This document shows, one piece after another, positions 1-64,000 of a stretch of DNA of 64,000 nt. The position numbers were made by a program, and so were the translations under genes. Origin of the DNA: an uncultured Actinomycetes bacterium (GTDB lineage Bacteria; Actinomycetota; Actinomycetes; S36-B12; UBA10799). The notes beneath the pieces were generated by a model. The model had not been told where the DNA came from, searched no databases, and saw only the letters and a program-made list of their open reading frames with translations. The stretch spans positions 1,863 to 65,862 of the forward strand of contig CAZJNU010000006.1 of assembly GCA_964547485.1 (NCBI GenBank). The letters are read 5' to 3'. The first letter of the stretch is position 1. Every line of letters starts with the position of its first letter.

Positions 1-1
1 A

Positions 2-541
2 GACAAGACCGCGAGTTTGCAGCAGAAGGCAGCATCGTTGAAGAAGCAGTCGGAAGAGCTAGATGCGAAGCGCAACGAGCTTCAGACGCTGTCAGAGAAA
101 CTCCCCGACGATGCTGGTGTAGCTCAGATCCTCAATCAGATTTCGTCGGCGTCTGCTCGCGCCGGTGTGACGGTTAACTCCTTTACTCCAGGGGCTCCGA
201 CGCCGCTCGTGGCGCCCGTGCCGGCGGCGGCCGCAACAGCGGATGCAAGTGGTTCGGAAGGAGGCACCCCTTCGGCCGCACCCTCGGCCGCCCCGGTGAG
301 CAAACTCAGTTATGTTCCCGTGACGATCGCAGTCGAAGGGACGCCGACCCAGGTGTCGGCCTTCGTCACCAACCTGGAGAACATCACGCGGGCGATGCTG
401 ATCACTAATCTCGATCTGACTTCGAGCGCGGGCGAGCAGGGCAGCACTCTCACCGCGAACATCCAGGGTCGGATCTTCATGCGGCCGACGGGTACCGGCA
501 AGACCACTGCTTCTGCGAGCCCTTCGCCCGCAGCCTCCTAG
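2..541 (+). CDS. pilO: PilO-like type IV pilus assembly protein (5' partial)
   Basis: The frame is open to the window edge. N-terminal coiled coil (LKKQSEELDAKRNELQTLSEKLP), then GVTVNSFTPG and a C-terminal VPVTIAVEGTPTQVSAFVTNLENITRAMLITNLDL pattern typical of PilO-family proteins. Confidence 0.55.
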   Translation, partial: DKTASLQQKAASLKKQSEELDAKRNELQTLSEKLPDDAGVAQILNQISSASARAGVTVNSFTPGAPTPLVAPVPAAAATADASGSEGGTPSAAPSAAPVSKLSYVPVTIAVEGTPTQVSAFVTNLENITRAMLITNLDLTSSAGEQGSTLTANIQGRIFMRPTGTGKTTASASPSPAAS

Positions 542-611
542 ACCCGCACCGGTTCCCGCCATGTCGCCGGACTCGCCGCGCGCGCCTGGGCAGGCATGAA
601 AGCATGGGCCC

Positions 612-1786
612 ATGCTGCGATGGTTGACCGCCGGTGAGTCACATGGTCCTGCCCTGGTGGCGATCCTCGAGGGCCTACCCGCCGAGGTATCCATAACCTC
701 CTCCGAGGTCGGCGCCCAACTGGCCCGACGGCGGCTCGGCTTCGGTCGCGGCGCGCGGATGAAGTTCGAGCAGGACGAAGTCACCTTCCTCGGTGGCGTT
801 CGCCACGGTCTTACCCAGGGTGGTCCGGTGGCGGTGCAGGTCGGCAACTCCGAGTGGCCCAAGTGGTCGGAGGTGATGAGCCCCGACCCGGTGGATGCCG
901 AGGTGCTGGCCGGACTTGCGAGATCGGCGCCTCTTACCCGCCCTCGGCCCGGTCACGCGGACCTGGTCGGGATGCAGAAGTACGGCTTCTCCGACGCCCG
1001 ACCGGTACTCGAACGCGCCAGCGCAAGGGAGACAGCCGCCCGAGTCGCGCTGGGAGCCGTCGCGCGGGCCTTCCTCGAGCAGGTGGGTCAGATCGCTGTG
1101 GGGAGCCACATCGTGGAGATCGGCAGCATCGCCACCGGCAATCCGCGGGTACCTGACCCGTGGGAGTCCGACGCGATCGACGCCGATCCCGTTCGGTGTC
1201 TCGACCCCACCACGAGCGCCGCAATGGTCGCCGAGATCGAGCTGGCCAAGTCCGAAGGGGACACGCTCGGGGGAGTCGCGGAGGTGCTCGTCTACAACCT
1301 GCCACCGGGCCTTGGTTCGCACGTTCACTGGGACCGGCGGCTGGACGCTCGGCTGGCTGCCGCACTGATGGGGATCCAGGCAATCAAGGGGGTGGAGGTC
1401 GGCGACGGTTTCACGCTTGCACGCACCCGTGGCTCGCTGGCGCAGGACGAGATCGTCAGCTCGGAGGGACGGATCCGGCGTGTTTCCGACCACTCCGGTG
1501 GCACCGAGGGCGGTATGTCGACCGGCGAGGTGCTGCGGGTGCGGGCGGCGATGAAGCCGATCTCGACCATCCCGCGGGCGCTGCGCACGATCGACACCGC
1601 CACCGGCGAACCCGCCACCGCACACAATCAGAGGTCCGACGCGTGTGCGGTACCGGCCGCCGGCGTGATCGCTGAGGCGATGGTGGCGCTGGTGATCGCT
1701 GACGCGATGTTGGAGAAGTTCGGCGGCGATTCGGTGCCGGAGACCCGCCGCAACCTGGCTTCCTATCTCGACGAATTGGATCTGAG

Positions 1787-1790
<4 letters not shown>
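612..1790 (+). CDS. aroC: chorismate synthase
   Basis: [24 protein letters not shown]-terminus and full-length similarity to AroC (392 aa). It sits in an aro operon. Confidence 0.97.
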
Positions 1791-4178
<2,388 letters not shown>

Positions 4179-4182
<4 letters not shown>

Positions 4183-5312
4183 GCGTCGACCGCGACGGCT
4201 GGCCCTCCGACACCCGTGAGCGGCTGCACGTACTCAAGAACCGCTGGCAGGCCGTCACGGATCAGTTGGCCGCGGCCGACCTTCACGGTCTGCTGCTAAC
4301 CGACCACAGCGATGTCCGTTGGCTCACAGGCTTCGCCGGCAGCAACGGTGCCGCCCTCGCGATCGCCGGCTCCGCCCCGCAACTCGCCACCGACGGCCGC
4401 TACGCAGAACAGGCGGCAGTGGAATGTCCCGGGGTCGGGCTGCTCATCACCCGGCAACTCGTCGAGCAACTGCTGATGCGCCTCCGCGAGCATTCGGTCT
4501 CCAATCTCGGCGTCGACCCAGTGTCGATGACCCTGGCCGAGTTTCGAATGCTCGGTGCGCACCCGTCGATGTTCGGGGTCCGGGTCACCGAGGTCGACTC
4601 GCCGTTGGCCGATCTGCGCCGGATCAAGGACAGCAGTGAGATCGCCAGTCTGCGGGAGGCCTGCCGCATTTCCACGGAGTCGCTGCGGGTGGTTCTGCAG
4701 GAGGTCCGGGTGGGGATGACTGAGCTCGAAGTGGCTCGGATGCTGGAGTTGACGATGGGTGAACTCGGCGCATCCGACCGGGCCTTCACCACCATCGTCG
4801 CCGCCGGGCCGAACGGCGGCGAACCCCACCACGCCCCTACTCCACGCCCGATCGAGGCGGGAGATTTCGTGACCATCGACTTCGGTGCGCTGGTGGATGG
4901 CTACCACGCGGATTGCACCCGGACCGTGATCGTCGGCGGTGACCCAGCGGACTGGCAGTCGGAGATCTACCAGGCCGTGCGTGAGGCAGCCGAGGCCGGC
5001 CGGGCGGCCGCCGTCCCCGGTGCCGAGACCAAGGCCGTCGACGCCGCCGCTCGCACGGTGATTTCCGCCGCTGGGTTTGGCGAGTTCTTCGTCCACGGTC
5101 TCGGCCACGGCGTCGGCCTGGACATCCACGAGTCGCCGATGTTGGGCGCCGCGACGACGGGTACGCTGTCTGCTGCTGTCCCCATTACCGTCGAGCCGGG
5201 GATCTACCTGCCAGGTAAGGGTGGGGTCCGGATCGAGGACACCTGCCTGGTCGGCGACGGGGGACCGGAGATCATGACGGATTTCCCGCGCGACCTGCTG
5301 CGTGTGGACTAA
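4179..5312 (+). CDS. pepQ: M24-family Xaa-Pro aminopeptidase
   Basis: Metal-binding pattern DFG...[10 protein letters not shown]...[13 protein letters not shown]...EPG...IED. Its position between aroQ and efp matches mycobacteria. Confidence 0.85.
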
Positions 5313-5326
5313 CGAAAGAGGCGCGG

Positions 5327-5884
5327 ATGGCGACCACGAACGATCTGAAGAACGGCTTGGTCCTCAAGATCGACGGCAATCTGTGGGCCGTGGTCGACTT
5401 CCAGCACGTGAAGCCGGGTAAGGGCGGGGCGTTCGTCCGGACCAAGCTCAAGAACGTCCTCACCGGCAAGGTCGTCGACCGCACCTTCAACGCCGGGGTG
5501 AAGGTGGAGACCGCCAGCGTCGACAAGCGCACGATGACGTACCTCTACAAGGACGGCTCGGACTGGGTGTTCATGGACGTCCAGACCTACGACCAACTCC
5601 CCGTGTCGGAGGCTGTCGTAGGGGAGGCGTCGAACTACTTGCTGGAGAACCAGGAAGCGATCGTCGCGGTACACGAGAGCCTGCCGATCTACATCGAGTT
5701 GCCGGCCAACGTCGAACTGACCGTCGAGTACACCGAACCCGGGCTGCAGGGCGACCGCTCTTCCGGTGGCACCAAACCGGCCAGGCTCGAGACCGGCGCG
5801 GAGATCCAGGTGCCGCTCTTCCTTGAGAACGGCGAGCGGATTCGGGTGGACACGCGCGACGGGTCGTACCTGGGCCGCGCCTAG
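5327..5884 (+). CDS. efp: elongation factor P
   Basis: [43 protein letters not shown], 185 aa. Confidence 0.97.
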
Positions 5885-6294
5885 TGGCGGCCCGCAGCAA
5901 GGCTCGCAAGCGCGCTCTGGACGTCCTGTACGAGGCCGACATTCGGGGCGTCGATCCGGTTGAGGTGCTTACCGTCCACGAGGCTGAGGCAAGCTCGCCG
6001 ATGAATCCCTATGTGCGCGAAGTCGTCACCGGAGTGGCCGACCACCGCGGCCGGATCGACGACCTGATCTCCACCTACGCCGAGGGCTGGAACCTCGACC
6101 GGATGCCCGTGGTCGACCGCAACATCCTGCGGATGGGTTGCTGGGAGGTCATGTGGGGGGAGGTGCCCGACCCGGTGGCGCTCTCAGAAGCAGTCGCGCT
6201 GGCCACTTCGCTGTCCACCGACGACTCGCCCGGATACGTGAACGGGGTGCTCGGGCGACTCGCCAAGGTGAAACCCCGCCTCACCCTCGACTGA
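5884..6294 (+). CDS. nusB: transcription antitermination factor NusB
   Basis: ARSKARKRALDVLYEADIRG N-terminus, 136 aa. The GTG start overlaps the efp stop by 1 nt. Confidence 0.94.
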   Translation: MAARSKARKRALDVLYEADIRGVDPVEVLTVHEAEASSPMNPYVREVVTGVADHRGRIDDLISTYAEGWNLDRMPVVDRNILRMGCWEVMWGEVPDPVALSEAVALATSLSTDDSPGYVNGVLGRLAKVKPRLTLD

Positions 6295-6527
6295 CACCCA
6301 CTGCCGCCCGCGGGCGCCCCGGACGGTTCGCGTCCACCTGGCCGGACGGTTCGCCGTCGTCGATTGGCGGACGCCGCCGCGTTCAATCGGCGCCCGCCTA
6401 TCACGAACGAGGGATGTGAGCGGGGTCGATTTGTCGTATCGTCTGATGTGTGTGCGGCGGGTCTTCTTGTCGCGCCGTGAATCGGCGACCGTGATCTGGC
6501 TTCAGCGGAGCCTCGGAGGAGGTCGAT

Positions 6528-8366
6528 ATGCTGGGCCACAGGCTCCGCAGGGGACCTCCGCCGGGCAATCACGCTCGGGATGAAGGCACCTCGCTGGTGG
6601 AGGCAATCATCGCGATGTTCGTGATCGCGACCGTCTTCGGGGGCCTGGCCGGGCTCCTGATCCAGTCCTTGAGTTCGCTGCGCGGCAGCAAAGACTTCGA
6701 AACCGCCACCCAACTCGTGAACCTGAAACTCGAGGAGGCCCGAGCGCTGCCCAGCGACACTCTGGACGCCGGAGCGCTGGACACCGAAGTTTCGAGCAAC
6801 GTCTCCGGAGGTCAGGAGACCCGACTCGTGGGGGTGCCCCCGGGCCCTTACACCTTCAATGGCGAGACGCTTCGGACCAACACCTCGCCATCGGCGGTCG
6901 ACACGCCGCTGAGTCCCTATCGGACCACCGAGTCCATCAACAATGTGACGTTCACGCTGTCGACTTACGCAACCGAGTGCCACCAGGCAGTCGCCTCGCC
7001 CGGCACCTGCGGACCGACCGCCTCTGCGACGACCAAGGAGATGACGAGGGTCACCGTCATTGTCAACTGGGTGCAGGGCGCCAACGCGACGCCGCGGAGT
7101 ATCACCGGCCAGACTCTCCAGTACTCGCCGACAAGTTGTCTCTCGTCAGCGACCCATCCTTTCAGCGCACCCTGCCAGGCCTTCTTTTATGGCAACGCCC
7201 GCAGTGGTGGTTCGTCATTTGCCGTAACCGGCGGACTGCCGGATTCCACCATCCTGTCCGGATCCGGGGTGGAGCAGTTCAACCTGGATCTGCCGAAGGC
7301 GAGCGCGTCGATCCAATCCGAGCAGACTGCGTCAGTCGTCACGCAGGCGTCGGCCCCGGCAATCTCGCGTAAGAACACCGGGGGGGCACTTGCCGTCGTC
7401 GCCGGCGGGCAGGTTGCCTCCGCGCAGGCAGTAAATGATCCCGGCGGCGGAGGGCCCAGCCAGTCGAACACCTTCACCGCCGCCGCTCAGACCCAGAACG
7501 TCACCGGCAGCGGGGTCACCCTGCGAGCGACGAGCTCGGCGACGACCGGCGTGGCGACCGCCAGAACTGCCGCCAGCGCAAGTCCTTCGTGCACAACCAC
7601 AACATCCGTCACCACCGTCGTGAACGGCCTGCCATGCGGGTCGGCCAGCGCCACTCCGTCGGCGGCGTCCACGCTCACCACCTTGGGAACGGTCAGCGGA
7701 GTGAACATCGCCGCGACACTCGGCTCGGTCGCCGCGCCCGGGTCGCTCACCCCGCCCCCGATCCGAGCCCATTCCGGTGCCTACACCTCCTCCGGCACCA
7801 CGGTGTGCGCAGCCGCCACAACGACCGGTTGCATGGTCGGTGACTCCGCCTCCAACACTGGCGCCGTCACCCTCGGTCAGCTTCCGCCAACCATGACGCG
7901 ACCGGGTGGGTTCACGAACGCCGTCAACATATCTGCAGAAGCCCTCAGTTCGGCCGCCGAACGGGGTCCCGGATCTCCCGTTCCCGGCACGCCCGCCGCC
8001 ACCCCGACCGCGACCGCGATGACCGTCTGGAACGGCGCGGGCTACACGGTGCTGAGCACGGCGAACCTCGTCACTGGGGCCTCACTGACGATTCCTGCGA
8101 CCAACGCGACCTCCGGCGGCGTCGTGTTCCGCATCGTCACCGGCACGGTCACGGTGGGCCCTCGCGTTGGCACCGCAGACCCGTCGGGGGGGTCGCCTGT
8201 CTGCACAAGTGGTTGTGACGCGTCATCCTCCACTACCGGCATCGCGGTCTCGATCACCTACGAGATCACTTCGGGCGGTCAGGTTGCCCAGTTCACTGTG
8301 GACTCCGTTTTCAGTGCCAGTGCGTCGTCGGCAACGTACGTGACCGCGCCCACGCCGGGGAGTTGA
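6528..8366 (+). CDS. large prepilin-signal protein (type IV pilus minor pilin / pseudopilin-like), Thr/Ser/Ala/Gly-rich
   Basis: Class III signal RDEG|TSLVEAIIAMFVIATVFGGL with Glu at +5. GGAGGA RBS sits 6 nt upstream of the ATG. The remainder is low-complexity T/S/A/G-rich (612 aa). Confidence 0.7.
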   Translation: MLGHRLRRGPPPGNHARDEGTSLVEAIIAMFVIATVFGGLAGLLIQSLSSLRGSKDFETATQLVNLKLEEARALPSDTLDAGALDTEVSSNVSGGQETRLVGVPPGPYTFNGETLRTNTSPSAVDTPLSPYRTTESINNVTFTLSTYATECHQAVASPGTCGPTASATTKEMTRVTVIVNWVQGANATPRSITGQTLQYSPTSCLSSATHPFSAPCQAFFYGNARSGGSSFAVTGGLPDSTILSGSGVEQFNLDLPKASASIQSEQTASVVTQASAPAISRKNTGGALAVVAGGQVASAQAVNDPGGGGPSQSNTFTAAAQTQNVTGSGVTLRATSSATTGVATARTAASASPSCTTTTSVTTVVNGLPCGSASATPSAASTLTTLGTVSGVNIAATLGSVAAPGSLTPPPIRAHSGAYTSSGTTVCAAATTTGCMVGDSASNTGAVTLGQLPPTMTRPGGFTNAVNISAEALSSAAERGPGSPVPGTPAATPTATAMTVWNGAGYTVLSTANLVTGASLTIPATNATSGGVVFRIVTGTVTVGPRVGTADPSGGSPVCTSGCDASSSTTGIAVSITYEITSGGQVAQFTVDSVFSASASSATYVTAPTPGS

Positions 8367-8367
8367 C

Positions 8368-8970
8368 GTGGACGCGCGCCGGAGCTCCGCTGACGACGGC
8401 ACCAGCCTCATCGAGTTGATGACCGTCATCGTCATCGCCAGCATCGTCGGGGCGATGTCCGTCTGGGCCCTTTCCAGCGTCCTGCGGGTGCAGCGGACCA
8501 TTGATTCCCGAGCCAATGCCCAGCAGCAAATGCAGATAGCGGCCGATCAAATCGGCGCTCAAGTTCGAAATGCGAACATCCTGTACCCACCCACGGCGAT
8601 CGTGGACGGCTGGGAGCTCGTGGTCTACACCCCGATCGGAAACGTCCAGAAGTGCGTTCAGTGGGAGTACCTCAACACTGGTGAGTTGCGTACCCGGTCA
8701 TGGCTGCCCAACTGGCGCAATACCGACGACAGCGTCTCGAGTTGGCGCACGTCTGCCACGGGCCTGAGCAATCAAGACATCCCCCCTTCCCCAGGAGTGG
8801 CGCCATTCGAACTCGCGCCGTTCGATCCCTACGGTGATCGACTGCTCTACATCGACCTGCGCGCCGACGGCGGGGACGACTCCGCCTTGCAGGTGCGGAC
8901 TGCGGCTGATGGGCGCAACGCCGACTTCAACTTCCCTGACACAATCTGTAACGATCGACCGCCGGAATGA
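8368..8970 (+). CDS. prepilin-signal protein (minor pilin / pseudopilin-like)
   Basis: DDG|TSLIELMTVIVIASIVGAM with Glu at +5. The GTG start lies 1 nt after the upstream stop. Confidence 0.72.
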   Translation: MDARRSSADDGTSLIELMTVIVIASIVGAMSVWALSSVLRVQRTIDSRANAQQQMQIAADQIGAQVRNANILYPPTAIVDGWELVVYTPIGNVQKCVQWEYLNTGELRTRSWLPNWRNTDDSVSSWRTSATGLSNQDIPPSPGVAPFELAPFDPYGDRLLYIDLRADGGDDSALQVRTAADGRNADFNFPDTICNDRPPE

Positions 8971-8980
8971 GGTGTCTCTG

Positions 8981-10498
8981 ATGTGGTTGGCGACCATTCA
9001 ACGCTTCCGGGAGTCACATAGCTCGGACGCCGGATTCATGCTGCCGATGGCGCTCTTTGTCACCTTGATCGCGGTGGCGGCCAGCACGCTGGTAGTGGGA
9101 ATGGTGCTGTTCTCCATCGGCCAGACGCAGATCGGTGAGGCACGGGTGCAGGACAATGTGACCGCCGAGGCGGGGCTGGATGCCGCCCTCGCGGCGCTGG
9201 AACAATCCTCCGGCACGACCCCACCGTGTGGGTTCTCCGGGACGTCCAGCGCGACGAACGGGGCCACCTTCAACGTGACCATCGAGTACTTCGCCCAGAC
9301 TCCCGCCCTGGACGGATCGGGCAACCCCATCCCGCTCACGTGCCCGTTGACGGTTAATCCGTACAACGCCATCATCACCTCGACTGGGCAGGCGACCGCG
9401 GCAGGACCGGCCGGATCGACGTCGACGCAGACGATGGAAGCCATGGTTCGGCTGCGGGCGGGAGTGGGCCCGGATCCATGGACGAACGGGTTCGCGGCGG
9501 CGGTGTCGGCTGGACGCGCGGTTACGCTGAACACGAACTGGATTGTCACGGGCGCTGGTGGCAACTTCTATGTGTTGGGCAACTTCCGCTGCAACCGGAA
9601 CCTGGCGGTGCCCGGGAACCTCTACGCTTCGGGCACGCTGAGGTTTAGTGCCAACGCCAGCACCCAGTGCACCGTCCAAGGTGACATGTGGTCAGGGAGC
9701 ACCATGACCAACGCTGACCCCTCAATCGTCACCGGCAATGTCAAAGTCAATGGCACTCTCAACGTCGCCTCCGCAGTGCTGACCGTGGGCGGTGACGCGA
9801 GCTACTTGACCCGAAGTGGTTCGGCGGCGAATCTCGACGTCCCGCCCGGGGGCGACCACGCCGGGGTGGTCGTCGGAGCCCCGCCGCTGCCGACGCAACC
9901 CAAGGTGGCCTACAACGCGGCGGATTGGACTGGGTGGAGCATCATCACTCCGGCGGCAGGCACGTTCCCGTGCTCCACAGCGGGCCCCTCAACACCTGCG
10001 TCGTGGAGTAGTCCCGCCGGGCAGACCGTCTACCGGTCCGTCTGCAACCCGGTGTGGGATGCATCAGGCAGCAACGTCACCTTGACCCTGAATGGCGACG
10101 TCACGATCATCCTCGGCAGTGCCAACAACATCAATGTGGTCGACAACTTGATTGTCTCGTCGGGTGATGCGCTGCCCCACAAACTGCGCATCGTCGTGCC
10201 GTTTGCGACCCTGACTAGCCCTTGCGCCGGTACGCCGAGTAGGACCTTTCGTCTTCAGCGACAGCTCACTGTCAACTCACCTATTTCGGCACTTCTCTAC
10301 ACCTCGGGGAGATTTGACAATGCGGGGACGTCCATTGTGCGGGGCCAAGTTTTCGCGTGCGGAATCAACTCCACCGGTACCGGCAACATGACACTGGACT
10401 ACCAGACCGTCGGTATGCCAAGTTCCGCAAGTTCGGGTGGCGCCGGGACGGGGAATTACGAGGCGGACGTGCTGTATCGCCGCGACGTCGTGGGCTAG
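8981..10498 (+). CDS. PilX-N-like pilus-associated protein with repetitive beta-rich C-terminal region
   Basis: The internal ATG at 8981 follows GGAATGAGGTG. SDAG|FMLPMALFVTLIAVAASTLVVGM is a hydrophobic N-terminus without Glu+5, as in PilX-type proteins. The track ORF start at 8834 overlaps the preceding gene. Confidence 0.6.
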   Translation: MWLATIQRFRESHSSDAGFMLPMALFVTLIAVAASTLVVGMVLFSIGQTQIGEARVQDNVTAEAGLDAALAALEQSSGTTPPCGFSGTSSATNGATFNVTIEYFAQTPALDGSGNPIPLTCPLTVNPYNAIITSTGQATAAGPAGSTSTQTMEAMVRLRAGVGPDPWTNGFAAAVSAGRAVTLNTNWIVTGAGGNFYVLGNFRCNRNLAVPGNLYASGTLRFSANASTQCTVQGDMWSGSTMTNADPSIVTGNVKVNGTLNVASAVLTVGGDASYLTRSGSAANLDVPPGGDHAGVVVGAPPLPTQPKVAYNAADWTGWSIITPAAGTFPCSTAGPSTPASWSSPAGQTVYRSVCNPVWDASGSNVTLTLNGDVTIILGSANNINVVDNLIVSSGDALPHKLRIVVPFATLTSPCAGTPSRTFRLQRQLTVNSPISALLYTSGRFDNAGTSIVRGQVFACGINSTGTGNMTLDYQTVGMPSSASSGGAGTGNYEADVLYRRDVVG

Positions 10499-10693
10499 GT
10501 GCTACTCCCGCGAGGCCGGATTCGTGGCGCCTCGTCCCACTGCGCGGCCACGCGGCCGCCCGAACGCAGGCTGGTCGGTCCGCTGGCGCCGTTGTCGGTC
10601 CGGCCGGCCTCACCCTCGTCCGGCGGAGGGTGCCGCGTTCGGTCCGGCGGGCCACGCAGCGTTCGGTCAGGCGGAGGGTGCCGCGTTCGCAAG

Positions 10694-11671
10694 TCAGGGG
10701 CCCAGGCGACAGCCAGCGCCGCAGGCCTCTGGCGTGCCATGCCAGCCGCGCGCCACCAGGACGGCGGCGATCTCGGCGGCGCACTCACAAGCCCTCTCGT
10801 GGACGTCCTGCCACCCGTATCGCAACGGCACCCTGCCGGTCCGCGCAACAAAGTTGTCGCGGCGATTGTCGCGTAGCCGACCTGTTGGATCCGAGTGTCC
10901 CAGGCGACCATCGAACTCGATCACTATCCCGAAAGGCTCCAGCACGCGATCGCGCAGCACAGTCGCGCCGTCTTGCGACTCCCGCACTTGGCCTCGTCCG
11001 GTGGGCAAGCCATGGGCACGGAGTACCAGACGCACGCCATCCACTTCAAGCGTGCTGGTGGCGCCTCCCCTGATCTCTGCGATCAGACTCGTGAGCAGCG
11101 CGCGGTGGCGACACGAACCGCGGGCGGCAATGGCGCGCTCAAACGAACGCAGTCGGAACCGTCGATGCTGGCCGACGCTCGTGACCGCGTCGATGACGTC
11201 CCGCTCGCCGTCGGTGTCAATGACCATGTCCAAAAGTGCGTGCTCAAGCTCGACTGTGGGTGGGAATCCCCGCGGCGACCGTACCGGCCGCGGGGCCCAG
11301 TAGCGCTGGACGCGTAATTCTTCCGGAGGCTTGCGCAGTCTGCGGGCTCCTGGGATGGCGATCTCCACAGGCAGTTGTGGAGCCCTCAGGCCCCACGCCT
11401 GCAAAGCGGAGGCCCGGGTCAGGCGGGAGGCGTCGCCGGCGTACAGGTGGGCAGCCCACCACCAGGCTGCCATGTCGGGTTCACCGGTCACGGTGTTGTA
11501 GACACCGGGCAACAGCCTCGCCCATCGGCTGGCTGCGATCTGACCGCGGATTCTGCAGTCCGTCCACCCGATGCTGAGCAACTGCTGCCGACTCACCACT
11601 CCGCCCTGCGGCGCTGCCCGGCGTGCGATGTCGGCATGTCTACTGCCGGCTGGGGGAGTTGTCGCTGTCAC
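10694..11671 (-). CDS. AbiEi-N-like / DUF559 endonuclease-like domain protein
   Basis: N-terminal GVVSRQQLLSIGWTDCRIRGQIAASRWARLLPGVY. C-terminal IEFDGRLGHSDPTGRLRDNRRDN...PLRYGWQDV is typical of DUF559 proteins. Confidence 0.78.
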   Translation of the reverse strand: MTATTPPAGSRHADIARRAAPQGGVVSRQQLLSIGWTDCRIRGQIAASRWARLLPGVYNTVTGEPDMAAWWWAAHLYAGDASRLTRASALQAWGLRAPQLPVEIAIPGARRLRKPPEELRVQRYWAPRPVRSPRGFPPTVELEHALLDMVIDTDGERDVIDAVTSVGQHRRFRLRSFERAIAARGSCRHRALLTSLIAEIRGGATSTLEVDGVRLVLRAHGLPTGRGQVRESQDGATVLRDRVLEPFGIVIEFDGRLGHSDPTGRLRDNRRDNFVARTGRVPLRYGWQDVHERACECAAEIAAVLVARGWHGTPEACGAGCRLGP

Positions 11672-11720
11672 TGCTCAACCCTGGTGTGCGCGTTGGCCAG
11701 GTCCAAGGCCTGAGCCGCCG

Positions 11721-11812
11721 CCTGTGCGTAACCCGGCGCCTGCGGCGCCCCGCCACCTGCGGTGCCCAACAACCTGTGCGTAACCCGGCGCCCCACCACC
11801 TGCGGTGCCCAA
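11721..11812. repeat. two imperfect tandem direct repeats (about 50 and 40 bp)
   Basis: CCTGTGCGTAACCCGGCGCC...CACCTGCGGTGCCCAAC occurs at 11721-11770 and 11773-11812. The first copy carries a 9-10 nt insertion. Confidence 0.85.
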
Positions 11813-11872
11813 CCAGAGCGCACAGTTGGGACTCAGCGATGCGCTGAAGGCCGCGCATCGAAATGCAGAATG

Positions 11873-11946
11873 TGCCCCCGGTGGGATTCGAACCCACACT
11901 GGCGGGATTTTGAGACCCGTGACTCTGCCGGTTGGTCTACAGGGGC
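11873..11946 (-). tRNA. tRNA, 74 nt with no encoded CCA; anticodon loop CUCAAAA (anticodon CAA as read); isotype uncertain
   Basis: Minus-strand cloverleaf: acceptor GCCCCUG/CGGGGGC (one G-U pair), D loop with GG, anticodon stem CGGGU/UCCCG (U-U at the loop-closing pair), 5-nt variable region, canonical T arm GUGGG-UUCGAAU-CCCAC. The plus-strand reading gives a C-A mismatch and a non-canonical T loop. Confidence 0.8.
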
Positions 11947-12105
11947 GCTAGACGGTCTAGTGTACCGGCGGGGCTTCACCGGTGAGGGACCCCTGCCGGT
12001 TGGCAACGGACGGTGCCCCCGGTGTCTATCGCAGTCGCATGAAGTGTGCGCTCGTTTCGCGTCCAGCTGGCATCGTGAATCGCCATCCTTGAGGGCTACC
12101 CGCCG

Positions 12106-12153
12106 GTAACCGGAACCGGGCGTACCCCCTGGCGTACACCCGGTTCCGGTTAC
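12106..12153. repeat. 20-bp inverted repeat (strong hairpin), 8-nt loop
   Basis: GTAACCGGAACCGGGCGTAC (12106-12125) pairs with GTACACCCGGTTCCGGTTAC (12134-12153) with one mismatch. Confidence 0.85.
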
Positions 12154-12189
12154 TGCTGAGTAACCACTGCATGGCACGCGTAAGCGCCG

Positions 12190-12339
12190 CCAGAGGGCGA
12201 TGGAACACGCCGCCGGAACGCGATGGGAGGCCGCCAGAACGCGATGGGAGGCCGCCGGAACGCGATGGGAGGCCACCGGAGCGCGATGGGAGGCCACCGG
12301 AGCGCGATAGAACGCTGCCGGAACGCGATGGGAGGCCAC
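12190..12339. repeat. 21-bp tandem repeat, about 7 copies (minisatellite)
   Basis: The unit CGCCGGAACGCGATGGGAGGC starts at 12211, 12232, 12253, 12274, 12295 and 12316. A degenerate copy lies at 12190. Copies 0 and 5 share a GCGAT(G/A)GAAC variant. Confidence 0.9.
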
Positions 12340-12426
12340 TGCGGGTGCATTCGCCGGGTCCTGCCGGATCGAATGCGGTTGGGCTGACCCCTCACAGTCG
12401 TGTCGTGGACCTCATAGTCTGGGGTC

Positions 12427-13104
12427 GTGCCAAACCAACCTTCCCGCCACGCCCAGCCAGGCCGCGCGGGTCCGGGGGCAGAGACGGCGGCAACCACAAC
12501 ACAGGCCGCCGGCCGGGGGTCGGGATCCGCACCGCGGGTGCGGGTGGTGGTGGCCGAGGATGAGGCGCTGATCAGGATGGACCTAGTCGAGATGCTCGCC
12601 GAGGAGGGCTACGAAGTCGTCGGTCAGGCGGCGACGGGGGAGGCAGCGGTGGCGTTGGTGGAGCGGCTGCGGCCCGACGTCGTGCTGCTCGACGTACGGA
12701 TGCCCGTGATGGACGGAATCACCGCGGCCGAAGCCATCACCGCTCGACATGGGTGTGCGATCGTCATGCTGACCGCCTTCAGTGAACGCGAACTCGTGGA
12801 GCGCGCCGCGGAGGCGGGAGCGGCGGCGTACCTCGTGAAGCCAGTTTCGGCGGTGCACCTGATCCCGGCGATCGAGGTCGCGCGCGCGCGGCGGTCGGAG
12901 GCGGCTGCGCTCTCGGCTGAGGTAGAGACGCTCGAGCTGCGCCTTGCGGCGCGGAAGGTCATCGAGCGGGCCAAGGGGATCCTCATGCGGGACTTTGGCC
13001 TCGACGAGGCTGGCGCGTTCGCGTGGTTGCGTCGGGAAGCGATGGACCGCCGAATGTCGATGGCCGACGTTGCAGAGGTTGTCACGCGAGACGACAACGC
13101 CTGA
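12427..13104 (+). CDS. pdtaR: ANTAR-domain response regulator (PdtaR-like)
   Basis: Receiver RVVVAEDEALIRMDLVEMLAEEGYEVVG...VLLDVRMPVMDG, plus C-terminal ANTAR KVIERAKGILMRDFGLDEAGAFAWLRREAMDRRMSMADVA. The start codon is uncertain and may be downstream of 12427. Confidence 0.85.
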   Translation: MPNQPSRHAQPGRAGPGAETAATTTQAAGRGSGSAPRVRVVVAEDEALIRMDLVEMLAEEGYEVVGQAATGEAAVALVERLRPDVVLLDVRMPVMDGITAAEAITARHGCAIVMLTAFSERELVERAAEAGAAAYLVKPVSAVHLIPAIEVARARRSEAAALSAEVETLELRLAARKVIERAKGILMRDFGLDEAGAFAWLRREAMDRRMSMADVAEVVTRDDNA

Positions 13105-13231
13105 TTGGCCGTCGCTGCGGGCGAGCCCAAACGTGACACGCCGGTGAACATGCGGCAAATACTCCCGAGGTCCACTATTTTCAAGCAGAACCGCTGAAGC
13201 GTCGGCGGAACCCCCTACGAAGGAGTCGCAC

Positions 13232-14542
<1,311 letters not shown>

Positions 14543-14551
14543 TCCGTTCTG

Positions 14552-14592
14552 GTCGAAGGTCCCGAGCCCCAGGTGGGTTCGGGACCTTCGAC
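14552..14592 (+). terminator. intrinsic-terminator-like hairpin after the binding-protein gene
   Basis: Perfect 14-bp stem GTCGAAGGTCCCGA / TCGGGACCTTCGAC with a 13-nt loop, 10 nt after the stop. The only U tract is a short GTT. Confidence 0.6.
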
Positions 14593-14684
14593 GTTGCCGC
14601 GGGTTACGCGGCGCGAACTCGCCACCGGCGACCGTCTGCGGAAAGTTCCGCCGACGCCGGTCCCGAGGGCAGTAGCGTGGCGCC

Positions 14685-15722
14685 ATGAGTGATGATTCCA
14701 CAGCCACTGACGAGGTCACGTCTCCAACCGGCGCCCGCCGTGACGGTCTGCGCGAGGCTTCCAGCGCCGCGGACGCTCGCCGGAGATTGGTGCTGACCGA
14801 GGGCGACGCGGTTGCCCGCGCAACGGGATACCCGGGGCGTTACCTGCGGGAGCGACTGGAATTCGCGGATCCCAAATTCGAATACCGGCGACTCTTCTCG
14901 GAGTTCTACGGCACCTTCCTGCTTGTTTTGGTGGCCGTCGGTGGTGGAATGGTGAACGCCAAGTTTGGCGGCAGCGTGATACCGCTGGCCGTCGCCGTCA
15001 CGGCCCCTGCGTTGATGGTCGGAGCGATCATCCTGTTCATGGGATCGGTGTCAGGCGCTCACCTGAATCCGGGTGTCAGCCTGGCATTTGCGATGCGAGG
15101 CGACTTCCCCTGGGCTCGCGTGCCGGGGTACATCATCGTGCAGTTCCTTGGGGCGATGGCCGCGACCGGCCTGCTCATCCTGCTGATCGGGAAGCAGGGG
15201 GCGGCTGGGCTCACACTGCCGGGCCCGGGCATCTCACCGACGACCGCCATGCTGTGGGAAGCCCTGCTGACCTGCGGGTTGGTCAGTGTCATCCTCGGCT
15301 CGTCGTCGGGCGCGCAGAGCGTGGGTCCGCTGGCGGCCATCGCGGTGGTCAGCTACATCGCCCTCGCGGGGATGTGGGGAGCGCCGGTGTCGGGTGCGTC
15401 GATGAATGGGGCGCGCTCGCTGGGTCCGGCGATTGTGTTGGGCAACTTCACAGCATGGTGGGCCTACCTGTTGGGGCCACTGCTGGGGGCGCTAATTGCC
15501 GTCGGGATCGCGTATATCCTGCGGGGCCGCGGCGGCGGCTACTACGGCAAGAAGGCGGCTGAGGGGTCGTTAGGCTGGCTCTGGCAACCCGGTCCGATGG
15601 CGGCCAAGCACGGCCAGAGCCAGCGGCCGGTGGCCGCGGCATCGGCACCGGGGGCTGCCGCGACGCCCTCGGCGGCCGAACAGGCGGCGTCGCAAGCGCC
15701 AACGACGTCTGCGTCTGACTAG
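14685..15722 (+). CDS. MIP/aquaporin-family channel with non-canonical NPA boxes
   Basis: SGAHLNPGVSLAFA and GASMNGARSLGPA align to the two NPA boxes. Six predicted hydrophobic helices. About 70-aa N-terminal and Ala/Pro-rich C-terminal extensions. Confidence 0.82.
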   Translation: MSDDSTATDEVTSPTGARRDGLREASSAADARRRLVLTEGDAVARATGYPGRYLRERLEFADPKFEYRRLFSEFYGTFLLVLVAVGGGMVNAKFGGSVIPLAVAVTAPALMVGAIILFMGSVSGAHLNPGVSLAFAMRGDFPWARVPGYIIVQFLGAMAATGLLILLIGKQGAAGLTLPGPGISPTTAMLWEALLTCGLVSVILGSSSGAQSVGPLAAIAVVSYIALAGMWGAPVSGASMNGARSLGPAIVLGNFTAWWAYLLGPLLGALIAVGIAYILRGRGGGYYGKKAAEGSLGWLWQPGPMAAKHGQSQRPVAAASAPGAAATPSAAEQAASQAPTTSASD

Positions 15723-15808
15723 ACGCATCGTGGGGAGGGACAGCCCCGCGTCGGCCGCCCTGATCTCACCCCTCCAGTGATCCGGCTATACCGAGTTAAA
15801 CTCGTCCC

Positions 15809-16141
15809 GTGAAGGCAGCGATTTCGGTGCCGGACGCCACTCTTGAACGTGCTGAACAGAAGGCGCACGACTTGGGCTGGACCCGATCTGAGTTCTACTC
15901 GACCGCGGCCGAGCGGTTCATCGATCAGATCGAACGGGAAGACCTAGCAGTCGACAGCGATGCGGCCGTAGACAATGTCCTTCTTCCCAAGGAAACTGCG
16001 GGCCTGCCCGCTGATTCCGTCGTCAACGTCACCGCGATCGTCACGCTCGACAAAGCGGACTGCAGGCAAGTCGCCGGCACCGTGCCTGCGCATCTGATGA
16101 GCACTGTCGATGAGGGCTTGCGATCCGTGATGGGCCTTTGA
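15809..16141 (+). pseudogene. in-frame fusion remnant of an RHH antitoxin (N-terminal part) and a MazF/PemK toxin (C-terminal part)
   Basis: MKAAISVPDATLERAEQKAHDLGWTRSEFYSTAAERFI is RHH-antitoxin-like. VLLPKETAGLPADSVVNVTAIVTLDKADC..VAGTVPAHLMSTVDEGLRSVMGL matches only the C-terminal half of MazF. Confidence 0.6.
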
Positions 16142-16160
16142 CACCTGCTCGCACCTCGTG

Positions 16161-16424
16161 CTACTCGTAGTGGTAGCGCAGCGCAGCTATGTCGAGGTCG
16201 TCGCCATGGACCAGATAGACCATCCGGTGCTCATCTGTGATCCGCCGAGACCAAGCCCCCGCCAGGGTGAACCGGAGCGGCTCTGGCTTCCCGATACCTT
16301 CGAACGGATCGCGCCGAGCGGCTTCGATGAGTCGGTTGATCCGCTTCAACACGGCGCGGTCTTCCCGCTGCCACCACAGGTAGTCATCCCATGCTTGGTC
16401 CGAGAAGATCAGTCGACTGGCCAT
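16161..16424 (-). CDS. yoeB: YoeB/Txe-family toxin
   Basis: LIFSDQAWDDYLWWQREDRAVLKRINRLIEAARRDPFEGIGKPEPL...RRITDEHRMVY...RYHY, 87 aa. Confidence 0.9.
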   Translation of the reverse strand: MASRLIFSDQAWDDYLWWQREDRAVLKRINRLIEAARRDPFEGIGKPEPLRFTLAGAWSRRITDEHRMVYLVHGDDLDIAALRYHYE

Positions 16425-16666
16425 ATGAGCTCTCGCTCGCGACCTCTTCCCGCAGCCAGTGCCTCCAGCGACTCAGTCAGTCTCTTCGCGTTCGCGGGTA
16501 CCCGTAGCAGGTGGGACGTCTCCTGCAGCGCCCGATACTCGGAAGCGGAGATCAACACTGCGTCGCCGCGCTTGGACAGAATCTCCACGGCTTCGCAGTT
16601 CTCATTGACCTGCTCGATCAATCCGAACAGAGTGCGCCTCGCCTCGGTGGCAGTGATGGCCGTCAT
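16409..16666 (-). CDS. yefM: Phd/YefM-family antitoxin
   Basis: MTAITATEARRTLFGLIEQVNENCEAVEILSKRGDAVLISASEYRALQETSHLL. Overlaps the yoeB start by 16 nt. Confidence 0.88.
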   Translation of the reverse strand: MTAITATEARRTLFGLIEQVNENCEAVEILSKRGDAVLISASEYRALQETSHLLRVPANAKRLTESLEALAAGRGRERELIWPVD

Positions 16667-16734
16667 GTCTGAAACGTACCACATCATGTACGTTTCGAGT
16701 TCGCGGGATTGGCGCCTGACGCGGTCTCACGGGG

Positions 16735-17150
16735 CTACCCCCCCTGGGCATTGCGGATGGCTTGAATCGCAGCAGCGCAAGAGCCGCGGGAGCGGAGACC
16801 CCATCGACATCGCGGAGGGGGGTCATCGACGCCGTCGGCCGCACACCCACCGAGTCTGGCGGACAGCAACGCGCGTCTGAGGTCCTCATCGCCCGGGGTG
16901 CTGGAGGGTCCGCTGGCGGTCCGGTAGAGGCGGCACGCCAAGCCCACCGGGGTGTCCGGCCTGGCGAAAGGGCCCACTCGTTCACGTGAAGCGAGGGCGA
17001 TCCGTGGAACTCGAGATCCAGCGCCGACTCGGGAGTTTCCACTAGGACCGAGGTCCAGGTGAAGTTCAGCTCGGTGGCGAGGCGATCGAGCTGGTCCGCC
17101 ATTGCCTGCCAGTTCGGGCAGCCACGAAAGTAGAGGAGTTCGACCTTCAT
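16735..17150 (-). pseudogene. frameshifted thioredoxin-like DUF2703-type gene
   Basis: MKVELLYFRGCPNWQ...LEFHGSPSLHVNE in one frame continues as PFARPDTPVGLACRLYRTASGPSSTPGDEDLRRAL in another. The frame switch is near 16975-16985. Confidence 0.5.
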
Positions 17151-17225
17151 GGTCGCGATGATAGGACGTCCGGCGACCCAGGCCGCAACCCATTCATCCC
17201 GCTTGGGCACGGTTATACTGGTGGT

Positions 17226-17456
17226 ATGACTTCTCGTGTTGGAGCCAAGGGTCAGGTGGTTATCCCGAAAGAACTGCGGGATCGGCTCGGCATCCAGCCG
17301 GGAGATCGGATGGACTTCTGGCTTGACGGCGATCATGTCGCAGGCCAGAAGTCGGGAGCGGCAACTCCGCTGCGTGGGCGATTCAGGGGGCGGTCACTCA
17401 CCACTGATCTGGCAGCGGAGCGTGCCCGTGAGCGCATCGCTGAGGACGAGCGTTGA
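17226..17456 (+). CDS. vapB: AbrB/SpoVT-family antitoxin (VapB-like)
   Basis: GAKGQVVIPKELRDRLGIQPGDRMDF looped-hinge-helix motif. Immediately upstream of the PIN gene and overlapping it. Confidence 0.8.
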   Translation: MTSRVGAKGQVVIPKELRDRLGIQPGDRMDFWLDGDHVAGQKSGAATPLRGRFRGRSLTTDLAAERARERIAEDER

Positions 17457-17857
17457 GTCACCGGATGGCACTTGATTCCTGGGCGATCCTCAACCTGCTG
17501 GACGACGGCCCGAATGCCGATTTGGTCGACGCGGCAGTTGAATCCGGCGACGCCGTCATGTCGTGGATCAACCTGGGAGAGGTCGCCTACATCGTGACCC
17601 GCAGTCAAGGCGAAGGCGCGGCCCACGCTGTGGTGGCTGACGTCCGCTCTGGCGTTGACGTCCAACTGCCGGACGCACCACTCGTGCTCGCCGCTGCCAG
17701 GATCAAAGCTGGAATCCCGATGGCGTACGCCGACGCGTTCGCGGCCGCGACCGCCGTGCGATACGACGCCGCGCTCATGACGGGTGACCCCGAACTGCTG
17801 GTCAGACCCAACAAGCGCACAAAGATCAAACCCTGGCGTTGGGTTGACCTGCGCTGA
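17453..17857 (+). CDS. vapC: PIN-domain toxin (VapC-like)
   Basis: ALDSWAIL...NLGEV...YADAFAAATA...LMTGDPEL acidic-residue pattern of PIN domains. Start is TTG at 17453 or ATG at 17465. Confidence 0.82.
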   Translation: MSHRMALDSWAILNLLDDGPNADLVDAAVESGDAVMSWINLGEVAYIVTRSQGEGAAHAVVADVRSGVDVQLPDAPLVLAAARIKAGIPMAYADAFAAATAVRYDAALMTGDPELLVRPNKRTKIKPWRWVDLR

Positions 17858-18052
17858 AACAGGGGGCGGCGCGGGTGACCCAGGTATGAAAAGCGCGAAG
17901 CCCGCAATGCCAACCGTCCGGAAGGCTCGCGGGCTCGCTTCGCAGGGCTCATGCCCCTGGCGCTAAGAAATATAGAGGTCCGCGCCGATATTTACCAACT
18001 CATTGTGCTGGCGGGATGTCCCGCATCCGCCGCCTGGCTGCGGCAGGGCCTC

Positions 18053-18376
18053 CTATGGGTTTCGGAAGACGGAGTGGTCGCCGATGCGGCGCCACCGGCA
18101 GTGCCACTCGCCATCGATGTTGACAAGTTGGAAAGTGGCGCGGCCATCGGGTGACGCAGAACTCCAGGTCATCTCACGGATGCCGGGCGTGCGTGCCATC
18201 GCGGAGACTCTGAGGCTCGCTGGCCATGAGTAAGGTCGGCCATCGTGCGCCTTGGCGGCCCACTCGTCACATGCCGGGGAGAACTTGTCCCGGACCACGG
18301 CACGGAACTGATCCTGATGTTCCGGTTTGAGTCGGCGGTAATCACTGTCGAAAGCGGGCGTGGTGTCGAATTTCAC
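18053..18376 (-). CDS. putative RelE/ParE-superfamily-like toxin
   Basis: The GTG at 18376 overlaps the upstream antitoxin stop (GTGA). 108 aa: VKFDTTPAFDSDYRRLKPEHQDQF...PASLRV...GIREMTWS..PDGRATF...RRIGDHSVF. Family assignment is tentative. Confidence 0.5.
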   Translation of the reverse strand: MKFDTTPAFDSDYRRLKPEHQDQFRAVVRDKFSPACDEWAAKAHDGRPYSWPASLRVSAMARTPGIREMTWSSASPDGRATFQLVNIDGEWHCRWRRIGDHSVFRNP

Positions 18377-18690
18377 CTGTCGGTGGAGATCTGGTCGAGA
18401 TGAAGTAGAAAGTCCTCGGCGGAGTCGTGGACTTTCACTTGACCAGCGGCGACGTGTCGATCGACTTGCTGCTCGCGGGCTTGCCAGGCAGGCTGCCAGA
18501 ACCACGTTTGGGGTGTGGGTATGGCCGTGTGCGGGCGTATCTCAATGACGCCGTCATCCCTTTCGGTGATCTCCACCTGCGCACCGGGCTCGTCCAGTCC
18601 GCATTTCTTACGCAGGGCGCTGGGCAGCGCCAACAACCCGCGTGATTGTAATGCGACGAACTCGTGGGACAGTTCAACGGCCTCGCTCAT
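18373..18690 (-). CDS. AbrB/MazE/SpoVT-family antitoxin
   Basis: LQSRGLLALPSALRKKCGLDEPGAQVEITERDDGVIEIRP motif. Translationally coupled to the downstream small toxin-like gene. Confidence 0.72.
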   Translation of the reverse strand: MSEAVELSHEFVALQSRGLLALPSALRKKCGLDEPGAQVEITERDDGVIEIRPHTAIPTPQTWFWQPAWQAREQQVDRHVAAGQVKVHDSAEDFLLHLDQISTDR

Positions 18691-18750
18691 GACAGCAGTA
18701 TGGGCCGTAATCCAGCGTCCCTGCAGTGCAGCCCCGCCGGCCCCATCGCG

Positions 18751-19602
18751 TCAGGTCTTGGCGAGGGTGCCGAGGTAGAGCTCGATCACCTTTGGGTCGT
18801 TGGCGAGCGCCGCGCCGGTGCCGGTGTAGGCGTTGCGACCCTGATCTAGGACGTAGCCTCGGTCGACGATCTGCAGACAGCGGGCCGCGTTCTGCTCGAC
18901 CATGATCACGGTCACGCCAGCCTTGTTGATCTCCCTGACCCGCACGAAAGCGTCGTCGGTCAACACGGGGGAGAGGCCGGCGCTGGGTTCGTCGAGCAGC
19001 AGCACGGCCGGATCCATCATCAGCGCGCGTCCCATCGCGACCATCTGACGTTCCCCACCAGAGAGGCTGCCGGCACGCTGCTTGCGACGGTCGGACAATG
19101 CCGGGAACAGTCCCGACACGAACTCGAACCGCTCAGTAAACACCTTGGGTCGCTGGTAGCAGCCCATCTGCAGGTTTTCCTCGATCGTCAACGACGGGAA
19201 GACGTTGTTGGTCTGCGGGACGAAGCCGATACCGCGCTGCACCAACTGGTCGGCCCGCATGTTGGTGATGTCGTCACCGCCTAGGGTGACCTTGCCGGCA
19301 CTCACTTTGACGAGCCCGAACAGCGCCTTCAGCAGGGTGGACTTCCCGGCGCCGTTGGGTCCGATGATCCCGACCAACTCGCCCTGCTGGGCGTACAGGT
19401 CGGCCCCGTTGACGATGTTCACACCGGGGATGTAGCCGGCGACGACCTCGTCCATCCGGACCACCGCGCCGGAGGCGGCGTTCAGGTGGGCGCCGCGGTC
19501 CTGGTGCGCGGTGGAAGCGTGATGGTGACCGCCGCGTTGCGCTGCGTCCAGATCGATTTCGCGCTCGAACTCCCCGGCGTCGTCGGGGGAGACCTCCACC
19601 AT
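18751..19602 (-). CDS. livF: ABC transporter ATP-binding protein (LivF-like)
   Basis: Walker A GPNGAGKST, signature LSGGERQM, Walker B LLLDEPS. The true start may be the internal MDEVVAGYIPG. Confidence 0.9.
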   Translation of the reverse strand: MVEVSPDDAGEFEREIDLDAAQRGGHHHASTAHQDRGAHLNAASGAVVRMDEVVAGYIPGVNIVNGADLYAQQGELVGIIGPNGAGKSTLLKALFGLVKVSAGKVTLGGDDITNMRADQLVQRGIGFVPQTNNVFPSLTIEENLQMGCYQRPKVFTERFEFVSGLFPALSDRRKQRAGSLSGGERQMVAMGRALMMDPAVLLLDEPSAGLSPVLTDDAFVRVREINKAGVTVIMVEQNAARCLQIVDRGYVLDQGRNAYTGTGAALANDPKVIELYLGTLAKT

Positions 19603-19604
19603 GG

Positions 19605-20591
19605 CTACTCCATCTCCGTGTAGCTCAGCGCTTCACCAGTCGCAGTCAGCGCCTTGTCGTGGTGGGCGCCGAGGTAGGCCTCGATGACCGCCGGATTGGC
19701 CATCACCGCCTCGGGTGGCCCCTCGGCGATCACCCGACCCTGACCCATCACGATCACCCAGTCACTGATGTCACGGACTACGTCCATGTCGTGCTCGACG
19801 AAGACCACCGACATACCCTGCTCGCGCAGATCCTTGATGTGACCCAGCAGCGACTGGGTGAGGGCCGGATTGACCCCGGCCATCGGCTCGTCGAGCATCA
19901 CCAGATCGGGGTCGCTCATCAGCGCCCGGGCCATCTCCAGCAGTTTCCGCTGGCCGCCAGAGAGGGACCCGGCGAAGTCTGTCCGCTTGGCGTCGAGCTG
20001 GAACCGGGTGAGCAGACCGTCGGCCTTGGCCTCGATCGACGACTCCTGGGAACGCCAGAACGCCGGGATGAGGGCGGCCAGAAATCGCTCACCGGTCTGG
20101 CCGGTGGCGCCAAGGCACATGTTGTCGATCACCTTCAGGCGGCTAAGGGCCTTGGTCAACTGGAAGGTGCGCACCATTCCCAACCGCGCCACCTTGTAGG
20201 CGGGCTTCCCGGCGAGTTCGATGTTGTTGAAACGCCACTGGCCCTCCTGCGGCTGGTCGAAGCCGGTCAGCAGGTTGAAGAAGGTGGTCTTACCGGCGCC
20301 GTTGGGTCCGACCAGGGCGGTGATGGCGCCGCGCTGGATCTCGACGTGCTCGACGTCGACCGCGACCAACCCGCCGAATCGGCGGACGACGCCGTCGGCG
20401 ATCAGGATGGCGTCGGGCTTGGCGACGCCCGGCTCGTGCGCGACCCCCGCGAGGGCCACCATCGCGCGTCGTTTGCCGGCCGGCAACTCACCGGGTGCGA
20501 CCGGGCTGCCGGGCAGGGGCGTGCCGACCGCAGGAGCAGCAGCGTCAGCCGCAGACGCGCGCGGCGACACCGGCACGGGGCTATCGGGCAT
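19605..20591 (-). CDS. livG: ABC transporter ATP-binding protein (LivG-like) with Pro/Ala-rich N-terminal extension
   Basis: GPNGAGKTT, LSGGQRKLLEMARAL, VMLDEPMAG and a C-terminal LivG-type motif AYLG. Confidence 0.9.
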   Translation of the reverse strand: MPDSPVPVSPRASAADAAAPAVGTPLPGSPVAPGELPAGKRRAMVALAGVAHEPGVAKPDAILIADGVVRRFGGLVAVDVEHVEIQRGAITALVGPNGAGKTTFFNLLTGFDQPQEGQWRFNNIELAGKPAYKVARLGMVRTFQLTKALSRLKVIDNMCLGATGQTGERFLAALIPAFWRSQESSIEAKADGLLTRFQLDAKRTDFAGSLSGGQRKLLEMARALMSDPDLVMLDEPMAGVNPALTQSLLGHIKDLREQGMSVVFVEHDMDVVRDISDWVIVMGQGRVIAEGPPEAVMANPAVIEAYLGAHHDKALTATGEALSYTEME

Positions 20592-21564
20592 CGAGCGCCA
20601 ACTCCTTCTTGTCGCCGAGGATCCCTTGCGGCCGATAGATCATCAGCAGCATCAGCGAGGCCCCGAGGATCCAGTAGCGCACCTGACCGACCTGGTCGCT
20701 GCGGATGAAGCTGATGGTGCCATCCTGCACAGCCCCGGCCAACGCGCCGTCGATGAACACCAGCAGGAACCAGAACACGATTGCGCCGAGCACCGGCCCG
20801 AGCACCCGGCCGGCACCACCCAGGATCAGCACCGCGTAGGCAAAGAAGGTCAGGTCGGTGGCGAAGAAGTCCGGTTGCACCGACTGGAACGCGACCGCGG
20901 CGACGAAGCCACCGAAGCAGCCGAGCACGCCGCCCAAGATCAGCGATTGCATCTTGTAGAAGTAGACGTTCTTGCCGAGGCTGCGGACCGCGTCCTCGTC
21001 TTCCCGGATTGCCTTGATCACGCGACCCCACGGGGCACGCATCAGCAGGAACACGAGAACGCAGCAGGCAGCCACCAGCAGCCAGCCGATGGTGACGACC
21101 CACAGATCGTTCGCGCTGAGGTCGATCGGACCCATTTTCAGCGGCTGCGAATACGGCGACAATTCGTAGAACTCGTCGGCGAACTTGTTGAGGCCGTCGG
21201 ACCCACCGAAGATCTCCCGGAAGGTCACCGAGCGCACCAACAACCGGATGATCTCGGCTGCGGCGATGGTGACGATCGCCAGGTAGTCGGCCCGCAGTCG
21301 GAGCGTCGGCAGACCGAGCAGCAGCGCCAACAGCACGGCGGCGACGATGCCGACGATGATGCCGATCCAGAGCGGCAACCCGAGGAAGACGATGGTGACG
21401 CCGAGGCCATAGGCGGCAACCGCGAGGAAGCCTGCCTGCCCGAAGTTGAGCAGGCCTGTATACCCGAAGTGCACGTTCAGGCCGATCGCAGCCAGCGCGA
21501 AGATCACCGCCTGCACACCCAAGCCCTGGGTGATGGCCTGGCTGAAGATGTTTCCCCAGTCCAT
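20581..21564 (-). CDS. livM: ABC transporter permease (LivM-like)
   Basis: Multi-TM protein with GYTGLLNFGQAGFLAVAAY. Overlaps the livG start. Confidence 0.9.
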   Translation of the reverse strand: MDWGNIFSQAITQGLGVQAVIFALAAIGLNVHFGYTGLLNFGQAGFLAVAAYGLGVTIVFLGLPLWIGIIVGIVAAVLLALLLGLPTLRLRADYLAIVTIAAAEIIRLLVRSVTFREIFGGSDGLNKFADEFYELSPYSQPLKMGPIDLSANDLWVVTIGWLLVAACCVLVFLLMRAPWGRVIKAIREDEDAVRSLGKNVYFYKMQSLILGGVLGCFGGFVAAVAFQSVQPDFFATDLTFFAYAVLILGGAGRVLGPVLGAIVFWFLLVFIDGALAGAVQDGTISFIRSDQVGQVRYWILGASLMLLMIYRPQGILGDKKELALDAR

Positions 21565-21577
21565 GTCCGCGCCCCCT

Positions 21578-22891
21578 CTACCCGACCCGCTCGCGTCGAC
21601 CGAGGATGCCCTGCGGTCTGACGAGGAGGATGAGAATGAGAATGACCAGTGCGCCCACGTTCTTCAACTCGGGCGGAACGAACAGGGTGGATAGCTGAAT
21701 CATCAGTCCCACGATCAGCGAGCCCACCAATGCCCCGAAGGCTGTGCCGAGTCCTCCCAGGGTGACGCCGGCGAACACGAGGAGCAGCATCGAGAAGCCC
21801 TCCAGCCAGTTCACGCCGTTGCTCAGGCTGTAGAGGATGCCGGCCAGCGCGGCGAGCCCGGCGCCGAGGATCCACACCTGGTTGATGACCCGCTCGACGT
21901 CGATCCCGGAGGCGCTCGCCAGCGCCGGATTGTCGGAGATCGCGCGACTCGCCTTGCCGCTCTTGGTGCGCAGCAACCAATAGGCGGTCGCAAGCAGGAA
22001 CAGCAGTGCCACCACGGCACCGACCGCAGCCTTCGGGGTGATCACGATCGGGCCCAGCTCGATTCCCGGCTGGCCACTGAAGGACGCGTATTGTCGAGTC
22101 GAGCCGCCGAAGAAGAACAGGTAGACGTACCGCACCAGGATGCCGAAACCGATCGAGACCACCAGCATCGCAATCAGGCCGGTGCCCCGGCGGCGCAGGT
22201 TGCGCCACAGCAGTCGGTCCTGCAGGGCACCGGCGATTCCACAGACCACAACCGCCGCTGCAGCGGCGAACACGAACGGCCAACCCAGGATGTTGTTGAA
22301 GAAGTACGCCGCCAACGCGCCGAGGGTGATCAACTCGCCGTGGGAGAAGTTCGTGAGGCCGGTCGTGCCGTAGACCAGGGAGAGTCCGATAGCTGCCAAC
22401 GCGATGATCAGGCCGAATAGCAGGCCGTCGACGGTGAGCTGCAGCGCCTGATTGGACGAGGGCTGGTCGCCTTCGTCTGGACCGGTTCCGCTGGAGGTGG
22501 GGAATAGCACCGATGAGGTTCGACCGGTGAAGACATCCACGGTCCGGCTGGATTGGCTGGTGTTGCGCAGGCTTACCCCCGGCGGCAGGGTCTGCTGATC
22601 GAGGCTCACGGTGTATTCGCCGCCGGTCGGCAATGGGACTTCCCAGACCCCCACCTTGTTGGTGCTGACGGTCTTTGTGAAGGCGCCCTCGACGGTGGTC
22701 TTACCGTTGACGGTGAGGTCCTCGGCGTTGGTCACCGTGATTTTCACACCAGCCACCGGCTGCTTGTCCGGGCCGATGATGAGGCCCTTGAGTGCGGTGG
22801 GCTCGTCGGCCGCCATCGCCGGGGCCGCACCCACCAGGACACAGAGGGCAGCCAGCAGGGCGCCCACGACCGCGGCGATGCGTGCTCGCAC
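21578..22891 (-). CDS. livH: ABC transporter permease (LivH-like) carrying an N-terminal signal peptide plus about 120-aa extracytoplasmic domain
   Basis: The core starts near LTVDGLLFGLIIALAAIGLSLVYGTTGLTNFSHGE (about aa 150). The N-terminus MRARIAAVVGALLAALCVLVGAAPAMA is followed by a beta-rich segment (GLIIGPDKQPVAGVKITVTN...GGEYTVSL). Confidence 0.88.
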   Translation of the reverse strand: MRARIAAVVGALLAALCVLVGAAPAMAADEPTALKGLIIGPDKQPVAGVKITVTNAEDLTVNGKTTVEGAFTKTVSTNKVGVWEVPLPTGGEYTVSLDQQTLPPGVSLRNTSQSSRTVDVFTGRTSSVLFPTSSGTGPDEGDQPSSNQALQLTVDGLLFGLIIALAAIGLSLVYGTTGLTNFSHGELITLGALAAYFFNNILGWPFVFAAAAAVVVCGIAGALQDRLLWRNLRRRGTGLIAMLVVSIGFGILVRYVYLFFFGGSTRQYASFSGQPGIELGPIVITPKAAVGAVVALLFLLATAYWLLRTKSGKASRAISDNPALASASGIDVERVINQVWILGAGLAALAGILYSLSNGVNWLEGFSMLLLVFAGVTLGGLGTAFGALVGSLIVGLMIQLSTLFVPPELKNVGALVILILILLVRPQGILGRRERVG

Positions 22892-23038
22892 CGGGTGCTC
22901 CTCCCGCCGACACGCGCGACAGTGTCAGTCGCGCGTTGGAGAGCATAGTGCGGGGGTCGGACAATGCGCAGGTAGCCGCACCGACACGCCCGTGACAAAT
23001 ACCGGACGTCCCGATCAACCCCGACCGAGGTGGCTGGT

Positions 23039-23806
23039 TCAGCCGCGGGCGCTCACCTTGCGGAAAACCGGGCGGGGGAGCGCCTTCATCGTCCCCATCA
23101 CTGCACGCAGCACGGGCGGCGAGTAGACCACCGGCTTGCCTGCCCGCCAGGCCTTCACAGTGTCCTGGGCGACTTCGTCGGCGGTGGTCGAGAACGGTGC
23201 CTCCTCGAGACCCTCGGTCATCCTGGTCCGGACGAACCCTGGCCGCACCACCAGAACTTCGACGCCGGTATCCACGAGTGAGTCGCCGAGCCCCTGGCAG
23301 AGGGAATCCAGGCCAGCCTTGGTGGATCCGTAGACGAAGTTGCTGGCGCGAGCACGGTCGCCAGCAACCGACGACAGCACGATCAACGATCCATGGCCCT
23401 GCTTGCCCATCAGTGCAGCCAGGTGCAGGGTCGCACTACCGGCTCCCACGTAGTTCGTGAGCATCACCGGTACCGCAAGGTTTGGGTCGTCATTGATAGC
23501 CGCCTGGTCGCCGAGCACCCCAAAGGCGACGATTGCGACATCAACATCGCCACCGTCGAACACCTCGGCCAACGCCTGCTCGTGGCCACTGAAGTCCTCC
23601 GCGACGAAGGAGACCGTCTCCACCGTCGACATCGGCATCGCTGCCTGGGTCGCGGCCTTCGCTGCCTCGAGGCGGTCACCGGGACGACCCGCCAGGATCA
23701 CCCGGCTGAGACGCTCGGTCGGTAGGGCGGCCAGGATGGCCAGCCCGATCTCGGACGTTCCGCCCAGGAGAAGCACAGATTGGGGTTGTTTGACTGCGTT
23801 GATCAC
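23039..23806 (-). CDS. dprE2: decaprenylphospho-D-erythro-pentofuranosid-2-ulose 2-reductase (SDR, DprE2-like)
   Basis: LLLGGTSEIGLAI Rossmann motif and SDR YGSTK. Immediately downstream of dprE1, overlapping by 4 nt. Confidence 0.85.
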   Translation of the reverse strand: MINAVKQPQSVLLLGGTSEIGLAILAALPTERLSRVILAGRPGDRLEAAKAATQAAMPMSTVETVSFVAEDFSGHEQALAEVFDGGDVDVAIVAFGVLGDQAAINDDPNLAVPVMLTNYVGAGSATLHLAALMGKQGHGSLIVLSSVAGDRARASNFVYGSTKAGLDSLCQGLGDSLVDTGVEVLVVRPGFVRTRMTEGLEEAPFSTTADEVAQDTVKAWRAGKPVVYSPPVLRAVMGTMKALPRPVFRKVSARG

Positions 23807-25167
23807 AGCTGGAGCCTCCGACTCAGATCTGACGAGAACAGGTGGTTGGGGTCGACCGCCGCGCGGGCCCGCTGGAATTCAGCGAGTTGCGGGTAGCCGG
23901 CCGCGATGGTGCGACTGCTTGCCCGGGAGTCCTTGGCAAGGTAGAGCCGACCGCCGGAGTCGATGACCGCCGCGTCTAGTACGTCCAGCGTGTCGCCGAG
24001 GCCGGGGATGCCGGCGGGGATGTCCAACGCCAGCGTCCAGCCGGCGCGGGGGAAACTCAGGTAGAAGTCATTCTCGGGCCCGAACCGCTTTAGCACGCTC
24101 AGGAAGGATGGCACGCCGATCCGCTGCAATTCCGTCAGCGCGTGCCCGACCAACCACGACTGGTCATCCGGCACCGCGAACTGATACTGCAGGAAGCCCC
24201 CGGGTCCGTAGACCCGGTTCCATTCCGACACCCCATCCAGCGGATGGAAGAAGGCCGCAATGCTTTGAAGCTCATCGGTGCGATGCTTCGGCGCCTTCCG
24301 GAACCACGCCTCGTTGAACGCCCCGACGGTCAGCTTGTTCAACAAGCCACCGGGCACCATCGACGGTGCCGTGGCCAGCATCGAGGGGTCGTAGGCCAAC
24401 GGATCGCCGGCCTTGCCCGCAGGGAGCTGGTCGAGGCGTGCGTGTTCGCCGCTGGTGAGCACCCCCCGGCCAAACCTGGCACCCTTGGCGACCGAGTCGA
24501 TCCAGGCCACCGAGTAGGTGTATTCCTCATCCGCGCGAACCATCTGGGCCATCAGGTCGTCCAGATCGGTGCACCGCTGAGTGTCCACTGAGATCAGCGA
24601 GGTCTCGATCGGCAGCATCGCGATGGTGGCGGTGAGGATGATGCCGGTCAGGCCCATCCCGCCGACGGTGGCGGCGAACAACTCACGGTCGGCCGGGTCC
24701 GCGGCGGTCGGGGTGACGGTCCGCAGCTGGCCGCTGGCCAGCAGGACGTCCATCGACGTCACGTGGGCGCCGAAGGTGCCTACCCGGTGATGGTTCTTGC
24801 CGTGGATATCGGCGGCGATTGCGCCCCCGACGGTGACATACCGGGTACCCGGAGTAACTGGCACGAACCAGCCGTGCGGGACAACTCTGCGCAGGATTTC
24901 ATCCAGGCTGGTACCGGCATCAGCGGTCAACGTACCCGCTGCGGCGTCCAGCATGATCGTGCCGCCGGCGGGACGAATCACCAGCCCACCGCCGTTCTGC
25001 GCGGCATCCCCGTAGGCGCGGCCCAGTCCGCGGGCAAGCGCCCCGCGGGGACCGGCCGCGGTCAGCACGGCTGCAGCGCTATCCCCGGGCAGCAGCGATG
25101 CGACCGTTGACGTGCTGGGGGAGGTGCGACCCCACCCCGCGAGCAGTTCCTCTTTCATGATGACCAT
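23803..25167 (-). CDS. dprE1: FAD-dependent decaprenylphosphoryl-beta-D-ribose oxidase (DprE1-like)
   Basis: LLAGWGRT, RGLGRAYGDAAQN, GGAIAADIHGKNHH, GGRLYLAKDSR. The ATG at 25167 lies 6 nt after the ubiA stop. The track start at 25212 would overlap ubiA. Confidence 0.9.
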   Translation of the reverse strand: MVIMKEELLAGWGRTSPSTSTVASLLPGDSAAAVLTAAGPRGALARGLGRAYGDAAQNGGGLVIRPAGGTIMLDAAAGTLTADAGTSLDEILRRVVPHGWFVPVTPGTRYVTVGGAIAADIHGKNHHRVGTFGAHVTSMDVLLASGQLRTVTPTAADPADRELFAATVGGMGLTGIILTATIAMLPIETSLISVDTQRCTDLDDLMAQMVRADEEYTYSVAWIDSVAKGARFGRGVLTSGEHARLDQLPAGKAGDPLAYDPSMLATAPSMVPGGLLNKLTVGAFNEAWFRKAPKHRTDELQSIAAFFHPLDGVSEWNRVYGPGGFLQYQFAVPDDQSWLVGHALTELQRIGVPSFLSVLKRFGPENDFYLSFPRAGWTLALDIPAGIPGLGDTLDVLDAAVIDSGGRLYLAKDSRASSRTIAAGYPQLAEFQRARAAVDPNHLFSSDLSRRLQL

Positions 25168-25172
25168 TGCTG

Positions 25173-26054
25173 TCAGACCCCCAACGCGCCTAGTCCAAAG
25201 GTGACGACCCACAACACGCCCATGCCGAGCAGCGTGCGGTCAGAAAGTACAACGCGATCCGGCGCCTCGGCGGTGTCCCGGTCGATGTCCACCGCGTAGC
25301 GCATGATCGCCAGCACGAACGGGATGATGCTGAGCTTCGCCCAGGGCAAGGTTGACTGCACCACGGCGACTTCGAATGCCCACAGACAGTAGGCCGTGAT
25401 CGTCACAGAGGCGGCCGTCGCCCAGACGAATCGGAGATAGCCGGGGGTGTAGCCGGTGAGCACCCGGCGGGTGGTTTTGGGTGCTCCCTCCGATGCCGCG
25501 AGCGCCACATTGAGTTCACTGGATCGCTTCCCTGCGGCCATGAACAGCGAACCGAAGCCCGCCACGATGAGGAACCAACTCGACACCGCGATCCCGGTGG
25601 CTGCGGCACCCGCGATGGCGCGCAACAGGAACCCGAGGGCAAGGAAGGCCATCTCGATGACCGGCTCGTGTTTGAGCCACAGGGAGTAGGACAGGGTCAC
25701 GATCACGTAGGCGGCCAGCACCACGGCCAGTTCAGGTGCGACCAGCAGAGCGATCAACTCGCCGACGACGATGAGCACCGCAGCGGCAATCAGGGCTGCC
25801 CGCGGCGCGAGTTCGCCGGCGGCGATCGGCCGGGTGTATTTGGTCGGATGGGCGCGGTCCGCCTCGGCGTCGACCATGTCGTTGATCAGATACGTGGCAC
25901 TGGCTGCCAGACAGAACACGATGAACGCGGCCACTGTCTGCAGCAGAATCGTCGGGGCGAGAAGTTGGCCCGCAGCCAGCGGCACCGCGGCCACCAGGAC
26001 GTTCTTAGTCCACTGGTGCGGTCGCATGGCGCGGAGCAAGGGGGGCATTGCCAA
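25173..26054 (-). CDS. ubiA: decaprenyl-phosphate phosphoribosyltransferase (UbiA-family prenyltransferase)
   Basis: RAMRPHQWTKNVLV, YLINDMVDAEADRAHPTKYTRPIA. Sits upstream of dprE1-dprE2. Confidence 0.85.
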   Translation of the reverse strand: MAMPPLLRAMRPHQWTKNVLVAAVPLAAGQLLAPTILLQTVAAFIVFCLAASATYLINDMVDAEADRAHPTKYTRPIAAGELAPRAALIAAAVLIVVGELIALLVAPELAVVLAAYVIVTLSYSLWLKHEPVIEMAFLALGFLLRAIAGAAATGIAVSSWFLIVAGFGSLFMAAGKRSSELNVALAASEGAPKTTRRVLTGYTPGYLRFVWATAASVTITAYCLWAFEVAVVQSTLPWAKLSIIPFVLAIMRYAVDIDRDTAEAPDRVVLSDRTLLGMGVLWVVTFGLGALGV

Positions 26055-26165
26055 GGCTGCCGGTCTCCTCGTCCGTGTTGCTGAATCGATCGTGGGCCGG
26101 ACAATCTGCGGGCGAGACAGCCGGGTCGTGCGAGTGGTTCTGGTGGTGCGGGTAGTGCGCGCTTG

Positions 26166-26606
26166 CTAGGCGTCCCGCAATAGACAGGTTAGTCGAGCGG
26201 TGCAGACTGGCCGACCCGCGTCGTCGGTGATCTTGATCTCGTAGCTGGCCAGCGTCCGCCCCCGGGAGAGCGGCGTCGCGGCCGCGTGCACGTGCCCTTC
26301 GCGGGCGCCGCGGTGGTGGCTGGCGTTCAACTCGATGCCCATCACTATCCGGTCAGGTCCGGCGTGCATGGCTGCCGCCACCGAACCGACCGTCTCGGCC
26401 AGCACCGCCGAAGCGCCACCGTGGAGCAGTCCGTAAGGCTGCGTGTTGCCCGCGACCGGCATGGTCGCCGTCACCAGATCCGGGGAGACGTGTACATACT
26501 GAATCCCCATCTTCTCGACCAATGAGTCGACCGACATGTCGTTCATCCCGCGGGCGGCCTCGGCGGGACTCGGAAGGTCGACGGGCCAGGTTGGTGGTTC
26601 GCTCAT
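26166..26606 (-). CDS. PaaI-family hotdog-fold thioesterase
   Basis: MPVAGNTQPYGLLHGGASAVLAETVGS motif, 146 aa. Confidence 0.8.
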   Translation of the reverse strand: MSEPPTWPVDLPSPAEAARGMNDMSVDSLVEKMGIQYVHVSPDLVTATMPVAGNTQPYGLLHGGASAVLAETVGSVAAAMHAGPDRIVMGIELNASHHRGAREGHVHAAATPLSRGRTLASYEIKITDDAGRPVCTARLTCLLRDA

Positions 26607-26734
26607 GATGCCACCCTAATCGCGACTCGAGGGACGGCTCCGAGACCCTAGACACCGCGATGTGGGTCGGGCACAGGTCGACGAGCCTCGTTGGCCGAAT
26701 CCCGGACGGCGTCGCGTGGATGTTGCCGGTGTCA

Positions 26735-26910
26735 ATTCTCGCCGGTTTGGCTCGCGCCCGGGGCCGCACTGGCGGGCGCAAGCCCAAAGTGACACCTGAG
26801 GTGATCGACAAAGCCCAACGCATGTACGACTCACGAAAATTCAGCCTGGCTGAGATCGCACACACTTCGACGTCATCCCGATAACCATCCACCGCAACAT
26901 CCGCACCGAC
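26735..26910 (+). pseudogene. remnant of a serine recombinase/resolvase (C-terminal HTH only, frameshifted)
   Basis: LAGLARARGRTGGRKPKVTPEVIDKAQRMYDSRKFSLAEIAHT continues in the +1 frame as FDVIPITIHRNIR. No catalytic N-terminal domain is present. Confidence 0.55.
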
Positions 26911-27046
26911 CAATCGGTCGGCCAGAAGTCGAAACGCCGAACCACGGCAGCGAGCAGGAGATCGCGGTGAGCCTGTCCAAGAGCACCATCTGGCCAGGCA
27001 TTAGGCCACCCGCCGGCGAGGCAGCTTTCGGCGTAGAGTCCTTGGT

Positions 27047-27220
27047 ATGAGTGCGCAGCCTGACGAGCCGAGCATCGTCGTAGTCATTGATGATCCGAAC
27101 GCGGACAAGCTCGTCCCGTTCACCGAATGGCTGGCTCTTGTCGGGGTGAAGGCGCCAGTCACATTGCCCAAGCCCGCCGCGCTTTATCTGGATGAGGCCA
27201 GGGAGGCCGGTGAAGTGTGA
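27047..27220 (+). CDS. small putative antitoxin (57 aa) of the downstream PIN toxin
   Basis: ATG at 27047. In-frame stop at 27218-27220 overlaps the GTG of the PIN gene (GTGA). Too short for the ORF track; no recognisable domain. Confidence 0.45.
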   Translation: MSAQPDEPSIVVVIDDPNADKLVPFTEWLALVGVKAPVTLPKPAALYLDEAREAGEV

Positions 27221-27624
27221 GCCCGGTTGTCCTCGACGCTTCGGCAGCCGTCGAAATCATCCTGAACACCGTCACAGGCCAGCAACTCAAATCCCGCGTC
27301 GCAACTGACGACGTGTGGGTGCCTGAACATTTCTACATCGAAATTGCTGGCGTCTTTCGGCGGATGCAACGCAACGGTGCGATCACCACGACCAACGCAG
27401 GCGAGGCATTCACCGAACTGATCACGCTGCGGGCCAATCGTGCCCAAGTCAAGACGCTCCTTCCTGCGGCGTGGGCGATTCGCGCCAACATCACCGTTGC
27501 GGACGCTGTTTACGTCGTCCTGGCTCAGCAGCTAACCGCTCCGCTCGTCACCGGCGACAACCGTCTTGCCCGCGCACCATCGCAGGCCCTCGGCGGAATT
27601 CAGGTCATCAGCCCAAGCGGCTAA
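27217..27624 (+). CDS. vapC: PIN-domain toxin (VapC-like)
   Basis: VVLDASAAVEIIL...EHFYIEI...ADAVYVVLAQQL..PLVTGDNRL PIN acidic pattern, 135 aa. Confidence 0.82.
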   Translation: MSPVVLDASAAVEIILNTVTGQQLKSRVATDDVWVPEHFYIEIAGVFRRMQRNGAITTTNAGEAFTELITLRANRAQVKTLLPAAWAIRANITVADAVYVVLAQQLTAPLVTGDNRLARAPSQALGGIQVISPSG

Positions 27625-28060
27625 CTCAAACGAGGCGAAGCTGACCGGCGACAAACTGATCGGTAACGGTCTAACCGACCTTGATCACAAGCTGCACGCA
27701 AACGAGCAATTACGGTCGCGCGTTTCAGGCCTCAATATGGAGGACGGGGTTGTGGGGGAACCGGGCGCCCAATCGCGTGTCCGAAACCTCAAGCGACCGA
27801 AACCCAGCGATGAGACGTTTTCGGGCGGACCCAACTACTGATGACATGTGGCAGTAAAGGGTCGGCCAAATGATGAAACCTGAGGTTTGCACGCGTGCCC
27901 GGCTTCCAAGATCATCGCTAGCGCTAACCGCTGCACGAATCCTCCCCGAACCCCCGACCCCCGACCCCGGACCATACTTCGCGCTGGGGCAGCAGCGGCG
28001 CTGGCTGGTCGACAGTGCGGTGGCTGACCCCTGCGACCGCCACCCCCTAGGATCGGGCAG

Positions 28061-30748
28061 GTGAACCCCGCGCCGAGTCAGCCCGAGGCGATACACCGCC
28101 GTCTCCTTCTCCTGGACGGCCACTCGCTGGCCTACCGAGCCTTCTACGCGCTCCCGGTGGAGAACTTCTCAACCACCACCGGCCAGGCCACCAACGCCGT
28201 CTACGGGTTCACCTCGATGCTCATCAACGTCCTCCGGGACGAGCGGCCGACTCACGTCGCGGTCGCCTTCGACGTCTCCCGGGTGACCTTCCGCACCGAG
28301 GCCTTTCCCGCCTACAAGGCCACCCGGTCCGCCTCGCCCGCCGAGTTTGCCGGCCAGGTGGAACTGACCAAGAATGTGCTGACGGCCCTTGGTATCCCGT
28401 CATTGGCCGTCGATGGATTCGAGGCTGACGACATAATCGCGACCCTCGCCACGGAGGCCGAGAACGCCGATTTTGAGGTATTGGTGGTGACCGGGGATCG
28501 GGATGCGTTTCAGCTCATCGACGAGAACGTGACGGTGCTGTACCCGGTCCGGGGCGTGTCGGAGCTTGCCCGGATGGACCCGGCCGCCGTGACGGCCAAG
28601 TACGGCCTGGCCCCTGAGCGCTATGCCGACTTCGCGGCTCTTCGTGGCGACAAATCCGACAATCTGCCCGGGATCCCCGGCGTGGGGGAGAAGACAGCGA
28701 CCAAGTGGATCACCACCTATGGCGGGCTCGACGGCCTCGTCGCGCGCGCGGAGGAGGTGCCCGGCAAGGTCGGGGACTCGCTGCGTGAGCACCTTGGCCA
28801 GGTGCTCACCAATAGGCAGTTGACCGAGTTGGTGCGTGATGTGCCGCTGGACCTGTCGGTCGCAGAACTGGAATGGCACGGCTTCGATCGGGACTCGGTC
28901 CACGAGGTGTTCGATGCCCTCGAGTTCCAGGTCCTGCGCGGCCGACTGATCGACTACTTCAGCGACGAGGACTCCACCACCACTGATCGCACGATTGAGG
29001 TCACGCTGAGCTCGGAGCCGGTTCCCGCATGGCTGGCCGCGCACGGAGGCGGTCCGGTGGGACTGGTGGTGGCGGGTCGCTGGGGTCGGGGCACAGGTGA
29101 GGTGGACTCGCTCAGTCTGGCCGCGGCAGGAGCCGACGTGCTGGCTGTGGACCTGCGGGAGGCGTCTGAGGCAGACACCGACGCGCTGGCCGGCTGGCTT
29201 GCCGACCCTGACGCCGAGAAGGTGATGCACGACGCCAAAGGTCCGCTGCTGGCGCTACTGGCCCGCGGGTGGCAGGTCCGTGGACTCGTGATGGACACGG
29301 CACTGGCCGCGTACCTTCTGCTCCCCGGTCAGCGCACCTTCGAGATCGCCGACCTGGTCGCGCGGTTCTGCGGTATCGACCTGACCCCGCCCACCGACGA
29401 CGCCGGACAGCTGTCGCTGGCAGGGCTCGATCAGGAGTCCACCGTGTTGCCGCGGGCGCAGGAGGCCGCCGCGCTGCTGCCGCTCGAGGCGGAGTTCTCC
29501 GGGCAACTGGCGGAACGGGACAGCCTGGAGCTACTCCGGGAGGTGGAGTTGCCGGTGTTGGCCGTGTTGGCGGAGATGGAACGCGACGGTATCGCCGCCG
29601 ATCGGGTCTACCTGACCGAGCTCGAGGCGACCTATGCCGCGTCCCAGCGTGAAGCCGAGGCCAGCGCACACGATCTGGCCGGCCGCGAATTCAACCTCGG
29701 CTCCCCGAAACAACTGCAGGAGATCCTGTTCGGCGAACGGCAGCTGCCCAAGACCAAGAAGATCAAGACCGGCTACACCACCGACGCCGATGCCCTCAAC
29801 GACCTCTTCACCCGCACCGGCGATCCGCTGTTGGAGGCGATTCTGCGGTACCGCGACGTGTCGAAGTTGCGACAGACGGTGGCTGGTTTGCTCCCGCTGA
29901 TCGACGCCGGGAGTCGCATCCACACCACCTTCAACCAGATGGTGGCGGCCACCGGTCGACTCTCGAGCACCGACCCCAACTTGCAGAACATCCCGATCCG
30001 AACCGCCGAAGGCCGCCAGATCAGGGCCGGCTTCGTGGTCGGCGAAGGTTACGAGACGCTTCTCACCGCCGACTACAGCCAAATCGAGATGCGGATCATG
30101 GCGCATCTCTCAGGTGACGAGGGTCTGATCGACGCCTTCCGGCAGGGCGAGGACCTGCACACCACTGTCGGCTCCCGGGTGTTCGGCGTGCCGGCGACCG
30201 AAATCGACGCCGAGCAGCGACGACGAATCAAGGCGATGTCCTACGGCCTGGCTTACGGACTCTCCGCGTTCGGACTCGCCGCGCAACTGGGGATCTCCCG
30301 GACTGAGGCGCAGGCGCTGATGGACGAATACTTTCTGCGGTTCGGGGGAGTGCGCGACTACCTGGCGGCAGTGGTCGAACGGGCCCGCGCGACCGGCTGG
30401 ACCGAGACCGTGATGGGGCGTCGACGCTACCTGCCCGATCTGAACAGCGACAACTGGCAGCGGCGACAGATGGCCGAGCGGATGGCGTTAAACGCGCCCA
30501 TCCAGGGATCGGCAGCGGACCTGGTGAAAGTGGCGATGCTGCGGGTCCATGCCGCGTTGGCGGCGGCCGGGTTGCGATCGCGACAACTGCTGCAGGTCCA
30601 CGACGAACTGGTGTTGGAGGTGGCACCCAGGGAAGCCGACGACGTCGCCGAGATCGTCCGCCGCGAAATGGGGGCCGCCTATCCGCTCGACGTGCCGTTG
30701 GAGGTCTCCATCGGCACCGGGCGCACCTGGGCCGACGCCGGGCACTGA
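28061..30748 (+). CDS. polA: DNA polymerase I
   Basis: 5'-nuclease N-terminus (LLLLDGHSLAYRAFYAL), polymerase motifs DYSQIEMRIMAH and QVHDELV, 895 aa. Confidence 0.97.
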   Translation: MNPAPSQPEAIHRRLLLLDGHSLAYRAFYALPVENFSTTTGQATNAVYGFTSMLINVLRDERPTHVAVAFDVSRVTFRTEAFPAYKATRSASPAEFAGQVELTKNVLTALGIPSLAVDGFEADDIIATLATEAENADFEVLVVTGDRDAFQLIDENVTVLYPVRGVSELARMDPAAVTAKYGLAPERYADFAALRGDKSDNLPGIPGVGEKTATKWITTYGGLDGLVARAEEVPGKVGDSLREHLGQVLTNRQLTELVRDVPLDLSVAELEWHGFDRDSVHEVFDALEFQVLRGRLIDYFSDEDSTTTDRTIEVTLSSEPVPAWLAAHGGGPVGLVVAGRWGRGTGEVDSLSLAAAGADVLAVDLREASEADTDALAGWLADPDAEKVMHDAKGPLLALLARGWQVRGLVMDTALAAYLLLPGQRTFEIADLVARFCGIDLTPPTDDAGQLSLAGLDQESTVLPRAQEAAALLPLEAEFSGQLAERDSLELLREVELPVLAVLAEMERDGIAADRVYLTELEATYAASQREAEASAHDLAGREFNLGSPKQLQEILFGERQLPKTKKIKTGYTTDADALNDLFTRTGDPLLEAILRYRDVSKLRQTVAGLLPLIDAGSRIHTTFNQMVAATGRLSSTDPNLQNIPIRTAEGRQIRAGFVVGEGYETLLTADYSQIEMRIMAHLSGDEGLIDAFRQGEDLHTTVGSRVFGVPATEIDAEQRRRIKAMSYGLAYGLSAFGLAAQLGISRTEAQALMDEYFLRFGGVRDYLAAVVERARATGWTETVMGRRRYLPDLNSDNWQRRQMAERMALNAPIQGSAADLVKVAMLRVHAALAAAGLRSRQLLQVHDELVLEVAPREADDVAEIVRREMGAAYPLDVPLEVSIGTGRTWADAGH

Positions 30749-30769
30749 CCCGTCGAACCGCTCGGCAGC

Positions 30770-31285
30770 TCAGGTGTAGCCGTCGGCCTGCAGGTCGAAG
30801 AGGAGTTGCTGCGCTGCCCGTAGTTGGTCCGCTTCGTCTGCTTCGTCGGGCTCACCCATCCAGGTGGCATGGAGAACCTCGAAGCCGTCCGCCCGCAGGG
30901 CGTCCACGACCACCGGGTCGTCGTCCACGATGAGGTCCACGCCGGCTCGGTCGCGGAGCCGCCGGGCGACCGCCAGCTTCGTCAGACGGCCGGGTCGACG
31001 GTCGCGGTCCGGGCGCATGAACAGTTGGGCTGCAGGCAGACCCTGGGCCGTGAGCCACGCCGACGTCGCGGCCCGGCATCGCTCCGGTCGTCCGGTCGAA
31101 TAGACGACGTGCCGTCCGAGCGACAGCTGCTCGTCGATCAGGTCGCGCCCCTGCGCCAGCAGCGGGTCGTCCGGGGCAAGAGCGAAGAACTGCTCCCAGT
31201 CCTTCGGGGTGGTACGGATGGCAGACAGTCTGTGGCGCACGTCGGCCAGGACACCATCGATGTCGAAGATCGCGAACCGAGCCAC
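30770..31285 (-). CDS. HAD-superfamily phosphatase-like protein
   Basis: FDIDGVLAD motif I, STGRPE motif II region, and a DDD motif near the C-terminus. Confidence 0.72.
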   Translation of the reverse strand: MARFAIFDIDGVLADVRHRLSAIRTTPKDWEQFFALAPDDPLLAQGRDLIDEQLSLGRHVVYSTGRPERCRAATSAWLTAQGLPAAQLFMRPDRDRRPGRLTKLAVARRLRDRAGVDLIVDDDPVVVDALRADGFEVLHATWMGEPDEADEADQLRAAQQLLFDLQADGYT

Positions 31286-31320
31286 AGCGGGACGCTAGCG
31301 CACAGCCGCGGAATACGCTG

Positions 31321-31785
31321 GTGGGCATGGCCATCGATTTCGAGACAGTGCGCACGAGTATGCCGACCGCCGTCCCCATGATGGGAACGCTGAACATTAA
31401 GTTTCTGGAGCTGGAATCGCAACGGTGTCTGCTCCGGTTGCCCGACAGTGCGGAATATCACAATCACATCGGTGGCCCCCACGCCGGCGCGATGTTCACG
31501 CTGGCCGAGTCCGCATCCGGTGCCCTGGTGCTGACGAATTTCGGGGATCGCCTTGCCGAGGCGACGCCGCTGGCGGTGGAGGCGACGATCCGCTACCTGA
31601 AGGTGGCGATGGGTGACGTTACTGCAGAGGCCACGATGGCCAGTGACCCTGCGGACGTACTCGCCGAACTGGCCGCCGGCAGCCGGCCGGAATTTGAGGT
31701 GGTGGTCACGATCCGTGACCGCGACGGTGTCGACACCGGCATCATGACGGTGCTGTGGACGCTCCGGCCGAACCGCCGGAGGTAG
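31321..31785 (+). CDS. hotdog-fold protein (PaaI/DUF4442-like)
   Basis: NHIGGPHAGAMFTLAESASG pattern, 154 aa. Confidence 0.62.
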   Translation: MGMAIDFETVRTSMPTAVPMMGTLNIKFLELESQRCLLRLPDSAEYHNHIGGPHAGAMFTLAESASGALVLTNFGDRLAEATPLAVEATIRYLKVAMGDVTAEATMASDPADVLAELAAGSRPEFEVVVTIRDRDGVDTGIMTVLWTLRPNRRR

Positions 31786-32356
31786 CTCCGGCGACCCTGG
31801 CGGCCAGGCCGAGCGGATCGGCGAACTCCACCCCTGGCTCTGTCGCCAGTGCCCGCACGAGCACCGGCTGCGAGACAAGCGCCGGGTCGACCGCGAGCAC
31901 CCGGCCACCCGCGGCCAACACCTGTCGAGCGCCCGCCAACCCGTCGTTGTTCGCACAGCTGAGCCCCACCACGGTGGCAGCGGAACCGAAGGCGTCGGCG
32001 GCGCTTTCGAAGGCGGAATCGATCGACGGAATGCTGTAGCTCTGGCGCGGTTCCGACGACAGCGTCGGCCCACTGCGGCCGATCAGCGTGTGGTACCCCG
32101 GGGGGGCCAGGTAGACCTGATCCGGTCGGTAGTAGGTCAGGTCCTCAACCTCGACAACCTCCAGCCGACCCACCCGACCCAGTCGATGGGCCAGTGCGGC
32201 GCCGGCCCGGACGTCCATCCCGCGGTGCAGGATGAACACCACCGGAATTGCCAGCAACGGCGGAAGCTTGGTCAGAATCGCTTCCACCTGACCCATCGAG
32301 CCAGCGCTGCCGCCGATGACGACCACCCCGTCGGCCTCTGCCCGGGTGGTCACCAC
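31742..32356 (-). CDS. cheB: CheB-type protein-glutamate methylesterase, catalytic domain only (no receiver)
   Basis: VVIGGSAGSMG (Ser), VVFILHRGMD (His), IPSIDSAFESAA (Asp). The GTG GTG at 32356/32353 overlaps the cheR stop (GTGA). Confidence 0.8.
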   Translation of the reverse strand: MVTTRAEADGVVVIGGSAGSMGQVEAILTKLPPLLAIPVVFILHRGMDVRAGAALAHRLGRVGRLEVVEVEDLTYYRPDQVYLAPPGYHTLIGRSGPTLSSEPRQSYSIPSIDSAFESAADAFGSAATVVGLSCANNDGLAGARQVLAAGGRVLAVDPALVSQPVLVRALATEPGVEFADPLGLAARVAGATSGGSAGASTAPS

Positions 32357-33195
32357 TTCCGCCGATAGAGCCGGGAGCGCTGGTCGATCGTGTCCAGTTG
32401 TCGGGCATGCGCCGAACCGCGAGAGGACTCCCGAGAGCCGAGCCCAAGCACGCCGCCTGGGACCAGCGACTCGAACAGAATCTCGTGCACCCGGGCGTGC
32501 AGTTCGGCGTTGAAGTAGATCAGCACATTGCGACACAAAATGAGATCGAACGAATTGAAGCTGGCATCGGATGCGAGGTTGTGCCGGGCGAAAACGATGC
32601 GCTCGCTGAGCGTCCGGTCGAACAGGGGTTCCTCGCCGGTCGACCCGCCGCCGGAGATTGGGAAGTAGTCGGCCAGGGCTGCGGTGCCGCCGCTTGCGAG
32701 GTAGTCATGGTTTCCGGCTGAGATACGGTCCGGAGCGACGAAACCGGCGCGCGCCTGGGCGAGGGACTGCTCGTTGATGTCGGTTGCGTAGATCCGGAAC
32801 CGCTGTGGTGACAACCCGCTCTCGACGAGGGTGATGGCCAACGAGTAGGCCTCCTCGCCGGTGGCCGCACCCGCCACCCAGGCGCGGACCAGGGTGCGGG
32901 AGTCGAAGGCCGGCAGCACGTCCGAACGCAGTGTGGCCCACATGCCTGGATCTCGGAACAGGTGGGTGAAACCCAGGCTCAGGGAGTCGATGACATCATC
33001 GACCAGCAGCGGGTTCTCCCCGACCCGCGCGGCCAACTCTGTGACGCCGCCGTTCATCCGGTGGCGGTCGGCGACGCGCCGGAGTCGCCGGATCACGAAC
33101 GGGCGTTGGTAATTGTTGAAGTCGGCGCCGCGGGTGGCCAGCACGGCAGCCAGCACGTGATCGACCGCGCCGTCGAGTTCAGCGGGTTCGAGCAC
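32350..33195 (-). CDS. cheR: CheR-type protein-glutamate O-methyltransferase
   Basis: THLFRDPGMW, RAWVAGAATGEEAYSLAI, IYATDIN, ILCRNVLIYF. Overlaps the kinase gene end by 17 nt. Confidence 0.85.
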   Translation of the reverse strand: MLEPAELDGAVDHVLAAVLATRGADFNNYQRPFVIRRLRRVADRHRMNGGVTELAARVGENPLLVDDVIDSLSLGFTHLFRDPGMWATLRSDVLPAFDSRTLVRAWVAGAATGEEAYSLAITLVESGLSPQRFRIYATDINEQSLAQARAGFVAPDRISAGNHDYLASGGTAALADYFPISGGGSTGEEPLFDRTLSERIVFARHNLASDASFNSFDLILCRNVLIYFNAELHARVHEILFESLVPGGVLGLGSRESSRGSAHARQLDTIDQRSRLYRRKW

Positions 33196-36100
33196 CGAGC
33201 CACACCCGGATCAGGGACACCAACTGTTCGGCATCGATTGGCTTCGTCAGGTAGTCCGAGGCCCCCGAGGCCAGGCTCCGGGCCCGGTCCTCCGGCATGG
33301 CCAAGGCGGTCACGCTGATCACCGGAAGTTGCGCCGTCGCGGGGTTGGACCGGATTCGCCGGGTGGCCTCCAGCCCATCCATCACCGGCATCATTACGTC
33401 CATCAGTACAAGTTCCACGTCACCACGTTCGGCGAGCACGGCCAGTGCCTGCTGGCCATCCTCGGCGTCCAGGACCTCCATCTCGTGTTGCTCCAGGATC
33501 GTTGCAAGAGAGAAGACATTCCGTGGATCGTCGTCGACAACCAGCACCACCCGGCCGGCCAGGTCGGGGTCCCGTTCGTAGAGCGCGGCCACCATCTGCT
33601 GCTGCTCGGCAGGCAGATCGGTCGAGACTCGATGCAGGAACCGAATCGTCTCGTCGATGAGTCGGGCATGGGCACTTTGATCCTTGGCGATCACTGCGCT
33701 CGCCACATGTTTCAACTCCGCCAGCCCGCCGGTGCTTTCGTCCGGGTCGTAGAACACGATCAACGGCAGGGACTGGCTGAGCGGTTCCTCACGCAGTGCC
33801 CGCAGCACGGACTGACCATCGTCACCCGCGGTCGCCAGGTCCACCACGACTGCGTCGAATCCTCGTTCCCTTATCGCGGGCAGAGCTGTCGTCACATCGG
33901 TGAACACCTGCACGTCAAGGTCGCCGCCGCGCAGTAGTGACGAAACGGCGGTCGCCTCATCGGGGTCCGACTCCACGACTACCACCCGCCGCGGCTGACC
34001 TGCCAGCATCTGGGTGAACCTGTGCAGCACCCCGGCGATGTCGGCCGCCGCAGCCGGCTTGATGAGGGTGCCATTGACGCCCAGCGCTGCCAGCGCGGAC
34101 TCTGAACCGGAGATTATCTGCACCGGCGTGTGCCGGGTCTGCTGGTCGTGTCGAATCCGATCGAGGAGTACCCAACCGTCCATGTCCGGCAAACCGAGGT
34201 CGAGCGTGATCGCATCGGGGGCGCGTGCCGCGAGGAATTCCAGCGCCTGCTGGCCGCTGCCCGCGATCTCGGTGTGGAACCCCAGAGCACGCGCCTCGTC
34301 CGCGATCAGCGAGGCGAACAACGGGTCATCCTCAATGATCAAAAGAACCGAGCCAGCTGGATCGACTGTCTCCGGCTGAGTCTGACTTTCAGCGCCGGGT
34401 CGGACTTCGGTCACGGGGGTTGGCACAGGCATCTCTACACTTGCGGCCGCTGCTGGCGGGTGGAGAAACGCCGATCCGCTCCCAGCTGGTCCGTCAGCAG
34501 CAGGTGGAGCAGCCGTGGCCATCTGGCCGCTGTCTGTCGATGCGGCAGGAGGGCCTGCGATAGGCAGCGTTAATTCGAACTGCGAACCGACCCCCTGCTC
34601 GCTTCGGACGACGAGGTCGCCGCCCATCTTCCGTGCCAGTTCCTGCGCGATCGACAGTCCCAGTCCCGTACCGGCGGTGGTGTGGCCGCGGGCGTTACCC
34701 AGTTGTTTGAACGGTTCGAACACCGCGGCGAGGTTTTCCTCGGCGATCCCGGACCCGGTGTCAGCAACTGTGAAGGAGACGAATTCGCCACTGACCGCGA
34801 CCGTCAGGTCCACTGATCCCACGATCGTGAACTTCACCGCATTGGACAGCAGGTTCTTCAGGATCTGCTCGACTCGTAGCCGATCTGACACGATCGAATC
34901 CGGCGTACCCGGACTGACGCTGATCCCCAGCTGGAGTCCCTTCTCCTCGGCAAGGGGTCGGAACTGGCGGTTCAGCGCTGCGCAGACGGCCTCGATCGGC
35001 ACCTGTTCGGCAGCAATGTCGATCTTCCCCGCCTCCACCTTTGACAGGTCGAGGACATCGTTGATCAACGCCAGCAAGTCCTTGCCGCAGGCGTTGATGG
35101 TGGCCGCGAATTCCACCCGACGCTCCACCGGAAGCGACTCCGGACTCTTCACGAGCCGCTCGCTGAGGATGAGCACGCTGTTCAACGGAGTACGCAATTC
35201 GTGCGACATCTTGGCCAGGAAGGCCGACTTGTAGGCCGAGGCCTGGTCCACGATCTCGGTGCGGAGCAGCAGATCCTGGTGCGCCTGCTCAAGTGCCACA
35301 TTGCGCTCGGCGAGGGCGGCCTGCTGTTCCTCCATCAGCGCGGCCCCCTCCTCCAGGCCTACATTGGCGTCCTCCAACTCCCGTGACTGCGACTCCAGTT
35401 CCTCCGTCTGAGACTGCAGCTCCTCTGCCTGGGCCTGGAGTTCCTCGGACTGCGCCTGTGCCTCCTCGAGGAGTTCAAGGGTCCGTTGCTGAGCGTGGCG
35501 GACGGCCAGGTGCAGTCCGATCAGGTCCGCCGACTGGGTCAGCACTTCGCGGGCTTCGGCCTCGAAGGTCCCGAATGTGGCGACCTCCAAAACGCCCAGG
35601 GTCTTTCCGCCTGCGACGCAGGGGATCACCGCAATCTGGGCGGGCTTCGCGGCGCCAAGAGCTGACTCGACAGTCAGATAGTCGGCTGGAGCCGCCATGA
35701 ACCTGGCCTGCTGATCTGCGGCTGCCTGGCCCACCAGCCCCTCGAGGAATGCGATCCGCTCGGGAACCCGGTGACCGTCGCTGGCTCCGACAGCCGCGAC
35801 CCGGACCAGCGTCTGTTGGTCAGTCCGCGCCGTCTCATACAGCACTGCGGTAGGGGCCTCGGCGGACATGGCCAGCAGCGTGAGTACCTCGTCGTCAGCC
35901 GTGCTGGCATCGCTCTCGCCCTGCATGCTGCGGCTGATCCCGAGCAGGGTCTCCTGCACCCGATCGTCGGCATCCCGGGCGTCCCTGGCGCCGGCGAGCG
36001 ATGTTCGCATCGCGTCGATCTTCGTGCCGAGTGAACCCAATTCGTCTCGACCAGTGACGGTCACCGGCGAGTCGAGCTTGCCCGCGCCGATGAGGTCGGC

Positions 36101-36775
36101 ACTGCCCTCCAGCAACTTGAACCGGCGTGACAGGTTGCGCCCCAGGATGACCAGCAGGATCGTGCTGCTGGCCGCAATCAACAGCAGTACGCCGTAGAGG
36201 ATGTACTGGGTTGTGGTGAGCTCGTCGGAGAGCTCTGTCGAGATCCGATCTCTGATTCCCTGTGCATGTTCGACGTTGATGAACTGGTCGAGTTCCTGCG
36301 TGAGCTGGTCATGAGTTGCAGGATTCTGCGCGACGGCGATGAACGGCTGCAGGACGGAACGCGGCGCCTCGCCGGTTGCCACCCGGTCGGCCGCCGTGAG
36401 CGCAGGGTCGACGGTCCCATCCACCCAGGACTGCACCGAGGCGAAGACCGCTGCGTCCTGGGATGTCGGATCAGTCGCAATTACATTCGAGATCGCCTGG
36501 TCGATCCTGTTGATCTCCTCCTTGGCGCGTGCTCGCCAGACGGGATTGAGTGTCGTCAGGTAGTCGGTGCGGGCGGCGTCGAGGCTCTCCACCGCCAACT
36601 GCATCGCGCGCAACTCGCGGACGTCGGAGGTGGCCACGGTCAGTTGGTCATTCAGTTGCTCGGCCCGGCCGACCGCACTGATCGCGACCGCGCCGCCAGC
36701 GGCACCCAGCAGCAGCGTGCAGCCCAGCACCAGGCCAACCTTCACCGGGATCTTCCGGTTGTCCAGCCAACTCAT
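33179..36775 (-). CDS. hybrid sensor histidine kinase: TM, helical extracytoplasmic sensor, TM, HAMP, GAF, coiled coil, HisKA, HATPase, three receiver domains
   Basis: Two TM segments flank a helical domain of about 170 aa. HAMP region (RRFKLLEGSADLIGAGKLDSPV). H-box FLAKMSHELRTPLNS. N/G boxes NLLSNAVKF and DTGSGI, GTGLGLSI. Receivers at LLIIEDDP..., VVVVESDP... and VLVVDDDP...MDVMMPVMDG. Confidence 0.9.
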   Translation of the reverse strand: MSWLDNRKIPVKVGLVLGCTLLLGAAGGAVAISAVGRAEQLNDQLTVATSDVRELRAMQLAVESLDAARTDYLTTLNPVWRARAKEEINRIDQAISNVIATDPTSQDAAVFASVQSWVDGTVDPALTAADRVATGEAPRSVLQPFIAVAQNPATHDQLTQELDQFINVEHAQGIRDRISTELSDELTTTQYILYGVLLLIAASSTILLVILGRNLSRRFKLLEGSADLIGAGKLDSPVTVTGRDELGSLGTKIDAMRTSLAGARDARDADDRVQETLLGISRSMQGESDASTADDEVLTLLAMSAEAPTAVLYETARTDQQTLVRVAAVGASDGHRVPERIAFLEGLVGQAAADQQARFMAAPADYLTVESALGAAKPAQIAVIPCVAGGKTLGVLEVATFGTFEAEAREVLTQSADLIGLHLAVRHAQQRTLELLEEAQAQSEELQAQAEELQSQTEELESQSRELEDANVGLEEGAALMEEQQAALAERNVALEQAHQDLLLRTEIVDQASAYKSAFLAKMSHELRTPLNSVLILSERLVKSPESLPVERRVEFAATINACGKDLLALINDVLDLSKVEAGKIDIAAEQVPIEAVCAALNRQFRPLAEEKGLQLGISVSPGTPDSIVSDRLRVEQILKNLLSNAVKFTIVGSVDLTVAVSGEFVSFTVADTGSGIAEENLAAVFEPFKQLGNARGHTTAGTGLGLSIAQELARKMGGDLVVRSEQGVGSQFELTLPIAGPPAASTDSGQMATAAPPAADGPAGSGSAFLHPPAAAASVEMPVPTPVTEVRPGAESQTQPETVDPAGSVLLIIEDDPLFASLIADEARALGFHTEIAGSGQQALEFLAARAPDAITLDLGLPDMDGWVLLDRIRHDQQTRHTPVQIISGSESALAALGVNGTLIKPAAAADIAGVLHRFTQMLAGQPRRVVVVESDPDEATAVSSLLRGGDLDVQVFTDVTTALPAIRERGFDAVVVDLATAGDDGQSVLRALREEPLSQSLPLIVFYDPDESTGGLAELKHVASAVIAKDQSAHARLIDETIRFLHRVSTDLPAEQQQMVAALYERDPDLAGRVVLVVDDDPRNVFSLATILEQHEMEVLDAEDGQQALAVLAERGDVELVLMDVMMPVMDGLEATRRIRSNPATAQLPVISVTALAMPEDRARSLASGASDYLTKPIDAEQLVSLIRVWLGARTR

Positions 36776-37815
36776 GACTGCCGGCCTTCGCCAGACTCTT
36801 CCGCACCGGAGATGACCAGGCCGGAGCCCGCCTTCTTCGCCTCATACATGGCCCGGTCGGCCGCCGCCAGGATCTGGTCGATCGTGACGTTGTGGGACGC
36901 GAGGTGCAGAGCGAGGCCGACGCTGCCCGGTGCCGCAACGAATCGGCCGTCACTGAGTTGGTAGTCGGCGGCGAGCGCCCCGTGGATCCGCTCGCCCATA
37001 CTTGCGAGGTCGTCGTCATCCTGGATCTCCTGCACGACGACGCAGAACTCGTCACCGCCGAGCCGGGCCACCAGGTCGTACGGTCGCGCGATGCCGCGAA
37101 GTCGGCCTGCAGCCAGCACCAGGACCTCATCACCCGCCGCATGGCCCAGCGTGTCGTTGATCGTCTTGAATCCGTCCAGATCGATCACTGCCACCCCGTG
37201 ATGGCGGCCGGAGCGCTGCTGGTGGGCGCGGACTGCCGCCAGCGAATTCATCAGTTGCCGACGATTCATCAGGGAGGTGAGTGGGTCTGTCGCGGCAAGC
37301 AACTGCAAGTTCGCGTTGGCCTCCGACAATTGCTGTTCAATCGCCCGAAGCCGATCCCGTTGCCGTTCGATTTGCTTCAACTGTTGGGCGAGGGTGCAGA
37401 AGACGTTGACCTTTGACTGCAGAATCTGCGGTACGACCGGCTTCGACAGGTAGTCCACCGCCCCCAGGTCGTACCCGGCCGACATCGCGTCGTCATTGAA
37501 CGCGTACCCGGTGACGAACAGGATGGGTGTCGTTGCCAGTCGAGGATTTGCCCGGACCAGGCCGGCGAGCTCGAACCCCGTCATGTCGCCGAGGTTGACA
37601 TCGAGCAGGATCGCCGCAGGTGTGGTCTTGCGCAGCAGCCGCAGCGCTTCCGTTCCGGATGCGGCGAACACCAGTTCCCGGTCCGGTTCGGCGAGCAGAT
37701 CGCCGATGAGCAGATTGGCGTTGGGATCGTCATCGATCACCATCACCACGACGGGATCGATCGGCTCGGTTGGTGCCTCCGACTCAGCCACCTGTGACCC
37801 TTTCGATCGTGCCAC
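36772..37815 (-). CDS. response regulator with GGDEF diguanylate cyclase output
   Basis: Receiver VVMVIDDDP...LLDVNLGDMTG...KP. GGDEF active site RLGGDEF with an RPYD (RxxD I-site) 5 residues upstream. The stop overlaps the kinase start (ATGA). Confidence 0.9.
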   Translation of the reverse strand: MARSKGSQVAESEAPTEPIDPVVVMVIDDDPNANLLIGDLLAEPDRELVFAASGTEALRLLRKTTPAAILLDVNLGDMTGFELAGLVRANPRLATTPILFVTGYAFNDDAMSAGYDLGAVDYLSKPVVPQILQSKVNVFCTLAQQLKQIERQRDRLRAIEQQLSEANANLQLLAATDPLTSLMNRRQLMNSLAAVRAHQQRSGRHHGVAVIDLDGFKTINDTLGHAAGDEVLVLAAGRLRGIARPYDLVARLGGDEFCVVVQEIQDDDDLASMGERIHGALAADYQLSDGRFVAAPGSVGLALHLASHNVTIDQILAAADRAMYEAKKAGSGLVISGAEESGEGRQS

Positions 37816-37935
37816 GGCAGGCCGTCTGCCCCCGGGCTCGCCGGCGCCGGGATCGGCGTCTCGCTTCGAGTATGGCCGGGAATCAGGTGTGAGTCAGGCT
37901 CGGCGGAAATCTCCCCGATGCCCAGCGGCTTCCGG

Positions 37936-39063
37936 TCAGTGGCAGGCGTCGGAACCGGCGTCGGTGAACGTGCCATTGCCGTCGAAGGTCGCGGGTATGT
38001 ACTGCCAGGAGTACCCCGCCGAGGCCAGTTGCAGTTTCAGCACTCCGAAGGTGTCGTCGTTGCGCGCCTCTGATTGTGGATTTCCGCCTTCGGAGACCGA
38101 GTACAGGCTCTTGCCGCCCATCCCCACGACGAACTCCCGGACGCCGTTGGGGTTTTCGGAACCGTCCGACGTCAGCGGTGGGAACCGCTCGTAGGAGTGA
38201 TTGTGGCCGTTGAGGACGACTTCGGCCCCGGCCTTTTCGAGGAGCTCCCAGAGCGGCCGCACGGCCGAGGACCCGCTGTGCTTGCCGTTGGTGAACAGTG
38301 GTCGATGCCAAAAGGCGAGGGTGCATTTCGACTCGTTCGCCGCGAGGTCCTGCCGGAGCCACTCGTACTGCGGTGATCCCTGCCCGCACTCCACCCCAGT
38401 TTCGGAGTTGCATTCGGAATTCAGGGCGATCACGTGCCAACTTCCGATCGAGCGGCTGTACCACCCTTGGTAGCTCCGGCCAGCCACCCCGGACGGGTTC
38501 GGTGACTCTTCGGTACCGCCATTGAAGTAGGCCCAGTAGCCGGGGGCTTTCGCGAACTCCGCGTCACCGTTGCCGTATTCGTGGTTCCCGGGGACAGGCC
38601 ACAGTCTATTGGTGGCCGGGTCGGTTGCGTTCAGAAAGCGCCCCCAGGACTGCGCGAAGGATGCGCGGAAAGCGTCCAGCCGACCATCCTGGTACTGGTT
38701 GTCGCCGAGGGTGAGAACCGCATCGGGGGAGAGGCTGGCGGCTGCCTCCGCGGTCGCGGCCTGTCGGCAGTGGTCGCCGTCACCACGGCCGTCATTGAAG
38801 TCCGAATCGTCCGGGGCGCAGGCAATGTCGCCGACCGCGGCGATCGTCACGGTGGCAGGGGTCTGGCCGGGGGAGCGGCTCGCGTCAACGGGGGACCGAG
38901 GAGGGGATTGGCGTCCGCCGGTCGGGGCTGCGGGGGAAGTGGTGGCTGGTCCGCTGCCTGAGGAGGCTGCGGTCGGGGGACTCTGGCCGCTGCATCCGGT
39001 CCCGGCCGCCCCGAGTGCGGCAGCGGTCAGCAGCACCGTCGTCACCCGACCCCGGCTGTTCAC
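37936..39063 (-). CDS. secreted calcineurin-like metallophosphoesterase (lipoprotein)
   Basis: The GTG at 39063 gives VNSRGRVTTVLLTAAALGAAGTGC|S. Motifs AVGDIAC, LGDNQY, GNHEY, GHNHSYER. The upstream part of the track ORF is Arg/Ser-rich and non-coding-like. Confidence 0.78.
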   Translation of the reverse strand: MNSRGRVTTVLLTAAALGAAGTGCSGQSPPTAASSGSGPATTSPAAPTGGRQSPPRSPVDASRSPGQTPATVTIAAVGDIACAPDDSDFNDGRGDGDHCRQAATAEAAASLSPDAVLTLGDNQYQDGRLDAFRASFAQSWGRFLNATDPATNRLWPVPGNHEYGNGDAEFAKAPGYWAYFNGGTEESPNPSGVAGRSYQGWYSRSIGSWHVIALNSECNSETGVECGQGSPQYEWLRQDLAANESKCTLAFWHRPLFTNGKHSGSSAVRPLWELLEKAGAEVVLNGHNHSYERFPPLTSDGSENPNGVREFVVGMGGKSLYSVSEGGNPQSEARNDDTFGVLKLQLASAGYSWQYIPATFDGNGTFTDAGSDACH

Positions 39064-39100
39064 ACGCGGGATCCTAGCGTCCGGCCCGGCAGCCCGTGGG

Positions 39101-40042
39101 TCATCCTGCGACGGGAGCTGCTTGCTGTTGCGGTGCGCGGGCAGTCGGTCCGCCGCTGGCAATCCGATCGCGCAGCATCGCCCGATCGATGGCGACGCCG
39201 TCAGTGGACTCCAGGAATCCCAACACAGTCCTGGCGAATCGCGCCGGCTCATCCATGTGCGGGAAATGCCGCGACTGCTCGAAGATCTCCAATTGGCTGC
39301 CCGGGATCGCCTGGTGAGCCGCATAGGCGTGGGAGACCGGGATGAGGGTGTCCAACGCACCCCAGACAATCAGAGTGGGGCGACCCTCGCCGAGGTAGAG
39401 CCGGTCGGCTGCGCTGACACGCTGGCCACCTGGTTCGACCACACTGCGCAGCGAGTGCACGAACGCCGTCCGGGCAGGTCCGTCTGCCAGTGACGCGTAG
39501 CCGCGTGCCACCTCGGCCACCGATGGCCGGGGTCGAATCGGGACTCGCCGAAGCAGGCGGCCGACTGCCACCCCAGCGTCGCGGACCCGGCGATTGGCGA
39601 TCACCGGCAGGACGAACTCGGCGCCGGGCAGGGTGGCGGCCCGCAGCGCCGGGGTCACCTCGCGGCCGAGACCGCCACTATCCACCAGCACTACCCGCTC
39701 GCAGTACTCGCTGTACTGATAGGCGAATTGCAGAGCCACGCCGCCGCCGAGGGAGTGCCCGACGATGGTGACCCGATCGTGGCCGAGGTGTTCCAGCAGG
39801 TCGCGCAGGCCGCTAGCGAACCCGCCAAGGGAGTAGTCGGTGCGGGGCTTGTCCGACTCGCCATGGCCCAACAGATCGGGCGCGATCACGTGCGCGTGCT
39901 CTGCCAATGCCGGGATCACCGGGTCCCAGGTGGCGCTGCTGCTGGTGATCCCATGAATCATCAGCAGCACGGGCAGGTTGGGGTCGCCCGCGACTCGGTA
40001 CACCATTCTGTGCCCGTGCAGGGTCACCTCTGTCTGTTGCAT
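39101..40042 (-). CDS. alpha/beta-fold hydrolase
   Basis: LLMIHGITSSSATW, nucleophile elbow GHSLGG, 313 aa. Confidence 0.85.
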   Translation of the reverse strand: MQQTEVTLHGHRMVYRVAGDPNLPVLLMIHGITSSSATWDPVIPALAEHAHVIAPDLLGHGESDKPRTDYSLGGFASGLRDLLEHLGHDRVTIVGHSLGGGVALQFAYQYSEYCERVVLVDSGGLGREVTPALRAATLPGAEFVLPVIANRRVRDAGVAVGRLLRRVPIRPRPSVAEVARGYASLADGPARTAFVHSLRSVVEPGGQRVSAADRLYLGEGRPTLIVWGALDTLIPVSHAYAAHQAIPGSQLEIFEQSRHFPHMDEPARFARTVLGFLESTDGVAIDRAMLRDRIASGGPTARAPQQQAAPVAG

Positions 40043-40181
40043 GGCGACCTCCTATTGCTGGTCATCCCAGCAGACCATGCCAGCGGCGCCTGCCGACACC
40101 CGGGGGTCGCGGTTGCCCCGGACGCAACGGCGCAGCAGGCCGGTTAGCTGCCGAATTAGTCACAGTCTAGAGTCAATCCCT

Positions 40182-42548
40182 GTGGCAAATAGATCACTGT
40201 TCACACGGGGAAGCTCCAGCGACTGGCCACGAGCAGTTCGACTGCTTCCGTTGGCCGCGGCGATCGCCTCCTACGTCTTGATCGTCTTTGGCAGTCATGT
40301 CCGCGTCAGCGAATCGGGGATGGGGTGCCCCGACTGGCCACTGTGCTACGGCCAGCCAGGGCCAATCCTGGAGTTTCACGCCTTGATGGAACAGGGACAT
40401 CGCTATCTAGCAGCCGTGGTCTCACTGTTGGTGCTGGTAACCGCAGTCCTGGCGTTCTGGTATCGACGTTCACGCCCGGCAGCGGTTCGGCCAGCGATGT
40501 TCACGGTGGTCATGCTGGGTGTTCAGGTACTGCTCGGGGCCGTCACAGTGTTCGCCGGCAATGGGTCGCCGACGGTGGCTCTGCACCTCATCGGGGGCCT
40601 TTCGCTGCTGGCCGGGGCCACGGTCACGGCGCTCTGTGTGTTCCTCCCCAAGGTCCAAGTCGCCGGTGCTCGGCTGCGTCGGCTGGCGTGGGCCGGTGTT
40701 GCGGCAGTGGCACTGCTCGTTACCTCAGGGTCGTTGATCGTCGACGCTGCGGTCGAGGGTCTGTGCCCCAGCATTCCGTTCTGTCCGGCGGGCAGCTCTG
40801 GGGCCGAGACAATGCTGCATGTGGGCCACCGCAGCGTGGCGTTGGTGACCGGGGTGGTGGTCTGGGCGCTCGCGATCCACGCCTGGCGACAGTGGTCCGG
40901 GGTGCGCGGGGCCCGCCCACTGGCGGTCCTTTCCGCGGGCATGATCCTCCTCACCGCCGCAATCGGCGTCACCTCTGCCCTACTGATGGCACCCCCGGAA
41001 TGGGCAGACCTTCACCTGGCAGGTGCCGCTGCGGTGCTGGTGAGCGTCGTGAGTCTGACGACACTCGGCTGGCTGTCGGGGGCAGACGCTGTCGGTGATG
41101 GCACCGGAGGGCGGGGTGACCAAATCGTGGCAGCCTCGCCCGACGACCACCGCCCGGCCACCTCCAGGACCAGGGTTCGCGATGGTGTGCTGGTGTCTGC
41201 GCTCACGGTCGTCCTTGTTGCCATCGGCTACCTCATGGGGGCCCAGCAGGGAGCAGCCAATCCCTCCGATCCCGAGGCCGGGTCCGCCAGCGCTGCCGTG
41301 ACTCCAACCGGTCACACGACCATGGCGGAGGTCACGATCGAGGATATGCGTTTCGTCCCCGATCTGATCGAGGTGCCAGCGGGGGACACACTAGAGATTC
41401 GGCTGGCCAACCACGACGATCGCGACCATGACCTCGTACTGGACTCGGGTCAACGAACGGCCCGGCTGGCCACCGGAAGCACCGAGACCCTCAGCGTCGG
41501 AGTTGTGACGGACCCGATTGAAGGGTGGTGTTCGATTGCTGGCCACCGATGGCTGGGAATGGCACTGAAAGTGGCAGTCATCGGAGGTTCGCCACCCAGT
41601 GATGCCGACTCCGAGGCACCCCACGGTTCCGGATCCCACAAGATGCCGATGGCCACGGCTTCGGGGGATGAGGTTGGTGACCTGGATCTGATGGCCTCGC
41701 CTGAGGCGACTTTTGCCGCGCACAATCCGGCACTCGCGCCGTCCACTCGGCAAGCAGTACACAGGGTCCGGCTTCCGGTGACCCAGCGTGAGTACGAGGT
41801 CGCCCCCGGGGTGCGACAGACACGCTGGACGTTCGCCGGGTCGGCACCGGGGCCGACACTTCGCGGAAGGGTGGGCGACAAATTCGAAATCACACTGATC
41901 AACCGAGGCGACATCGGGCATTCGATCGACTTCCACGCCGGCGCGCTTGCCCCGGATCGTCCAATGCGCACCATCGAGCCCGGACAGGAATTGCGCTACA
42001 ACTTCACCGCCACCAAGGCAGGAATCTGGCTCTACCACTGTTCAACCATGCCAATGTCGATGCATATCGCCAATGGCATGTTCGGTGCGGTGATAATCGA
42101 CCCGCCTGACCTTCCGGAGGTCGACAAGGAGTTTCTGCTGGTGCAATCCGAGTTGTACCTTGGACCGCAAGACGGCACCGCAGACCCGTCCGACATCGCT
42201 TCTGAACACCCTGATCTGGTGGTGTTCAACGGGTACGCCAATCAATATGACCATCGGCCGTTGCAGGTGGGCAGAGGCGAGCGGATCCGCATCTGGGTAC
42301 TGGCAGCCGGACCGAACCGGGGCAGTGCTTTTCACATCGTGGGCGGTCAGTTCGACACGGTCTACGCCGAAGGCAGCTACCTGCTGCGCCCAGGCACTTC
42401 CGTCGGCGGTTCGCAGGTGCTCGGATTGGCCACAGCTCAAGGCGGGTTCGTCGAAACCACCTTGCCCGAACCCGGCAGGTACCCGTTTGTGTCGCACACC
42501 ATGGCCGATGCCGAACGAGGAGCCCACGGGGCGGTGGTGGTCCGATGA
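40182..42548 (+). CDS. fusion protein: COX15/CtaA-like polytopic heme-binding membrane domain, cupredoxin domain, and NirK-like two-domain multicopper nitrite reductase
   Basis: N-terminus GSHVRVSESGMGCPDWPLCYGQ plus repeated His in TM helices (GHRYL, ALHLIGG, HVGHRS, DLHLAG). Middle VTIEDMRFVPDLIEVPAGDTLEIRLANHD. C-terminus GHSIDFHAG and LYHCSTMPMSMHIANGMFGAVIIDP (type 1/type 2 Cu ligand pattern of NirK). The GTG at 40182 avoids overlap with the divergent hydrolase gene. Confidence 0.8.
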   Translation: MANRSLFTRGSSSDWPRAVRLLPLAAAIASYVLIVFGSHVRVSESGMGCPDWPLCYGQPGPILEFHALMEQGHRYLAAVVSLLVLVTAVLAFWYRRSRPAAVRPAMFTVVMLGVQVLLGAVTVFAGNGSPTVALHLIGGLSLLAGATVTALCVFLPKVQVAGARLRRLAWAGVAAVALLVTSGSLIVDAAVEGLCPSIPFCPAGSSGAETMLHVGHRSVALVTGVVVWALAIHAWRQWSGVRGARPLAVLSAGMILLTAAIGVTSALLMAPPEWADLHLAGAAAVLVSVVSLTTLGWLSGADAVGDGTGGRGDQIVAASPDDHRPATSRTRVRDGVLVSALTVVLVAIGYLMGAQQGAANPSDPEAGSASAAVTPTGHTTMAEVTIEDMRFVPDLIEVPAGDTLEIRLANHDDRDHDLVLDSGQRTARLATGSTETLSVGVVTDPIEGWCSIAGHRWLGMALKVAVIGGSPPSDADSEAPHGSGSHKMPMATASGDEVGDLDLMASPEATFAAHNPALAPSTRQAVHRVRLPVTQREYEVAPGVRQTRWTFAGSAPGPTLRGRVGDKFEITLINRGDIGHSIDFHAGALAPDRPMRTIEPGQELRYNFTATKAGIWLYHCSTMPMSMHIANGMFGAVIIDPPDLPEVDKEFLLVQSELYLGPQDGTADPSDIASEHPDLVVFNGYANQYDHRPLQVGRGERIRIWVLAAGPNRGSAFHIVGGQFDTVYAEGSYLLRPGTSVGGSQVLGLATAQGGFVETTLPEPGRYPFVSHTMADAERGAHGAVVVR

Positions 42549-44011
42549 GACGGGGCTCCACGACTGTCGAGACCGTGGGGGTGATCGGTGCCGGCGTCGC
42601 GGGCCTCGCCGCGGCTGGGGTGCTGGCTCGGCAGGGATTCAAGGTCGAGGTCTTCGAAGCAAATGACAAAATCGGCGGTTGCTGCTCGACGACCGAAATC
42701 GGGGGCTTCACGTTCAATGACGGCGCCCTGTACCTGGCTTTGCCAGCCCTGCTTGACCGCACTTTCGAGGCGGTTGGGTTGGATCGGCGATCTGCTCTTC
42801 CGCTGCGACGGATCACGGCGCCACAAACCACTGTCCTGCCCACTGGTGATCGCGTCACCTTCGGTGATGGTCGACGTATCACGGTTCAGCGAGCTCGAGG
42901 AACGATCGACGAGCTACTGCTGGAGCGTGAACTTGACCGAATGATGTCGCGCTGGGAACCAGCATTGCGCCTGCTCACTGATGAGATCCTGGCCGAGCCG
43001 CTCTCCCTCCCGCGCGCCCTGGCCAAAGGGTGGCGGCAGTTGCCCAAGTTTCGCGGGACAGTGGCCGCCGAGCTGAATCGTCTTTTCAGCGACGACGCCG
43101 TTCGGGCGGCGATGTCAGGAGTCCTGTTGTACACCGGAATCCCCCCACAGCAGCAACCCGTCATCTCCATCCTTGGTCTTGTCACGTTGTTCAGCGACGG
43201 CTTTCATCTGCCGGAGGGTGGCATGGGACAAGTGCCCAAGGCCTTAGGTGACGCCGTCCGCATCGGCGGGGGGAAGATTCACCTCAACAGCCGAATCGAC
43301 CGGATTGCCGTCAGCGGAGATCGTGTCCGAGGCCTGCGCCTTCGAGGTCAGGAACTGGTCGAACTGGATGCAGTCGTCTCCACCGCCAGTGGAATGTTGA
43401 CGTTCGGCTCGTTGCTGAGCCCGACGGATTCGCCCCGAAGGTTGGCGCGCAAGGCCGAACGGGCGCAACTTTCGCATAGCGCGTTTTCGGTCCAACTTGG
43501 TCTGCGGAACAAGATCAACACACCCAGTCACTCGAATTGCCAGTTGCCGTTGATGGAGCGGCAAGGCGACGTTTTCAGCCCGTGCGACGACGGCGTGAAG
43601 TGGCTTGTCTACGACACGCCGACGGTGACCCTGCCGGAATTGTCGCTCACGGGCGGCAGCATCATCGAGATGTACCCGCCGGTGCAGCGGGGTCTCCCCA
43701 TCGATGACTGGACCGATTCGCGCGACGCCCACATTGTCGACAAAGCCTTGGAAGCACTGTCACGAGTCCACGATCTGGATGTCGCCGTGACCCGGGTAAC
43801 CAGTCCGAAGGGCTTTCAGGACAGACTCAATCTGTATCGCGGGGCGGTGTACGGATTGTCCCCGCAGGTCGCACCGTGGAACCATTTTCCCCACCGCACT
43901 GCTATCCGGGGCTTGTATCAGAGCGGCCAGACAACGTACCCGGGATATAGCGTCGGACGATCAGCCATCTCTGGCGTCCTGGCCGCCGAAGCACTTATAC
44001 AGGACCAGTGA
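42545..44011 (+). CDS. FAD/NAD(P)-binding oxidoreductase (phytoene-desaturase/CrtI-like family)
   Basis: VGVIGAGVAGLAAAGVLARQGFKVEVFEANDKIGG dinucleotide-binding motif. The start overlaps the stop of the NirK fusion gene (ATGA). Confidence 0.8.
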   Translation: MRRGSTTVETVGVIGAGVAGLAAAGVLARQGFKVEVFEANDKIGGCCSTTEIGGFTFNDGALYLALPALLDRTFEAVGLDRRSALPLRRITAPQTTVLPTGDRVTFGDGRRITVQRARGTIDELLLERELDRMMSRWEPALRLLTDEILAEPLSLPRALAKGWRQLPKFRGTVAAELNRLFSDDAVRAAMSGVLLYTGIPPQQQPVISILGLVTLFSDGFHLPEGGMGQVPKALGDAVRIGGGKIHLNSRIDRIAVSGDRVRGLRLRGQELVELDAVVSTASGMLTFGSLLSPTDSPRRLARKAERAQLSHSAFSVQLGLRNKINTPSHSNCQLPLMERQGDVFSPCDDGVKWLVYDTPTVTLPELSLTGGSIIEMYPPVQRGLPIDDWTDSRDAHIVDKALEALSRVHDLDVAVTRVTSPKGFQDRLNLYRGAVYGLSPQVAPWNHFPHRTAIRGLYQSGQTTYPGYSVGRSAISGVLAAEALIQDQ

Positions 44012-44057
44012 CACCCGGCGCCGACCCTGCGGACTCACCCTGCAGCAGGGCAACCGG

Positions 44058-44696
44058 CTACCGCCGCGGCGCCCAAAGCGGGTAAGGCAAACCTGCGAGG
44101 CGGTTGATCGCCAGCCCTTCCAGGATCATCAGCACCACCGCGATCATCAGGATCAGCAACTGCTCCGGGGTCCGCATCAGGCCGAGGGCCACGATCAGGG
44201 TCGTCGCGCCTGCCGGCGCGTGCGGCACCCCCAGCCAGACCATGAACGACAGGGTCAGGCACAGTGCGACGGTGGCAGCCCCCACCCGAGGCCAGGTGAC
44301 ATCCTCGAGGTCCGGTGCCACCGTCGTCAGTCCAAAGATGAGTAGAGCCAGAAAGCCCGCGACCACCCCGATCAGATGCCCGCAGAAGACGTTGCGAGGG
44401 GCCGCCTGATCACCGAGCGCGGCGAAGAAGAGCAGGAATGCGGTGGGCCCGAGTGACGGGAACACGAAAGGCTGGTCGGTTACCGCCGCGATGCTGGAGA
44501 GCACGGCGATGGAGATTGCGGAGTTGATCAGAACATAGGCGCCGAGTACGATCCGGTTGTTGTGCCGCGTTTGCAGCCCCTTGAGGCCGAACCGGGTGGC
44601 CAGTCCGTGTACCTGTGCTGGCAGGTCGCCGTAGGGTCCTCGAGGTTCGCCGCCAGCTACTCCGGACGCCTCGATCCGAGCCTGCTCATTCGTCAT
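44058..44696 (-). CDS. HPP-family integral membrane protein
   Basis: Polytopic, with FPSLGPTAFLLF and VPHAPAGATTLIVALG (HPP-like motif). Lies 25 nt downstream of narI on the same strand. Confidence 0.68.
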   Translation of the reverse strand: MTNEQARIEASGVAGGEPRGPYGDLPAQVHGLATRFGLKGLQTRHNNRIVLGAYVLINSAISIAVLSSIAAVTDQPFVFPSLGPTAFLLFFAALGDQAAPRNVFCGHLIGVVAGFLALLIFGLTTVAPDLEDVTWPRVGAATVALCLTLSFMVWLGVPHAPAGATTLIVALGLMRTPEQLLILMIAVVLMILEGLAINRLAGLPYPLWAPRR

Positions 44697-44721
44697 CGGT
44701 GATCCTTTCGCTGCGGCGGAA

Positions 44722-45474
44722 TCAGTCTCGACCGATCGTCTGCCAACGCCGGGACGTTCCCGGATTGGGGATGTGAGCAGCTGCCCTGCTCCGGTAGACG
44801 ATGTACGGCCGGGTCAGATAGAACACGGGGGCACTGAAGGCGTGCACCAACCGCCCCCAGGGGAAGAGCGCGAAGAAGAGCCAGGCGATGGTCACGTGGA
44901 CCTGATAGATCGTCGGCGCACCGACCATCAGCGAAGGGTCCGGCTGAAGGTAGAACAGGCTGCGGAACCATTCACCGACCGTCGGACGGTAGTTGTAGCC
45001 GGGACCGAAGATGTTGTAGCCCACGGTCTCGGCCATTCCCAGCAGGATCATGATCCACAGGATTATGAAGGTCATCAGGTCGGTCCAGGTGGTGGCGCTG
45101 CGCACTCGGGGATTGTGGAGTCGGCGCGCGGTGAGTATCGCCAGCCCGGCCACGCACAGCACCACCGCGAATCCGCCCGCATACTTCGACACGGAGGCGT
45201 ATAGGGATTCGTTGATACCGAAGAACTCAGTCCAGGATTCGGGTATCAAGATGCCGAGCACATGCCCGGCGATTGCCAGCAGCGCGCCGTAGTGGAACAT
45301 CATCGCGCCGATGATGAGCCACTTCTTTTCATACAGTTCCGAGGACCGGCTGCCCCATCCGTACTTGTCGAACCGATATCGCCACACCAGCCCGACGACG
45401 AAAACGGAAATCCCGATGTAGGGCAGGATTCCGAAGAGCAACCAGTCCCAGGTGCTTGCGGTGGAATCGGTCAT
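44722..45474 (-). CDS. narI: respiratory nitrate reductase gamma subunit
   Basis: WDWLLFGILPYIGISVFVVGLVWRYRFDKYGW...MMFHYGALLAIAGHVLG, 250 aa. Confidence 0.93.
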   Translation of the reverse strand: MTDSTASTWDWLLFGILPYIGISVFVVGLVWRYRFDKYGWGSRSSELYEKKWLIIGAMMFHYGALLAIAGHVLGILIPESWTEFFGINESLYASVSKYAGGFAVVLCVAGLAILTARRLHNPRVRSATTWTDLMTFIILWIMILLGMAETVGYNIFGPGYNYRPTVGEWFRSLFYLQPDPSLMVGAPTIYQVHVTIAWLFFALFPWGRLVHAFSAPVFYLTRPYIVYRSRAAAHIPNPGTSRRWQTIGRD

Positions 45475-46130
45475 CTGCGGGCCCCGCTCACGCTGGCGTT
45501 CTCAATCTGGTACACGTCCAACCCAACCGACTCCTCGGGCGGGCCCTCAGCGGCCAGCGACACCACTGCGGCAAGATCGGCGTCGTCGAGTCGGGGTAGC
45601 ACGGCGAGTACGGCAGCGATCAACGGCGCGAAAGGGTCGTCGAAATCGGCCAGGGAGCGACGCAACAGTTCCAATGACCGCCGATGTGATCCCAGCAACC
45701 GGATCCCGCGGGGTTCGTCGGCCGCGAACTCCAACAGCAGCGGAAGGTAGTCCGGGAGTTCCCCGCTGCTGATGTCGTAACCGTGTCGTAGGAGTACATG
45801 TTTGATCTGCAGGAGCGCGGCCCCCCGATTGCGGGTATCGCCATGAGTGAGGTACGTCAGATGCAGGGGAGTTCTGCGTCGGAAGTCGAACGCGGCGACG
45901 TAACGTTGTTCGCGCTCGTCGGCGGGTAGTGCGACCCACCAAACCGTAAATGATGTAAGGGCATCGGCGGCGCCCCCGGCAGGCAATTGCCGTGACCGAA
46001 CAATCAGATCGGGGTAGAGCGCGACCGTGTCCGGCGTCGGGTAATCCAGCAAGACCGAAACGATCGACAACAGCGTGGATGTTCCCGCCGGGTCGAGTGA
46101 TCGCCGGGAGGACCTGCGCAGGATGCTCAT
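45471..46130 (-). CDS. narJ: nitrate reductase molybdenum cofactor assembly chaperone
   Basis: Position between narH and narI. The ATG at 46130 overlaps the narH stop. LLDYPTPD...YVAAFDFRRRTPLHLTY pattern. Confidence 0.85.
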   Translation of the reverse strand: MSILRRSSRRSLDPAGTSTLLSIVSVLLDYPTPDTVALYPDLIVRSRQLPAGGAADALTSFTVWWVALPADEREQRYVAAFDFRRRTPLHLTYLTHGDTRNRGAALLQIKHVLLRHGYDISSGELPDYLPLLLEFAADEPRGIRLLGSHRRSLELLRRSLADFDDPFAPLIAAVLAVLPRLDDADLAAVVSLAAEGPPEESVGLDVYQIENASVSGARR

Positions 46131-47767
46131 AACGCACCTGCCTGACCGAACGGGTTGCCCGTGGTCAGCTCGCCGTTCCACCCGAGCAGGTTGAACCGTT
46201 TGTTGCCGTCCCCGTCGACAAAGATGCTGCCACTGCCGTCTGTCGCCGGGATTCCTCCGGAACCCAACCCGCGAAACTCTGCGCCCTGACCCTGCCCGAC
46301 GAGTGCTTCGGCGACTCCGGGGCCGCCAGGGAAGTCCAGGCTGCAGTGCTGCGTCTGCAGTGCACCGGCGTCCTCGCGGTGAGCGGTCGGGATGACGTAT
46401 CGGTCTCGGTACTCGCCCACCGCCAGCAGTCGGAACAACTTCTCAACGTCATCGTCATCGAATCCGACGGCAGCGAGGAGGTCGTCGGGCACATCCTCAC
46501 CGAACTGCATGGCCCGCTTGACTGCCCGCAGCACCGTAAGTCTCCGCAGAGCGTCGCGCACCGGAGCCGCATTTCCGGCCGAGAAGATCGAAGCGAGGTA
46601 GTCGATGGGAATTCGCAGATTCTCGATCCCCGCCAGCACCTTCTGGGTGTCGTCGGCATCGAAACCGGCATCGGCGGCATTATCGGCCATTGGAGCAAGC
46701 GGAGGGACGTACCAGACCATCGGCATCGTGCGGAACTCGGGATGCAGCGGAAGCGCCACCCGCAAATCCTTGGCCAAAGCGTAAACCGGTGAGTTCTGAG
46801 CCGCCTGCAACCAGTCGAACGGCACGCCACTGCGCTCTGCGGCACGGAGGACCTCTGGGTCGCGCGGATCCAACATTACGCGTCGATGGGCCTCGACGAG
46901 GTCGTGCGCCTCAGGGGTCTGGGCCGCGGCCGTCACCGCGTCCACGTCATACAGGACCACGCCGATGTAACGGATACGGCCGACGCAGGTCTCCGAACAA
47001 ATGGTTGGCTGACCATCCTCGATCCGGGGGTAGCAGAACGTGCACTTCTCGGCCTTGCCGCTGACGTGGTTGAAGTAGACCTTCTTGTAGGGGCAGCCCG
47101 ACACGCACATCCGCCAGCCGCGACAGGCATTCTGATCGACCAGCACGATCCCGTCCTCGACGCGTTTGTACATGGCGCCCGAGGGGCAGGAGGCGACACA
47201 TGCCGGGTTAAGGCAGTGGTTGCAGATCCGGGGGAGGTAGAACATGAACACTTGCTCATACTCAAGCTGCGCCTGCTGTCCCAGGGAGGCTGCGTTCGGG
47301 TCCTGCTGGAAGCGCTCGTTGGTGCCGGCGAGGTTGTCATCCCAGTTGGGTCCCCAGGTGAGCTTCAACGGCTCTCCGGTCAACCGGGATCGGGATTGGA
47401 CGACGGGGGAGTGTTCCTGCAGCGGAGCACTGACCAGGTTGGCGTATTCGTAGGTCCACGGCTCATAGTAGTCGTCGATTTGAGGCAGGTCGGGATTGCC
47501 GAAGATGCTGAGCAGTTTGCGGATTCGGCCGCCGGCCTTGAGTTTGAGTCGGCCCTTGCCGTCCAGGGCCCAGCCGCCCTTCCAGTGTTCGTTGTCCTCC
47601 CACCGCTTGGGATAGCCGACCCCAGGTTTGGTCTCAACGTTGTTGAACCACACGTAGTCGGTACCCGAACGGTTGGTCCATGCTTGTTTGCAGGTGACGC
47701 TGCAGGTGTGGCACCCGATGCATTTGTCCAGCGCCATCACCATCATCAGTTGCGCCCGCACCCGCAT
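46127..47767 (-). CDS. narH: respiratory nitrate reductase beta subunit
   Basis: MALDKCIGCHTCSVTCK and further Fe-S Cys clusters, 546 aa. Confidence 0.97.
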   Translation of the reverse strand: MRVRAQLMMVMALDKCIGCHTCSVTCKQAWTNRSGTDYVWFNNVETKPGVGYPKRWEDNEHWKGGWALDGKGRLKLKAGGRIRKLLSIFGNPDLPQIDDYYEPWTYEYANLVSAPLQEHSPVVQSRSRLTGEPLKLTWGPNWDDNLAGTNERFQQDPNAASLGQQAQLEYEQVFMFYLPRICNHCLNPACVASCPSGAMYKRVEDGIVLVDQNACRGWRMCVSGCPYKKVYFNHVSGKAEKCTFCYPRIEDGQPTICSETCVGRIRYIGVVLYDVDAVTAAAQTPEAHDLVEAHRRVMLDPRDPEVLRAAERSGVPFDWLQAAQNSPVYALAKDLRVALPLHPEFRTMPMVWYVPPLAPMADNAADAGFDADDTQKVLAGIENLRIPIDYLASIFSAGNAAPVRDALRRLTVLRAVKRAMQFGEDVPDDLLAAVGFDDDDVEKLFRLLAVGEYRDRYVIPTAHREDAGALQTQHCSLDFPGGPGVAEALVGQGQGAEFRGLGSGGIPATDGSGSIFVDGDGNKRFNLLGWNGELTTGNPFGQAGAL

Positions 47768-50700
47768 CAGTACTGCACCTCCTGCGACCGCCGCCGCAGC
47801 ACCGCAACCTCATCGCGTTGAGATCCTGTGCAGCCGTAGTAGTTGAAGCCGTAGGACAACTGGCCATAACCACCGATCATGTGAGTGGGTTTGAGCAATG
47901 CCCGGGTCAGACTGTTCTCGGTACCGCCCCGTCGACCAGTGCGTTCGGTCAGCGGCGTTTGCACCTGTCTGTCCTTGGCGTGATAGACGTACACCAAACC
48001 CTTCGGCATCCGCGGAGACACTGCGGCCACACCGTCGATCACGCCGTTGCGATTCCACACCTCGGCCCACTCCCCGTCTCGTAGCCCGATCTCGGCCGCA
48101 TCCTCGACACTGACCCAGACTGTCGGCCCGCCCCGGAACAGGGTGAGCATCAATAGATCGTCCTGGTATTCGGAGTGGATACTCCACTTACTGTGCGGAG
48201 TTAAGTACCGCACCGCAATACTGCCCTCGTCGAGGTCGTGCACCTGTGAGTACTTCGCCATCATGTTCAGCGGTGGTCGGTAGATCGGCAGCATCTCCCC
48301 GTACTCCTTCATCCACTCGTGGTCCAAGAAGAACGAGATCCTGCCCGTCAACGTGCGCCAGGGCAGCGCCTTGGCCACGTTGACGGCGTAACCCGTGTAT
48401 GCCTTTTGCGCTGATACGTCACCGGTCCAATCGGGCGAGTTGATGACCTGTTGCGGGCGTTGGCTGACATCGTCCCAAGTGATCCGAATGTCGCTTTGCC
48501 CTGCCACCAGGTCGGTCAGGTCCAACCCGGAAACCGACTCGGCATCGCGCCAGAGGTCCAGCGCGACCGCACCGTTGGTGGCACCGGAGAGCGCCAGCAT
48601 TGCCTCCGCGCAGTGTTGATCCGTCGTCAACTGCGGTCGTCCCGCCGCTGGCCCGGTAGCCACGGTGCCGTTCTTCTCTGCCAGCCAGGCGACCTGTTCG
48701 GTCGGGACGCTGTGGTAATCCTTGGCCGTCACACCGGCGGTCTCGACCCTGGGTCCGAGGGCTTGCCACTTGGCATGCACCGCTGCGTAGTCGCGTTCAA
48801 CGACTACCAGCTTCGGCGCATTCACACCAGGGATCGGCCGACTACCGCTGACGCGCCAGTCATCCACCCGTCCGTGCGGAACGGACAGTTCGCCGGCGGA
48901 GTCATGCGCGATGGACACGGCGACGATGTCTTGGCGAACCCCCAGGTGCTTGGCCGCCAGCTCACTGAATGACTCCGCGATCGCGCTGAAAGCGTCCCAA
49001 TCGCTGCGTGATTCCCAGGGCGGGTCGATCGCCTTGTTGAACGAGTGCACGAACGGATGCAGATCGGTACACGATAGGTCGAACTTCTCGTACCAGGTCG
49101 CCGCCGGGAATACGACGTCGGCGAAGTTGGCGGTACTGGTCATCCGGAAGTCAAAGTTGACCAGCAGGTCGAGTTTTCCGATGGGCGCCTGATCTCGCCA
49201 GATGACCTCCTGCGGCCGACGATCCGGCTCGGTCTCGCTGGCGTCCGCGTTCGCGGCGCCTCCCAACAGGTGACGGATGAAGAACTCATGACCCTTACCC
49301 GAGCCGCCAAGGATATTGCTGCGCCACACCATCAACAGCCGCGGAAAGTTCACCGGGTCATCTGGATCCTCGACGCTGAACCGCAACGAACCGTCCGCCA
49401 GCCGATCGACGACATGTTCGGCTGGTTCCTTGCCTAGCGCCCTGGCTTCGTCCGCTAGATCGAGGGGGTTCGCCGCAAAGGTGGGGTAGGTCACCTGCCA
49501 ACCAAGTCGAACAGCCACGTTGAGGCAGTCCATGAAGGATCGCCCTTCGAACCTGCCATCACCCAGGGGAGAGGCGAGGTCGTCGGCTTGCCACACCTCG
49601 TAGCGCCACTGGTCGGTTGCCGTGTAGTAGTACGCCGTGCCGTTGCACTGTCGCGGCGGCGCGCTCCAGTCCAAGGCGTGCGAGAGGGTCACCCAGCCGC
49701 CGAAGGGTCGGATGGCCTCTTGCCCCACATAGTGGTTCATGCCGCCGCCATTGCGTCCGACGGTTCCGCAGGTAATCAGCAACGTCAGGATCGATCGGTA
49801 CACGGTGTCGGAGTTGAACCAATGGTTGATGCCGGCGCCCATGATGGCCATAGCCCGACCCTCGGTCTTCTCCGCCGCGGTGGCGAATTCCCGCGCGATC
49901 CTGATGCACAGCGCTGCATCGATCCCGGTGATGTCCTCCTGCCAAGCTGGCGTATACGGTTCGGTTGCGTCCTCGTAGCCCGTGGGCCAAGTACCTGGCA
50001 TATCCGGGCGTTCGACACCGTAGTGAGCGAGCATGAGATCGAACACAGTGGTCACCGGAACGCCGTCGACGTCGATCACGGGGACGCCGCGCCGCACTAC
50101 CCCGGCCGGTTCCTGGTCGAAGCGCGGGAAGAGTACCTCCGCCGTTCCGGTGCCGTGCTTCGCCATGCTCATCGCGGGCACAAGATCGTCGAGCCGAAGG
50201 TTCCAGGTGCCCCGATCCGAGTCGGCGTACTTGGCTGCCATAACACCGGGCGGACTGACGATCGTCGCAGTCGCTTCGTCGAAGATGACCGGTCGGAAGG
50301 CGGCCAGTTCAGGTTGCTCGCCCAAATCGGACACCGTCATCATCCGATCTGGCACGTACCCGCCCCTGGGGCTCTCTGCCAGCCGCACGAGAAACGGCAG
50401 ATCTGTGAAGGTGCGGCAGTACTCAGTGAAATAGGGCGACTGCCGGTCGACGTGGAACTCCTTCAGGACCACGTGCCCCATGGCCATGGCCAGAGCGCCG
50501 TCACTTCCCGGTGCCACCGGCAGCCAATGGTCGGCGAACTTCGCATGCTCGGCGTAATCCGGGGCAACCACCACCACCTTCTCTCCGTGGTAGCGGGATT
50601 CGGCAAGGAAGTGCGCATCAGGTGTTCGCGTCACGGGCACGTTGGAGCCCCAGACGAGCACGTACGACGAATTCCACCAGTCCCGAGCTTCGGCAACATC

Positions 50701-51438
50701 GGTTTGTTCGCCGAAGGTCTGCGGGCTGGCCGGAGGAAGGTCCGCGTACCAGTCGTAGAACGAAACGTGCGCACCACCTGTGAGGGCCATGTAGCGCGAA
50801 CCGGACGCGTAGGACACAGGTGACATGGCCGGCAGGGGGGTGAACGCTGCGGCCCGATCGGGGCCATGGACTTTGATCGTGTGGACATGGGCGGCGGCGG
50901 TGATCTGCACCGCCTCGTGATACGTCGCCCGCATCAGCCCACCCCGGCCGCGCTCGCCCTTGTAGCGGGCTACCAACTCGGTATCCGCCTGGATGGCTGA
51001 CCATCGTTCGACCGGATCGGGGTGACTGTCCGCCATCGAGCGCCAGGACCGCAGCAGCGCGCCGCGAACGTAGGGGAAGCGCACTCGCGCTGGGCTATAG
51101 ACGTACCAAGAAAAGGAAGCCCCCCGAGGGCAGCCGCGCGGCTCATGGTCGGGGACCCCAGGTGGGGTCTGCGGATAGTCGGTCTGCTGCGTCTCCCAGG
51201 AAATGATTCCATCGCGGACGTACACCTTCCATGAACAGGAACCAGTGCAGTTCACGCCGTGCGTGGACCGGACCTCCTTGTCATGGCGCCATCGGTCGCG
51301 ATAGAACTCTTCCCACGAGCTGGGGTCCTCCCGGTCGACGCTTCGTGCGTCGGAACTGACCGTTCCCTTGGTCAGGTGGCGCAGTCCCGGCGGCATCAGC
51401 GGGTCGGCGCCGTGCGCCTGCGAGCGGGGTCCGGACAT
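47767..51438 (-). CDS. narG: respiratory nitrate reductase alpha subunit
   Basis: HGVNCTGSCSWKVYVRDGIISWETQQTDYP N-terminal Fe-S motif, 1223 aa. Confidence 0.97.
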   Translation of the reverse strand: MSGPRSQAHGADPLMPPGLRHLTKGTVSSDARSVDREDPSSWEEFYRDRWRHDKEVRSTHGVNCTGSCSWKVYVRDGIISWETQQTDYPQTPPGVPDHEPRGCPRGASFSWYVYSPARVRFPYVRGALLRSWRSMADSHPDPVERWSAIQADTELVARYKGERGRGGLMRATYHEAVQITAAAHVHTIKVHGPDRAAAFTPLPAMSPVSYASGSRYMALTGGAHVSFYDWYADLPPASPQTFGEQTDVAEARDWWNSSYVLVWGSNVPVTRTPDAHFLAESRYHGEKVVVVAPDYAEHAKFADHWLPVAPGSDGALAMAMGHVVLKEFHVDRQSPYFTEYCRTFTDLPFLVRLAESPRGGYVPDRMMTVSDLGEQPELAAFRPVIFDEATATIVSPPGVMAAKYADSDRGTWNLRLDDLVPAMSMAKHGTGTAEVLFPRFDQEPAGVVRRGVPVIDVDGVPVTTVFDLMLAHYGVERPDMPGTWPTGYEDATEPYTPAWQEDITGIDAALCIRIAREFATAAEKTEGRAMAIMGAGINHWFNSDTVYRSILTLLITCGTVGRNGGGMNHYVGQEAIRPFGGWVTLSHALDWSAPPRQCNGTAYYYTATDQWRYEVWQADDLASPLGDGRFEGRSFMDCLNVAVRLGWQVTYPTFAANPLDLADEARALGKEPAEHVVDRLADGSLRFSVEDPDDPVNFPRLLMVWRSNILGGSGKGHEFFIRHLLGGAANADASETEPDRRPQEVIWRDQAPIGKLDLLVNFDFRMTSTANFADVVFPAATWYEKFDLSCTDLHPFVHSFNKAIDPPWESRSDWDAFSAIAESFSELAAKHLGVRQDIVAVSIAHDSAGELSVPHGRVDDWRVSGSRPIPGVNAPKLVVVERDYAAVHAKWQALGPRVETAGVTAKDYHSVPTEQVAWLAEKNGTVATGPAAGRPQLTTDQHCAEAMLALSGATNGAVALDLWRDAESVSGLDLTDLVAGQSDIRITWDDVSQRPQQVINSPDWTGDVSAQKAYTGYAVNVAKALPWRTLTGRISFFLDHEWMKEYGEMLPIYRPPLNMMAKYSQVHDLDEGSIAVRYLTPHSKWSIHSEYQDDLLMLTLFRGGPTVWVSVEDAAEIGLRDGEWAEVWNRNGVIDGVAAVSPRMPKGLVYVYHAKDRQVQTPLTERTGRRGGTENSLTRALLKPTHMIGGYGQLSYGFNYYGCTGSQRDEVAVLRRRSQEVQY

Positions 51439-51547
51439 GCAGTCCTCCTGGGGAAAGGCACCTGGGCGCCGATCGGGACTCGATCGCCCTCAGCGGGCCG
51501 CGACGCCGCGGAACTTGGACATCGTAGCCATTTATTACACTTGTGTC

Positions 51548-52732
51548 GTGAATAATGTGCCCGATTCGGATCAGGCCTACGATTGGACCCCAACGGACGC
51601 CGGAGAAGACCCGCTCCGGAACTACGAAGCGTTGCGGGAGCGGTGCCCGGTGGCGCATAGTGAAGCCCAAGGTTGGTCATTGCTGAGGCATGCCGATGCA
51701 CTCGCGGCCTTGCACGACCCGGCGACGTTTAGCTCACAGGTGTCGACCCACGTGGCTGTCCCCAACGGGATGGATGGGGCGGAACACGCAGCGTTCCGGG
51801 CGATCGTCGACCGGTGCTTCACCCCGGAGCGAGTGGCGGCATTCGCTCCGCAGTTGCGAGGAATCGCCCAATCGCTGGTGGCGGACCTGCCTGGGACTGC
51901 TGGCCTGACCGTTGAGGTGATGGATGGGCTGGCAGAGCCCTACGCGGCCCGTGCCCAGTGCGCGTACTTGGGCTGGTCGACGAGTGTCGCCGAGGATTTG
52001 CGGGCGTGGGCCATCGAATCGCGGTTGGCGACCCGGAGTCGGGACCGCGACGAGCTCGACCGAGTAGCCCGCAGATTCGACCACATCATCGTCGCGGAAC
52101 TCGACCGGGCTCGTGCTCAGAGCGCTGCCACGCCGCCGTCGTTGACCCACCAGCTATTGGCTGAACGAGTGAACGGTCGACCGCTGACCGACGAGGAACT
52201 GGTCAGTATCGTTCGGAATTGGACCGCGGGGGAGTTGGGCACGATCTCGGCCGCTGTCGGCATCACGGTGGCATTCCTGGCTCGTCACCGCGACGTGCAG
52301 GACATGCTGCGCGCCCAGCCGAATCTGCGGCAGGCGGCCATTGATGAGATGCTGCGACTGGAACCACCGCTCTTGTCCAACCGGCGGCGGACCACCCGAA
52401 CCGCGCTGGTCGCGGGCCGGTCCATCCCCGCAGAAGAGCCTGTGACGATCCTGTGGCCGGCGGTGCAGCACGACCCGACCGTATTTCCCGAGCCGAGTGA
52501 GTTCCGGCCTGATCGTGACGCAGCCCACAATCTGCTCTACGGCCGTGGTGTGCACTACTGCCCAGGGGAGGGCCTGGCGAGGCTGGAACTCGAGATTGCG
52601 CTGGACACCCTACTTATGCAGCGGCCCGGGTTCCGGGTGGCTGCCGCGCCGGTCCGGGCGATCCCGCCCGCTGGCGGGTTCGCCGAGGTGCAAGTCACGT
52701 GGGTACCGTCCCAGCGCAACCCCAATTCATAG
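51548..52732 (+). CDS. cytochrome P450
   Basis: ExxR (EMLRLEPP) and heme loop YGRGVHYCPGEGLA. The start was chosen downstream of the divergent narG start and is uncertain (51545-51557). Confidence 0.85.
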   Translation: MNNVPDSDQAYDWTPTDAGEDPLRNYEALRERCPVAHSEAQGWSLLRHADALAALHDPATFSSQVSTHVAVPNGMDGAEHAAFRAIVDRCFTPERVAAFAPQLRGIAQSLVADLPGTAGLTVEVMDGLAEPYAARAQCAYLGWSTSVAEDLRAWAIESRLATRSRDRDELDRVARRFDHIIVAELDRARAQSAATPPSLTHQLLAERVNGRPLTDEELVSIVRNWTAGELGTISAAVGITVAFLARHRDVQDMLRAQPNLRQAAIDEMLRLEPPLLSNRRRTTRTALVAGRSIPAEEPVTILWPAVQHDPTVFPEPSEFRPDRDAAHNLLYGRGVHYCPGEGLARLELEIALDTLLMQRPGFRVAAAPVRAIPPAGGFAEVQVTWVPSQRNPNS

Positions 52733-52866
52733 GCGCCCGACGCAAATCCTGGGCGGGAGTGGTGTCGGTGACGTCGCCGAGTGGGACTCACCCCGACGCG
52801 GTGCGGCGCCTGAGGAGGGCTAGCCTCAGAAGAGAGGGATGAGCCATCTGATTTCGCCGAAAGAAG

Positions 52867-53541
52867 GTGCTGACGATGCCTGCAGTTGCCACCGCCTCGC
52901 AGAGCGAGCCAGGAGCAGCGGAAGTACCGAACTCCGGCTTCTTCGCCCGCGCGAACGTAGCCTGGCAGGTGACCGGCGGCTGTCTGCTCGCCCCGATCCT
53001 GATCACTGTCCTGGTCATGGCCCGGTTCCAGGACTGGGACATTCCCACCTACACGTGGCTGTTGTGGCTGCAACTACCGATTTTCATGCTGCACGAGTTC
53101 GAGGAGTATGTGCTGCCTGGCGGCTTCAAATCCTTCTTCAACCATGACACGGTTTTCGCCTCACCCGAGCCGGGCGACAACACGCCCCTGGATGACGGTT
53201 ACGTCTTCTTCGTCAACATTGTCATCGCCTGGGGGTGGGCGATCCTCGGCGCCCTGCTGGCGCCAGTCGCGCCCTGGGTCGGGCTCGGCCTAGTGCTGTG
53301 GAATGTGGGCATCAACTGCGTCCAGCACACGGTGATCTTCCAGATCCGACACGAGGGCTACAACCCGGGGCTGATCACGACGATGATCCTGCTGCTGCCG
53401 TACAGCACGTTTATCATCTTCTACGTCATCCAGAACGGCATCCTGTCACCGCTCGACTGGGTGCTCGCTGCGCTGTTGGGAATCGGGGTCGTCGCCGCGT
53501 TGGTCGCAGTCACCACCGTGAAACGCAAACGGGCGGCGTAA
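52867..53541 (+). CDS. HXXEE-domain membrane protein
   Basis: LPIFMLHEFEEYVLPGGF motif and several hydrophobic helices. Confidence 0.68.
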   Translation: MLTMPAVATASQSEPGAAEVPNSGFFARANVAWQVTGGCLLAPILITVLVMARFQDWDIPTYTWLLWLQLPIFMLHEFEEYVLPGGFKSFFNHDTVFASPEPGDNTPLDDGYVFFVNIVIAWGWAILGALLAPVAPWVGLGLVLWNVGINCVQHTVIFQIRHEGYNPGLITTMILLLPYSTFIIFYVIQNGILSPLDWVLAALLGIGVVAALVAVTTVKRKRAA

Positions 53542-53602
53542 CCGCTGGTGGAAGCACCGCAGAGGATCGGGCGTTCGCGGCCAGACTCTCGAACCGAGTA
53601 CA

Positions 53603-53630
53603 CATTGGCGGCCATATATGGCCGCCAATG
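53603..53630. repeat. 28-bp perfect palindrome
   Basis: CATTGGCGGCCATATATGGCCGCCAATG, between convergent genes. Confidence 0.95.
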
Positions 53631-53808
53631 CCCGATCCTCTGCACTCATGGCCGCGAGTGCCCGATTTAGTCGCGGTTGGCTTGGTGAGGGGAGCGGTTG
53701 CGCTCCGGAATTGTTGAAAGTGTCATAATATGCATTATCGGTCACTTTCAGGTGGACCCCAGCGGTCCATCTCTCTGCGGAGAACGGGTATGCCGTCGAA
53801 AACTGACC

Positions 53809-54687
53809 TCAGTCCACTAGTTGGAGTTGCGGCTCCGGTGCGCGGCGAATGGTGATGTCCCCGCCGGCGGTGCGGGCATGCACCTCGACGGTGGAGTCCG
53901 ACGCCTCGGGTCCAGCTGCGGCTGCGAGACCGTTGCGGACCGAGCCGTACCGGGCTGACACCTCCAGCCAGGCGGCGACACCTTCGAGAACGCCGATGTC
54001 GATCGCGCCAGCGCCGGTGCGCGCGGTGACGGAACCGTCCGACACCTCGGCGATGCGGATATCACCCATCGCAGACACGGCGCTGAGCGACGTCAGGGCA
54101 CGTCCGATGGTGATGTCACCGCAGGCAGCTCGTATGTGTGCGTAGCGACCGCACTCGTCGATCTCCACCGAGCCGTTGGAATTCTTGACCGTGGCCGTCC
54201 CCGCGAGAACTCCCAGTCGCAGCGATCCGGAACTGGTTGTCACCTTCGCATCGCCCGCAACGCGATCCACGGTGACGTCCCCGAGGCCGGACTTTGCTGT
54301 CAAGGCGCCCACCCGATCCAGCCGGATGTCGCCCATCCCCGTCCTTGCACTCGTGTCGGCTAGTTCGCCCTCGGTGTGAACAAGCCCCATTCCGGTTGTG
54401 GCCTTCAGCGAGGAGGCGGTAGGAAGGTCGACTTCGACAGCAAGGAATCCGTCACGCTTGGTGGCTCCGGCAAGTCGCTGCCACGATTTGCCCGTCCTGA
54501 TCACCAGCGTGTTGTTGGTGAATTCGACGAATGCGGCCGCGGCGGCTTGGATGTCGGCCGGCCTGTCCTTGTCCCGTGGACGGATTGACACCGTGCAATC
54601 GCCACGATCGCTGGCATTGACTCTGATGTCACCGACCCGTAGTTCGATGACGGCAGCAATTGGGCCTGGACTTTGGAAGGTCTGCAT
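53809..54687 (-). CDS. DUF4097-type beta-strand repeat protein
   Basis: Repeated GD(I/V)(T/R)(I/V/L) strands (GDIRVNA, GDIRLDR, GDVTVDR, GSLRLG, GDITIGR, GDIRIAE, GDITIRR). Confidence 0.72.
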   Translation of the reverse strand: MQTFQSPGPIAAVIELRVGDIRVNASDRGDCTVSIRPRDKDRPADIQAAAAAFVEFTNNTLVIRTGKSWQRLAGATKRDGFLAVEVDLPTASSLKATTGMGLVHTEGELADTSARTGMGDIRLDRVGALTAKSGLGDVTVDRVAGDAKVTTSSGSLRLGVLAGTATVKNSNGSVEIDECGRYAHIRAACGDITIGRALTSLSAVSAMGDIRIAEVSDGSVTARTGAGAIDIGVLEGVAAWLEVSARYGSVRNGLAAAAGPEASDSTVEVHARTAGGDITIRRAPEPQLQLVD

Positions 54688-54726
54688 CTTGGGTACCTCG
54701 GAATCAAATGGGTGTCGACGAGTGGA

Positions 54727-55239
54727 CTAGCGGACCCAGCCGGTGAACGACTGGCCTTGGCCAGGAACTGCTGGCTGTGGTCTGGCGCTGCCTGAGTCGC
54801 CGGCGGTGGCGGCAGTGAGGGCCCGTACGAGCCAGGCATTGACCGAGAGCGCCTCGCGACCGGCGGCTTCCTCAACCCGGGTCTTGAGTGCCTCTGAGAG
54901 TCGAAGTGTGATGCGCGCGGTGCCACCGTCGTCGGACTCGCGAGCTGCTGACCGCGCGACGGGATCGGTCACCTGGCCCGGTGGTGCTGACTGGTCTATC
55001 GGCACAGTCACCGCGAACTCTGGGTCGCGGCCGTGAAGTCTGACCTCGACCGAGCCAGGTGCCAAGTCGAGCGTGATTTCGGCCGCGGCCGCCGAGATGG
55101 CCTCCAACAGCGAGAGCCGCACCGCCGAGTCAATGCCGGCGGTCATCCGCTCAGCAACGACTCGAGCGTCCGATCCATCCTCCCCCGCGGTACGAAGGAG
55201 CTGTTCGCGGACGTCGTCAACAAGTGGCTGAAGGTCCAT
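54727..55239 (-). CDS. protein with C-terminal ribbon-helix-helix-like DNA-binding segment
   Basis: C-terminal ARITLRLSEALKTRVEEAAGREALSVNAWLVRAL (RHH pattern). Upstream of the DUF4097 gene. Confidence 0.55.
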   Translation of the reverse strand: MDLQPLVDDVREQLLRTAGEDGSDARVVAERMTAGIDSAVRLSLLEAISAAAAEITLDLAPGSVEVRLHGRDPEFAVTVPIDQSAPPGQVTDPVARSAARESDDGGTARITLRLSEALKTRVEEAAGREALSVNAWLVRALTAATAGDSGSARPQPAVPGQGQSFTGWVR

Positions 55240-55247
55240 GACATCAG

Positions 55248-55289
55248 TATGACGTCATACCGATGTCAATGTCAACGTCCATGACGTCA
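55248..55289. promoter_or_regulatory. two TGACGTCA palindromic boxes upstream of the RHH gene (candidate operator)
   Basis: TATGACGTCATA at 55248-55259 and ATGACGTCA at 55281-55289. They lie 9-50 nt upstream of the start codon at 55239 (minus strand). Confidence 0.5.
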
Positions 55290-55349
55290 CTCGGTGTCAG
55301 AGGCGGTGGGCCCGGGAAACCAAGCGGTCGGGTCGACCGCCACCGCCCA

Positions 55350-56882
55350 TCACTGGGACGGCTTGGCCATCGGTTCGCGCTGCCCTGGGCACAGTCCTTC
55401 CTGCGGCGACTTCACAGATCCATCAGGCATGATCGTGTTGCAGTATTGGGCGCCGGCAAAGTTCGTGCCGGTCAGTGTCGCGCCGGTCAGATCCGCGTTG
55501 GCCAGGTTCGCTCCCTGCAGATCCGCATTCGACAGGTTCAGCCCGATGGCGTTGGAATCAGAGAGGTTGACCCCGGACATTTTCGCGCCAGTCAGGTCAG
55601 CGCCGATGAGGTCCCCGAAGCTGAAATTGGCGCCAGTGAGATCGGCTCCCCTCATGTTGGCCAACGCCGCCGAGGCAAACGTCCATTGGGTGTTAGGAAG
55701 TTGCGACTCGCTCAAATTCGACGATGTGACCGCACCACTGACAAAGGTCGCTCCCGCGGCGCTCGCACCCGCCAAGTTCGATAGCGCGAGCGAAATGTCC
55801 AGGCCCTGTACCCCGGTGAGGTTGGCCTTGGTCAGGTCGGATTGTCCCAGCAGCACACCGGTGAGGTTCTGGCCGCTGAAGTCCACATTCGGGCACTTCG
55901 TCTGCTGCACCAGCAGGCAGCCGGCAAGTGTCGAACCATACTGTTGCGCCGGTGTTGCGTTGGCCTGCGACTGCGCCCCTTGGAAGAATGGCTCCGCAGG
56001 CGACATCGTGATCGTCGAATTCGGCGGTCCGAACTCCGGTGCCCCAGCGCAGGGCTCGTCTTGTGCGCCACGGACCGAGCCATCCGGCATCAAAGTGTTG
56101 CAGTACTTCGCCCCCTCCCAATTGGCCCCGGTCGCCTTCGCCCCGACAAAATCCGATTCGCTGAGATCCGCGCCGGAGAAGTCAGCACCACTCATGTCCG
56201 CACCCGAGAAGACGCCACCGCGAACTATTGCCTTCTTCAGGGACGCGCCCTGAAGGTTCGCAGACACAAACGAGGAGTCCACAACGGTGGCGTCATCAAG
56301 CACGGCGTTGGACAGGTTGACTTCAGATGCGTCGTTGAGCACCATTTTTGCGCGGGTGAGGTCAGCTCCCGACAGGTTGGTGCGCACCAGCGACGTACCG
56401 GAGAGGTCGACGTCAGTTCCGGTGACCTTGGCAAAGTCGGCAAAGGCAATCGAACCCACCTTCAGATTGGCCTTGCTTATGTTCGCCTGCGGGAACTGCG
56501 AATATGAAAGAAACGCTCCTTGCAGACTCTGCCCCGAGAGGTCGGCACCCGGGCACTTCGAGTAACTGGCGATGATGCAACCCGCGACCTTGCTGCCGGA
56601 TTGCACCTGCTCGCCCTGGTAGGTCACCTGCATCAGGTAGTACGGGTTGGTCGACGTCACCGTGATGGACTCGGGACTGGTCGAGGTCGCCGGGCTGGAG
56701 GCTCCGCCGGATCCGGCCGAGGGCCCTGAAGTTGACTGCGATGAACAGCCAGCGAGCATCAAGGTGAGAACTGTCCCAGCAGCAGCCGCTGCCAGGAGGC
56801 GTTGTATCTGCATGGGCACGGATCGTAGTGGGAATCCAGCCGCGATACTCCCCCGCGGTGACTTAAGTGCTACTGCGCCCAC
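55350..56882 (-). CDS. secreted pentapeptide-repeat lipoprotein, internally duplicated
   Basis: Lipobox LAGC|S. There are two long runs of A(D/N)LxG-type pentapeptides. Each run is preceded by a CxxxxxxxC segment and followed by AQYCNT(L/I)MPDGSV. Confidence 0.88.
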   Translation of the reverse strand: MGAVALKSPRGSIAAGFPLRSVPMQIQRLLAAAAAGTVLTLMLAGCSSQSTSGPSAGSGGASSPATSTSPESITVTSTNPYYLMQVTYQGEQVQSGSKVAGCIIASYSKCPGADLSGQSLQGAFLSYSQFPQANISKANLKVGSIAFADFAKVTGTDVDLSGTSLVRTNLSGADLTRAKMVLNDASEVNLSNAVLDDATVVDSSFVSANLQGASLKKAIVRGGVFSGADMSGADFSGADLSESDFVGAKATGANWEGAKYCNTLMPDGSVRGAQDEPCAGAPEFGPPNSTITMSPAEPFFQGAQSQANATPAQQYGSTLAGCLLVQQTKCPNVDFSGQNLTGVLLGQSDLTKANLTGVQGLDISLALSNLAGASAAGATFVSGAVTSSNLSESQLPNTQWTFASAALANMRGADLTGANFSFGDLIGADLTGAKMSGVNLSDSNAIGLNLSNADLQGANLANADLTGATLTGTNFAGAQYCNTIMPDGSVKSPQEGLCPGQREPMAKPSQ

Positions 56883-56921
56883 GGTTCCGCGTCGTCGGCG
56901 AGCTCCCCCTGTTCGCGGAGG

Positions 56922-57515
56922 CTAGCCGTTCTCCGATGGCGAACTGGCATCTTCAAGCGGACTACGTGCCTCCAGCGGGATACCGGACGCGTTCACGACT
57001 CGGCACACGCAGCTGTAATGACCAAGCGTCACCAGTAGCGCCATTGCCCCCTTGTCACCGAAGCGGTCCAGCAACTCAGAGCGGGTGGCGTCGGAGATAG
57101 TGGCTTCTGCCTCCATCTCATCGGCGATCCGGCACACAAAGTTGGCGTCACCGTCAAGGGAAGTGACCGGCTCTGGATCCAGAATCGCCATCAACTCCGA
57201 ATCCGATATGCCGTGCTTCCGCGCCATTGCGGTGTGCTGGAAGAGTTCATACGACGCGTGCGTGCGAGCCCCGTACCGACAGATTGCGATCTCGCGCAGT
57301 CGAGGGTCGAAATCGGTTTGGTAGATGCCCGCGACAAGAGCCATCCAGGGCTCGAGACACTCCGGTGCGAGAGTCAGCAGCCGAATGATGTTCAGGCCTG
57401 GCAATTCGGCCAGCCTGGCCGCCAGCTCGACGGGGAGCTCACTATCGGACGGAAGCGGAATTGATGTCATGACTCTCTCTCCTGCCTTCACCTTCAGTCC
57501 ACGATGGCCGATCAA
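56922..57515 (-). CDS. carboxymuconolactone decarboxylase (AhpD-like) family protein
   Basis: Helical CMD-type pattern (LREIAICRYGARTHASYELFQH). Overlaps the upstream patatin gene stop. Confidence 0.75.
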   Translation of the reverse strand: MIGHRGLKVKAGERVMTSIPLPSDSELPVELAARLAELPGLNIIRLLTLAPECLEPWMALVAGIYQTDFDPRLREIAICRYGARTHASYELFQHTAMARKHGISDSELMAILDPEPVTSLDGDANFVCRIADEMEAEATISDATRSELLDRFGDKGAMALLVTLGHYSCVCRVVNASGIPLEARSPLEDASSPSENG

Positions 57516-58429
57516 CGCATGACCGCCGACAACCGCCTATCCAACCGCACCTCGTCGGCGCTGGTATAGACACCAGGTTCGGTGATCGACGCCCAACGCT
57601 GAGCAAGGGCGGCCAGTTGCTCCTTCGCATTCTGCCGTCCTGCCTCAATCCGCTCGTCGGTCTGGTCCCAGCTGACCCACCCCGGTTCGGCACAGGAGAG
57701 GACCACGACCGGGACCGAAGCCGCAGCTCGCCCGGTATCCAACGATGCCTTGGTGTCGAGCTGATGCCGGATGGCCTCCAAAGTGACCTGGTACCAATGA
57801 CGTGCCGGACTGGGGTCCGCCCGATGCGTCGGCCTGCCGGTGTCGGCGACTACCAACGATGCAGCGCCGGCCGCGATCGCCTGCAATACCGGCACCGGGG
57901 CGACGAATCCGCCGTCGATGATCACCTCCCCGTCGGCGATGACCGGGTTCGCCAACACGGGATGCCCGGCAGCGGCCAGCAGGGCATCCACTATTGGGCC
58001 GGTCGACAGCGGCACGGCCGTTTGTCTACTGAGGTTGGTCGCCACCAGGATGCAGCCGGAGCCGTCGAGGGCTGTCGCACCAAAGACGGGGTCCAGCACC
58101 GCATGCCAGGCCTTACTCACCCGCGGACTGGCGCTGCTGGCAGCAGCTGCGGCCAGTCGGGACCAGCCGGGTCGCGCAGCTTTGCTGGCGCCGATCGCCC
58201 GCCAGAGGTCCGCCGCCATCGCCGGGACGTCACCGCCCGGATCGGTCCCGGCTGCCAGCGCGAACACGGCCGCGGTGACGGCGCCGCCGGAGGATCCCAC
58301 CACCAGGTCAGGTCGCCAGCCACCGGACAGCAGCGGCATCAGCATCCCCGCCTGGGCCACGCAGTTCTGTTCGCCGACACCGAGCACCAGCGCAACTGGT
58401 GTGGGCAGGGTGCTGAGCAATCCAGTCAC
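57512..58429 (-). CDS. patatin-like phospholipase family protein (degenerate glycine-rich loop)
   Basis: GSSGG nucleophile elbow and IIDGGF Asp-Gly dyad. The oxyanion loop reads LGVGEQN rather than GGGxxG. Confidence 0.75.
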   Translation of the reverse strand: MTGLLSTLPTPVALVLGVGEQNCVAQAGMLMPLLSGGWRPDLVVGSSGGAVTAAVFALAAGTDPGGDVPAMAADLWRAIGASKAARPGWSRLAAAAASSASPRVSKAWHAVLDPVFGATALDGSGCILVATNLSRQTAVPLSTGPIVDALLAAAGHPVLANPVIADGEVIIDGGFVAPVPVLQAIAAGAASLVVADTGRPTHRADPSPARHWYQVTLEAIRHQLDTKASLDTGRAAASVPVVVLSCAEPGWVSWDQTDERIEAGRQNAKEQLAALAQRWASITEPGVYTSADEVRLDRRLSAVMR

Positions 58430-59448
58430 GACTCCCCCACTACCGCTCGGAGTACGTCATCGAGTCCAGGCACTCCGGGGCCGAACGCGTCGGGCCTGGC
58501 GTACAGACCAGCGGGCAGAGTGCTGTCGCCCGCCAGCGAGTGGAGGTCGATTAGGAAGGACTGGGCCAGTTCGTAGGCCGACCGGGCGCTGGAGACACTG
58601 CCGGCGAAATCAAGCGAGCCAGCCAGGCCGCCTGGTGTCGGGAGATACAAAACCGGGACCTGCTGGGCTGCCGCCCGAAGCGACGCCGACCGTTGCTGAG
58701 CCGCCAGCATGGCGTTGATCGCCGGCACCACCTGTGCCAGCGACGGGCCGACGGTACGTTCGGCGGAGGCACCAGTATCGAACACCACGATGCTCGCCGC
58801 TCCCCTCTCCACGGCCACCGCGGCGGGGAGATTGGCGCTGGCCAGACCGTCCACGTAGTACCGGCCGTTGATCTCCACCGGTGGAAAGACGCCAGGGATG
58901 GCCGAGGATGCCAGCAGGGCATCGAGCAGCGACCCGCGATCGAGGGCCGTCGGCTGGCCACTGTCCAGATCCGTGGCGACCGCAGCCAGCGGCAGCACCA
59001 GGTCTTCGAAGTCACGAGCCTGGAAGACCCGCTCCAGCGTCGCCCGCTCCCCCGCGCTGTCCGCCAGCGACGCCTTGGTGATGTTCGTCGGCCGCACCAA
59101 ACCCAACCAACCGTCCGGAATGATGTCGGTCAGGTCCATCGCCGACCACAGATAGCCGAGCCGGGTCACGGCGGAAACTGGGTCCTCGGCGATCATCGCT
59201 CCGGTTAGCGCCCCGGCGCTGGTTCCCACCAAGGCGTCCGGAGCCAGGTCCGTCTCCCGTACCGCCTGCAGCGTCCCCCACTGCACAGCCCCGTGGGCGC
59301 CACCTCCGGCCAGTACCCAGTACGCAGGCCGCGGAAGGCGGGCGGCGAGCGGCACAATCCCACCGTTGCTGGTCCGCAGGGATCGGCTGCGGGCAGCGGG
59401 AACCTCAAGCGCGTTATCGGCCCTACTCGTCCGACGCAGCAGGGCCAT
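58426..59448 (-). CDS. patatin-like phospholipase
   Basis: The ATG at 59448 gives MALLRR. Motifs LAGGGAHGAVQWG, GTSAGAL, VDGLASANLP. The upstream part of the track ORF overlaps the divergent gene region. Confidence 0.8.
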   Translation of the reverse strand: MALLRRTSRADNALEVPAARSRSLRTSNGGIVPLAARLPRPAYWVLAGGGAHGAVQWGTLQAVRETDLAPDALVGTSAGALTGAMIAEDPVSAVTRLGYLWSAMDLTDIIPDGWLGLVRPTNITKASLADSAGERATLERVFQARDFEDLVLPLAAVATDLDSGQPTALDRGSLLDALLASSAIPGVFPPVEINGRYYVDGLASANLPAAVAVERGAASIVVFDTGASAERTVGPSLAQVVPAINAMLAAQQRSASLRAAAQQVPVLYLPTPGGLAGSLDFAGSVSSARSAYELAQSFLIDLHSLAGDSTLPAGLYARPDAFGPGVPGLDDVLRAVVGES

Positions 59449-59486
59449 AACGCCATCGTTGCAGACTGTGGGCCTACCATCACCCT

Positions 59487-60263
59487 GTGCGCCTTCATCC
59501 GTTCCTCGCTCTGGGTCGCCCGATCGCCATGGCCCACCGCGGTGGCGCACAGGAGGCTCCGGAGAATACCCCTGCCGCCTTTCAACGGGCTGTCGATCTG
59601 GGCTACGACTACCTAGAGACGGACCTGCGCAGCACTCGGGACGGTGTAATCGTGCTGATGCACGACTCGTCGCTGGAGCGGGTTGCCGGAGTTCATCAGA
59701 GCGTCGCAGACATGGACTGGGACGAACTCTCGCAGGTCCGACTGGCCGAGGGTGAGCGAGTGATGCGCCTCGACGACGCCCTGAGCACCTGGCCGGCAAT
59801 TCACTGGAACCTGGACATCAAGGATGACCAGACACTCGCCCCGGCGCTAGCGGCCCTCGCTGATCCGGCCGTACTGGAGCGTGTCTGCATCTCATCGTTT
59901 TCCTCCTCCCGGGTCCGCACCGTCCGGCGAGAGTTGGGACCTGACGCAGCCACCGGTGCCACTCCCGGAGAGGTGGCCACGATCATGGGGGCCAGCCTCG
60001 CCCGGCCGTTCCTCCGGGCCCTGCGCAGGCATTTGCCCAGTCTGCCGGTCGCCATGCAGGTACCGCGGGCGCAGACCGGCGTTCCAGTGGTCACCCGCCG
60101 CACGATCGACCTCGCCCACGATCTCGGGATCCAGGTACATGTGTGGGTGGTGGACGACCCCGCCGACATGACCAGGTTGTTGGACATGGGCGTCGACGGT
60201 CTGATCACCGACGCACCGACAACGCTGCGAGCAGTTCTGAACGGTCGAAGCAGCACTCTCTAG
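59487..60263 (+). CDS. glycerophosphodiester phosphodiesterase family protein
   Basis: AHRGGAQEAPENTPAAFQRAVDLGYDYLETDLRSTRDGVIVLMHD. Confidence 0.85.
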   Translation: MRLHPFLALGRPIAMAHRGGAQEAPENTPAAFQRAVDLGYDYLETDLRSTRDGVIVLMHDSSLERVAGVHQSVADMDWDELSQVRLAEGERVMRLDDALSTWPAIHWNLDIKDDQTLAPALAALADPAVLERVCISSFSSSRVRTVRRELGPDAATGATPGEVATIMGASLARPFLRALRRHLPSLPVAMQVPRAQTGVPVVTRRTIDLAHDLGIQVHVWVVDDPADMTRLLDMGVDGLITDAPTTLRAVLNGRSSTL

Positions 60264-60551
60264 TGCCCTTACCGAACCCTTACAATGTCGTCCTGCCAGT
60301 GGTGAAACCACGCCTGCGCGGGTGACGTCAGACGCCTATCGATCTACTCCGGGTCGACAAGTCCAGCTCGCAGGGCGCAGTTCGATGCGCAATTGTGGGC
60401 CACGTCTCAGCCATTCGGGTTTAGCCACCGGTGCCGGTGGGAACAATCTGAACCGAGGGGCGTGTTAAACCCCTACACCCCACCATCGGGCAACCGCCCG
60501 CGCGCCGGAGTTTCCGGTGCCGCTGCGGCGGGCCTGCAAGGAAGGAAGCAC

Positions 60552-60905
60552 ATGTCTGAGGGAGCTCTTCGCGGGACTCGATTGGGTGCCGCCAGCTACG
60601 AGACCGACGAGAATGTGGTGCTGGCACCACGCTCGGACGTCTACTACGACTGCCCGAATGGCCACACTCTGTCAATGCCGTTTTCGGTCGAGGCAGAGGT
60701 GCCAGCAACCTGGGACTGCCACTGCGGGGCCCGGGCTGCGCTACGAGACGGAGTGACGCCCGAGTTGAAACCGATGAAGCACGTCCGGACCCATTGGGAC
60801 ATGCTTCGTGAGCGTCGCAGCATCGACGAACTGGAGATTCTGCTGGCCGAGCGGCTGGAAATCATCCAGGGAACCGCGTACTCCGAGGAGCGTAAAAGCG
60901 CCTGA
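60552..60905 (+). CDS. rbpA: RNA polymerase-binding protein RbpA
   Basis: The ATG at 60552 gives MSEGALRGTRLGAASYE...YYDCPNGH...WDCHCG...HWDMLRERRSIDELE. Preceded by AAGGAAG. Confidence 0.9.
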   Translation: MSEGALRGTRLGAASYETDENVVLAPRSDVYYDCPNGHTLSMPFSVEAEVPATWDCHCGARAALRDGVTPELKPMKHVRTHWDMLRERRSIDELEILLAERLEIIQGTAYSEERKSA

Positions 60906-60925
60906 CGGCGCCATCTGAACTTCCC

Positions 60926-61573
60926 CTACGAAGCGCCTGGACCGTCCATTGGACGATCTGGGCGCTTCGTTGCGCCATCGGTCGGTGCGACGTCATTCGG
61001 CCCGGCCACGATCTCGCCGGAGATGATCACCGGTCCCGCGGGACCACTGGCTCCGGGCCGGCCCGTACCCCCTGCACCACTGGGGCCGGGTTTCCGATAA
61101 CCGGAGGCCCCCGGGGCCGGCTCGGTGTAGGAGGTGACCGTCTCTCCTTCGATGATGGTGACCCGTTGGTATCCCTGTCTGCTGGCCATCGTCGACAGTC
61201 GCCCGCCGAAGGCACGCCCCAACAGCCGCCGAGTCGGCGGGAACACCAACAGCAGACCTGCCAGTGCGGTGATGAATCCCGGGATGATGAGCAGGATTCC
61301 ACCAACCAGCAGCAGGCCGGCGTCACCGATCGCCGGACCAAAACCGGTGTTCAGAAACCCCGGATCGGTTTGGGCTCGTTCGGCAAGTCTGCGCCACGCC
61401 TGCATCGCGCGACGGACCATCGCGATCCCGAATCCGAACAGCAGCGCCGCGACGATCAGTACCGGGCCCCACCCCACCTGCTGGACTGCCCAAACCGCGG
61501 CCCAAATTTCCAGGAACGGCAGCGCGATGACGGCCAGCAGGATCACGAGCGCCTTCACTGTTCGCCCTACCAA
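60926..61573 (-). CDS. fxsA: FxsA-family membrane protein with Gly/Pro-rich C-terminal tail
   Basis: LPFLEIWAAVWAVQQVGW...LLIIPGFITALAGLLLVFPPTRRL. Confidence 0.8.
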   Translation of the reverse strand: MVGRTVKALVILLAVIALPFLEIWAAVWAVQQVGWGPVLIVAALLFGFGIAMVRRAMQAWRRLAERAQTDPGFLNTGFGPAIGDAGLLLVGGILLIIPGFITALAGLLLVFPPTRRLLGRAFGGRLSTMASRQGYQRVTIIEGETVTSYTEPAPGASGYRKPGPSGAGGTGRPGASGPAGPVIISGEIVAGPNDVAPTDGATKRPDRPMDGPGAS

Positions 61574-62364
61574 CCTTCGCCGGTGGTGTGGCGCTGGCGA
61601 GCGTTGCGTCGGCGCCCGAGCCTGCGGGTGCGGTCACGGACACCCCAGACAGTGACGTGCCAGAGGGCCTCCGAGACGATCTTCTGATTCATCTTGGATT
61701 CGCCGACCTCGCGCTCCACGAACTCGATGGGTACCTCGGTCACGGTCAATCCCCGTTGCACGGCGCGATAGGCCAGATCGACCTGGAAAATGTAGCCGGC
61801 ACTTCCGACCCCGTTCAGGTCGAGCGCTCGCAGGGTGCTGGCCCGGAAGGCGCGGTAGCCGCCGGTGGCATCCTGCACCGGCAGACCCAGCGCTTTGCGG
61901 GTGTACCAGTTGCCACCGCGGGAGAGGAACTCCCTCGACTTGGGCCAGTTCACCACGCTGCCGCCGGGCACGTATCGCGACCCCAGAACCAGATCGGCGT
62001 CGCGCAGGCCGTCCAGCAGGCGCGGCAGCTGCTCAGGTTGGTGGGACCCGTCGGCGTCCATCTCGACCACAACGTCGTAGCCGTGTTCCAGGGCCCAGCT
62101 GAAACCGGCCAAGTAGGCGGCGCCCAGGCCCTCCTTGCCCATCCGGTGCAGAACATGAACGTGATCGTCGACCTCCGCCATCCGGTCAGCCAGCACGCCG
62201 GTACCGTCGGGGCTGTTGTCATCCGCAACGAGGACGTGCGCCTCGGGCACCGCAGCCCGCAGCCGGGGCACGATTCGGGGGACGTTCTCCTTCTCGTTGT
62301 ATGTCGGAATAATCACGAGGATCCGCCCGAGGTCAGCGAAGTCTTCGCCGTCGATGGTGCTCAC
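61567..62364 (-). CDS. ppm1: polyprenol-phosphate mannosyltransferase (GT2, Ppm1 catalytic domain)
   Basis: VIIPTYNEKENV, VADDNSPDGT, EMDADGSH. The GTG at 62364 overlaps the lnt stop (GTGA). Confidence 0.87.
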   Translation of the reverse strand: MSTIDGEDFADLGRILVIIPTYNEKENVPRIVPRLRAAVPEAHVLVADDNSPDGTGVLADRMAEVDDHVHVLHRMGKEGLGAAYLAGFSWALEHGYDVVVEMDADGSHQPEQLPRLLDGLRDADLVLGSRYVPGGSVVNWPKSREFLSRGGNWYTRKALGLPVQDATGGYRAFRASTLRALDLNGVGSAGYIFQVDLAYRAVQRGLTVTEVPIEFVEREVGESKMNQKIVSEALWHVTVWGVRDRTRRLGRRRNARQRHTTGEGW

Positions 62365-63899
62365 GACGACGACCCTATCCGCTGGCCGCCCCGCCGACGC
62401 CACCCGACTACGCCCCCCACGACGCAACCGATCACGCCGACCGCCGCGAGTACCGCTTCCGGCCACACCCCAAGCCGATCGGCAACGCTGAGGGTGTCTC
62501 GCAGGGGCACCTGCGCGACCATCGTGCCGGGACGCGACTCGGGCAACTGGTCGACCACGGTGCCGTCGGCCGCCAGCACCACCGAGATCCCACTGGTGGC
62601 CGCCACCAGCACCCCGCGGCCATGCTCAACGGCCCGAAGCCGAGACATCGCCACCTGTTGCTCCGGTTGGCTGGTACCGCCGTAGGTCGCATTGTTCGTC
62701 TGCACTACCAGCACCCGACCGCCGGATCGTACGACGTTACGGACGATGTCGTCATAGGCGATTTCGAAGCAGATGACATCACCCACCCGGGCCGGTCCGA
62801 CCTGCAGCACGCCAGGTTCGTTGCCACCGACGAAGTCCCGCGGAATCCGTTGGAATCGGTCGACCAACCCACCGAGCAGTGACCGGCCGGGTAGGTACTC
62901 GCCGAACGGGACGGGATGCTGCTTGGCGTAGGAATCGCTAGGGCCGCTGCCCGGCTGCCACACCAGGCCGACATTCCACAACTGGTCGCCCGCACCGGGT
63001 GCATCGACCACTGCCCCCACCAGGATCGGTGCATTGATCGCGGTTGCGGCTGCGTCGATCCGCTGTGCGGCCAGCGGGTCGAGGAAGGGGCTGACATCTG
63101 AGGAGTTCTCCGGCCAGATCACTGCCTCCGGGGCCGGCACCTCCCCTCGGGCCACCCGTTGGCTGAGCAGGATCGTCTCCGTCACGTGGTTCTCCAACAC
63201 CGCCCGCCGGCGGGCGTTGAAATCCAGCCCCACCTGGGGGACATTGCCCTGCACAACGGCGATGGTGGCAGACGGCGGTGCCCCCTCTCCCGCTACCGGA
63301 AGCGGCACCAGCAACCCCGCGCACGCCACTGCCACCGCCGCCAGCAGTGCGAGTCCGGCGGCACGGATCCGACCGGCGCGAGCCGCCAGTGCCACCGCCG
63401 CCAGCAGCGTTCCCACCAACGCCACCGCAAAGGTGACCCCTGGTGCGCCCAGGAGTGCAGCCAGTGGGGTCAGCGGCGAGTCAGGTTGCGAAAACGCCAA
63501 CCGACCCCAGGGGAACCCGCCCCACGGCATCCGATCCCTGAGCGCCTCTGACAGTGCCCAGACCGTCGGCACGGCGATCGGCCACCACCTCAGCTGGGTC
63601 GTCAAGGCTGTGCCGAGTCCCACGAGAGCACTCCAGAGGCTCCAGCCGAGTGAGAGAAGGATCCAGGCATCGGTACCGATCACCTGCAGCCAGGAGAGCA
63701 GGATCAGGTAGAACACCGAACCCGCCAGGAAGCCGCAGCCCGCGCCCACCCACGGGCGGGCCCGCCAGCAGGCCAACGTAAGCAGGGCGACGCCGAGCGG
63801 AGCCAGCACGCTCGACCCGACTGGCGGGAATGCCGCCGCGAGCACCGCCCCCGACACCAGCGCCGCCATCGGCCTGCGCAGCAGAATCCACCAGGCCAT
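62361..63899 (-). CDS. lnt: apolipoprotein N-acyltransferase
   Basis: Polytopic N-terminus plus a nitrilase-type CN-hydrolase domain (IWPE, ICFE). The start is uncertain; the track ORF extends to 63986. Confidence 0.85.
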   Translation of the reverse strand: MAWWILLRRPMAALVSGAVLAAAFPPVGSSVLAPLGVALLTLACWRARPWVGAGCGFLAGSVFYLILLSWLQVIGTDAWILLSLGWSLWSALVGLGTALTTQLRWWPIAVPTVWALSEALRDRMPWGGFPWGRLAFSQPDSPLTPLAALLGAPGVTFAVALVGTLLAAVALAARAGRIRAAGLALLAAVAVACAGLLVPLPVAGEGAPPSATIAVVQGNVPQVGLDFNARRRAVLENHVTETILLSQRVARGEVPAPEAVIWPENSSDVSPFLDPLAAQRIDAAATAINAPILVGAVVDAPGAGDQLWNVGLVWQPGSGPSDSYAKQHPVPFGEYLPGRSLLGGLVDRFQRIPRDFVGGNEPGVLQVGPARVGDVICFEIAYDDIVRNVVRSGGRVLVVQTNNATYGGTSQPEQQVAMSRLRAVEHGRGVLVAATSGISVVLAADGTVVDQLPESRPGTMVAQVPLRDTLSVADRLGVWPEAVLAAVGVIGCVVGGVVGWRRRGGQRIGSSS

Positions 63900-64000
63900 A
63901 CGTCGACTAGTCCCCCGCCAGCGCGCCGACGTCGTACACCGTTGTTCCCCGGACCACTGTGCGCAAGCACACCGGTGACGGGGCACCGTCGGTCAACACC

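Follow-up and report, generated by a model that had tools for sequence, protein, structure and literature searches.

A probable three-gene minor-pilin cassette downstream of nusB in an uncultured actinobacterium, and its diverged paralogue beside pilD

Three consecutive genes directly downstream of nusB, here called g1, g2, and g3, raise the question of whether an uncultured Actinomycetes bacterium encodes part of a type IV pilus at this position, and if so, which part. The window discussed here is the whole stretch of DNA that was analysed, 64,000 nucleotides in length. To our knowledge, work on the type IV pili of actinobacteria is scarce, and annotation of their minor pilins hardly exists; all three genes usually carry the label "hypothetical". 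We consider it likely that g1-g2-g3 are an actinobacterial three-gene minor-pilin priming and tip complex, and that the two cassettes of this kind in the genome probably serve as alternative tips for one machine.

ORF calls in the window place the three genes on the plus strand directly after nusB (Table 1), and in coordinates, spacing, and motifs they agree with the tightly spaced prepilin-type set that a sequence-only reading of this DNA had proposed. An alternative GTG start of g3 at 8972 lies one base past the g2 stop, and the three genes are translationally coupled. A 233-nt gap separates the end of nusB (6294) from g1. The final 147 nt of this leader are 86% conserved against the relative L004 and contain a TATCGT (TANNNT-type) box and the GGAGGAGG site, and the leader is probably g1's own promoter and 5'UTR, judging from its sequence. 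It gave no match to an Rfam family or to a sigma-28-type promoter, and its folding is not unusual (z = 0.43). The window begins within pilO, the final gene of a pilD-pilM-pilN-pilO block lying immediately upstream of it. The aroC to nusB block stands between the pil genes and g1-g2-g3, and type IV pilus loci of other actinobacteria show synteny with it; the order pilO-aro...efp-nusB is repeated in contigs L003, L004, L013, and L014.

Table 1. Position of the three genes, their predicted parts, and the neighbouring features (nucleotides are window positions; aa, residues of the named protein)
Feature	Position	Strand	Basis or remark
3' part of pilO	2..538	+	truncated by window start; Pfam PilO 58.9 bits vs cut-off 22
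aroC-aroK-aroB-aroQ-pepQ-efp-nusB housekeeping block	612..6294	+	Pfam and NCBIfam matches
leader nusB-g1	6295..6527	+	conservation vs L004, GGAGGAGG ribosome-binding site
g1	6528-8366	+	612 aa; ATG start behind GGAGGAGG ribosome-binding site
g1 leader	aa 1-20 (6528-6587)	+	cleavage expected between G20 and T21; Glu+5 = E25
g1 alpha1	aa 15-72	+	AF2
g1 pilin sheet	~aa 113-198	+	AF2
g1 conserved C204...C216 loop, CLSSATHPFSAPCQ	7137-7175	+	
g1 beta-rich module with further Cys pairs	aa 219-605 (7182-8342)	+	AF2
g2	8368-8970	+	200 aa; GTG start, one base past g1 stop
g2 leader	aa 1-11	+	G11 then T12; Glu+5 = E16
g3	8981-10498	+	505 aa
g3 leader	aa 1-18	+	G18 then F19, no Glu+5
g3 alpha1	aa 17-75	+	AF2
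g3 pilin sheet	aa 84-160 (AF2 strands)	+	AF2
g3 beta-solenoid	aa 175-295 (9503-9865)	+	AF2
g3 C-terminal beta domain	aa 320-474	+	
g3 conserved last strand Y..D..Y.RD	aa 492-503	+	AF2

All three proteins have the form of a class III signal, with a short charged leader, Gly at -1, and then ~20 hydrophobic residues (DAG followed by FMLPMALFVTLIAVAASTLVV in g3). The leaders of g1 and g2 end in HARDEG and SSADDG, followed by TSLVEAIIAMFVIATVFGGLAGLL and TSLIELMTVIVIASIVGAMSV, respectively, and both proteins have Gly-1 and Glu+5; in g3, HSSDAG is followed by FMLPMALFVTLIAVAASTLVVGMVLF, with Gly-1 and without Glu+5. Glu+5 is invariant in the 15 g1 sequences (E25) and the seven g2 sequences (E16); g3 lacks it, as do all nine of the g3 relatives that were inspected, which is what one expects of a cap subunit. 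None of the paralogues and homologues examined lacks the signal motif; in three of them it had been lost only because the called start lay behind it. When all six frames of the window were scanned for G-x4-E followed by at least 14 hydrophobic residues, four matches came up, and only those in g1 and g2, the two genes for which the motif had been claimed, are at an ORF start. Proteins of the window itself score below the curated cut-offs for N_methyl (PF07963; 12.8 and 15.2 bits vs 21.2) and TIGR02532 (11.3 bits vs 16.3). Among relatives, N_methyl is matched by six of 15 for g1 (best E = 3.9e-6), and IV_pilin_GFxxxE (TIGR02532) and GspH by five and six of the seven for g2 (best E = 7.3e-6 and 7e-7). 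PilX_N (PF14341) is matched by 7/60 members of the g3 family (best E = 8e-5), and window g3 itself has no match.

Structures predicted singly for g1 and g3 are pilin folds. In the AF2 model of g1 (pLDDT 73), a beta module follows the pilin sheet and the alpha1 helix, so that g1 is predicted to be a pilin carrying a beta-rich module of ~400 residues. Its ten Cys have positions consistent with five pairs, seven of the positions being invariant or nearly so in the family alignment, and the module is probably disulfide-stabilised. The sequence-only reading had described g1 as a low-complexity stalk dominated by Thr, Ser, Ala, and Gly. The composition holds (T+S+A+G is 52% vs 34% in neighbouring proteins), but the stalk does not, given a colinear alignment with the g1 paralogue at 38% identity, the Cys pairs, the predicted beta-rich fold, and strong purifying selection. 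A structure search returned no solved structural neighbour of g1, and JGI names a 91% orthologue "Tfp pilus assembly protein PilV". The small protein g2 has one Cys (C96) shared by its whole family and another (C194) that lines up with a Cys in 6/7 members. Among solved structures, its family profile picks up type IV pilins, and in these the alpha1N alone (E = 0.005). Against the GspH equivalog TIGR01708, g2 scores 21.1 bits (E = 2.5e-4), below the 80-bit cut-off, and was not filed as GspH proper; it weakly resembles GspH/FimU.

The AF2 model of g3 (pLDDT 86.5) combines a beta-solenoid with a pilin sheet and a long alpha1 helix. In Foldseek, the top-ranked solved structure is the Thermus tip pilin ComZ (6qvi; E = 6e-6, probability 1.0), with a low global TM-score of 0.23. 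The g3 family profile also matches the solenoid of the ice-binding protein FfIBP (E = 0.003), a fold to which, according to the ComZ paper, the ComZ solenoid is most closely related. A 60-sequence family alignment has eight Cys columns that vary little or not at all. Lys makes up ~0.6% of g3 and its net charge is negative. The family comprises 1005 clusters, with relatives matching PilX_N, Bactofilin, and DUF7305, and neither Pfam nor NCBIfam has a model dedicated to this family of >1000 sequence clusters. The earlier suggestion of a PilX-like, Glu+5-less, beta-helix-bearing protein is borne out by the PilX_N matches in relatives, the predicted solenoid, and the ComZ match; from its model, g3 would be a cap pilin of the PilX/GspK/ComZ type, Glu5-less and with a bulky beta-solenoid domain that would interrupt the pilin fold, as in ComZ and cyanobacterial PilX.

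Is the cassette an isolated oddity, and which pilus genes accompany it? Positions 9144-11679 of the overlapping contig L001 are identical to window positions 1-2536 (100% identity over 2536 nt), and the two are therefore the same DNA molecule. L001 puts pilD, pilM, pilN, and a full-length pilO just upstream of aroC. Its pilD product is PilD-type (A24_N_bact 126 bits, Peptidase_A24 49 bits) and is encoded 9 kb upstream of g1-g2-g3, and pilM and pilN score 93.6 and 36 bits. A prepilin peptidase is thus encoded directly upstream, together with PilM/N/O, and on this count the condition that the sequence-only reading had set against itself, a genome lacking prepilin peptidase and assembly ATPase, did not refute it. 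Before pilD lies a second cassette of 607/198/543 aa, 32-44% identical to g1/g2/g3. The genome therefore carries two diverged paralogous cassettes flanking pilDMNO-aro-efp-nusB, one pre-pilD, in the ancestral position, and one post-nusB, and the genes downstream of nusB are the second of these rather than an oddity. Upstream of the pre-pilD cassette in this lineage there is an IS110 element or unrelated genes. Searching the 73 kb formed by the 64-kb window and the 9 kb upstream brought up neither pilB, pilC, and pilT nor a gene for a major pilin. Nor does either stretch encode a protein of major-pilin size that has a class III signal, which extends what had been said of the cassette itself. 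We assume that the extension machinery is elsewhere in the genome.

Contigs of other actinobacteria have the cassette after the major pilin gene and before pilD, the gene order being pilB-pilT-pilC-pilA-[g1-g2-g3]-pilD-pilMNO-...-efp-nusB. L013 for example has pilB-pilT-pilC-pilA (161 aa), a cassette of 597/217/476 aa, and pilD-pilMNO-...-pepQ-efp-nusB, with its cassette genes matching g1, g2, and g3 at E = 1e-27, 3e-20, and 7e-23, and the Cellulomonas MAG L014 has the same gene order. Given this placement, the post-nusB copy is an extra, displaced one. Related cassettes also occur far from any pil gene, e.g. after the suf operon, and a tie to one particular machine is thus not obligatory. Against an 86-91% identical relative (dS ~0.9-1.0), dN/dS is 0.066 for g1, 0.062 for g2, and 0.091 for g3, within the range of aroC, efp, pepQ, and nusB (0.03-0.10), which indicates that the three genes are maintained. 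The leader and all checked Cys positions are conserved, and the reading frames of g1-g3 are intact. The g1 orthologue in the MAG L003 is frameshifted, which may be an assembly error.

From these data we infer cleavage, complex formation, a location at the tip, and the alternative-tip role. PilD would cut each leader after Gly, and mature g1, g2, and g3 would associate in the membrane via their hydrophobic alpha1 helices. On a PilM/N/O-PilC platform, the complex would prime polymerisation of the major pilin and, because pili grow from the base, would end up at the tip. There, g3 would be the cap and present its ComZ-like beta-solenoid, needing no Glu+5 because nothing lies above it, while g1 and g2 would dock beneath it through salt bridges between Glu+5 and the N-terminus, and g1, as a modular pilin, would display its beta module. 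It has been reported that core minor pilins form a tip complex whose cap subunit lacks Glu5 (PMC10191384), and that in cyanobacteria, two minor-pilin sets with a beta-solenoid PilX prime two distinct pili (bioRxiv 10.64898/2026.02.12.705559). The two cassettes here would probably be alternative tips of one machine, differing in binding specificity or function. More tentatively, one PilD-PilMNO machine may be primed by either of the anciently diverged cassettes to give two distinct filaments, e.g. for DNA uptake versus adhesion/motility; the Cys-rich beta module of g1 might then be a new tip adhesin fold without a solved relative, and cassettes near suf genes or a che operon might be exchangeable "tip modules". 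We regard this wider proposal as possible, though doubtful.

Another reading of the same fold is that the cassette tips a short competence pilus or pseudopilus, with g3 as a ComZ-like DNA receptor for transformation rather than for adhesion or motility. ComZ is indeed a DNA-binding tip pilin essential for Thermus transformation, one of the two cyanobacterial minor-pilin sets serves competence pili only, and no major pilin adjoins the post-nusB copy. However, ComZ binds DNA via lysines, whereas g3 is Lys-poor and negatively charged, and comEA, comEC, and dprA are absent from the window. The beta-solenoid is also a generic PilX "tip plug" or adhesin fold, and a fold match alone does not establish function, so we find a competence role unlikely. 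The want of nearby extension genes could also mean that the post-nusB copy is a duplicate that is redundant or decaying and now has no role, the lineage having lost or scattered its pilus extension genes. The 73 kb here lack the pilB, pilT, pilC, and pilA genes present beside the cassette in relatives, the other cassette abuts an IS110 element, and one orthologue of g1 has the frameshift noted above. That frameshift may lie in the assembly, however, and the dN/dS values equal those of housekeeping neighbours at substantial dS, the frames are intact with coupled starts and a strong ribosome-binding site, and the leader and checked Cys are conserved. Moreover, the paralogues are only 32-44% identical, and both copies must have been kept for long, which makes decay very improbable.

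Least credible, to the point that we give it almost no weight, is the view that the N-termini are ordinary signal anchors and the proteins membrane-tethered adhesins outside type IV filaments, or Tad/Flp pseudopilins. Its basis would be the sub-threshold prepilin scores of the window proteins and the missing structural neighbour of g1, but no member of the g1 and g2 families departs from Gly-1 and Glu+5, the g2 profile matches the alpha1N of solved pilins, relatives pass the prepilin profile tests, and canonical loci have the cassette placed between pilA and pilD. TadE and Flp domains are absent from the three proteins and their families; the neighbours of the region are pilD and pilMNO, not tad genes, and the neighbouring peptidase is PilD-type, with an A24 N-terminal domain.

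With minor-pilin priming and tip formation as the preferred reading, the locus can be compared with three known systems. Like ComZ of Thermus thermophilus HB27 (with PilA1-3) and the cyanobacterial beta-solenoid PilX, g3 is a pilin of ~500 aa with an alpha1 helix, a pilin sheet, and a triangular ice-binding-protein-like beta-solenoid, and is proposed as a cap; in relatives with the canonical locus, its gene closes a minor-pilin operon that adjoins the gene of the major pilin. However, identity to ComZ is only ~13-14% and the global TM-score is low, and g3 has an extra C-terminal beta domain, eight conserved Cys, and few Lys; the host here is a monoderm actinobacterium without a secretin, and the partner set has three genes rather than four. 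In the monoderm Streptococcus sanguinis, three minor pilins of the T4aP (PilA/PilB/PilC) replace PilHIJK, two of them modular (PMC10191384); one small subunit and two large ones with bulky modules on the pilin domain are at the tip, as proposed here. Sequence similarity to these three proteins was not detected; PilB carries a vWA-like domain (bioRxiv 10.1101/2021.01.27.428410), whereas here there are a beta-solenoid and a Cys-rich beta module, and two paralogous sets in the genome. The diderm sets GspH-GspI-GspJ-GspK (T2SS) and FimU-PilV-PilW-PilX (T4aP) are alike in class III signals, Glu5-less cap, operon, and priming role; weak matches link the g2 family to GspH, GspJ, and PpdC-type models, and the JGI name of the g1 orthologue is PilV. 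Yet there are three genes here, not four, and no PilY1, all matches are far under equivalog cut-offs, and g1 is three to four times larger than PilV/PilW.

The g1-g2-g3 cassette leaves the general understanding of type IV filament priming as it was; it is a genuine, if rather unremarkable, pilus component of an uncultured lineage. For annotation, a 600/200/500-aa cassette between pilA and pilD offers a simple rule for actinobacterial loci, and monoderm actinobacteria now join Thermus and cyanobacteria as carriers of the beta-solenoid PilX/ComZ cap. Most likely, the cassette starts and caps the pilus in actinobacteria, and two diverged copies in one genome suggest alternative pilus tips.

The first 6.3 kb of the window runs on the plus strand from the end of pilO through aroC, aroK, aroB, aroQ, pepQ, efp, and nusB, and after a gap of 233 nt come three closely packed minor-pilin-like genes (g1, g2, and g3, together the cassette). 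The products of g1 and g2 begin with a short charged leader, a terminal Gly, and then TSL(V/I)E and a hydrophobic stretch, while g3 has a Gly followed by FMLPMALFVTLIAV..., without the Glu+5 of class III prepilin cleavage sites. In a six-frame scan for G-x4-E with a stretch of ≥14 hydrophobic residues after it, the pattern stood at an ORF start only in g1 and g2. The three-gene module with prepilin-type N-termini claimed in the sequence-only reading thus stands as written, in coordinates and in motifs. All three are real genes: against L004, a relative's contig with 86–91% protein identity, dN/dS is 0.066 for g1, 0.062 for g2, and 0.091 for g3 (dS ~0.9–1.0), and the housekeeping neighbours range from 0.03 to 0.10. 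Pfam and NCBIfam scans of g1, g2, and g3 themselves gave sub-threshold matches only, and family-wide scans were needed.

Features of the window and of related contigs. Plain positions refer to the window; L-numbers denote contigs (L001 overlaps the window start, the others are from relatives).
Feature	Position	Strand	Details
pilO, 3′ end	2–538	+	first gene of the window
nusB–g1 spacer, 3′ part	6391–6527		147 nt, 86% identical to L004
g1	6528–8366	+	612 aa; ATG start preceded by GGAGGAGG
g2	8368–8970	+	200 aa; start 1 base past g1 stop
g3	8981–10498	+	505 aa; alternative GTG at 8972, 1 base past g2 stop
24/48-bp tandem repeat	10595–10689		2–3 copies; ~100 nt past g3 stop, between g3 and the convergent 325-aa ORF
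325-aa ORF	10694–11946	−	kept in L003 and L004; adjoins tRNA-Leu(CAA)
tRNA-Leu(CAA)	11872–11946		
21-bp repeat unit GCCGCCGGAACGCGATGGGAG	12186–12337		~6 copies, 87% matches; in spacer upstream of ANTAR gene
ANTAR response-regulator gene	12427–13104		
Hybrid histidine kinase, then receiver-GGDEF diguanylate cyclase	33179–37815	−	kinase 1198 aa (HAMP-GAF-HisKA-HATPase, three receiver domains)
COX15/CtaA heme A synthase + cupredoxin + multicopper-oxidase domains	39978–42548	+	856 aa; unusual fusion
Respiratory nitrate reductase operon narG-narH-narJ-narI	44722–51438	−	complete; adjoining HPP-family membrane protein
IS110-family transposase	L001:608–1852		DEDD_Tnp_IS110 + Transposase_20; abuts start of L001 cassette; contig ends there
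g1 orthologue, out of frame after ~80 codons	L003:7544–9386		MAG GCA_964269095.1, 94% identical; 7 gap positions vs. window; called as 473 aa
Variant cassette, divergent	L015:178–10369		211/199/505 aa; adjoins full chemosensory operon (MCP, CheA, CheW, CheY, CheB, CheR, CheX)

Upstream DNA was obtained from the contig L001, found through a look-up with the window's AroC. Its last 2536 nt are 100% identical to window 1–2536, and it therefore extends the window by 9.1 kb. The gene order is an IS110 transposase, genes of 607, 198, and 543 aa, pilD, pilM, pilN, pilO, and aroC. A prepilin peptidase, the key test set by the sequence-only reading, is therefore encoded on the same DNA (pilD; A24_N_bact 126 bits, Peptidase_A24 49 bits), together with pilM (93.6 bits) and pilN (36 bits). 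The 607-, 198-, and 543-aa genes are paralogous to g1, g2, and g3, respectively, and colinear with them over the full length (38%, 44%, and 32% identity; E 2e-61 to 5e-94); their N-termini are built in the same way (G↓MSLVE, G↓FSLIE, and G↓YVMLMAMF). In this genome, pilDMNO-aroCKBQ-pepQ-efp-nusB thus lies between two diverged cassettes.

The cassette belongs to a widespread family. A word-index search recovered 15 homologues of g1 and only 4 proteins with g3; one homologue (39% identity) is annotated as Candidatus Nanopelagicales. Homologues of g1 and g3 always occur in a trio of ~583–612, 198–239, and 466–543 aa. In close relatives (L003, L004) the trio follows nusB, in L005, L006, and L008 it follows the suf operon, and in L007, L009, and L010 it lies elsewhere. 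Where a g1 call was truncated, G↓SMLVE or G↓FALME reappears once the in-frame upstream sequence is included. The loss of frame in the L003 orthologue of g1 is either an assembly error or a pseudogene. An exhaustive profile HMM search enlarged the g3 family to 1005 clusters at 50% identity (E ≤1e-3; 146 at E ≤1e-30), mostly full-length at 460–540 aa, and this large family has no dedicated model in Pfam or NCBIfam. The chemosensory neighbourhood of the variant cassette in L015 hints that some actinobacteria control pilus-based motility in a Pil-Chp-like manner.

Two more distant members of the g3 family are found in complete type IV pilus loci. In L013, alaS-ruvX-mltG is followed by pilB (571 aa), pilT (381), pilC (403), and pilA (161 aa, KG↓FTLIEL), then by genes of 597, 217, and 476 aa that match g1, g2, and g3 (E = 1e-27, 3e-20, and 7e-23), pilD-pilM-pilN-pilO, pepQ-efp-nusB, and pyr genes. 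In L014, from a Cellulomonas MAG, the order is a T2SSE ATPase, pilC, small pilins of 138 and 128 aa, genes of 218 and 545 aa, pilD-pilM-pilN-pilO, aroC-aroK-aroB, efp-nusB, and pyr genes. Ancestrally, the cassette thus lay between the gene for the major pilin and pilD. The L001 copy occupies this position, before pilD, and the window carries an additional cassette, displaced to a site after nusB. Other actinobacteria have pyrR-pyrB after nusB, and the stretch with the 325-aa ORF thus marks a rearrangement point; a family search with this ORF gave nothing significant, its sole match being a weak C-terminal one to REase_MTES_1575 (E = 0.14). Upstream of the ancestral-position cassette, the window's lineage has either IS110 (L001) or divergent DAO oxidoreductase and hexapeptide-transferase genes (L011), and the IS110 element may have split the L001 cassette from its former upstream neighbours. 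No further pil genes occur in the rest of the window, and two scans of genome contigs, one of them with PilM, found no relative. The main gap is that pilB, pilT, pilC, and the major pilin must be elsewhere in the genome or missing.

The AF2 model of g3 (60-sequence alignment, pLDDT 86.5) has a helix (17–75), a four-stranded sheet (84–160), short strands with a period of ~6 residues that form a beta-solenoid (175–295), a further beta domain, and a last strand (492–503) bearing the most conserved C-terminal motif of the family, Y..D..Y.RD. The first Foldseek match in the PDB was ComZ of Thermus thermophilus (6qvi; E = 6e-6, probability 1.0), with tapirins and ice-binding solenoids behind it at weak scores. 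In ComZ, an FfIBP-like beta-solenoid is inserted ahead of the last strand of a GspK-like pilin domain, and it has been argued on steric grounds that ComZ must be located at the tip (PMC6561018). By sequence, the g3 family profile matches the ice-binding protein FfIBP itself (E = 0.003), and relatives of g3 match PilX_N (7/60), Bactofilin (5/60), and DUF7305 (2/60). The missing Glu+5 of g3 stands, and its proposed beta-helix is supported by the model; the low-complexity stalk proposed for g1 is not. The g1 model (14 sequences, pLDDT 73) has a helix (15–72), a pilin sheet (~113–198), and an all-beta region up to residue 605. Seven Cys are invariant or nearly so in the family (204, 216, 355, 370, 427, 435, and 563), and the C204–C216 loop, which reads CLSSATHPFSAPCQ, is strongly conserved; with C151, C161, and C559, the window's g1 has ten, at positions consistent with five pairs. 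Thr, Ser, Ala, and Gly make up 52% of g1 vs. 34% in the background, with local entropy only slightly lowered, and g1 is therefore compositionally biased yet ordered, with no disordered stalk. No solved structure resembling g1 was found, and its module is without a known fold. The size of g1 varies from 128 aa in L014, where this pilin resembles mature g1 over the latter's first 57 residues, and 211 aa in L015 to ~600 aa in the window; a pilin onto which a module has been grafted behaves in this way. Among solved type IV pilins, the g2 family profile matches the alpha1N and nothing else (E ~0.005), and relatives have weak matches to GspH (6/7), TIGR02532 (5/7), HpsC (5/7), and models of the PpdC or GspJ type; C96 is present throughout the family, and 6/7 members have a Cys aligned with C194.

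In type IV filaments, assembly begins with a tip-located complex of core minor pilins, capped by a subunit lacking Glu5, and the monoderm S. sanguinis has, in place of PilHIJK, a small minor pilin and two modular ones (PMC10191384). The cassette fits this scheme. We infer processing, complex formation, tip location, and a division of labour between the cassettes: PilD would process g1, g2, and g3, the Glu5-less g3 would form the cap with its beta-solenoid, the Glu5-bearing g1 and g2 would lie below it, and g1 would add a second large module at the tip. That the N-termini are instead plain signal anchors, or belong to Tad pseudopilins, is contradicted by the invariant Gly-1/Glu+5, the prepilin-profile matches among relatives, and the pilA-cassette-pilD synteny. 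A role of g3 as a ComZ-like DNA receptor is possible; however, g3 is Lys-poor and acidic, and competence genes are absent nearby.

The origin of the window copy also has to be considered. A decaying duplicate is contradicted by the selection data, as dN/dS lies in the housekeeping range. A recent duplication is ruled out by the 32–44% identity of the paralogues and because the two cassettes of this genome and the suf-linked cassettes are about equidistant (38–43% identity), so that these are old paralogues. Horizontal transfer of the cassette was rejected for want of a compositional signal: its GC (0.65–0.67) is the same as that of its flanks, in a window of ~0.62–0.69, and GC3 of g1–g3 (0.77–0.79) is near the neighbours' 0.78–0.92. 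In cyanobacteria, two minor-pilin sets with a beta-solenoid PilX serve competence pili and motility pili, respectively (2026 preprint, bioRxiv 10.64898/2026.02.12.705559). The co-existence of two cassettes here suggests that they provide alternative tips on one machine, as the preprint shows for the cyanobacterial sets.

The 5′ part of the nusB–g1 spacer has diverged from L004, whereas conservation of the 3′ part exceeds that of synonymous sites in the coding region. Together with a TANNNT-type box in the 3′ part, this suggests that the cassette has its own promoter, and the 3′ part is probably promoter and 5′UTR. A riboswitch or structured RNA was rejected, with no Rfam match and a fold z-score of 0.43. 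In Rubrobacter, a WhiG/sigma-28-type promoter controls pili; none matched upstream of g1 at ≤3 mismatches, and a simple promoter and terminator scan gave nothing relevant. In other actinobacteria c-di-GMP controls pili; nothing seen in this analysis ties the window's histidine kinase and diguanylate cyclase genes to the cassette.

Overall, the interpretation in the sequence-only reading holds in essence and has gained firmer ground: the module, an extra paralogous copy in this genome, is most likely a cassette of minor pilins that prime and tip the type IVa pilus of an actinobacterium. The proteins are unannotated and the g1 module lacks a known fold, but the cassette follows the logic of minor-pilin sets with a ComZ/PilX cap.

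Follow-up and report, generated by a model that had tools for sequence, protein, structure and literature searches.

Which protein do CheR and CheB modify when the genes beside theirs encode a membrane histidine kinase and a diguanylate cyclase? The question is raised by an operon of an uncultured Actinomycetes bacterium (contig CAZJNU010000006.1), which lies within the 64,000-nucleotide stretch of DNA analyzed here as a whole and referred to as the window. The two enzymes most likely modify the kinase rather than a chemoreceptor, and the operon probably encodes a two-component pathway of the RsbK/CfcA type, its sensor kinase being at the same time the methyl-accepting protein.

The operon and its proteins

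The operon consists of four overlapping genes, all on the minus strand, which encode a REC-GGDEF protein, a 1198-aa hybrid kinase, CheR and a receiver-less CheB (ORFs 36772-37815, 33179-36775, 32350-33195 and 31742-32356/32536). Their overlaps, described in an earlier sequence-only reading, can be read directly in the DNA: the GGDEF and kinase genes overlap as ATGA at 36772-36775, the end of the kinase gene runs 17 nt into cheR (GTG at 33195), and cheR and cheB meet in GTGGTGA at 32350-32356. That reading was also right about the domain content of the four proteins, as annotated with Pfam profiles, and about the existence of the GGDEF gene at 36772-37815, but probably not about its start. That start is more likely GTG 37791, giving a 339-aa product, because GAAAGGG lies 6 nt upstream and homologues are called at 339 aa. 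The unstranded intergenic gap at 37816-37935, after a Metallophos gene and 5' of the operon, is the expected promoter site; a sigma-70 consensus scan over 31200-39600 returned no match, hence no promoter is assigned to the operon.

The first protein (36772-37815, minus strand) is a response regulator-diguanylate cyclase composed of a receiver (Response_reg, residues 24-136), a coiled-coil linker and a GGDEF domain (residues 174-331, E 2e-39). Its translation contains an intact RLGGDEF motif and, five residues upstream, an RxxD I-site (RPYD). The protein, encoded in the kinase's own operon, corresponds to the response-regulator cyclase of a CfcA/CfcR-type system and is a predicted active cyclase.

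The kinase (33179-36775, minus strand; ORF, translation and Pfam) begins with a helical stretch of about 150 aa framed by two hydrophobic segments (about residues 13-35 and 190-212). Hydropathy and hhalign place an extracytoplasmic helical sensor at residues 36-189 (36209-36670, minus strand), between the two transmembrane segments. The sensor region has no Pfam match even at E <= 10 and is thus not recognised as CHASE3, and its AlphaFold model from the single sequence (pLDDT 48) is too poor for use. Related kinases carry CHASE3 or 4HB_MCP_1 at this position, and alignment to the CHASE3 set of family members with hhalign yields 91% probability and E 1e-6, to which the flanking transmembrane helices contribute part; by this profile likeness the sensor is probably a divergent CHASE3. 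Inside the cell follow, all on the minus strand, HAMP (residues 211-260, 35996-36145; PF00672, E 9.5e-9), GAF_2 (residues 311-423, 35507-35845; PF13185, E 5e-9), a signalling helix, HisKA (residues 516-583, 35027-35230; Pfam) and the catalytic HATPase_c domain (residues 631-739, 34559-34885; Pfam, E 2e-26). The phospho-acceptor H525, within SHELRTP, is invariant in the homologue alignment (A1). The resulting order, HAMP-GAF-signalling helix-HisKA-HATPase-REC, is that of an RsbK-type kinase, as judged from Pfam and the heptad helix at residues 437-514.

CheR (281 aa; 32350-33195, minus strand) is a protein-glutamate O-methyltransferase by Pfam (PF01739, E 1e-34), with a weak CheR_N domain (E 0.0015) that falls under the Pfam cut-off. 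Compared with Bacillus subtilis CheR (5FTW), its SAM-binding motifs are intact, and AGAATGEEAYSLA, ATDI and CRNVLIYF align. CheB (31742-32356, minus strand) is a methylesterase domain only (CheB_methylest, E 2e-29), of 204 aa from GTG 32356 or 203 aa from GTG 32353; Ser17, His44 and Asp138 align with the catalytic triad of 3SFT, 6YMZ and 1CHD. The N-terminal phospho-accepting receiver is absent from the CheB ORF in both Pfam annotation and translation.

Gene linkage and the kinase receivers

Kinase homologues are found in about 10 phyla. Linkage was surveyed in 58 kinases of the family, drawn from both species-representative genomes and metagenome contigs. CheR lies directly downstream of the kinase in 27 of these loci, from about 10 phyla, and a CheB ORF of about 200 aa then follows in 18 of the 27 (582-1038 nt, measured stop to stop). 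Linked loci occur in Bacteroidota, Pseudomonadota, Cyanobacteriota, Bacillota, Gemmatimonadota, Nitrospirota, Desulfobacterota, Eremiobacterota and Eisenbacteria. The full four-gene set, with the same 4/17/4-nt overlaps, recurs in loci L001-L004 (CheR identity 90%, 81% and 49%). At 43% identity the order is permuted to kinase-CheR-CheB-REC-GGDEF (L006), and REC-GGDEF is adjacent in L023 and L074 too. Across the family, the kinase is conserved and the GGDEF partner is not. The kinase of Paenibacillus athensensis (L042), matched by tblastn at E 3e-92 over window-kinase residues 156-1198, has a STAS protein and a sigma-70 family factor as neighbours and CheR downstream, which is the RsbK/RsbM arrangement.

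Three minus-strand Response_reg stretches (Pfam) make up the C-terminal tail of the window kinase. Receiver 1 (about residues 810-925, 34001-34348) is canonical in the family alignment, with EDD, D859, S and K, and its closest PDB receivers are RssB/Hnr. Receiver 2 (about residues 930-1050, 33626-33988) is degenerate: in this clade ESD replaces EDD and Tyr replaces Thr, the Asp and Lys being retained. It ends in LFLHRV, a motif conserved across the family, and its PDB matches are weak and generic. Receiver 3 (residues 1077-1189, 33209-33547) is canonical by Pfam, with DDD, D1126, T and K; it resembles the PleD receiver (PDB match, E 9e-33) and shares 33% identity with the receiver of the cyclase.

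Two points of the sequence-only reading are affected by these data. The three receivers and the receiver-less CheB that it described are no local peculiarities; both traits are family-wide. The three-receiver tail is present in 18/18 CheB-linked kinases, most of the 18 kinase-adjacent CheB ORFs are too short for a receiver, and the called CheB genes in L001, L003, L004 and L006 encode 195-203 aa of methylesterase domain alone. It had also suggested that a kinase receiver might take the place of the missing CheB receiver, and PDB comparison reveals a CheB-receiver likeness by sequence in none of the three. A ‘split CheB’ circuit, in which a phosphorylated kinase receiver governs the access or activity of the CheB methylesterase in trans, is a doubtful proposal. 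The data contain one hint of it: every one of the 18 CheB-linked kinases carries three receivers, and CheB is missing beside the single-receiver kinases, of which two (L042 and L050) have CheR without CheB and one (L043) has neither. Most likely to take such a role would be the middle receiver, which is degenerate, or the invariant LFLHRV helix in it. If true, the circuit would provide chemotaxis-style adaptive feedback directly on a c-di-GMP-setting histidine kinase, in an organism without a chemoreceptor array.

The search for chemoreceptors

The targets of CheR and CheB might instead be conventional chemoreceptors with genes elsewhere in the genome, belonging to a chemotaxis, pilus or Wsp-like array; adjacency to the kinase would then be incidental or a matter of co-regulation only. 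The active sites of both enzymes are intact and of the chemotaxis type, the window covers only 64 kb of the genome, so that MCP, CheA and CheW genes are possible elsewhere, and pilin-like ORFs are located at 6528-10498. Within the window, the absence of MCP, CheW and CheA noted by the sequence-only reading holds in Pfam scans of about 55 ORFs. The MCP hairpin motif is found neither in the window nor in 87 related loci, and the 8 kb around each locus contain none. The 90 neighbour ORFs on the same strand at 26 linked loci yield 25 reported Pfam families, most commonly Response_reg, HATPase_c and HisKA, none of them a chemoreceptor, CheA or CheW family. What the same reading had tentatively linked to c-di-GMP as ‘type IV pilus genes’ reduces to only three ORFs with prepilin-like N-termini, 21 kb from the operon and with no Pfam match, and the proposed pilus link is unsupported.

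Further evidence argues against an incidental adjacency. Kinase and CheR genes stay adjacent in 27 kinase loci of many phyla and, in this clade, have start/stop overlaps. CheB lacks the receiver that couples CheB to CheA. CheR relatives at 43-49% identity adjoin a kinase of the same kind, all of the nearest relatives for which gene context was read are linked to a kinase, and the chemotaxis CheRs of the PDB match the window CheR only at E 1e-14 to 1e-22. The homologous cheR/cheB-type genes beside cfcA in Pseudomonas putida are reported to have no chemotaxis role, in a statement of PMC4951495 that cites Garcia-Fontana 2013. Service to distant chemoreceptors is therefore unlikely, and the kinase remains the preferred target.

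The signalling helix as candidate substrate

The signalling helix, delimited by its heptad layout and regex matches, occupies residues 437-514 between GAF and the H-box (35234-35467, minus strand). Glu pairs recur at heptad spacing (437/438, 444/445, 451/452 and 458/459) in the successive heptads EEAQAQS, EELQAQA, EELQSQT and EELESQS, and AALMEEQQAA follows at 478-487. The heptad register of the three EEL units of the window kinase is exact, and Glu constitutes 27% of residues 437-500. The helix is conserved among kinase homologues, and EEL repeats average 3.0 in CheR-linked versus 0.62 in unlinked kinases (Mann-Whitney p = 1e-8, uncorrected for phylogeny). From these features, the Glu pairs and residues 478-487 are candidate methyl-accepting sites. 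The EEL units match EExx[AS] and not the strict MCP consensus, so their fit to the receptor consensus is unclean. The strict consensus is matched in the helix once, at 478-487, which could be chance, because a second match lies inside the ATPase domain.

An alternative substrate would be another component of the pathway, such as the receiver of the cyclase or one of the kinase receivers. The methylation of the response regulator PhoP, a non-chemoreceptor two-component protein, on Glu/Asp pairs by Salmonella CheR (PMC8546571) offers a precedent, and the kinase has three receivers, one of them degenerate. This alternative is given a low probability, since the kinase is conserved across the family and the GGDEF partner is not, the EEL-rich helix is the feature that tracks CheR presence, and the mapped target region of RsbK is the signalling helix (PMC4574943).

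Proposed mechanism

Comparative evidence and published precedent support the core of the sequence-only reading, in which the kinase is the target of CheR and CheB and c-di-GMP the output set by the system. Target and output are suggested by the linkage across phyla, the Glu-rich heptad helix and the precedents of RsbK/RsbM and cfcABCDE/CfcR. The divergent CHASE3-like extracytoplasmic domain would sense an envelope or ionic cue, and GAF may sense a cytoplasmic one. The signal would pass through HAMP and GAF along the long signalling helix to the HisKA helix. CheR would methylate Glu residues of the heptad EEL repeats and the receiver-less CheB would demethylate them, thereby setting or adapting kinase output, a step suggested by the conserved gene linkage, the helix motif and the methylation of the RsbK helix by RsbM. 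His525 would pass its phosphoryl group to the co-transcribed REC-GGDEF protein, whose phosphorylated receiver would turn on c-di-GMP synthesis, with the I-site as limit; the operon, the intact motifs and the CfcA-to-CfcR precedent point to this transfer. No Hpt domain turned up in the operon or window, so that the proposed route from hybrid kinase to cyclase receiver is tentative. By analogy with what is reported for the single receiver of RsbK, the three C-terminal receivers may act within the molecule as inhibitory or phosphate-sink domains. Without an inhibitory receiver, CheB is probably constitutively active, and the source of regulation would then be the conformation of the substrate helix.

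In P. putida, mutation of the remaining cfc genes, cheR and cheB (cfcB and cfcC) included, left the CfcR-dependent colony phenotype in place (authors' unpublished remark, PMC4951495), so the effect of methylation may be subtle. That CheR and CheB are silent passengers of an ordinary kinase-cyclase pair, or have drifted to an unrelated substrate, with methylation playing no regulatory part, is nevertheless improbable given their conserved catalytic residues, the linkage maintained across phyla and a strong coding signal (third-position GC of 0.82 in cheR and the CheB Pfam match above).

Comparison with known systems

In Bacillus cereus, the CheR homologue RsbM has the signalling helix of RsbK as its methylation target; RsbK is a hybrid kinase with an inhibitory C-terminal receiver (PMC4574943). 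The window operon shares with RsbK-RsbM(-RsbY) the transmembrane hybrid kinase of the order sensor-HAMP-GAF-signalling helix-HisKA-HATPase-REC and the CheR-type gene directly downstream, and its kinase is homologous to kinases of this type in Paenibacillus and Planococcaceae, whose helices share the EELQxQ heptads. The output differs, being a REC-GGDEF cyclase instead of the phosphatase RsbY (REC-PP2C) acting on sigma B; the surroundings of the operon contain no gene for a PP2C, STAS or sigma-factor protein. A CheB methylesterase is encoded in the window, whereas descriptions of RsbM present it as an orphan methyltransferase without a paired esterase, and the window kinase has three receivers against one in RsbK and a sensor that Pfam does not recognise as CHASE3.

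The cfcABCDE cluster of P. putida encodes CheR, CheB and a multisensor CHASE3/GAF hybrid kinase that activates the cyclase CfcR (PMC4951495). CfcA His496 is required for CfcR cyclase activity (PMC4951495, PMC6849547), and salt is the signal cited for CfcA/CfcR in PMC10950880. By the published description of the cluster (PMC4951495), the succession of a GAF hybrid kinase gene and CheR and CheB genes is shared with the window. CfcR, however, is a REC-PAS-GGDEF-EAL protein encoded elsewhere on the chromosome, whereas the window cyclase is a simple REC-GGDEF protein encoded by the first operon gene, and the hosts are P. putida and an uncultured actinobacterium.

The likeness to Wsp of Pseudomonas drawn by the sequence-only reading holds for the CheR/CheB-type enzymes and the REC-GGDEF output, the window cyclase being WspR-like in receiver, coiled-coil linker and I-site. 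It fails for the MCP (WspA), CheW (WspB/D) and CheA (WspE), which are found neither in the window ORF scans nor around homologues; a single HisKA-type polypeptide is instead both receptor and kinase, and CheB is receiver-less. Fusion histidine kinases of the CheB-CheR kind (CheB_methylest-CheR-PAS-HisKA), a common type in cyanobacteria and proteobacteria, likewise tie methylation enzymes to a histidine kinase without an MCP, and EELQ-type repeats abound in their linkers. In these proteins the enzymes form one chain with a soluble PAS kinase, whereas the window encodes them as separate proteins downstream of a membrane kinase. The Salmonella CheR-PhoP case differs in that the substrate is a response regulator and the enzyme a chemotaxis CheR with no dedicated gene linkage.

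In conclusion, the arrangement does not constitute a novel class, RsbK/RsbM and cfcABCDE/CfcR having already been described; the locus is real and well conserved, an uncharacterised actinobacterial case of that described class.

Architecture of the operon

The four minus-strand genes, assigned from ORF calls and Pfam, encode a REC-GGDEF protein (36772-37815), a hybrid histidine kinase (33179-36775), CheR (32350-33195) and CheB (31742-32356). These positions agree exactly with those of an earlier sequence-only reading, and its overlaps are likewise found in the DNA: ATGA at 36772-36775 joins the GGDEF and kinase genes, the kinase gene runs 17 nt into cheR, which starts at GTG 33195, and GTGGTGA lies across the cheR/cheB junction. 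The profile annotation it had proposed as a check returns REC, GGDEF, HAMP, GAF_2, HisKA, HATPase_c, CheR and CheB methylesterase domains. The first protein combines REC and GGDEF; its translation contains RLGGDEF, with the I-site RPYD five residues upstream. The kinase consists of HAMP (residues 211-260), GAF_2 (311-423), HisKA (516-583), HATPase_c (631-739) and three receiver stretches, preceded by hydropathy peaks at ~13-35 and ~190-212 that flank a helical segment of ~150 aa. The third protein is CheR, and the fourth a CheB methylesterase domain without a receiver.

The longest ORF of the GGDEF gene begins at GTG 37815, but the true start is probably GTG 37791, because GAAAGGG lies 6 nt upstream of the latter and homologues are called at 339 aa. 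Over 31200-39600, a sigma-70 promoter scan finds no promoter-like site, and terminator-like matches stay at chance level. The 3′ ends of cheB and of a convergent DUF4442 (thioesterase-like) gene overlap by 44 nt (31742-31785), an arrangement that recurs at 11423-11466 in L001, a homologous locus in another genome.

Signalling helix and sensor domain of the kinase

Between the GAF domain and the H-box, kinase residues 437-471 form a helix of successive heptads, EEAQAQS, EELQAQA, EELQSQT, EELESQS and RELEDAN, whose glutamate pairs are candidate methylation sites. Glutamate accounts for 27% of residues 437-500 versus 7% of the whole protein. EELQxQ heptads are also seen in kinases of other phyla that have a CheR gene directly downstream (hereafter CheR-linked), including a Planococcaceae example, EELQVQSEELQTQSEELQTQSEELQ. 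Over the 85 residues that precede the H-box, EEL units number 3.0 on average in CheR-linked kinases and 0.62 in those without the link (Mann-Whitney p = 1e-8, a test that ignores shared ancestry). The EEL units match EExx[AS] rather than the strict receptor consensus. The strict match within the helix, AALMEEQQAA (478-487), may be a chance occurrence, as another is found in the ATPase domain.

The extracytoplasmic sensor is a probable divergent CHASE3 domain, as judged by profile comparison. The isolated segment gives no CHASE3 or 4HB_MCP match in Pfam at E <= 10, and a search for homologues of the first 260 kinase residues is empty. The equivalent domain is CHASE3 in five relatives and 4HB_MCP_1 in one. 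Profile-profile comparison of sensors from the window clade (the window kinase and its nearest relatives) with the relatives' CHASE3 sensors yields 91% probability, pairing AARTDYLTTLNP with the CHASE3 signature GQRGYLLTGDDQYL. An AlphaFold single-sequence model of the sensor reached a pLDDT of 48, too poor for a fold search.

Methylation enzymes and kinase receivers

Both enzymes retain their active-site residues. The best alignment of CheR is to 5FTW, the B. subtilis enzyme (E 1e-22), and preserves the SAM-binding motifs as well as the FRD arginine and the IYF tyrosine. In CheB, aligned to solved CheB catalytic domains, Ser17, His44 and Asp138 coincide with the triad.

In the kinase tail, receivers 1 (EDD, D859, S, K) and 3 (DDD, D1126, T, K) keep the canonical residues in this kinase and throughout the family. 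Most relatives also have a canonical receiver 2, which in the window clade carries ESD and a tyrosine for the conserved threonine. It ends in LFLHRV (window 33626-33660, kinase residues ~1039-1050), the histidine of which, H1048, is kept in 24 of 26 aligned CheR-linked kinases from many phyla. By sequence, receiver 1 is nearest to RssB/Hnr and receiver 3 to PleD (E 9e-33), while receiver 2 gives weak, generic matches only. The receiver of the cyclase is closest to receiver 3 (33% identity). The earlier suggestion that a kinase receiver might replace the missing CheB receiver finds no support here, none of the three resembling a CheB-type receiver by sequence.

Distribution of the gene set

The four-gene order recurs in relatives (L001-L004), answering the question of conservation that the first reading had raised. 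In L001-L003 (CheR 90% and 81% identical), the same operon is found with the same overlaps and flanking genes; in L004 (CheR 49%), the same genes occupy a different neighbourhood. The order is permuted to kinase-CheR-CheB-REC-GGDEF in L006 (CheR 43%). In L007 (CheR 45%), the unit is kinase-CheR-HDOD, with PilY1 and pilin genes after it.

Six kinases align over the full stretch from HAMP to the last receiver. The kinase alignment, used to scan species-representative genomes, retrieved 80 loci, and every six-frame ORF of these was searched with locally built HMMs of CheR, CheB, GGDEF and the kinase. CheR lies directly downstream of 27 of the 58 kinases with a good family-profile match, and a CheB ORF comes next at 18 of these 27 loci, spanning 582-1038 nt from stop to stop and in most cases too short for a receiver. 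According to record titles, the linked loci belong to Bacteroidota, Pseudomonadota, Cyanobacteriota, Bacillota, Gemmatimonadota, Nitrospirota, Desulfobacterota, Eremiobacterota and Eisenbacteria. REC-GGDEF genes adjoin the kinase units of L023 (Nevskiaceae) and L074 (Desulfomicrobium). The family also includes the multi-HAMP kinases of Streptomyces, Nonomuraea and related actinomycetes, which have neither CheR nor CheB.

When L008-L026, L062 and L074 are set against L042, L043 and L050, the three-receiver tail occurs in all 18 CheB-linked kinases, versus a single receiver in the RsbK-like kinases of L042 and L050 (Bacillota; CheR without CheB) and L043 (neither), a comparison of small numbers that ignores phylogeny. 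A CheB without receiver and a kinase with three of them, both singled out in the first reading, are present but not peculiar to this operon, being common to most relatives.

Among 90 same-strand neighbours at 26 linked loci, Response_reg (16), HATPase_c (11) and HisKA (8) are the commonest Pfam families, and the chemoreceptor, CheA and CheW families are absent from the 25 listed of 85 matched. The invariant MCP hairpin, searched as a regular expression that fits E. coli Tsr by inspection, has zero matches over all loci and the window.

Genomic context and host

The operon is flanked by housekeeping genes: polA, a HAD phosphatase gene and the convergent DUF4442 gene lie to one side, genes for a metallophosphoesterase and an alpha/beta hydrolase to the other. 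Recent horizontal transfer finds no sign, since the GC content (uniform at 0.65-0.66) fits the surroundings and the polA synteny is conserved. The nearest named relatives of polA (64-67% identity; Nanopelagicales, Frankiales, Longivirga, Carbonactinospora) place the host among uncultured members of the class Actinomycetes, with an aquatic habitat probable. Among ~55 window ORFs scanned with Pfam, there is no MCP, CheA or CheW, consistent with the first reading, and no Hpt domain.

The link to type IV pilus genes proposed in that reading is dropped, because the window search yields pilin-like N-termini only. These belong to three consecutive plus-strand ORFs (6528-8366, 8368-8970 and 8834-10498; N-termini GTSLVEAIIAM, GTSLIELMTVIV), which have no Pfam match, lie 21 kb from the operon and may be minor pilins or pseudopilins. 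A tie between the kinase family and pili is possible in some lineages, as PilY1 and N_methyl pilin genes directly follow the kinase-CheR-HDOD unit at L007:5727-11809.

Just downstream of the pilin-like cluster lies a tRNA-Leu (CAA) gene (11872-11946, minus strand), adjoining a 325-aa ORF (10694-11671) without a Pfam match; the region could be an integration hotspot. At 12427-15722 and 18751-22891, a REC-ANTAR response regulator adjoins a Peripla_BP_6 binding protein and a MIP channel, near a branched-chain amino-acid type ABC transporter, a set resembling an AmiC/AmiR-like antitermination module. Small toxin-antitoxin-type genes (15809-17857 and 27217-27841) encode a MazF/PemK-like toxin and two PIN-domain proteins. 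An unusual 856-aa fusion (39978-42548, plus strand) joins a COX15/CtaA haem A synthase-like membrane domain to cupredoxin and multicopper-oxidase domains, and is conserved in L001 and L002 (765 aa). A narGHJI respiratory nitrate reductase operon occupies 44722-51438 on the minus strand (alpha 1223 aa, beta 546 aa, delta, gamma).

Proposed mechanism

Reversible glutamate methylation is usually regarded as a chemoreceptor property; in this kinase family, the same chemistry appears to be tied directly to a histidine kinase. In the best-supported model, the kinase of a two-component pathway itself accepts the methyl groups. Domain anatomy, active-site residues, conserved gene linkage and motif enrichment are observed directly; the input signal, helix methylation with its sites, and the phosphotransfer route are inferred. 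CheR would add methyl groups to glutamate pairs of the signalling helix and CheB would remove them, altering the drive of the helix on the HisKA domain. The kinase would phosphorylate the REC-GGDEF protein, leading to c-di-GMP synthesis under I-site feedback, with its C-terminal receivers probably acting as inhibitory or sink domains. With cyclase, kinase, CheR and CheB in one transcript, the compact operon is suited to asking whether a second-messenger pathway adapts, returning to baseline, through methylation.

Comparison with known systems

The core of the first reading holds as a model, but the system belongs to a described class rather than a new kind. Bacillus cereus RsbK has the order CHASE3-HAMP-GAF-signalling helix-kinase-receiver, and the CheR homologue RsbM, encoded just downstream, methylates its signalling helix; this methylation and an inhibitory receiver repress RsbK signalling (PMC4574943). 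That paper cites a figure of 127 RsbK-like kinases in 10 phyla. In Pseudomonas putida, the first gene of cfcABCDE encodes CfcA, a CHASE3/GAF hybrid kinase; a CheR/CheB pair that plays no part in chemotaxis comes next, and cyclase activity of the response regulator CfcR requires CfcA His496 (PMC4951495, PMC6849547). Salt is the signal reported for this system in the discussion of PMC10950880. The response regulator PhoP of Salmonella can also be methylated by CheR (PMC8546571). The studies of HmrABCX and HsbA have no bearing on CheR/CheB.

The literature searched contains no test of the CheR-plus-CheB version, the three-receiver tail or the c-di-GMP link; the methyltransferase half alone has been studied so far, in B. 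cereus. The RsbK/RsbM arrangement is seen in Paenibacillus L042, with STAS, sigma factor, kinase and CheR genes, and comparison of its kinase with that of the window gives E 3e-92. Whereas the RsbM scheme uses a methyltransferase without a paired esterase, the window operon has both CheR and CheB, and the points of interest are the contribution of the esterase relative to RsbM alone and the role of the three-receiver tail.

Follow-up and report, generated by a model that had tools for sequence, protein, structure and literature searches.

Heptad-spaced Glu-Glu doublets in the signalling helix of an actinobacterial RsbK/CfcA-type histidine kinase as probable methylation sites of a co-transcribed CheR homologue

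In the window, i.e. the whole stretch of 64,000 nucleotides that was analysed, four overlapping genes form an operon on the minus strand. They encode a REC-GGDEF response regulator, a hybrid histidine kinase, a CheR-type methyltransferase and a CheB-type methylesterase without receiver domain:

36772-37815, minus strand: REC-GGDEF response regulator, 347 aa (Pfam Response_reg 4.4e-19, GGDEF 1.9e-39)
33179-36775, minus strand: RsbK/CfcA-type hybrid histidine kinase, 1198 aa (Pfam and end-to-end homology to the RsbK homologue P0292 of Priestia megaterium)
32350-33195, minus strand: CheR-type protein-glutamate O-methyltransferase, 281 aa, counterpart of RsbM and CfcB (Pfam CheR 1.2e-34)
31742-32356, minus strand: CheB-type methylesterase, 204 aa, catalytic domain only, counterpart of CfcC (Pfam CheB_methylest 1.9e-29)

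The stop codon of the REC-GGDEF gene and the start codon of the kinase gene share an ATGA, cheR begins within the last 17 nt of the kinase gene and cheB begins before cheR ends; the gene call for cheB is identical on public contigs. Separate cheR and cheB genes, on which the original prediction had relied, are present in the two intervals given above. In the REC-GGDEF protein, which is likely the output diguanylate cyclase, the GGDEF motif (residue 253) is intact and residues 244-247 form an RxxD I-site. CheR matches solved structures (PDB 5ftw, 1.1e-22; 1af7, 3.8e-14) and shares 30-40% identity with the CheRs found after family kinases in 29 other loci, and its NCBIfam score is 71 bits compared to an equivalog cut-off of 435 bits for chemotaxis CheR. 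The score of CheB is also far under the respective chemotaxis cut-off. This protein keeps the residues aligned to Ser, His and Asp in the GxSxG, QH and xDG motifs of T. maritima CheB, and the N-terminal receiver domain is absent from its 204 residues; we therefore regard it as a CheB-family esterase and not as a canonical CheB response regulator. The ORFs that were scanned in the 64-kb window yielded no MCP, CheA or CheW.

The kinase is composed, in this order, of TM1, an extracellular sensor, TM2, HAMP, GAF, a signalling helix, HisKA, HATPase and three receivers. Pfam matched HAMP, GAF_2, HisKA, HATPase_c and three REC domains, with neither a CHASE3 call in the sensor nor an MCPsignal match in the kinase, and structure prediction added the helix:

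35996-36145, minus strand: HAMP domain (Pfam)
35507-35845, minus strand: GAF domain (Pfam)
35147-35518, minus strand: predicted unbroken alpha-helix ('signalling helix'), kinase residues 420-543 (AlphaFold2)
35027-35230, minus strand: HisKA domain (Pfam)
34559-34885, minus strand: HATPase domain (Pfam)
34004-34348, minus strand: receiver REC1 (Pfam)
33626-33988, minus strand: receiver REC2 (Pfam)
33191-33550, minus strand: receiver REC3 (Pfam)

In the AlphaFold2 model, which was computed on alignment A1 with a mean pLDDT of 92 (95-98 in the motif described below), the helix comprises residues 2-125 of the fragment and runs from the end of the GAF domain through the Glu-Glu (EE) heptads to the phospho-accepting His525 (35201-35203) and into DHp helix 1. 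Since a single continuous helix feeds the DHp domain, the dimer presumably forms a parallel two-helix coiled coil and not a hairpin four-helix bundle; an MCP-like hairpin was rejected for the coil as one straight helix is predicted. The S-helix described by Anantharaman, Balaji and Aravind in 2006 is said to be a heptad helix of about 40 residues between sensory and output domains, with a conserved polar constellation at its centre. Position and helicity of the coil fit this description, and its length of about 95 residues is more than twice the canonical one. Differences in coil length within the family are multiples of 7. NCBIfam returned generic sub-threshold names for the kinase (TorS, BarA, HrmK), and there was no RsbK-specific model among these matches.

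The Glu-Glu heptad motif at window positions 35369-35482 reads, in reverse-strand translation, TLELLEEAQAQSEELQAQAEELQSQTEELESQSRELED and corresponds to residues 432-469 of the kinase. It is bracketed by the GAF domain (residues 311-423) and the HisKA domain (residues 516-583) and thus lies between GAF and H-box, where the original prediction had placed it. Its heptads and candidate sites are the following:

35369-35473, minus strand: EE-heptad motif LLEEAQA QSEELQA QAEELQS QTEELES QSRELED, kinase residues 435-469
35441-35443, minus strand: candidate methyl-accepting Glu E445, second of its pair, as is the candidate E438 one heptad before
35420-35422, minus strand: candidate methyl-accepting Glu E452, second of its pair
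35399-35401, minus strand: further candidate methyl-accepting Glu E459
35378-35380, minus strand: further candidate methyl-accepting Glu E466

The four EE pairs (437/438, 444/445, 451/452 and 458/459) and the R465-E466 that follows are spaced by exactly 7 residues. The claimed 7-residue periodicity of xEELxxQ holds for the spacing throughout, with an exact fit to the motif in three heptads; when the coil was shuffled 100000 times, as many EEL..EEL heptad pairs as observed arose in only 5 cases, and E, L and Q show autocorrelation maxima at lags 7 and 14. Relative to the phospho-accepting residue, E438, E445, E452, E459 and E466 are His525 minus 87, 80, 73, 66 and 59, i.e. the His-anchored register has EE at His-87, -80, -73 and -66 and RE at His-59. 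The doublets lie on one face of the signalling helix, and if Leu is taken as core position d and the small residue ahead of EE as core position a, they fall at b and c. A database search with the coil only (residues 425-520) gave 30 candidates, none of them significant, probably because of the low-complexity composition of the query.

With the whole kinase, the relationship to RsbK is clear. The protein is 31% identical to P0292 over 816 aa (E 1e-96), in an alignment that extends from kinase residue 93 to the end of the kinase core and includes REC3, which is 47% identical to the C-terminal REC of P0292. The EE heptads align to TEEL/SEEL/SEEL/SEEL of this homologue, whose locus encodes RsbK, then CheR (RsbM) and then RsbY (REC-PP2C). 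Both the family H-box YKSxFLAxMSHELRTPLNS and the xEEL heptads in fixed phospho-His register are found in the kinase, and SEEL is present at His-66 and His-59 in 97-99 of the 117 Bacillales homologues. RsbK of B. cereus itself was not among the best 120 matches of the Firmicutes-profile search, but homologues from species listed in the S3 table of a paper on RsbK were. Methylation sites E439/E446 have reportedly been assigned in RsbK by Chen et al. 2012 (Environ Microbiol 14:2788), the abstract of which is said to mention '12 predicted residues'; the RsbK-RsbM system reportedly also features in de Been et al. 2011 (Microbiology 157:3).

In B. cereus, RsbK was methylated in vitro by the adjacent CheR-like RsbM using 14C-SAM, the methylation was assigned by the authors to the S-helix in the GAF-HisKA interval, and it was needed to repress sigma-B (Chen et al. 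2015 PLoS One, PMC4574943). CheR-like methylation of this kinase type and the repression of its output are experimental in B. cereus only. The kinase described here shares with B. cereus RsbK the sensor-HAMP-GAF-S-helix-HisKA-HATPase-REC layout, with RsbK homologues the xEELQxQ heptads in equal place and equal register, and with the RsbK-RsbM system a gene for a CheR-type methyltransferase directly downstream. It differs in having three receivers instead of one, a sensor without Pfam CHASE3 call and an actinobacterial host. In addition, the locus contains a CheB methylesterase gene, whereas B. cereus RsbM was described as an orphan methyltransferase, and the partner is a REC-GGDEF protein instead of the REC-PP2C protein RsbY; the output would therefore be c-di-GMP and not sigma-B. 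Homologues of rsbK/rsbM with a REC-GGDEF/EAL neighbour are also known from mycobacteria (PMC8115616).

Judged from sequence and by analogy to RsbK, the segment is very probably the N-terminal part of an RsbK/CfcA-type signalling helix, with the EE doublets as methyl-accepting sites of the co-transcribed CheR. That the segment is the CheR/CheB substrate had been proposed from the outset, and RsbK homology, the RsbM precedent, the EE enrichment and a two-way synteny with CheR support it. The long coiled-coil helix would carry the signal from HAMP-GAF to the DHp histidine. CheR would esterify the second Glu of at least one pair and in this way neutralise charge along the helix, and the loss of charge would alter the packing of the coiled coil. 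By analogy to RsbK, this could change the docking of a C-terminal inhibitory receiver on S-helix/DHp and so reset the output of the kinase, while the receiver-less CheB would strip the methyl groups. Phosphotransfer to the upstream REC-GGDEF protein would then lead to c-di-GMP synthesis. We infer which Glu is used, the sign of the effect, the reversibility by CheB and the GGDEF protein as cognate partner.

It is unlikely, but deserves to be weighed first among the alternatives, that the heptads are a structural coiled-coil signature only, with a Leu core and Glu/Gln on the solvent face or in inter-helix contacts, and that CheR/CheB have their target elsewhere, for instance in AALMEEQQAA at residues 478-487, in a receiver domain or in another protein, e.g. 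the REC-GGDEF regulator. According to Alexander and Zhulin 2007, the MCP site consensus is reportedly [ASTG][ASTG]xx[EQ][EQ]xx[ASTG][ASTG]. Instead of this full consensus, the EE heptads satisfy only Q[AS]xxEExx[AS]Q; the match is thus partial, as noted originally, with Gln standing where Ala/Ser is expected. The full consensus is fitted at one position of the coil, which speaks for the structural alternative:

35315-35344, minus strand: AALMEEQQAA, candidate secondary site, kinase residues 478-487, only full MCP-consensus fit in the coil

A chance match to the same consensus also occurs in the HATPase domain of the kinase. The full consensus is absent from all 72 family coils of the genome loci, and we rejected it as recognition determinant of the family. 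AALMEEQQAA is unique to this protein, i.e. not conserved in the family, and its register is shifted from that of the EE heptads, so that it cannot account for a link to CheR throughout the family; we retain it as a possible secondary methylation site with low confidence. A target outside of the kinase finds a parallel in the response regulator PhoP of Salmonella, which can reportedly be methylated by CheR (PMC8546571). Against such a target, the partner regulators differ among the loci (GGDEF here, PP2C in Bacillales, REC-kinase in 10/10 other loci) with the kinase coil remaining constant, and in RsbK it was the S-helix to which methylation was assigned (PMC4574943).

A further argument against a purely structural role came from the distribution of the doublets. 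EE doublets were counted in the register His-(59+7n), anchored on the phospho-His, and gene neighbourhoods were compared, 'unlinked' kinases being those without adjacent CheR, the genomes of which may still carry a CheR elsewhere. The original prediction had named an equal frequency of the motif in the absence of CheR as evidence against it; by gene neighbourhood, the frequencies are not equal, with means of 3.4 EE doublets in CheR-linked and 0.63 in unlinked kinases (p 4e-10). When the kinases were clustered at 60-80% identity, these values became 3.4 and about 1.0 (p 4e-7 to 7e-4), i.e. the correlation is weaker yet persists, also within the largest cluster. Nearest-neighbour contrasts gave a higher count in 24, an equal one in 4 and a lower one in 1 case, and an independent CheR-seeded sample replicated the signature (31 kinases with 2-7 doublets). 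Redundancy of the sample as sole source of the correlation was rejected, as the correlation survives clustering, holds in the largest cluster and recurs in the CheR-seeded sample. It is partly phylogenetic, and the nearest pairs of opposite status are only 53-67% identical. Unlinked kinases keep xEL, as a structural signature would, whereas the first Glu of the doublet is retained beside CheR and lost from them. Some EE pairs occur in kinases without adjacent CheR, e.g. three in L020, and three CheR-linked kinases (L026, L046 and L057) have only 0-1 doublets.

The association of this CheR clade with the kinase family holds in both search directions. Starting from the kinase, 29 of the 72 GTDB loci that could be assessed, from many phyla, have CheR directly downstream; CheB comes next in 20. 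Starting from CheR, all 42 assessable metagenome loci were found to hold a family kinase, which ends less than 400 nt before CheR in 32 of them; in the remaining 10, the GAF-coil-kinase core is located elsewhere in the locus. These results bear on a second alternative, namely that cheR and cheB are ordinary chemotaxis adaptation genes for MCPs encoded elsewhere and adjacent to the kinase by accident. In favour of this, the two enzymes are clearly homologous to the CheR and CheB of chemotaxis. However, their genes overlap in one operon with the kinase, the gene order recurs across many phyla, an MCP probe matched 0 of 160 loci, CheB is devoid of the receiver through which canonical CheB is coupled to CheA, both enzymes score far under the NCBIfam chemotaxis cut-offs, and a chemotaxis role was excluded for CfcB and CfcC of P. 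putida (PMC4951495), which altogether makes this alternative highly improbable. Least probable of all is that the periodicity is an artefact of low complexity or recent internal duplication with no specific function, for although SEELQAQ, AEELQSQ and TEELESQ are almost the same and the family coils vary in length by whole heptads, the motif and its phospho-His register are conserved across phyla in hundreds of homologues.

Methylation of the EE doublets by CheR, the preferred reading, is a mechanism already described for RsbK/RsbM, and the corresponding gene clusters are known as cfcABC in P. putida; since the RsbK/RsbM work set the principle, the locus does not represent a new category. As a tentative extension that may or may not hold, the locus could be a complete, reversible chemotaxis-style adaptation module acting on the parallel coiled coil of a kinase and tuning c-di-GMP in an actinobacterium, with no MCP, CheA or CheW found in the 64-kb window, and the EE-doublet count could be a general marker of methyl-accepting histidine kinases in at least 10 phyla. 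We found no demonstration of reversible methylation or adaptation in CheB-containing members in the literature, and no report of CfcA methylation in the accessible literature. In teaching, receptor methylation is usually presented as peculiar to chemoreceptors. The locus described here belongs to a widespread, barely studied class in which CheR, here together with CheB, is coupled to an ordinary two-component kinase. If methylation of the kinase is reversible, the pathways by which two-component systems control c-di-GMP, sigma factors or second-tier kinases could share the memory and adaptation of chemotaxis. The EE-doublet signature would be a simple predictor of methyl-accepting kinases and of the residues worth mutating, and the GGDEF regulator, kinase, CheR and CheB in one predicted transcript are a compact candidate for studying this idea.

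Compared to the methylation helices of the MCPs Tar and Tsr, the coil likewise has heptad-spaced Glu/Gln pairs on one coiled-coil face, the enzymes are homologues of CheR and CheB, and the second residue of the pair would be modified by analogy. MCPs, however, form a four-helix hairpin that binds CheA/CheW, whereas the kinase has one continuous predicted helix into DHp; moreover, neither CheA nor CheW was found in the window and CheB has no receiver. The likeness to MCPs is one of function and not of site consensus or fold. The Wsp system consists of the MCP WspA, the CheR WspC, the CheB WspF, the CheA WspE and the REC-GGDEF protein WspR. It resembles our proposal in that methylation tunes a REC-GGDEF diguanylate cyclase, but it has a genuine MCP, CheW-like proteins and CheA, while the methyl acceptor here would be a classical two-component kinase.

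Further counterparts are the cfcABCDE genes of P. putida, with CfcA as CHASE3/GAF hybrid kinase, CfcB as CheR and CfcC as CheB, which signal to the GGDEF/EAL regulator CfcR, and the related clusters of BmsA in P. alkylphenolica and of genes 3082-3079 in P. brassicacearum. These Pseudomonas clusters share with our locus the order kinase-CheR-CheB and a c-di-GMP output via a REC-GGDEF-type regulator (PMC4951495, PMC8175716). A REC-HisKA-HATPase gene, present after cheB in Pseudomonas and in 10/10 other loci tested, is absent here, and the GGDEF regulator is encoded inside the operon, unlike in the cfc clusters. A NEEL/SEEL heptad coil is also shared by CheB-CheR-PAS_10 fusions, the CheR domain of which is among the closest relatives of the CheR described here. 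In these fusions, a single polypeptide carries both the enzymes and the coil, which is followed by PAS_10 rather than DHp. EEL repeats after CheR in such fusions had been mentioned in the original prediction, and this is true of the single example examined, P0270, with the organisation CheB-CheR-...-KSTNEELQSANEELQSTNEELMTSKEEMQSLNEELQAVNHEL-PAS_10: its coil is located about 190 residues beyond the CheR domain, immediately before PAS_10, and contains five EE pairs.

The kinase gene belongs to an operon of four minus-strand genes, in which REC-GGDEF, kinase, CheR and CheB follow each other with overlapping stops and starts:

36772-37815, minus strand: REC-GGDEF protein with intact GGDEF motif and RxxD I-site (Pfam, motif reading)
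33179-36775, minus strand: kinase ORF of 1198 aa (ORF translation)
32350-33195, minus strand: CheR (Pfam; homology to solved structures)
31742-32356, minus strand: CheB of 204 aa, the catalytic domain alone (Pfam)

The separate cheR and cheB genes named in the original prediction are both present. According to Pfam, the domain order of the kinase is TM-sensor-TM-HAMP-GAF-coil-HisKA-HATPase-REC-REC-REC, and the motif segment is flanked by GAF (residues 311-423) and HisKA (516-583). Minus-strand translation of 35369-35482 yields TLELLEEAQAQSEELQAQAEELQSQTEELESQSRELED (kinase residues 432-469), which can be read as the heptads LLEEAQA, QSEELQA, QAEELQS, QTEELES and QSRELED, with four EE pairs and one RE at a spacing of exactly 7. 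The second Glu of these pairs lies at His-87, -80, -73, -66 and -59 (residues N-terminal of the phospho-accepting His525). AlphaFold2, run on the family alignment containing the coil, gave a single unbroken helix of residues 420-543 that takes in the motif and His525 and continues as DHp helix 1; the DHp turn and the second DHp helix come next (mean pLDDT 92; 95-98 across the motif). Since one predicted helix runs through both, the motif is, in this model, part of the signalling helix leading to the catalytic histidine. An MCP-like hairpin was ruled out by the same prediction.

By eye, REC1 and REC3 of the kinase appear canonical; REC2 (33626-33988, minus strand, residues 930-1050) reads PLIVFYDP at strand 4, without the Thr/Ser that normally follows this strand, has ESDP in place of DD in the acidic pocket and may be a pseudo-receiver.

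RsbK of Bacillus cereus is a CHASE3-HAMP-GAF-S-helix-HK-REC kinase with His505 as phospho-acceptor; it is methylated with 14C-SAM by RsbM, the CheR-like product of the adjacent gene, the authors assign this methylation to the S-helix, and keeping sigma-B off requires methylation together with the C-terminal receiver (PMC4574943). The same paper describes 127 RsbK-like kinases across 10 phyla and lists RsbK homologues in Priestia megaterium, Lysinibacillus fusiformis and Niallia nealsonii (PMC4574943). With a profile built from Firmicutes relatives, we retrieved 117 Bacillales homologues, among them proteins of these three species. Their S-helix reads ...ESQAMTEELQAQSEELQTQSEELQMQSEELRMINEQLEER..., with SEEL at His-66 in 99/117 and at His-59 in 97/117, and this stretch contains six Glu/Gln pairs, i.e. 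twelve residues. Chen et al. in 2012 reportedly mutated twelve predicted sites of RsbK, with Glu439 preferred and Glu446 minor. We take the twelve Glu/Gln of the Bacillales stretch to agree with this number, and Glu439 and Glu446, 7 residues apart, correspond to His-66 and His-59 relative to His505. The His-45 heptad after the SEEL repeats is NEQL in 84 of the 117 homologues, with Gln where the other heptads carry the putative methyl-accepting Glu; this Gln resembles the Gln-encoded sites of MCPs, yet the Bacillales loci examined are without CheB.

The P. megaterium homologue, whose locus has the RsbK-M-Y layout kinase-CheR-(REC-PP2C), aligns with the window kinase at 31% identity over 816 aa (E 1e-96), from the extracellular sensor through to where the kinase core ends. 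Its receiver is 47% identical to REC3, and its TEEL/SEEL/SEEL/SEEL align with SEEL/AEEL/TEEL/SREL of the window kinase. The RsbK sites presumably map to E452/E459 by alignment and to E459/E466 by His count, the two differing because of a 7-residue insertion downstream in the window kinase; either way, they are predicted to fall inside the flagged motif.

The original prediction had named equal frequency of the motif in the absence of CheR as an argument against it. We examined 80 kinase-seeded genome loci, 8 of them truncated, by tblastn for CheR and CheB. CheR starts directly after the kinase in 29/80, followed by CheB in 20, and is absent within 10 kb in 43/80. EE doublets, counted in register His-(59+7n), are not equally frequent: by gene adjacency, CheR-linked kinases average 3.4 (median 3) and unlinked ones 0.63 (median 0; Mann-Whitney p = 4e-10), a correlation that is partly phylogenetic and in which linkage refers to adjacency, not genome content. 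The difference persisted when kinase cores were clustered at 60-80% identity (means 3.4 linked vs about 1.0 unlinked, p 4e-7 to 7e-4) and within the largest cluster (about 2.6 vs 0.6, means by hand). Compared to its nearest unlinked relative, the CheR-linked kinase has more doublets in 24/29 cases, equally many in 4 and fewer in 1. Exceptions are one unlinked kinase with 3 doublets (locus L020) and three linked ones with 0-1 (L026, L046, L057). In unlinked kinases the heptads are typically NAEL, SDEL or QKEL: the first Glu is lost and the coil's xEL is kept. A purely structural motif, with the methylation target elsewhere, would fit the retained xEL but not the loss of the Glu, and we regard it as improbable.

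The reverse test comprised 80 metagenome loci seeded by CheR alignment, 42 of which extend 2.5 kb or more upstream of CheR. A family kinase ends less than 400 nt before CheR in 32/42, and 31 of these 32 kinases carry 2-7 doublets; the remaining 10 have a GAF-coil-kinase core elsewhere in the locus. Ten of the genome loci from the forward test (L001, L002, L003, L010, L021, L022, L024, L062, L065 and L077) were checked for what follows cheB or cheR, and in all ten it is a gene for REC-(PAS)-HisKA-HATPase, so that kinase-CheR-CheB-(REC-kinase) emerges as the common module. This REC-kinase gene is missing from the window locus, which has REC-GGDEF upstream instead.

Aligned with T. maritima CheB, the window CheB has the catalytic Ser, His and Asp conserved, and CheR is clearly homologous to CheR proteins of solved structure; both score far under the NCBIfam cut-offs for chemotaxis equivalogs. 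The exact CheR protein was found solely on two short metagenome-derived contigs. No MCP, CheA or CheW was found among the other ORFs scanned in the 64-kb window, and a 63-residue MCP probe modelled on a segment of E. coli Tsr, used without positive control, gave hits in 0/80 genome loci and in none of the CheR-seeded metagenome loci. In P. putida, where cfcA encodes the kinase, cfcB CheR and cfcC CheB, a chemotaxis role was excluded (PMC4951495), and cfc-type clusters also occur in P. brassicacearum and P. alkylphenolica (PMC8175716). Despite the clear CheR homology, these scores and neighbourhoods make it very unlikely that cheR and cheB are ordinary chemotaxis genes. A close CheR relative, P0198, is a CheR-REC-GGDEF-EAL fusion on one 895-aa protein, which links the CheR clade physically with c-di-GMP signalling; other relatives are CheR-CheB or CheB-CheR fusions (P0217, P0146).

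The search with HAMP-GAF-coil-kinase as query returned about 8000 relatives at about 40% identity from many phyla; in these, CHASE3-GAF or HAMP-GAF precedes the same coil and the H-box YKSEFLANMSHELRTPLNS. Heptads of the xEELQxQ type open the coil in essentially all of them. Coil length differs by multiples of seven (7, 14, 21, 28; family alignment and genome-locus coils), so relatives differ in their number of xEEL heptads yet share one register to the phospho-His. The EEL..EEL heptad count of the window coil was equalled in just 5/100000 composition-preserving shuffles, and E, L and Q alike show autocorrelation at lags 7 and 14. The predicted exact 7-residue xEEL periodicity between GAF and H-box is borne out by translation, Pfam, shuffles and autocorrelation, and that it is a repeat artefact is hardly credible.

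With L assigned to core d and the small residue preceding EE to core a, the EE pairs occupy heptad positions b and c. The pairs of Tsr and Tar are likewise at b and c (L-E-E-T, M-E-Q-L). As anticipated, the fit to the MCP consensus is merely partial: the flanks, Q[AS]xxEExx[AS]Q, satisfy half of it. The full consensus occurs in 0/72 family coils from genome loci. In the window coil, AALMEEQQAA (residues 478-487; 35315-35344, minus strand) alone matches it in full; this stretch is shifted in register, lies in the coil region with the 7-residue insertion and is unique among the family coils examined; it is a low-confidence secondary candidate methylation site, and the same kinase has a chance match within the HATPase domain. 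The EEL repeats that the original prediction ascribed to CheB-CheR-PAS fusions were seen in P0270 (CheB-CheR-...-coil-PAS_10, five NEEL-type heptads), found among the best 150 CheR relatives.

The analysis establishes motif, helix, operon and homology, and that EE doublets co-vary with CheR; methyl transfer to the kinase and repression of its output are shown only in B. cereus. In the mechanism proposed for the window locus, CheR would esterify one or more of the pairs, each at its second Glu, and the charge neutralisation would change how the coiled coil packs and how the RsbK-like C-terminal receiver docks, and thereby reset kinase output. The receiver-less CheB would reverse the modification; as it lacks phospho-control, any feedback would have to come from substrate conformation. 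The signal would exit via the co-transcribed REC-GGDEF cyclase. The most far-reaching reading, a full adaptation module acting on a two-component kinase, is given slightly less than even chances. The principle is already published (RsbK/RsbM) and the gene clusters were already noticed in Pseudomonas and mycobacteria, so no new mechanism is found here; a later paper credits the RsbK-CheR genomic association to de Been et al. (PMC12848376), and in some mycobacteria rsbK/rsbM homologues are neighboured by REC-GGDEF/EAL (PMC8115616). Less well known are the CheB-containing, potentially reversible version, its direct coupling to a diguanylate cyclase within one operon of a probable actinobacterium, and the EE-doublet signature separating CheR-linked from unlinked kinases.

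The window has a GC content of 65.5%, and its other scanned ORFs are housekeeping genes (aroC-aroB-aroQ-pepQ-efp-nusB, polA, narGHI, lnt, transporters). Actinomycetota have this aro-efp-nusB order. Further features are:

6528-8366, plus strand: large ORF of 612 aa, gene-like third-position GC (0.78-0.79), no Pfam match at E <= 1e-5
8834-10498, plus strand: large ORF of 554 aa, gene-like third-position GC (0.78-0.79), no Pfam match at E <= 1e-5
39978-42548, plus strand: 856-aa ORF with COX15/CtaA heme A synthase, cupredoxin and multicopper-oxidase domains, a fusion that looks unusual
44722-51438, minus strand: respiratory nitrate reductase cluster (molybdopterin, Fe-S and gamma subunits)
55350-56882, minus strand: pentapeptide-repeat protein of 510 aa

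An HPP-family membrane protein gene (44058-44696) adjoins the nitrate reductase cluster. A REC-ANTAR antiterminator-type regulator (12427-13104, plus strand) adjoins a periplasmic-binding-protein gene (13232-14542, plus strand), and genes for a branched-chain-amino-acid-type ABC transporter (18751-22891, minus strand) lie 4-8 kb beyond this pair.

What the first reader, a model, noticed from the sequence alone, without database searches (positions are those of the whole stretch)
40182..42548. Single polypeptide joining a CtaA/COX15-like heme membrane domain, a cupredoxin and a NirK-type nitrite reductase
The N-terminal third has the CPDWPLCYG cysteine motif and the repeated TM histidines characteristic of heme A synthase/COX15 proteins. 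A plastocyanin-like cupredoxin domain follows, then a two-domain multicopper module with the NirK ligand pattern (HSIDFHAG; HCSTMPMSMHIANGM). In classical NirK systems a soluble cupredoxin or cytochrome delivers the electrons. Here a possible membrane heme domain, an electron-carrier domain and the catalytic domains are fused. This suggests a self-contained membrane-to-copper electron wire suited to an organism without a periplasm. Whether the CtaA-like part still makes heme A or merely binds heme b is unknown.
Basis: partly seen in the sequence, partly recalled or inferred. Interest (0 to 1): 0.62.

Follow-up and report, generated by a model that had tools for sequence, protein, structure and literature searches.

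The report
Heme A synthase fused to NirK
In a small group of uncultured freshwater and wastewater actinobacteria, one gene joins a complete membrane enzyme that normally makes heme A to a copper carrier domain and a copper nitrite reductase; this architecture was not found in the literature I searched, and it may show which redox partner heme A synthase uses.

Summary
Window 40182-42548 (+) is one uninterrupted 788-aa ORF. It has eight helices of COX15/CtaA (Pfam 2e-31; B. subtilis CtaA 6a2j 7e-21), a ninth anchor helix, a cupredoxin with a full type-1 Cu ligand set, and a NirK core with every T1Cu, T2Cu and catalytic residue. The same fusion occurs in at least six diverged protein clusters (59-100% identity) from independent assemblies, so it is not an assembly artefact.

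The architecture is very rare. It is found in 2 of 185,579 species genomes, and only one of 1.84 billion representative proteins spans the junction.

The copper half is the known actinobacterial membrane-tethered cupredoxin-NirK. The CtaA module has replaced that family's usual, unrelated ~400-aa membrane domain.

The CtaA module keeps all heme A synthase signature residues and evolves no faster than stand-alone CtaA. No second ctaA was found in the two fusion-bearing genomes. I therefore read the protein as bifunctional (heme A synthase plus nitrite reductase), probably with electron exchange between the outward-facing hemes and the tethered copper.

The finding is a new variant of a known kind, of moderate to high interest.

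The parts
40182..42548 (+). Whole fusion gene (788 aa plus stop): CtaA, anchor helix, cupredoxin, NirK
   Evidence: Single ORF. GTG start supported by homologue N-termini. Domain hits. AF2 model has pLDDT 80.9.
40230..41081 (+). Heme A synthase (COX15/CtaA) module, residues ~17-300, eight TM helices. Key residues: C49/C55, H66, E70, H73, H135, C195/C201, H213, H216, H278
   Evidence: PF02628 2e-31. 6a2j 7e-21. Key residues invariant in alignment A2. Helices. 75 of 95 CtaA-conserved columns kept.
41082..41171 (+). Cytoplasmic linker 1 (residues 301-330), Arg-rich just before the anchor helix
   Evidence: pLDDT below 50. The linker plus TM9 is only 23-64% identical among fusions, against 60-94% for the CtaA module.
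41172..41255 (+). Ninth TM helix (residues ~331-358), which carries the copper domains to the outer face
   Evidence: Hydropathy peak at 336-354. Helix 331-358 in the AF2 model. The same anchor is present in long and short actinobacterial NirKs.
41298..41582 (+). Cupredoxin domain (residues ~373-467) with T1Cu ligands H416, C450, H455, M460
   Evidence: Cupredoxin_1 1.4e-11. Aligned to the N-terminal cupredoxin of HdNiR 2dv6. Positions.
41742..42545 (+). NirK catalytic core (residues ~521-788). T1Cu H580/C620/H628/M633; T2Cu H585/H619/H772; catalytic D583 and H718
   Evidence: 2dv6 4.5e-49 and more than 170 NirK chains. Foldseek TM-score (normalised to the target) 0.78-0.85 to two-domain NirKs. 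The same residues are invariant in 82 actinobacterial NirKs.
42545..44011 (+). CrtI/phytoene-desaturase-family FAD oxidoreductase. Its start overlaps the fusion's stop codon (ATGA). Role unknown.
   Evidence: Pfam Amino_oxidase 4e-27; TIGR02734 168.9 bits, below the 238.1 cut-off. Conserved after the fusion in L001, L002, L003 and L008, but not in L006 or the M. gilvum nirK locus.
44058..44696 (-). HPP-family membrane protein, a probable nitrite channel, last gene of the nar operon
   Evidence: PF04982 6.9e-21. HPP proteins transport nitrite in cyanobacteria and plastids. Conserved in L001, L002, L003 and L008.
44722..51438 (-). narGHJI respiratory nitrate reductase: narI 44722-45474, narJ ~45471-46130, narH 46127-47767, narG 47767-51438
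   Evidence: Pfam families of the identical genes in L001 and L002. ORFs.

Best explanation
This is a real, single, bifunctional membrane protein.

The C-terminal half (anchor helix, cupredoxin, NirK) lies on the outer face of the membrane of a monoderm actinobacterium. It is a working NO-forming copper nitrite reductase that consumes the nitrite made by the adjacent NarGHJI. An HPP-family protein is the likely nitrite channel.

The N-terminal eight helices are a complete type-1 heme A synthase with two cysteine pairs. They have displaced the unrelated ~400-residue membrane domain that normally heads actinobacterial NirKs. Because this module keeps every heme A synthase signature and evolves at the normal CtaA rate, I infer that it still binds heme b and heme O and still makes heme A. 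It is probably the lineage's own, possibly only, heme A synthase.

Its four axial histidines sit at the outer ends of helices 2, 4, 6 and 8. That is the same side of the membrane as the tethered cupredoxin. The most likely reason the fusion is retained is therefore direct electron exchange between the synthase's hemes and the type-1 copper. The direction is unresolved.

Shown: the architecture, the ligand sets, the conservation, the rarity and the gene context. Inferred: both enzyme activities, the redox coupling, and sole-copy status.
For: Architecture and ligands.

All three domains are under purifying selection while the linkers are not. Among the six fusions the CtaA module is 60-94% identical, the cupredoxin 56-89%, NirK 73-93%, and the linkers 23-67%.

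The CtaA signature is intact. C49/C55, E70, H73, H135, C195/C201, H216 and H278 are invariant in the fusions and the stand-alone CtaAs aligned. Of 95 columns at least 97% conserved in 117 stand-alone CtaAs, 75 are identical in all fusions and only 4 show fixed, conservative changes.

The fusion CtaA domains are monophyletic. Their root-to-tip lengths are 0.48-0.54, against 0.51 +/- 0.03 for stand-alone proteins, so there is no acceleration.

A motif scan of 185,579 species genomes returned only the fusion copy in both fusion-bearing MAGs. There is no second ctaA in the window.

One TM helix is enough as an anchor, as the short form P0087 shows, so an eight-helix module is not needed for anchoring.

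Heme A synthase is a trimer (PMC7327177), like NirK, so the symmetries are compatible.

There is precedent for CtaA in denitrification clusters. Many eNOR operons carry a CtaA homologue and eNOR uses heme As (PMC11214002). Geobacillus NOR clusters lie next to heme O oxygenase (PMC3475470).

The nar-HPP context is conserved in L001, L002, L003 and L008.
Against: No activity of either half has been measured.

Sole-copy status rests on two fragmentary MAGs and on two clade-specific peptide motifs. A divergent ctaA would have been missed.

No ctaB, aa3 oxidase or heme-a NOR genes lie in the 64-kb window, so a need for heme A in this organism is not demonstrated.

The NirK half of the fusions is nested among long-form NirKs. 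CtaA therefore occupies exactly the slot of the usual membrane domain, which favours a role that serves NirK.

The NirK half scores below NCBIfam's equivalog cut-off (164.8 against 296.3 bits).

The AF2 inter-domain geometry is uncertain (pTM 0.56), and no heme-to-copper distance could be measured.
Confidence: 0.5

Rival explanations
1. The CtaA-derived module no longer makes heme A. It has been recruited as a membrane b-type cytochrome that takes electrons from the menaquinol pool, directly or through a partner, and passes them through heme b to the cupredoxin, to NirK T1Cu and then T2Cu. That would make a self-contained quinol:nitrite oxidoreductase.
For: CtaA replaces the usual N-terminal membrane domain at exactly the same position, in a NirK lineage nested among long forms. 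That usual domain has four invariant histidines, which suggests a cofactor-binding module.

The heme ligands lie at the outer helix ends, on the cupredoxin side.

Tethered heme-cupredoxin-NirK wires exist with c-type heme, for example the four-domain enzyme of Bradyrhizobium ORS 375.

Monoderm actinobacteria are generally held to lack soluble periplasmic electron carriers (general knowledge; not checked for this organism).

The reported midpoint potentials of B. subtilis CtaA hemes (about +85 and +242 mV; from memory, not checked here) would lie between menaquinol and T1Cu.
Against: No quinol-binding site is known in CtaA.

Both heme sites lie at the same outer depth, so the module is not a transmembrane wire.

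Residues needed for catalysis rather than for heme b binding are all retained: the E57 equivalent E70, the substrate-side H73 and H135, and the ECL1 cysteine pair. There is no rate acceleration.

No second ctaA was found in the fusion genomes to take over heme A synthesis.
Confidence: 0.2
2. The protein has two independent functions on one chain with no electron exchange. Both halves work, as heme A synthase and as NirK. The fusion merely enforces co-expression and co-localisation, for example to make heme A for a heme-a-containing NO reductase or oxidase whenever NirK is made. It could also be a neutral fusion of once-adjacent genes, tolerated because both partners are trimers.
For: The heme A synthase signature and a normal evolutionary rate. 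CtaA homologues sit in NOR operons. The linkers are poorly conserved and disordered. CtaA is already known to tolerate fusion, for example to CtaB (PMC8239418).
Against: No stand-alone ctaA locus among about 39 examined has nirK within 6 kb, so no pre-fusion adjacency is seen. No NOR or oxidase genes lie in the window. The fusion has been retained across lineages down to 59% identity, which argues for some benefit.
Confidence: 0.18
3. The eight-helix module is only a membrane anchor or trimerisation scaffold and has lost its cofactors.
For: Heme A synthase forms trimers and NirK needs a trimer to build T2Cu sites. The membrane domain in this position is variable in the family: long, short and CtaA forms exist.
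Against: A ninth helix already anchors the protein, and short forms manage with one helix. All heme ligands, the Glu and both Cys pairs are invariant over 40% divergence, and 75 of 95 CtaA-conserved columns are kept.
Confidence: 0.04
4. This is an artefact: a chimeric assembly, or two genes misread as one.
For: All carriers are metagenome-derived. One Logan contig (P0122) carries a frameshifted copy.
Against: The same uninterrupted ORF appears in independent assemblies from NCBI, ENA, JGI and Logan at 59-100% identity, with the domain order conserved and the linker sequences diverging.
Confidence: 0.02

Closest known systems
Actinobacterial long NirK (about 850-940 aa, e.g. Cutibacterium acnes, Mycolicibacterium gilvum; described in Decleyre et al. 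2016, PMC4770552)
   Same: An N-terminal polytopic membrane domain, one anchor helix, a cupredoxin with a CX4HX4M motif, and a NirK core. The copper half is 54-64% identical to the window protein, and the fusion's copper half is nested within this clade.
   Different: Its ~400-aa membrane domain (12-13 helices; invariant H28, H40, H114, H171) is not homologous to CtaA (hhalign probability 0.2%) and has no known family. In the window it is replaced by heme A synthase.
Hyphomicrobium denitrificans HdNiR (PDB 2dv6, 6tfd): NirK with an N-terminal cupredoxin
   Same: It is the best solved-structure match for residues ~388-783 (4.5e-49). Both the cupredoxin and the NirK core align, and all Cu ligands are conserved.
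   Different: HdNiR is a soluble periplasmic enzyme with no membrane domain and no heme.
Heme-tethered NirKs: Ralstonia pickettii RpNiR (3ziy) and the four-domain heme-cupredoxin-NirK of Bradyrhizobium sp. ORS 375 (6the; PMC7775769)
   Same: The concept is the same: a heme domain, with or without a cupredoxin, and NirK on one chain form a built-in electron path. The NirK core matches at TM-score 0.83 to the target.
   Different: Their heme is a soluble c-type cytochrome with a CxxCH motif. The window protein has no CxxCH. Its heme module is an integral-membrane, bis-His b/o/a-type biosynthetic enzyme.
Bacillus subtilis CtaA (6a2j), a type 1.1 / class B heme A synthase
   Same: Eight helices in two four-helix bundles, a cysteine pair in each of ECL1 and ECL3, an E-x-x-H-R motif in helix 2, and four axial His.
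   Different: The first cysteine pair is spaced by 5 residues rather than 6. The protein carries about 490 extra C-terminal residues. It is not next to ctaB or cox genes in the window.
Other CtaA/Cox15 fusions: CtaA-CtaB fusions (PMC8239418) and the S. pombe Cox15-ferredoxin fusion (from memory, not checked here)
   Same: Heme A synthase tolerates fusion. In the S. pombe case the partner is thought to be its electron donor, which is a precedent for reading the cupredoxin as a redox partner.
   Different: Those partners belong to the heme A pathway. A nitrite reductase does not. No paper among those searched mentions a CtaA-NirK fusion.
CtaA homologues encoded in NO-reductase (eNOR, Geobacillus NOR) operons
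   Same: They link heme A synthesis to denitrification genes.
   Different: There CtaA is a separate gene next to a heme-copper NOR. Here it is covalently joined to NirK, and no NOR lies within the window.

Membership tests
Copper-containing nitrite reductase NirK (EC 1.7.2.1) | Two cupredoxin-fold domains of the multicopper-oxidase type | tested here: met
   Cu-oxidase_3 4.3e-16 and Cu-oxidase_2 7e-07. More than 170 NirK chains matched. Foldseek TM-score 0.78-0.85 to the target.
Copper-containing nitrite reductase NirK (EC 1.7.2.1) | T1Cu ligands His-Cys-His-Met and T2Cu ligands His, His plus a His from the neighbouring subunit | tested here: met
   H580, C620, H628, M633 and H585, H619, H772. 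These align to the HdNiR ligand columns and are invariant in 82 relatives.
Copper-containing nitrite reductase NirK (EC 1.7.2.1) | Catalytic Asp and His in the T2Cu pocket | tested here: met
   D583 in HSIDFH and H718 in AFHIVGG.
Copper-containing nitrite reductase NirK (EC 1.7.2.1) | Score above the curated equivalog threshold (TIGR02376) | tested here: not met
   164.8 bits against a cut-off of 296.3. The protein belongs to the divergent clade II / actinobacterial group (PMC4770552); I did not score other members of that group against this model.
Copper-containing nitrite reductase NirK (EC 1.7.2.1) | Homotrimer and nitrite-to-NO activity | not testable with these tools
   Needs biochemistry or a multimer model.
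Actinobacterial long (membrane-domain) NirK | Anchor helix, cupredoxin (CX4HX4M) and NirK, homologous throughout | tested here: met
   54-64% identity over the C-terminal ~52% of the protein. Nested in that clade.
Actinobacterial long (membrane-domain) NirK | The family's ~400-aa N-terminal polytopic domain | tested here: not met
   Relatives cover only the C-terminal half. hhalign of that domain against the CtaA alignment gives probability 0.2%.
Heme A synthase CtaA/COX15, type 1.1 (class B) | PF02628 above the gathering threshold and an eight-helix, two-bundle topology | tested here: met
   109.6 bits against 29.9. 6a2j 7e-21. Eight helices.
Heme A synthase CtaA/COX15, type 1.1 (class B) | Four axial His (B. 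subtilis H60, H123, H216, H278) and Glu57 | tested here: met
   H73, H135, H216, H278 and E70 are invariant in the fusions and stand-alone proteins aligned.
Heme A synthase CtaA/COX15, type 1.1 (class B) | Cysteine pairs in ECL1 and ECL3 | tested here: met
   C49/C55 and C195/C201 are invariant. Classification criteria from PMC7327177 and PMC8239418.
Heme A synthase CtaA/COX15, type 1.1 (class B) | Genomic partnership with ctaB and a heme-a oxidase; conversion of heme O to heme A | tested here: inconclusive
   No ctaB or cox genes in the 64-kb window. The UbiA gene at 25173-26054 is decaprenyl-phosphate phosphoribosyltransferase, not CtaB.
Heme-c-tethered NirK (RpNiR, four-domain BrNiR) | c-type cytochrome domain with CxxCH | tested here: not met
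   No CxxCH anywhere in the 788 aa.

The most novel reading that the evidence does not exclude
The fusion reveals the long-sought redox partner of bacterial heme A synthase. The tethered cupredoxin-NirK accepts the electrons removed from the heme O methyl group, so that nitrite rather than O2 can drive heme A formation and an oxygen-independent route to heme A exists in a nitrate respirer. Alternatively, the cupredoxin supplies the reducing equivalents that the synthase needs.
Probability: 0.1. Interest if true: 0.85.

Novelty: new variant of a known kind. Interest (0 to 1): 0.55.

Why it matters
There are two reasons.

First, the mechanism of heme A synthase is unresolved. Its activity depends on O2, yet the formyl oxygen comes from water. 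The role of its heme b is unclear, and no in-vitro assay exists (PMC7327177). Its electron partner is also not established, as far as I know (general knowledge, not taken from that paper). A natural fusion that places a type-1 copper centre on the same membrane face as its hemes is a Rosetta-stone hint that can be tested directly. The protein carries its candidate partner with it.

Second, how membrane-tethered NirKs of monoderm actinobacteria receive electrons is unknown, and the function of their usual N-terminal domain is also unknown. A lineage that swapped that domain for a recognisable heme protein provides a tractable handle on both questions.

The practical reach is limited. The architecture is confined to a narrow, uncultured clade.

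Tried and rejected
(1) Second ctaA in the window: tblastn found none.

(2) The UbiA-family gene at 25173-26054 as ctaB: rejected. It is decaprenyl-phosphate phosphoribosyltransferase sitting with DprE1 and DprE2.

(3) Homology between the usual actinobacterial N-domain and CtaA: rejected (hhalign probability 0.2%).

(5) The 408-aa gene after the fusion in L006 as a detached copy of the usual N-domain: rejected. It is a soluble protein.

(6) The crtI-like neighbour as a general NirK or heme partner: not supported. It is absent from the M. gilvum nirK locus. Its roughly 70%-identical relatives in other phyla have unrelated neighbours.

(7) Synteny argument for loss of a stand-alone ctaA. In 8 MAG loci ctaA follows the DprE cluster, and in the window it does not. 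Those MAGs are only distant relatives (about 40% identity), so this is weak.

(8) Promoter, terminator or regulator sites around the gene: nothing above chance.

(9) Literature searches for a CtaA/COX15-NirK fusion found no description.

(10) An apparent truncation of the P450 gene beyond narG was an artefact of my own ORF filter. The gene is intact.
Full report
**1. Observation**

The stretch 39978-42548 (+) is open throughout. It agrees with the N-termini of homologues and lies beyond the divergently transcribed hydrolase gene that ends at 40042.

Pfam finds COX15-CtaA (2e-31, 109.6 bits against a cut-off of 29.9), Cupredoxin_1 (1.4e-11), Cu-oxidase_3 (4.3e-16) and Cu-oxidase_2 (7e-07).

Against solved structures, the N-terminal third matches B. 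subtilis heme A synthase 6a2j (7e-21) and Aquifex heme O oxygenase 8aw5. The C-terminal half matches the cupredoxin-NirK of Hyphomicrobium denitrificans 2dv6 (4.5e-49) and more than 170 other NirK chains.

An AlphaFold2 model (pLDDT 80.9) shows eight helices, a ninth helix at 331-358, a beta-sandwich cupredoxin and the two-domain NirK core. Confidence is low only in the linkers and the two cysteine loops. Foldseek returns NirKs with target-normalised TM-scores of 0.78-0.85.

**2. Residues**

CtaA part:
- First cysteine pair C49/C55 (CPDWPLC).
- H66, E70 and H73 (E-x-x-H-R, as in B. subtilis E57/H60).
- H135.
- Second cysteine pair C195/C201.
- H213, H216 and H278.

Cupredoxin: H416, C450, H455, M460.

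NirK:
- T1Cu: H580, C620, H628, M633.
- T2Cu: H585, H619, H772.
- Catalytic: D583 and H718.

There is no CxxCH motif.

Hydropathy and the model give nine helices. Arg-rich cytoplasmic segments lie at the N-terminus and before helix 9, so the copper domains are outside the cell membrane. The four axial histidines lie at the outer ends of helices 2, 4, 6 and 8, on the same side as the cupredoxin. This follows from the sequence and topology; it is an inference.

**3. Reality and rarity of the fusion**

Six clusters at 90% identity (P0001-P0006, 59-100% identical, full coverage) carry the same architecture. They come from NCBI, ENA, JGI and Logan assemblies of aquatic and wastewater metagenomes. 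The window is about 99% identical in DNA to MAG GCA_964269095.1. One cluster member is named "hypothetical protein [Actinomycetota bacterium]".

Among 185,579 species-representative genomes, only two MAGs carry the fusion (L007 at 99%, L008 at 70%). A query spanning the CtaA-cupredoxin junction against 1.84 billion representative proteins found one protein matching across the junction (P0004, 8e-87). The next hits (2e-28 and weaker) are far weaker; most match only the CtaA or only the cupredoxin part, and a few long NirKs align further across hydrophobic stretches at about 32-37% identity.

Among the fusions the three domains are conserved: CtaA 60-94%, cupredoxin 56-89%, NirK 73-93%. The linkers are not (23-67%). 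This is one gene under selection in each domain, not an artefact.

**4. What the copper half is**

More than 100 actinobacterial proteins of about 850-940 aa (Mycolicibacterium, Pseudonocardia, Nocardioides, Streptomyces and others) match only the C-terminal ~52% at 54-64% identity. This is the published actinobacterial long NirK: a 400-aa transmembrane domain of unknown function, a cupredoxin and NirK. Short forms lack the membrane domain (PMC4770552; P0087).

In a neighbour-joining tree, the copper half of the fusions is nested among long forms.

The usual membrane domain is unrelated to CtaA (hhalign probability 0.2%). It has no Pfam or PDB relative. It folds confidently into 12-13 helices and has four invariant histidines.

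So the novelty here is a domain replacement within a known architecture, not the invention of a membrane-cupredoxin-NirK fusion.

**5. What the CtaA half is**

On its own it is 49-60% identical to hundreds of stand-alone 300-330-aa COX15/CtaA proteins of uncultured freshwater Actinomycetes. The two apparent 64-74% hits are truncated or frameshifted fusion fragments.

All signature residues are invariant in the fusions and the stand-alone proteins aligned. Of 95 columns at least 97% conserved in 117 stand-alone proteins, 75 are identical in all six fusions. Four show fixed conservative changes (A134L, A176V, L227V, Q275A). Sixteen vary mildly.

The fusion domains form one clade, sister to the 117 stand-alone proteins. 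Their root-to-tip lengths (0.48-0.54) are indistinguishable from those of the stand-alone proteins (0.51 +/- 0.03).

The motif scan that recovered about 39 stand-alone actinomycete ctaA genes found no second copy in either fusion-bearing MAG. The window has none. This is moderate evidence only. The MAGs are incomplete and the motifs are clade-specific.

By published criteria the domain is a type 1.1 / class B heme A synthase, with eight helices and two cysteine pairs (PMC7327177 and PMC8239418).

**6. Context**

The fusion gene's stop codon overlaps the start of a CrtI-family FAD oxidoreductase (42545-44011). Converging on this pair are an HPP-family gene and narIJHG.

This block is conserved in L001, L002, L003 and L008, but not in the most divergent carrier L006. 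HPP proteins are nitrite transporters in cyanobacteria and plastids.

The CrtI-like protein is absent from an ordinary nirK locus. It belongs to a family about 70% identical across several phyla, with unrelated neighbours. Its role is unexplained.

No ctaB, heme-copper oxidase or NO reductase genes lie in the 64-kb window.

**7. Mechanism**

I commit to the following. The copper half is a functional extracytoplasmic nitrite reductase fed by NarGHJI. The CtaA half is still a heme-binding, probably catalytically competent heme A synthase.

Three lines of evidence support the second point:
- The catalytic signature is retained, not just the heme b ligands.
- The evolutionary rate is unaccelerated.
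- No other ctaA is apparent.

A pure anchor role is unlikely because helix 9 already anchors the protein and short forms use one helix.

The most likely reason for the fusion is redox communication between the outward-facing hemes and the tethered T1 copper. Heme A synthase and NirK are both trimers, so a threefold assembly is feasible.

The literature also links CtaA to denitrification. Many eNOR operons carry CtaA and eNOR uses heme As. Geobacillus NOR clusters lie next to heme O oxygenase.

The positional replacement of the usual domain and known heme-c-tethered NirKs support it. It lacks a known quinol site, and it does not explain why the substrate-side catalytic residues are retained.

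My estimates:
- About 0.5 that heme A synthase function is retained and the protein is bifunctional. This figure does not assume redox coupling; coupling is my preferred reading within it.
- About 0.2 that the module is a repurposed wire.
- About 0.18 for two independent functions with no electron exchange between the halves; this rival overlaps the first estimate and differs from my preferred reading only in denying coupling.
- About 0.04 for anchor only.
- About 0.02 for artefact.

**8. Novelty and verdict**

I found no paper describing a CtaA/COX15-NirK fusion. Public annotation calls the protein "hypothetical" or "heme A synthase/multicopper oxidase".

It is a new variant of a known kind, a tethered multi-domain NirK, and it is confined to a narrow uncultured clade.

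Its main value is as a natural experiment on the unknown redox partner of heme A synthase and on electron supply to actinobacterial NirK.

Interest: 0.55.

Noticed in passing
L089:8001-10574 (M. gilvum nirK, P0019) and more than 80 relatives: The usual N-terminal ~400 aa of actinobacterial long NirKs folds confidently into 12-13 helices (pLDDT about 90). It has invariant H28, H40, H114, H171, W36, W54, Q314, R348 and N353, but no Pfam or PDB relative. It is a widespread membrane domain of unknown function, possibly cofactor-binding.
   Followed up: partly
window 42545-44011 (+): A CrtI-family FAD oxidoreductase is translationally coupled to the fusion (ATGA overlap) and conserved only in fusion loci. 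Its family is about 70% identical in Chloroflexi, Planctomycetes and Nitrospirae MAGs with unrelated neighbours. That suggests horizontal spread of a tightly constrained enzyme of unknown function.
   Followed up: partly
window 44058-44696 (-): An HPP-family (PF04982) membrane protein is the last gene of the narGHJI operon. No other nitrate/nitrite transporter gene was recognised next to the operon. HPP proteins are known nitrite transporters in cyanobacteria and plastids, so this may be the nitrite exporter that feeds the external NirK.
   Followed up: partly
L017, L024, L026, L028, L029, L032, L037, L042; window 23039-26054 (-): In eight freshwater actinomycete MAG loci, the stand-alone ctaA lies just downstream of the UbiA (DPPR synthase)-DprE1-DprE2 arabinan cluster. 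The window has that cluster, but an ABC permease follows it instead of ctaA.
   Followed up: partly
window 32350-37815 (-): Upstream of the locus lie a 1198-aa hybrid histidine kinase (HAMP-GAF-HisKA-HATPase with several receiver domains), a receiver-GGDEF protein and CheR/CheB. These are conserved in L001 and L002 and may be a sensory system linked to the nitrate/nitrite genes.
   Followed up: no
window 6528-8366 (+), 8834-10498 (+), 10694-11671 (-): Three large ORFs with coding-like GC3 have no Pfam or NCBIfam match.
   Followed up: no
window 12427-15722 (+) and 18751-22891 (-): An ANTAR response regulator, an AmiC-like binding protein, a MIP channel and a branched-chain-type ABC transporter look like an amide/urea-type uptake and antitermination module.
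   Followed up: no
L003:6292-7745; protein P0122: In one assembly the crtI-like gene is split into 82-aa and 356-aa ORFs. One Logan contig carries a frameshifted copy of the fusion. These are probably assembly errors but could be pseudogenisation.
   Followed up: no
L003:585-3795 and L089:5359-6123: DUF2249 proteins lie near nirK both in a fusion locus and in the M. gilvum locus. In M. gilvum the DUF2249 is fused to a hemerythrin domain; in L003 a radical SAM gene and a cupin gene lie alongside. This may be a shared NO/O2-related accessory set.
   Followed up: no
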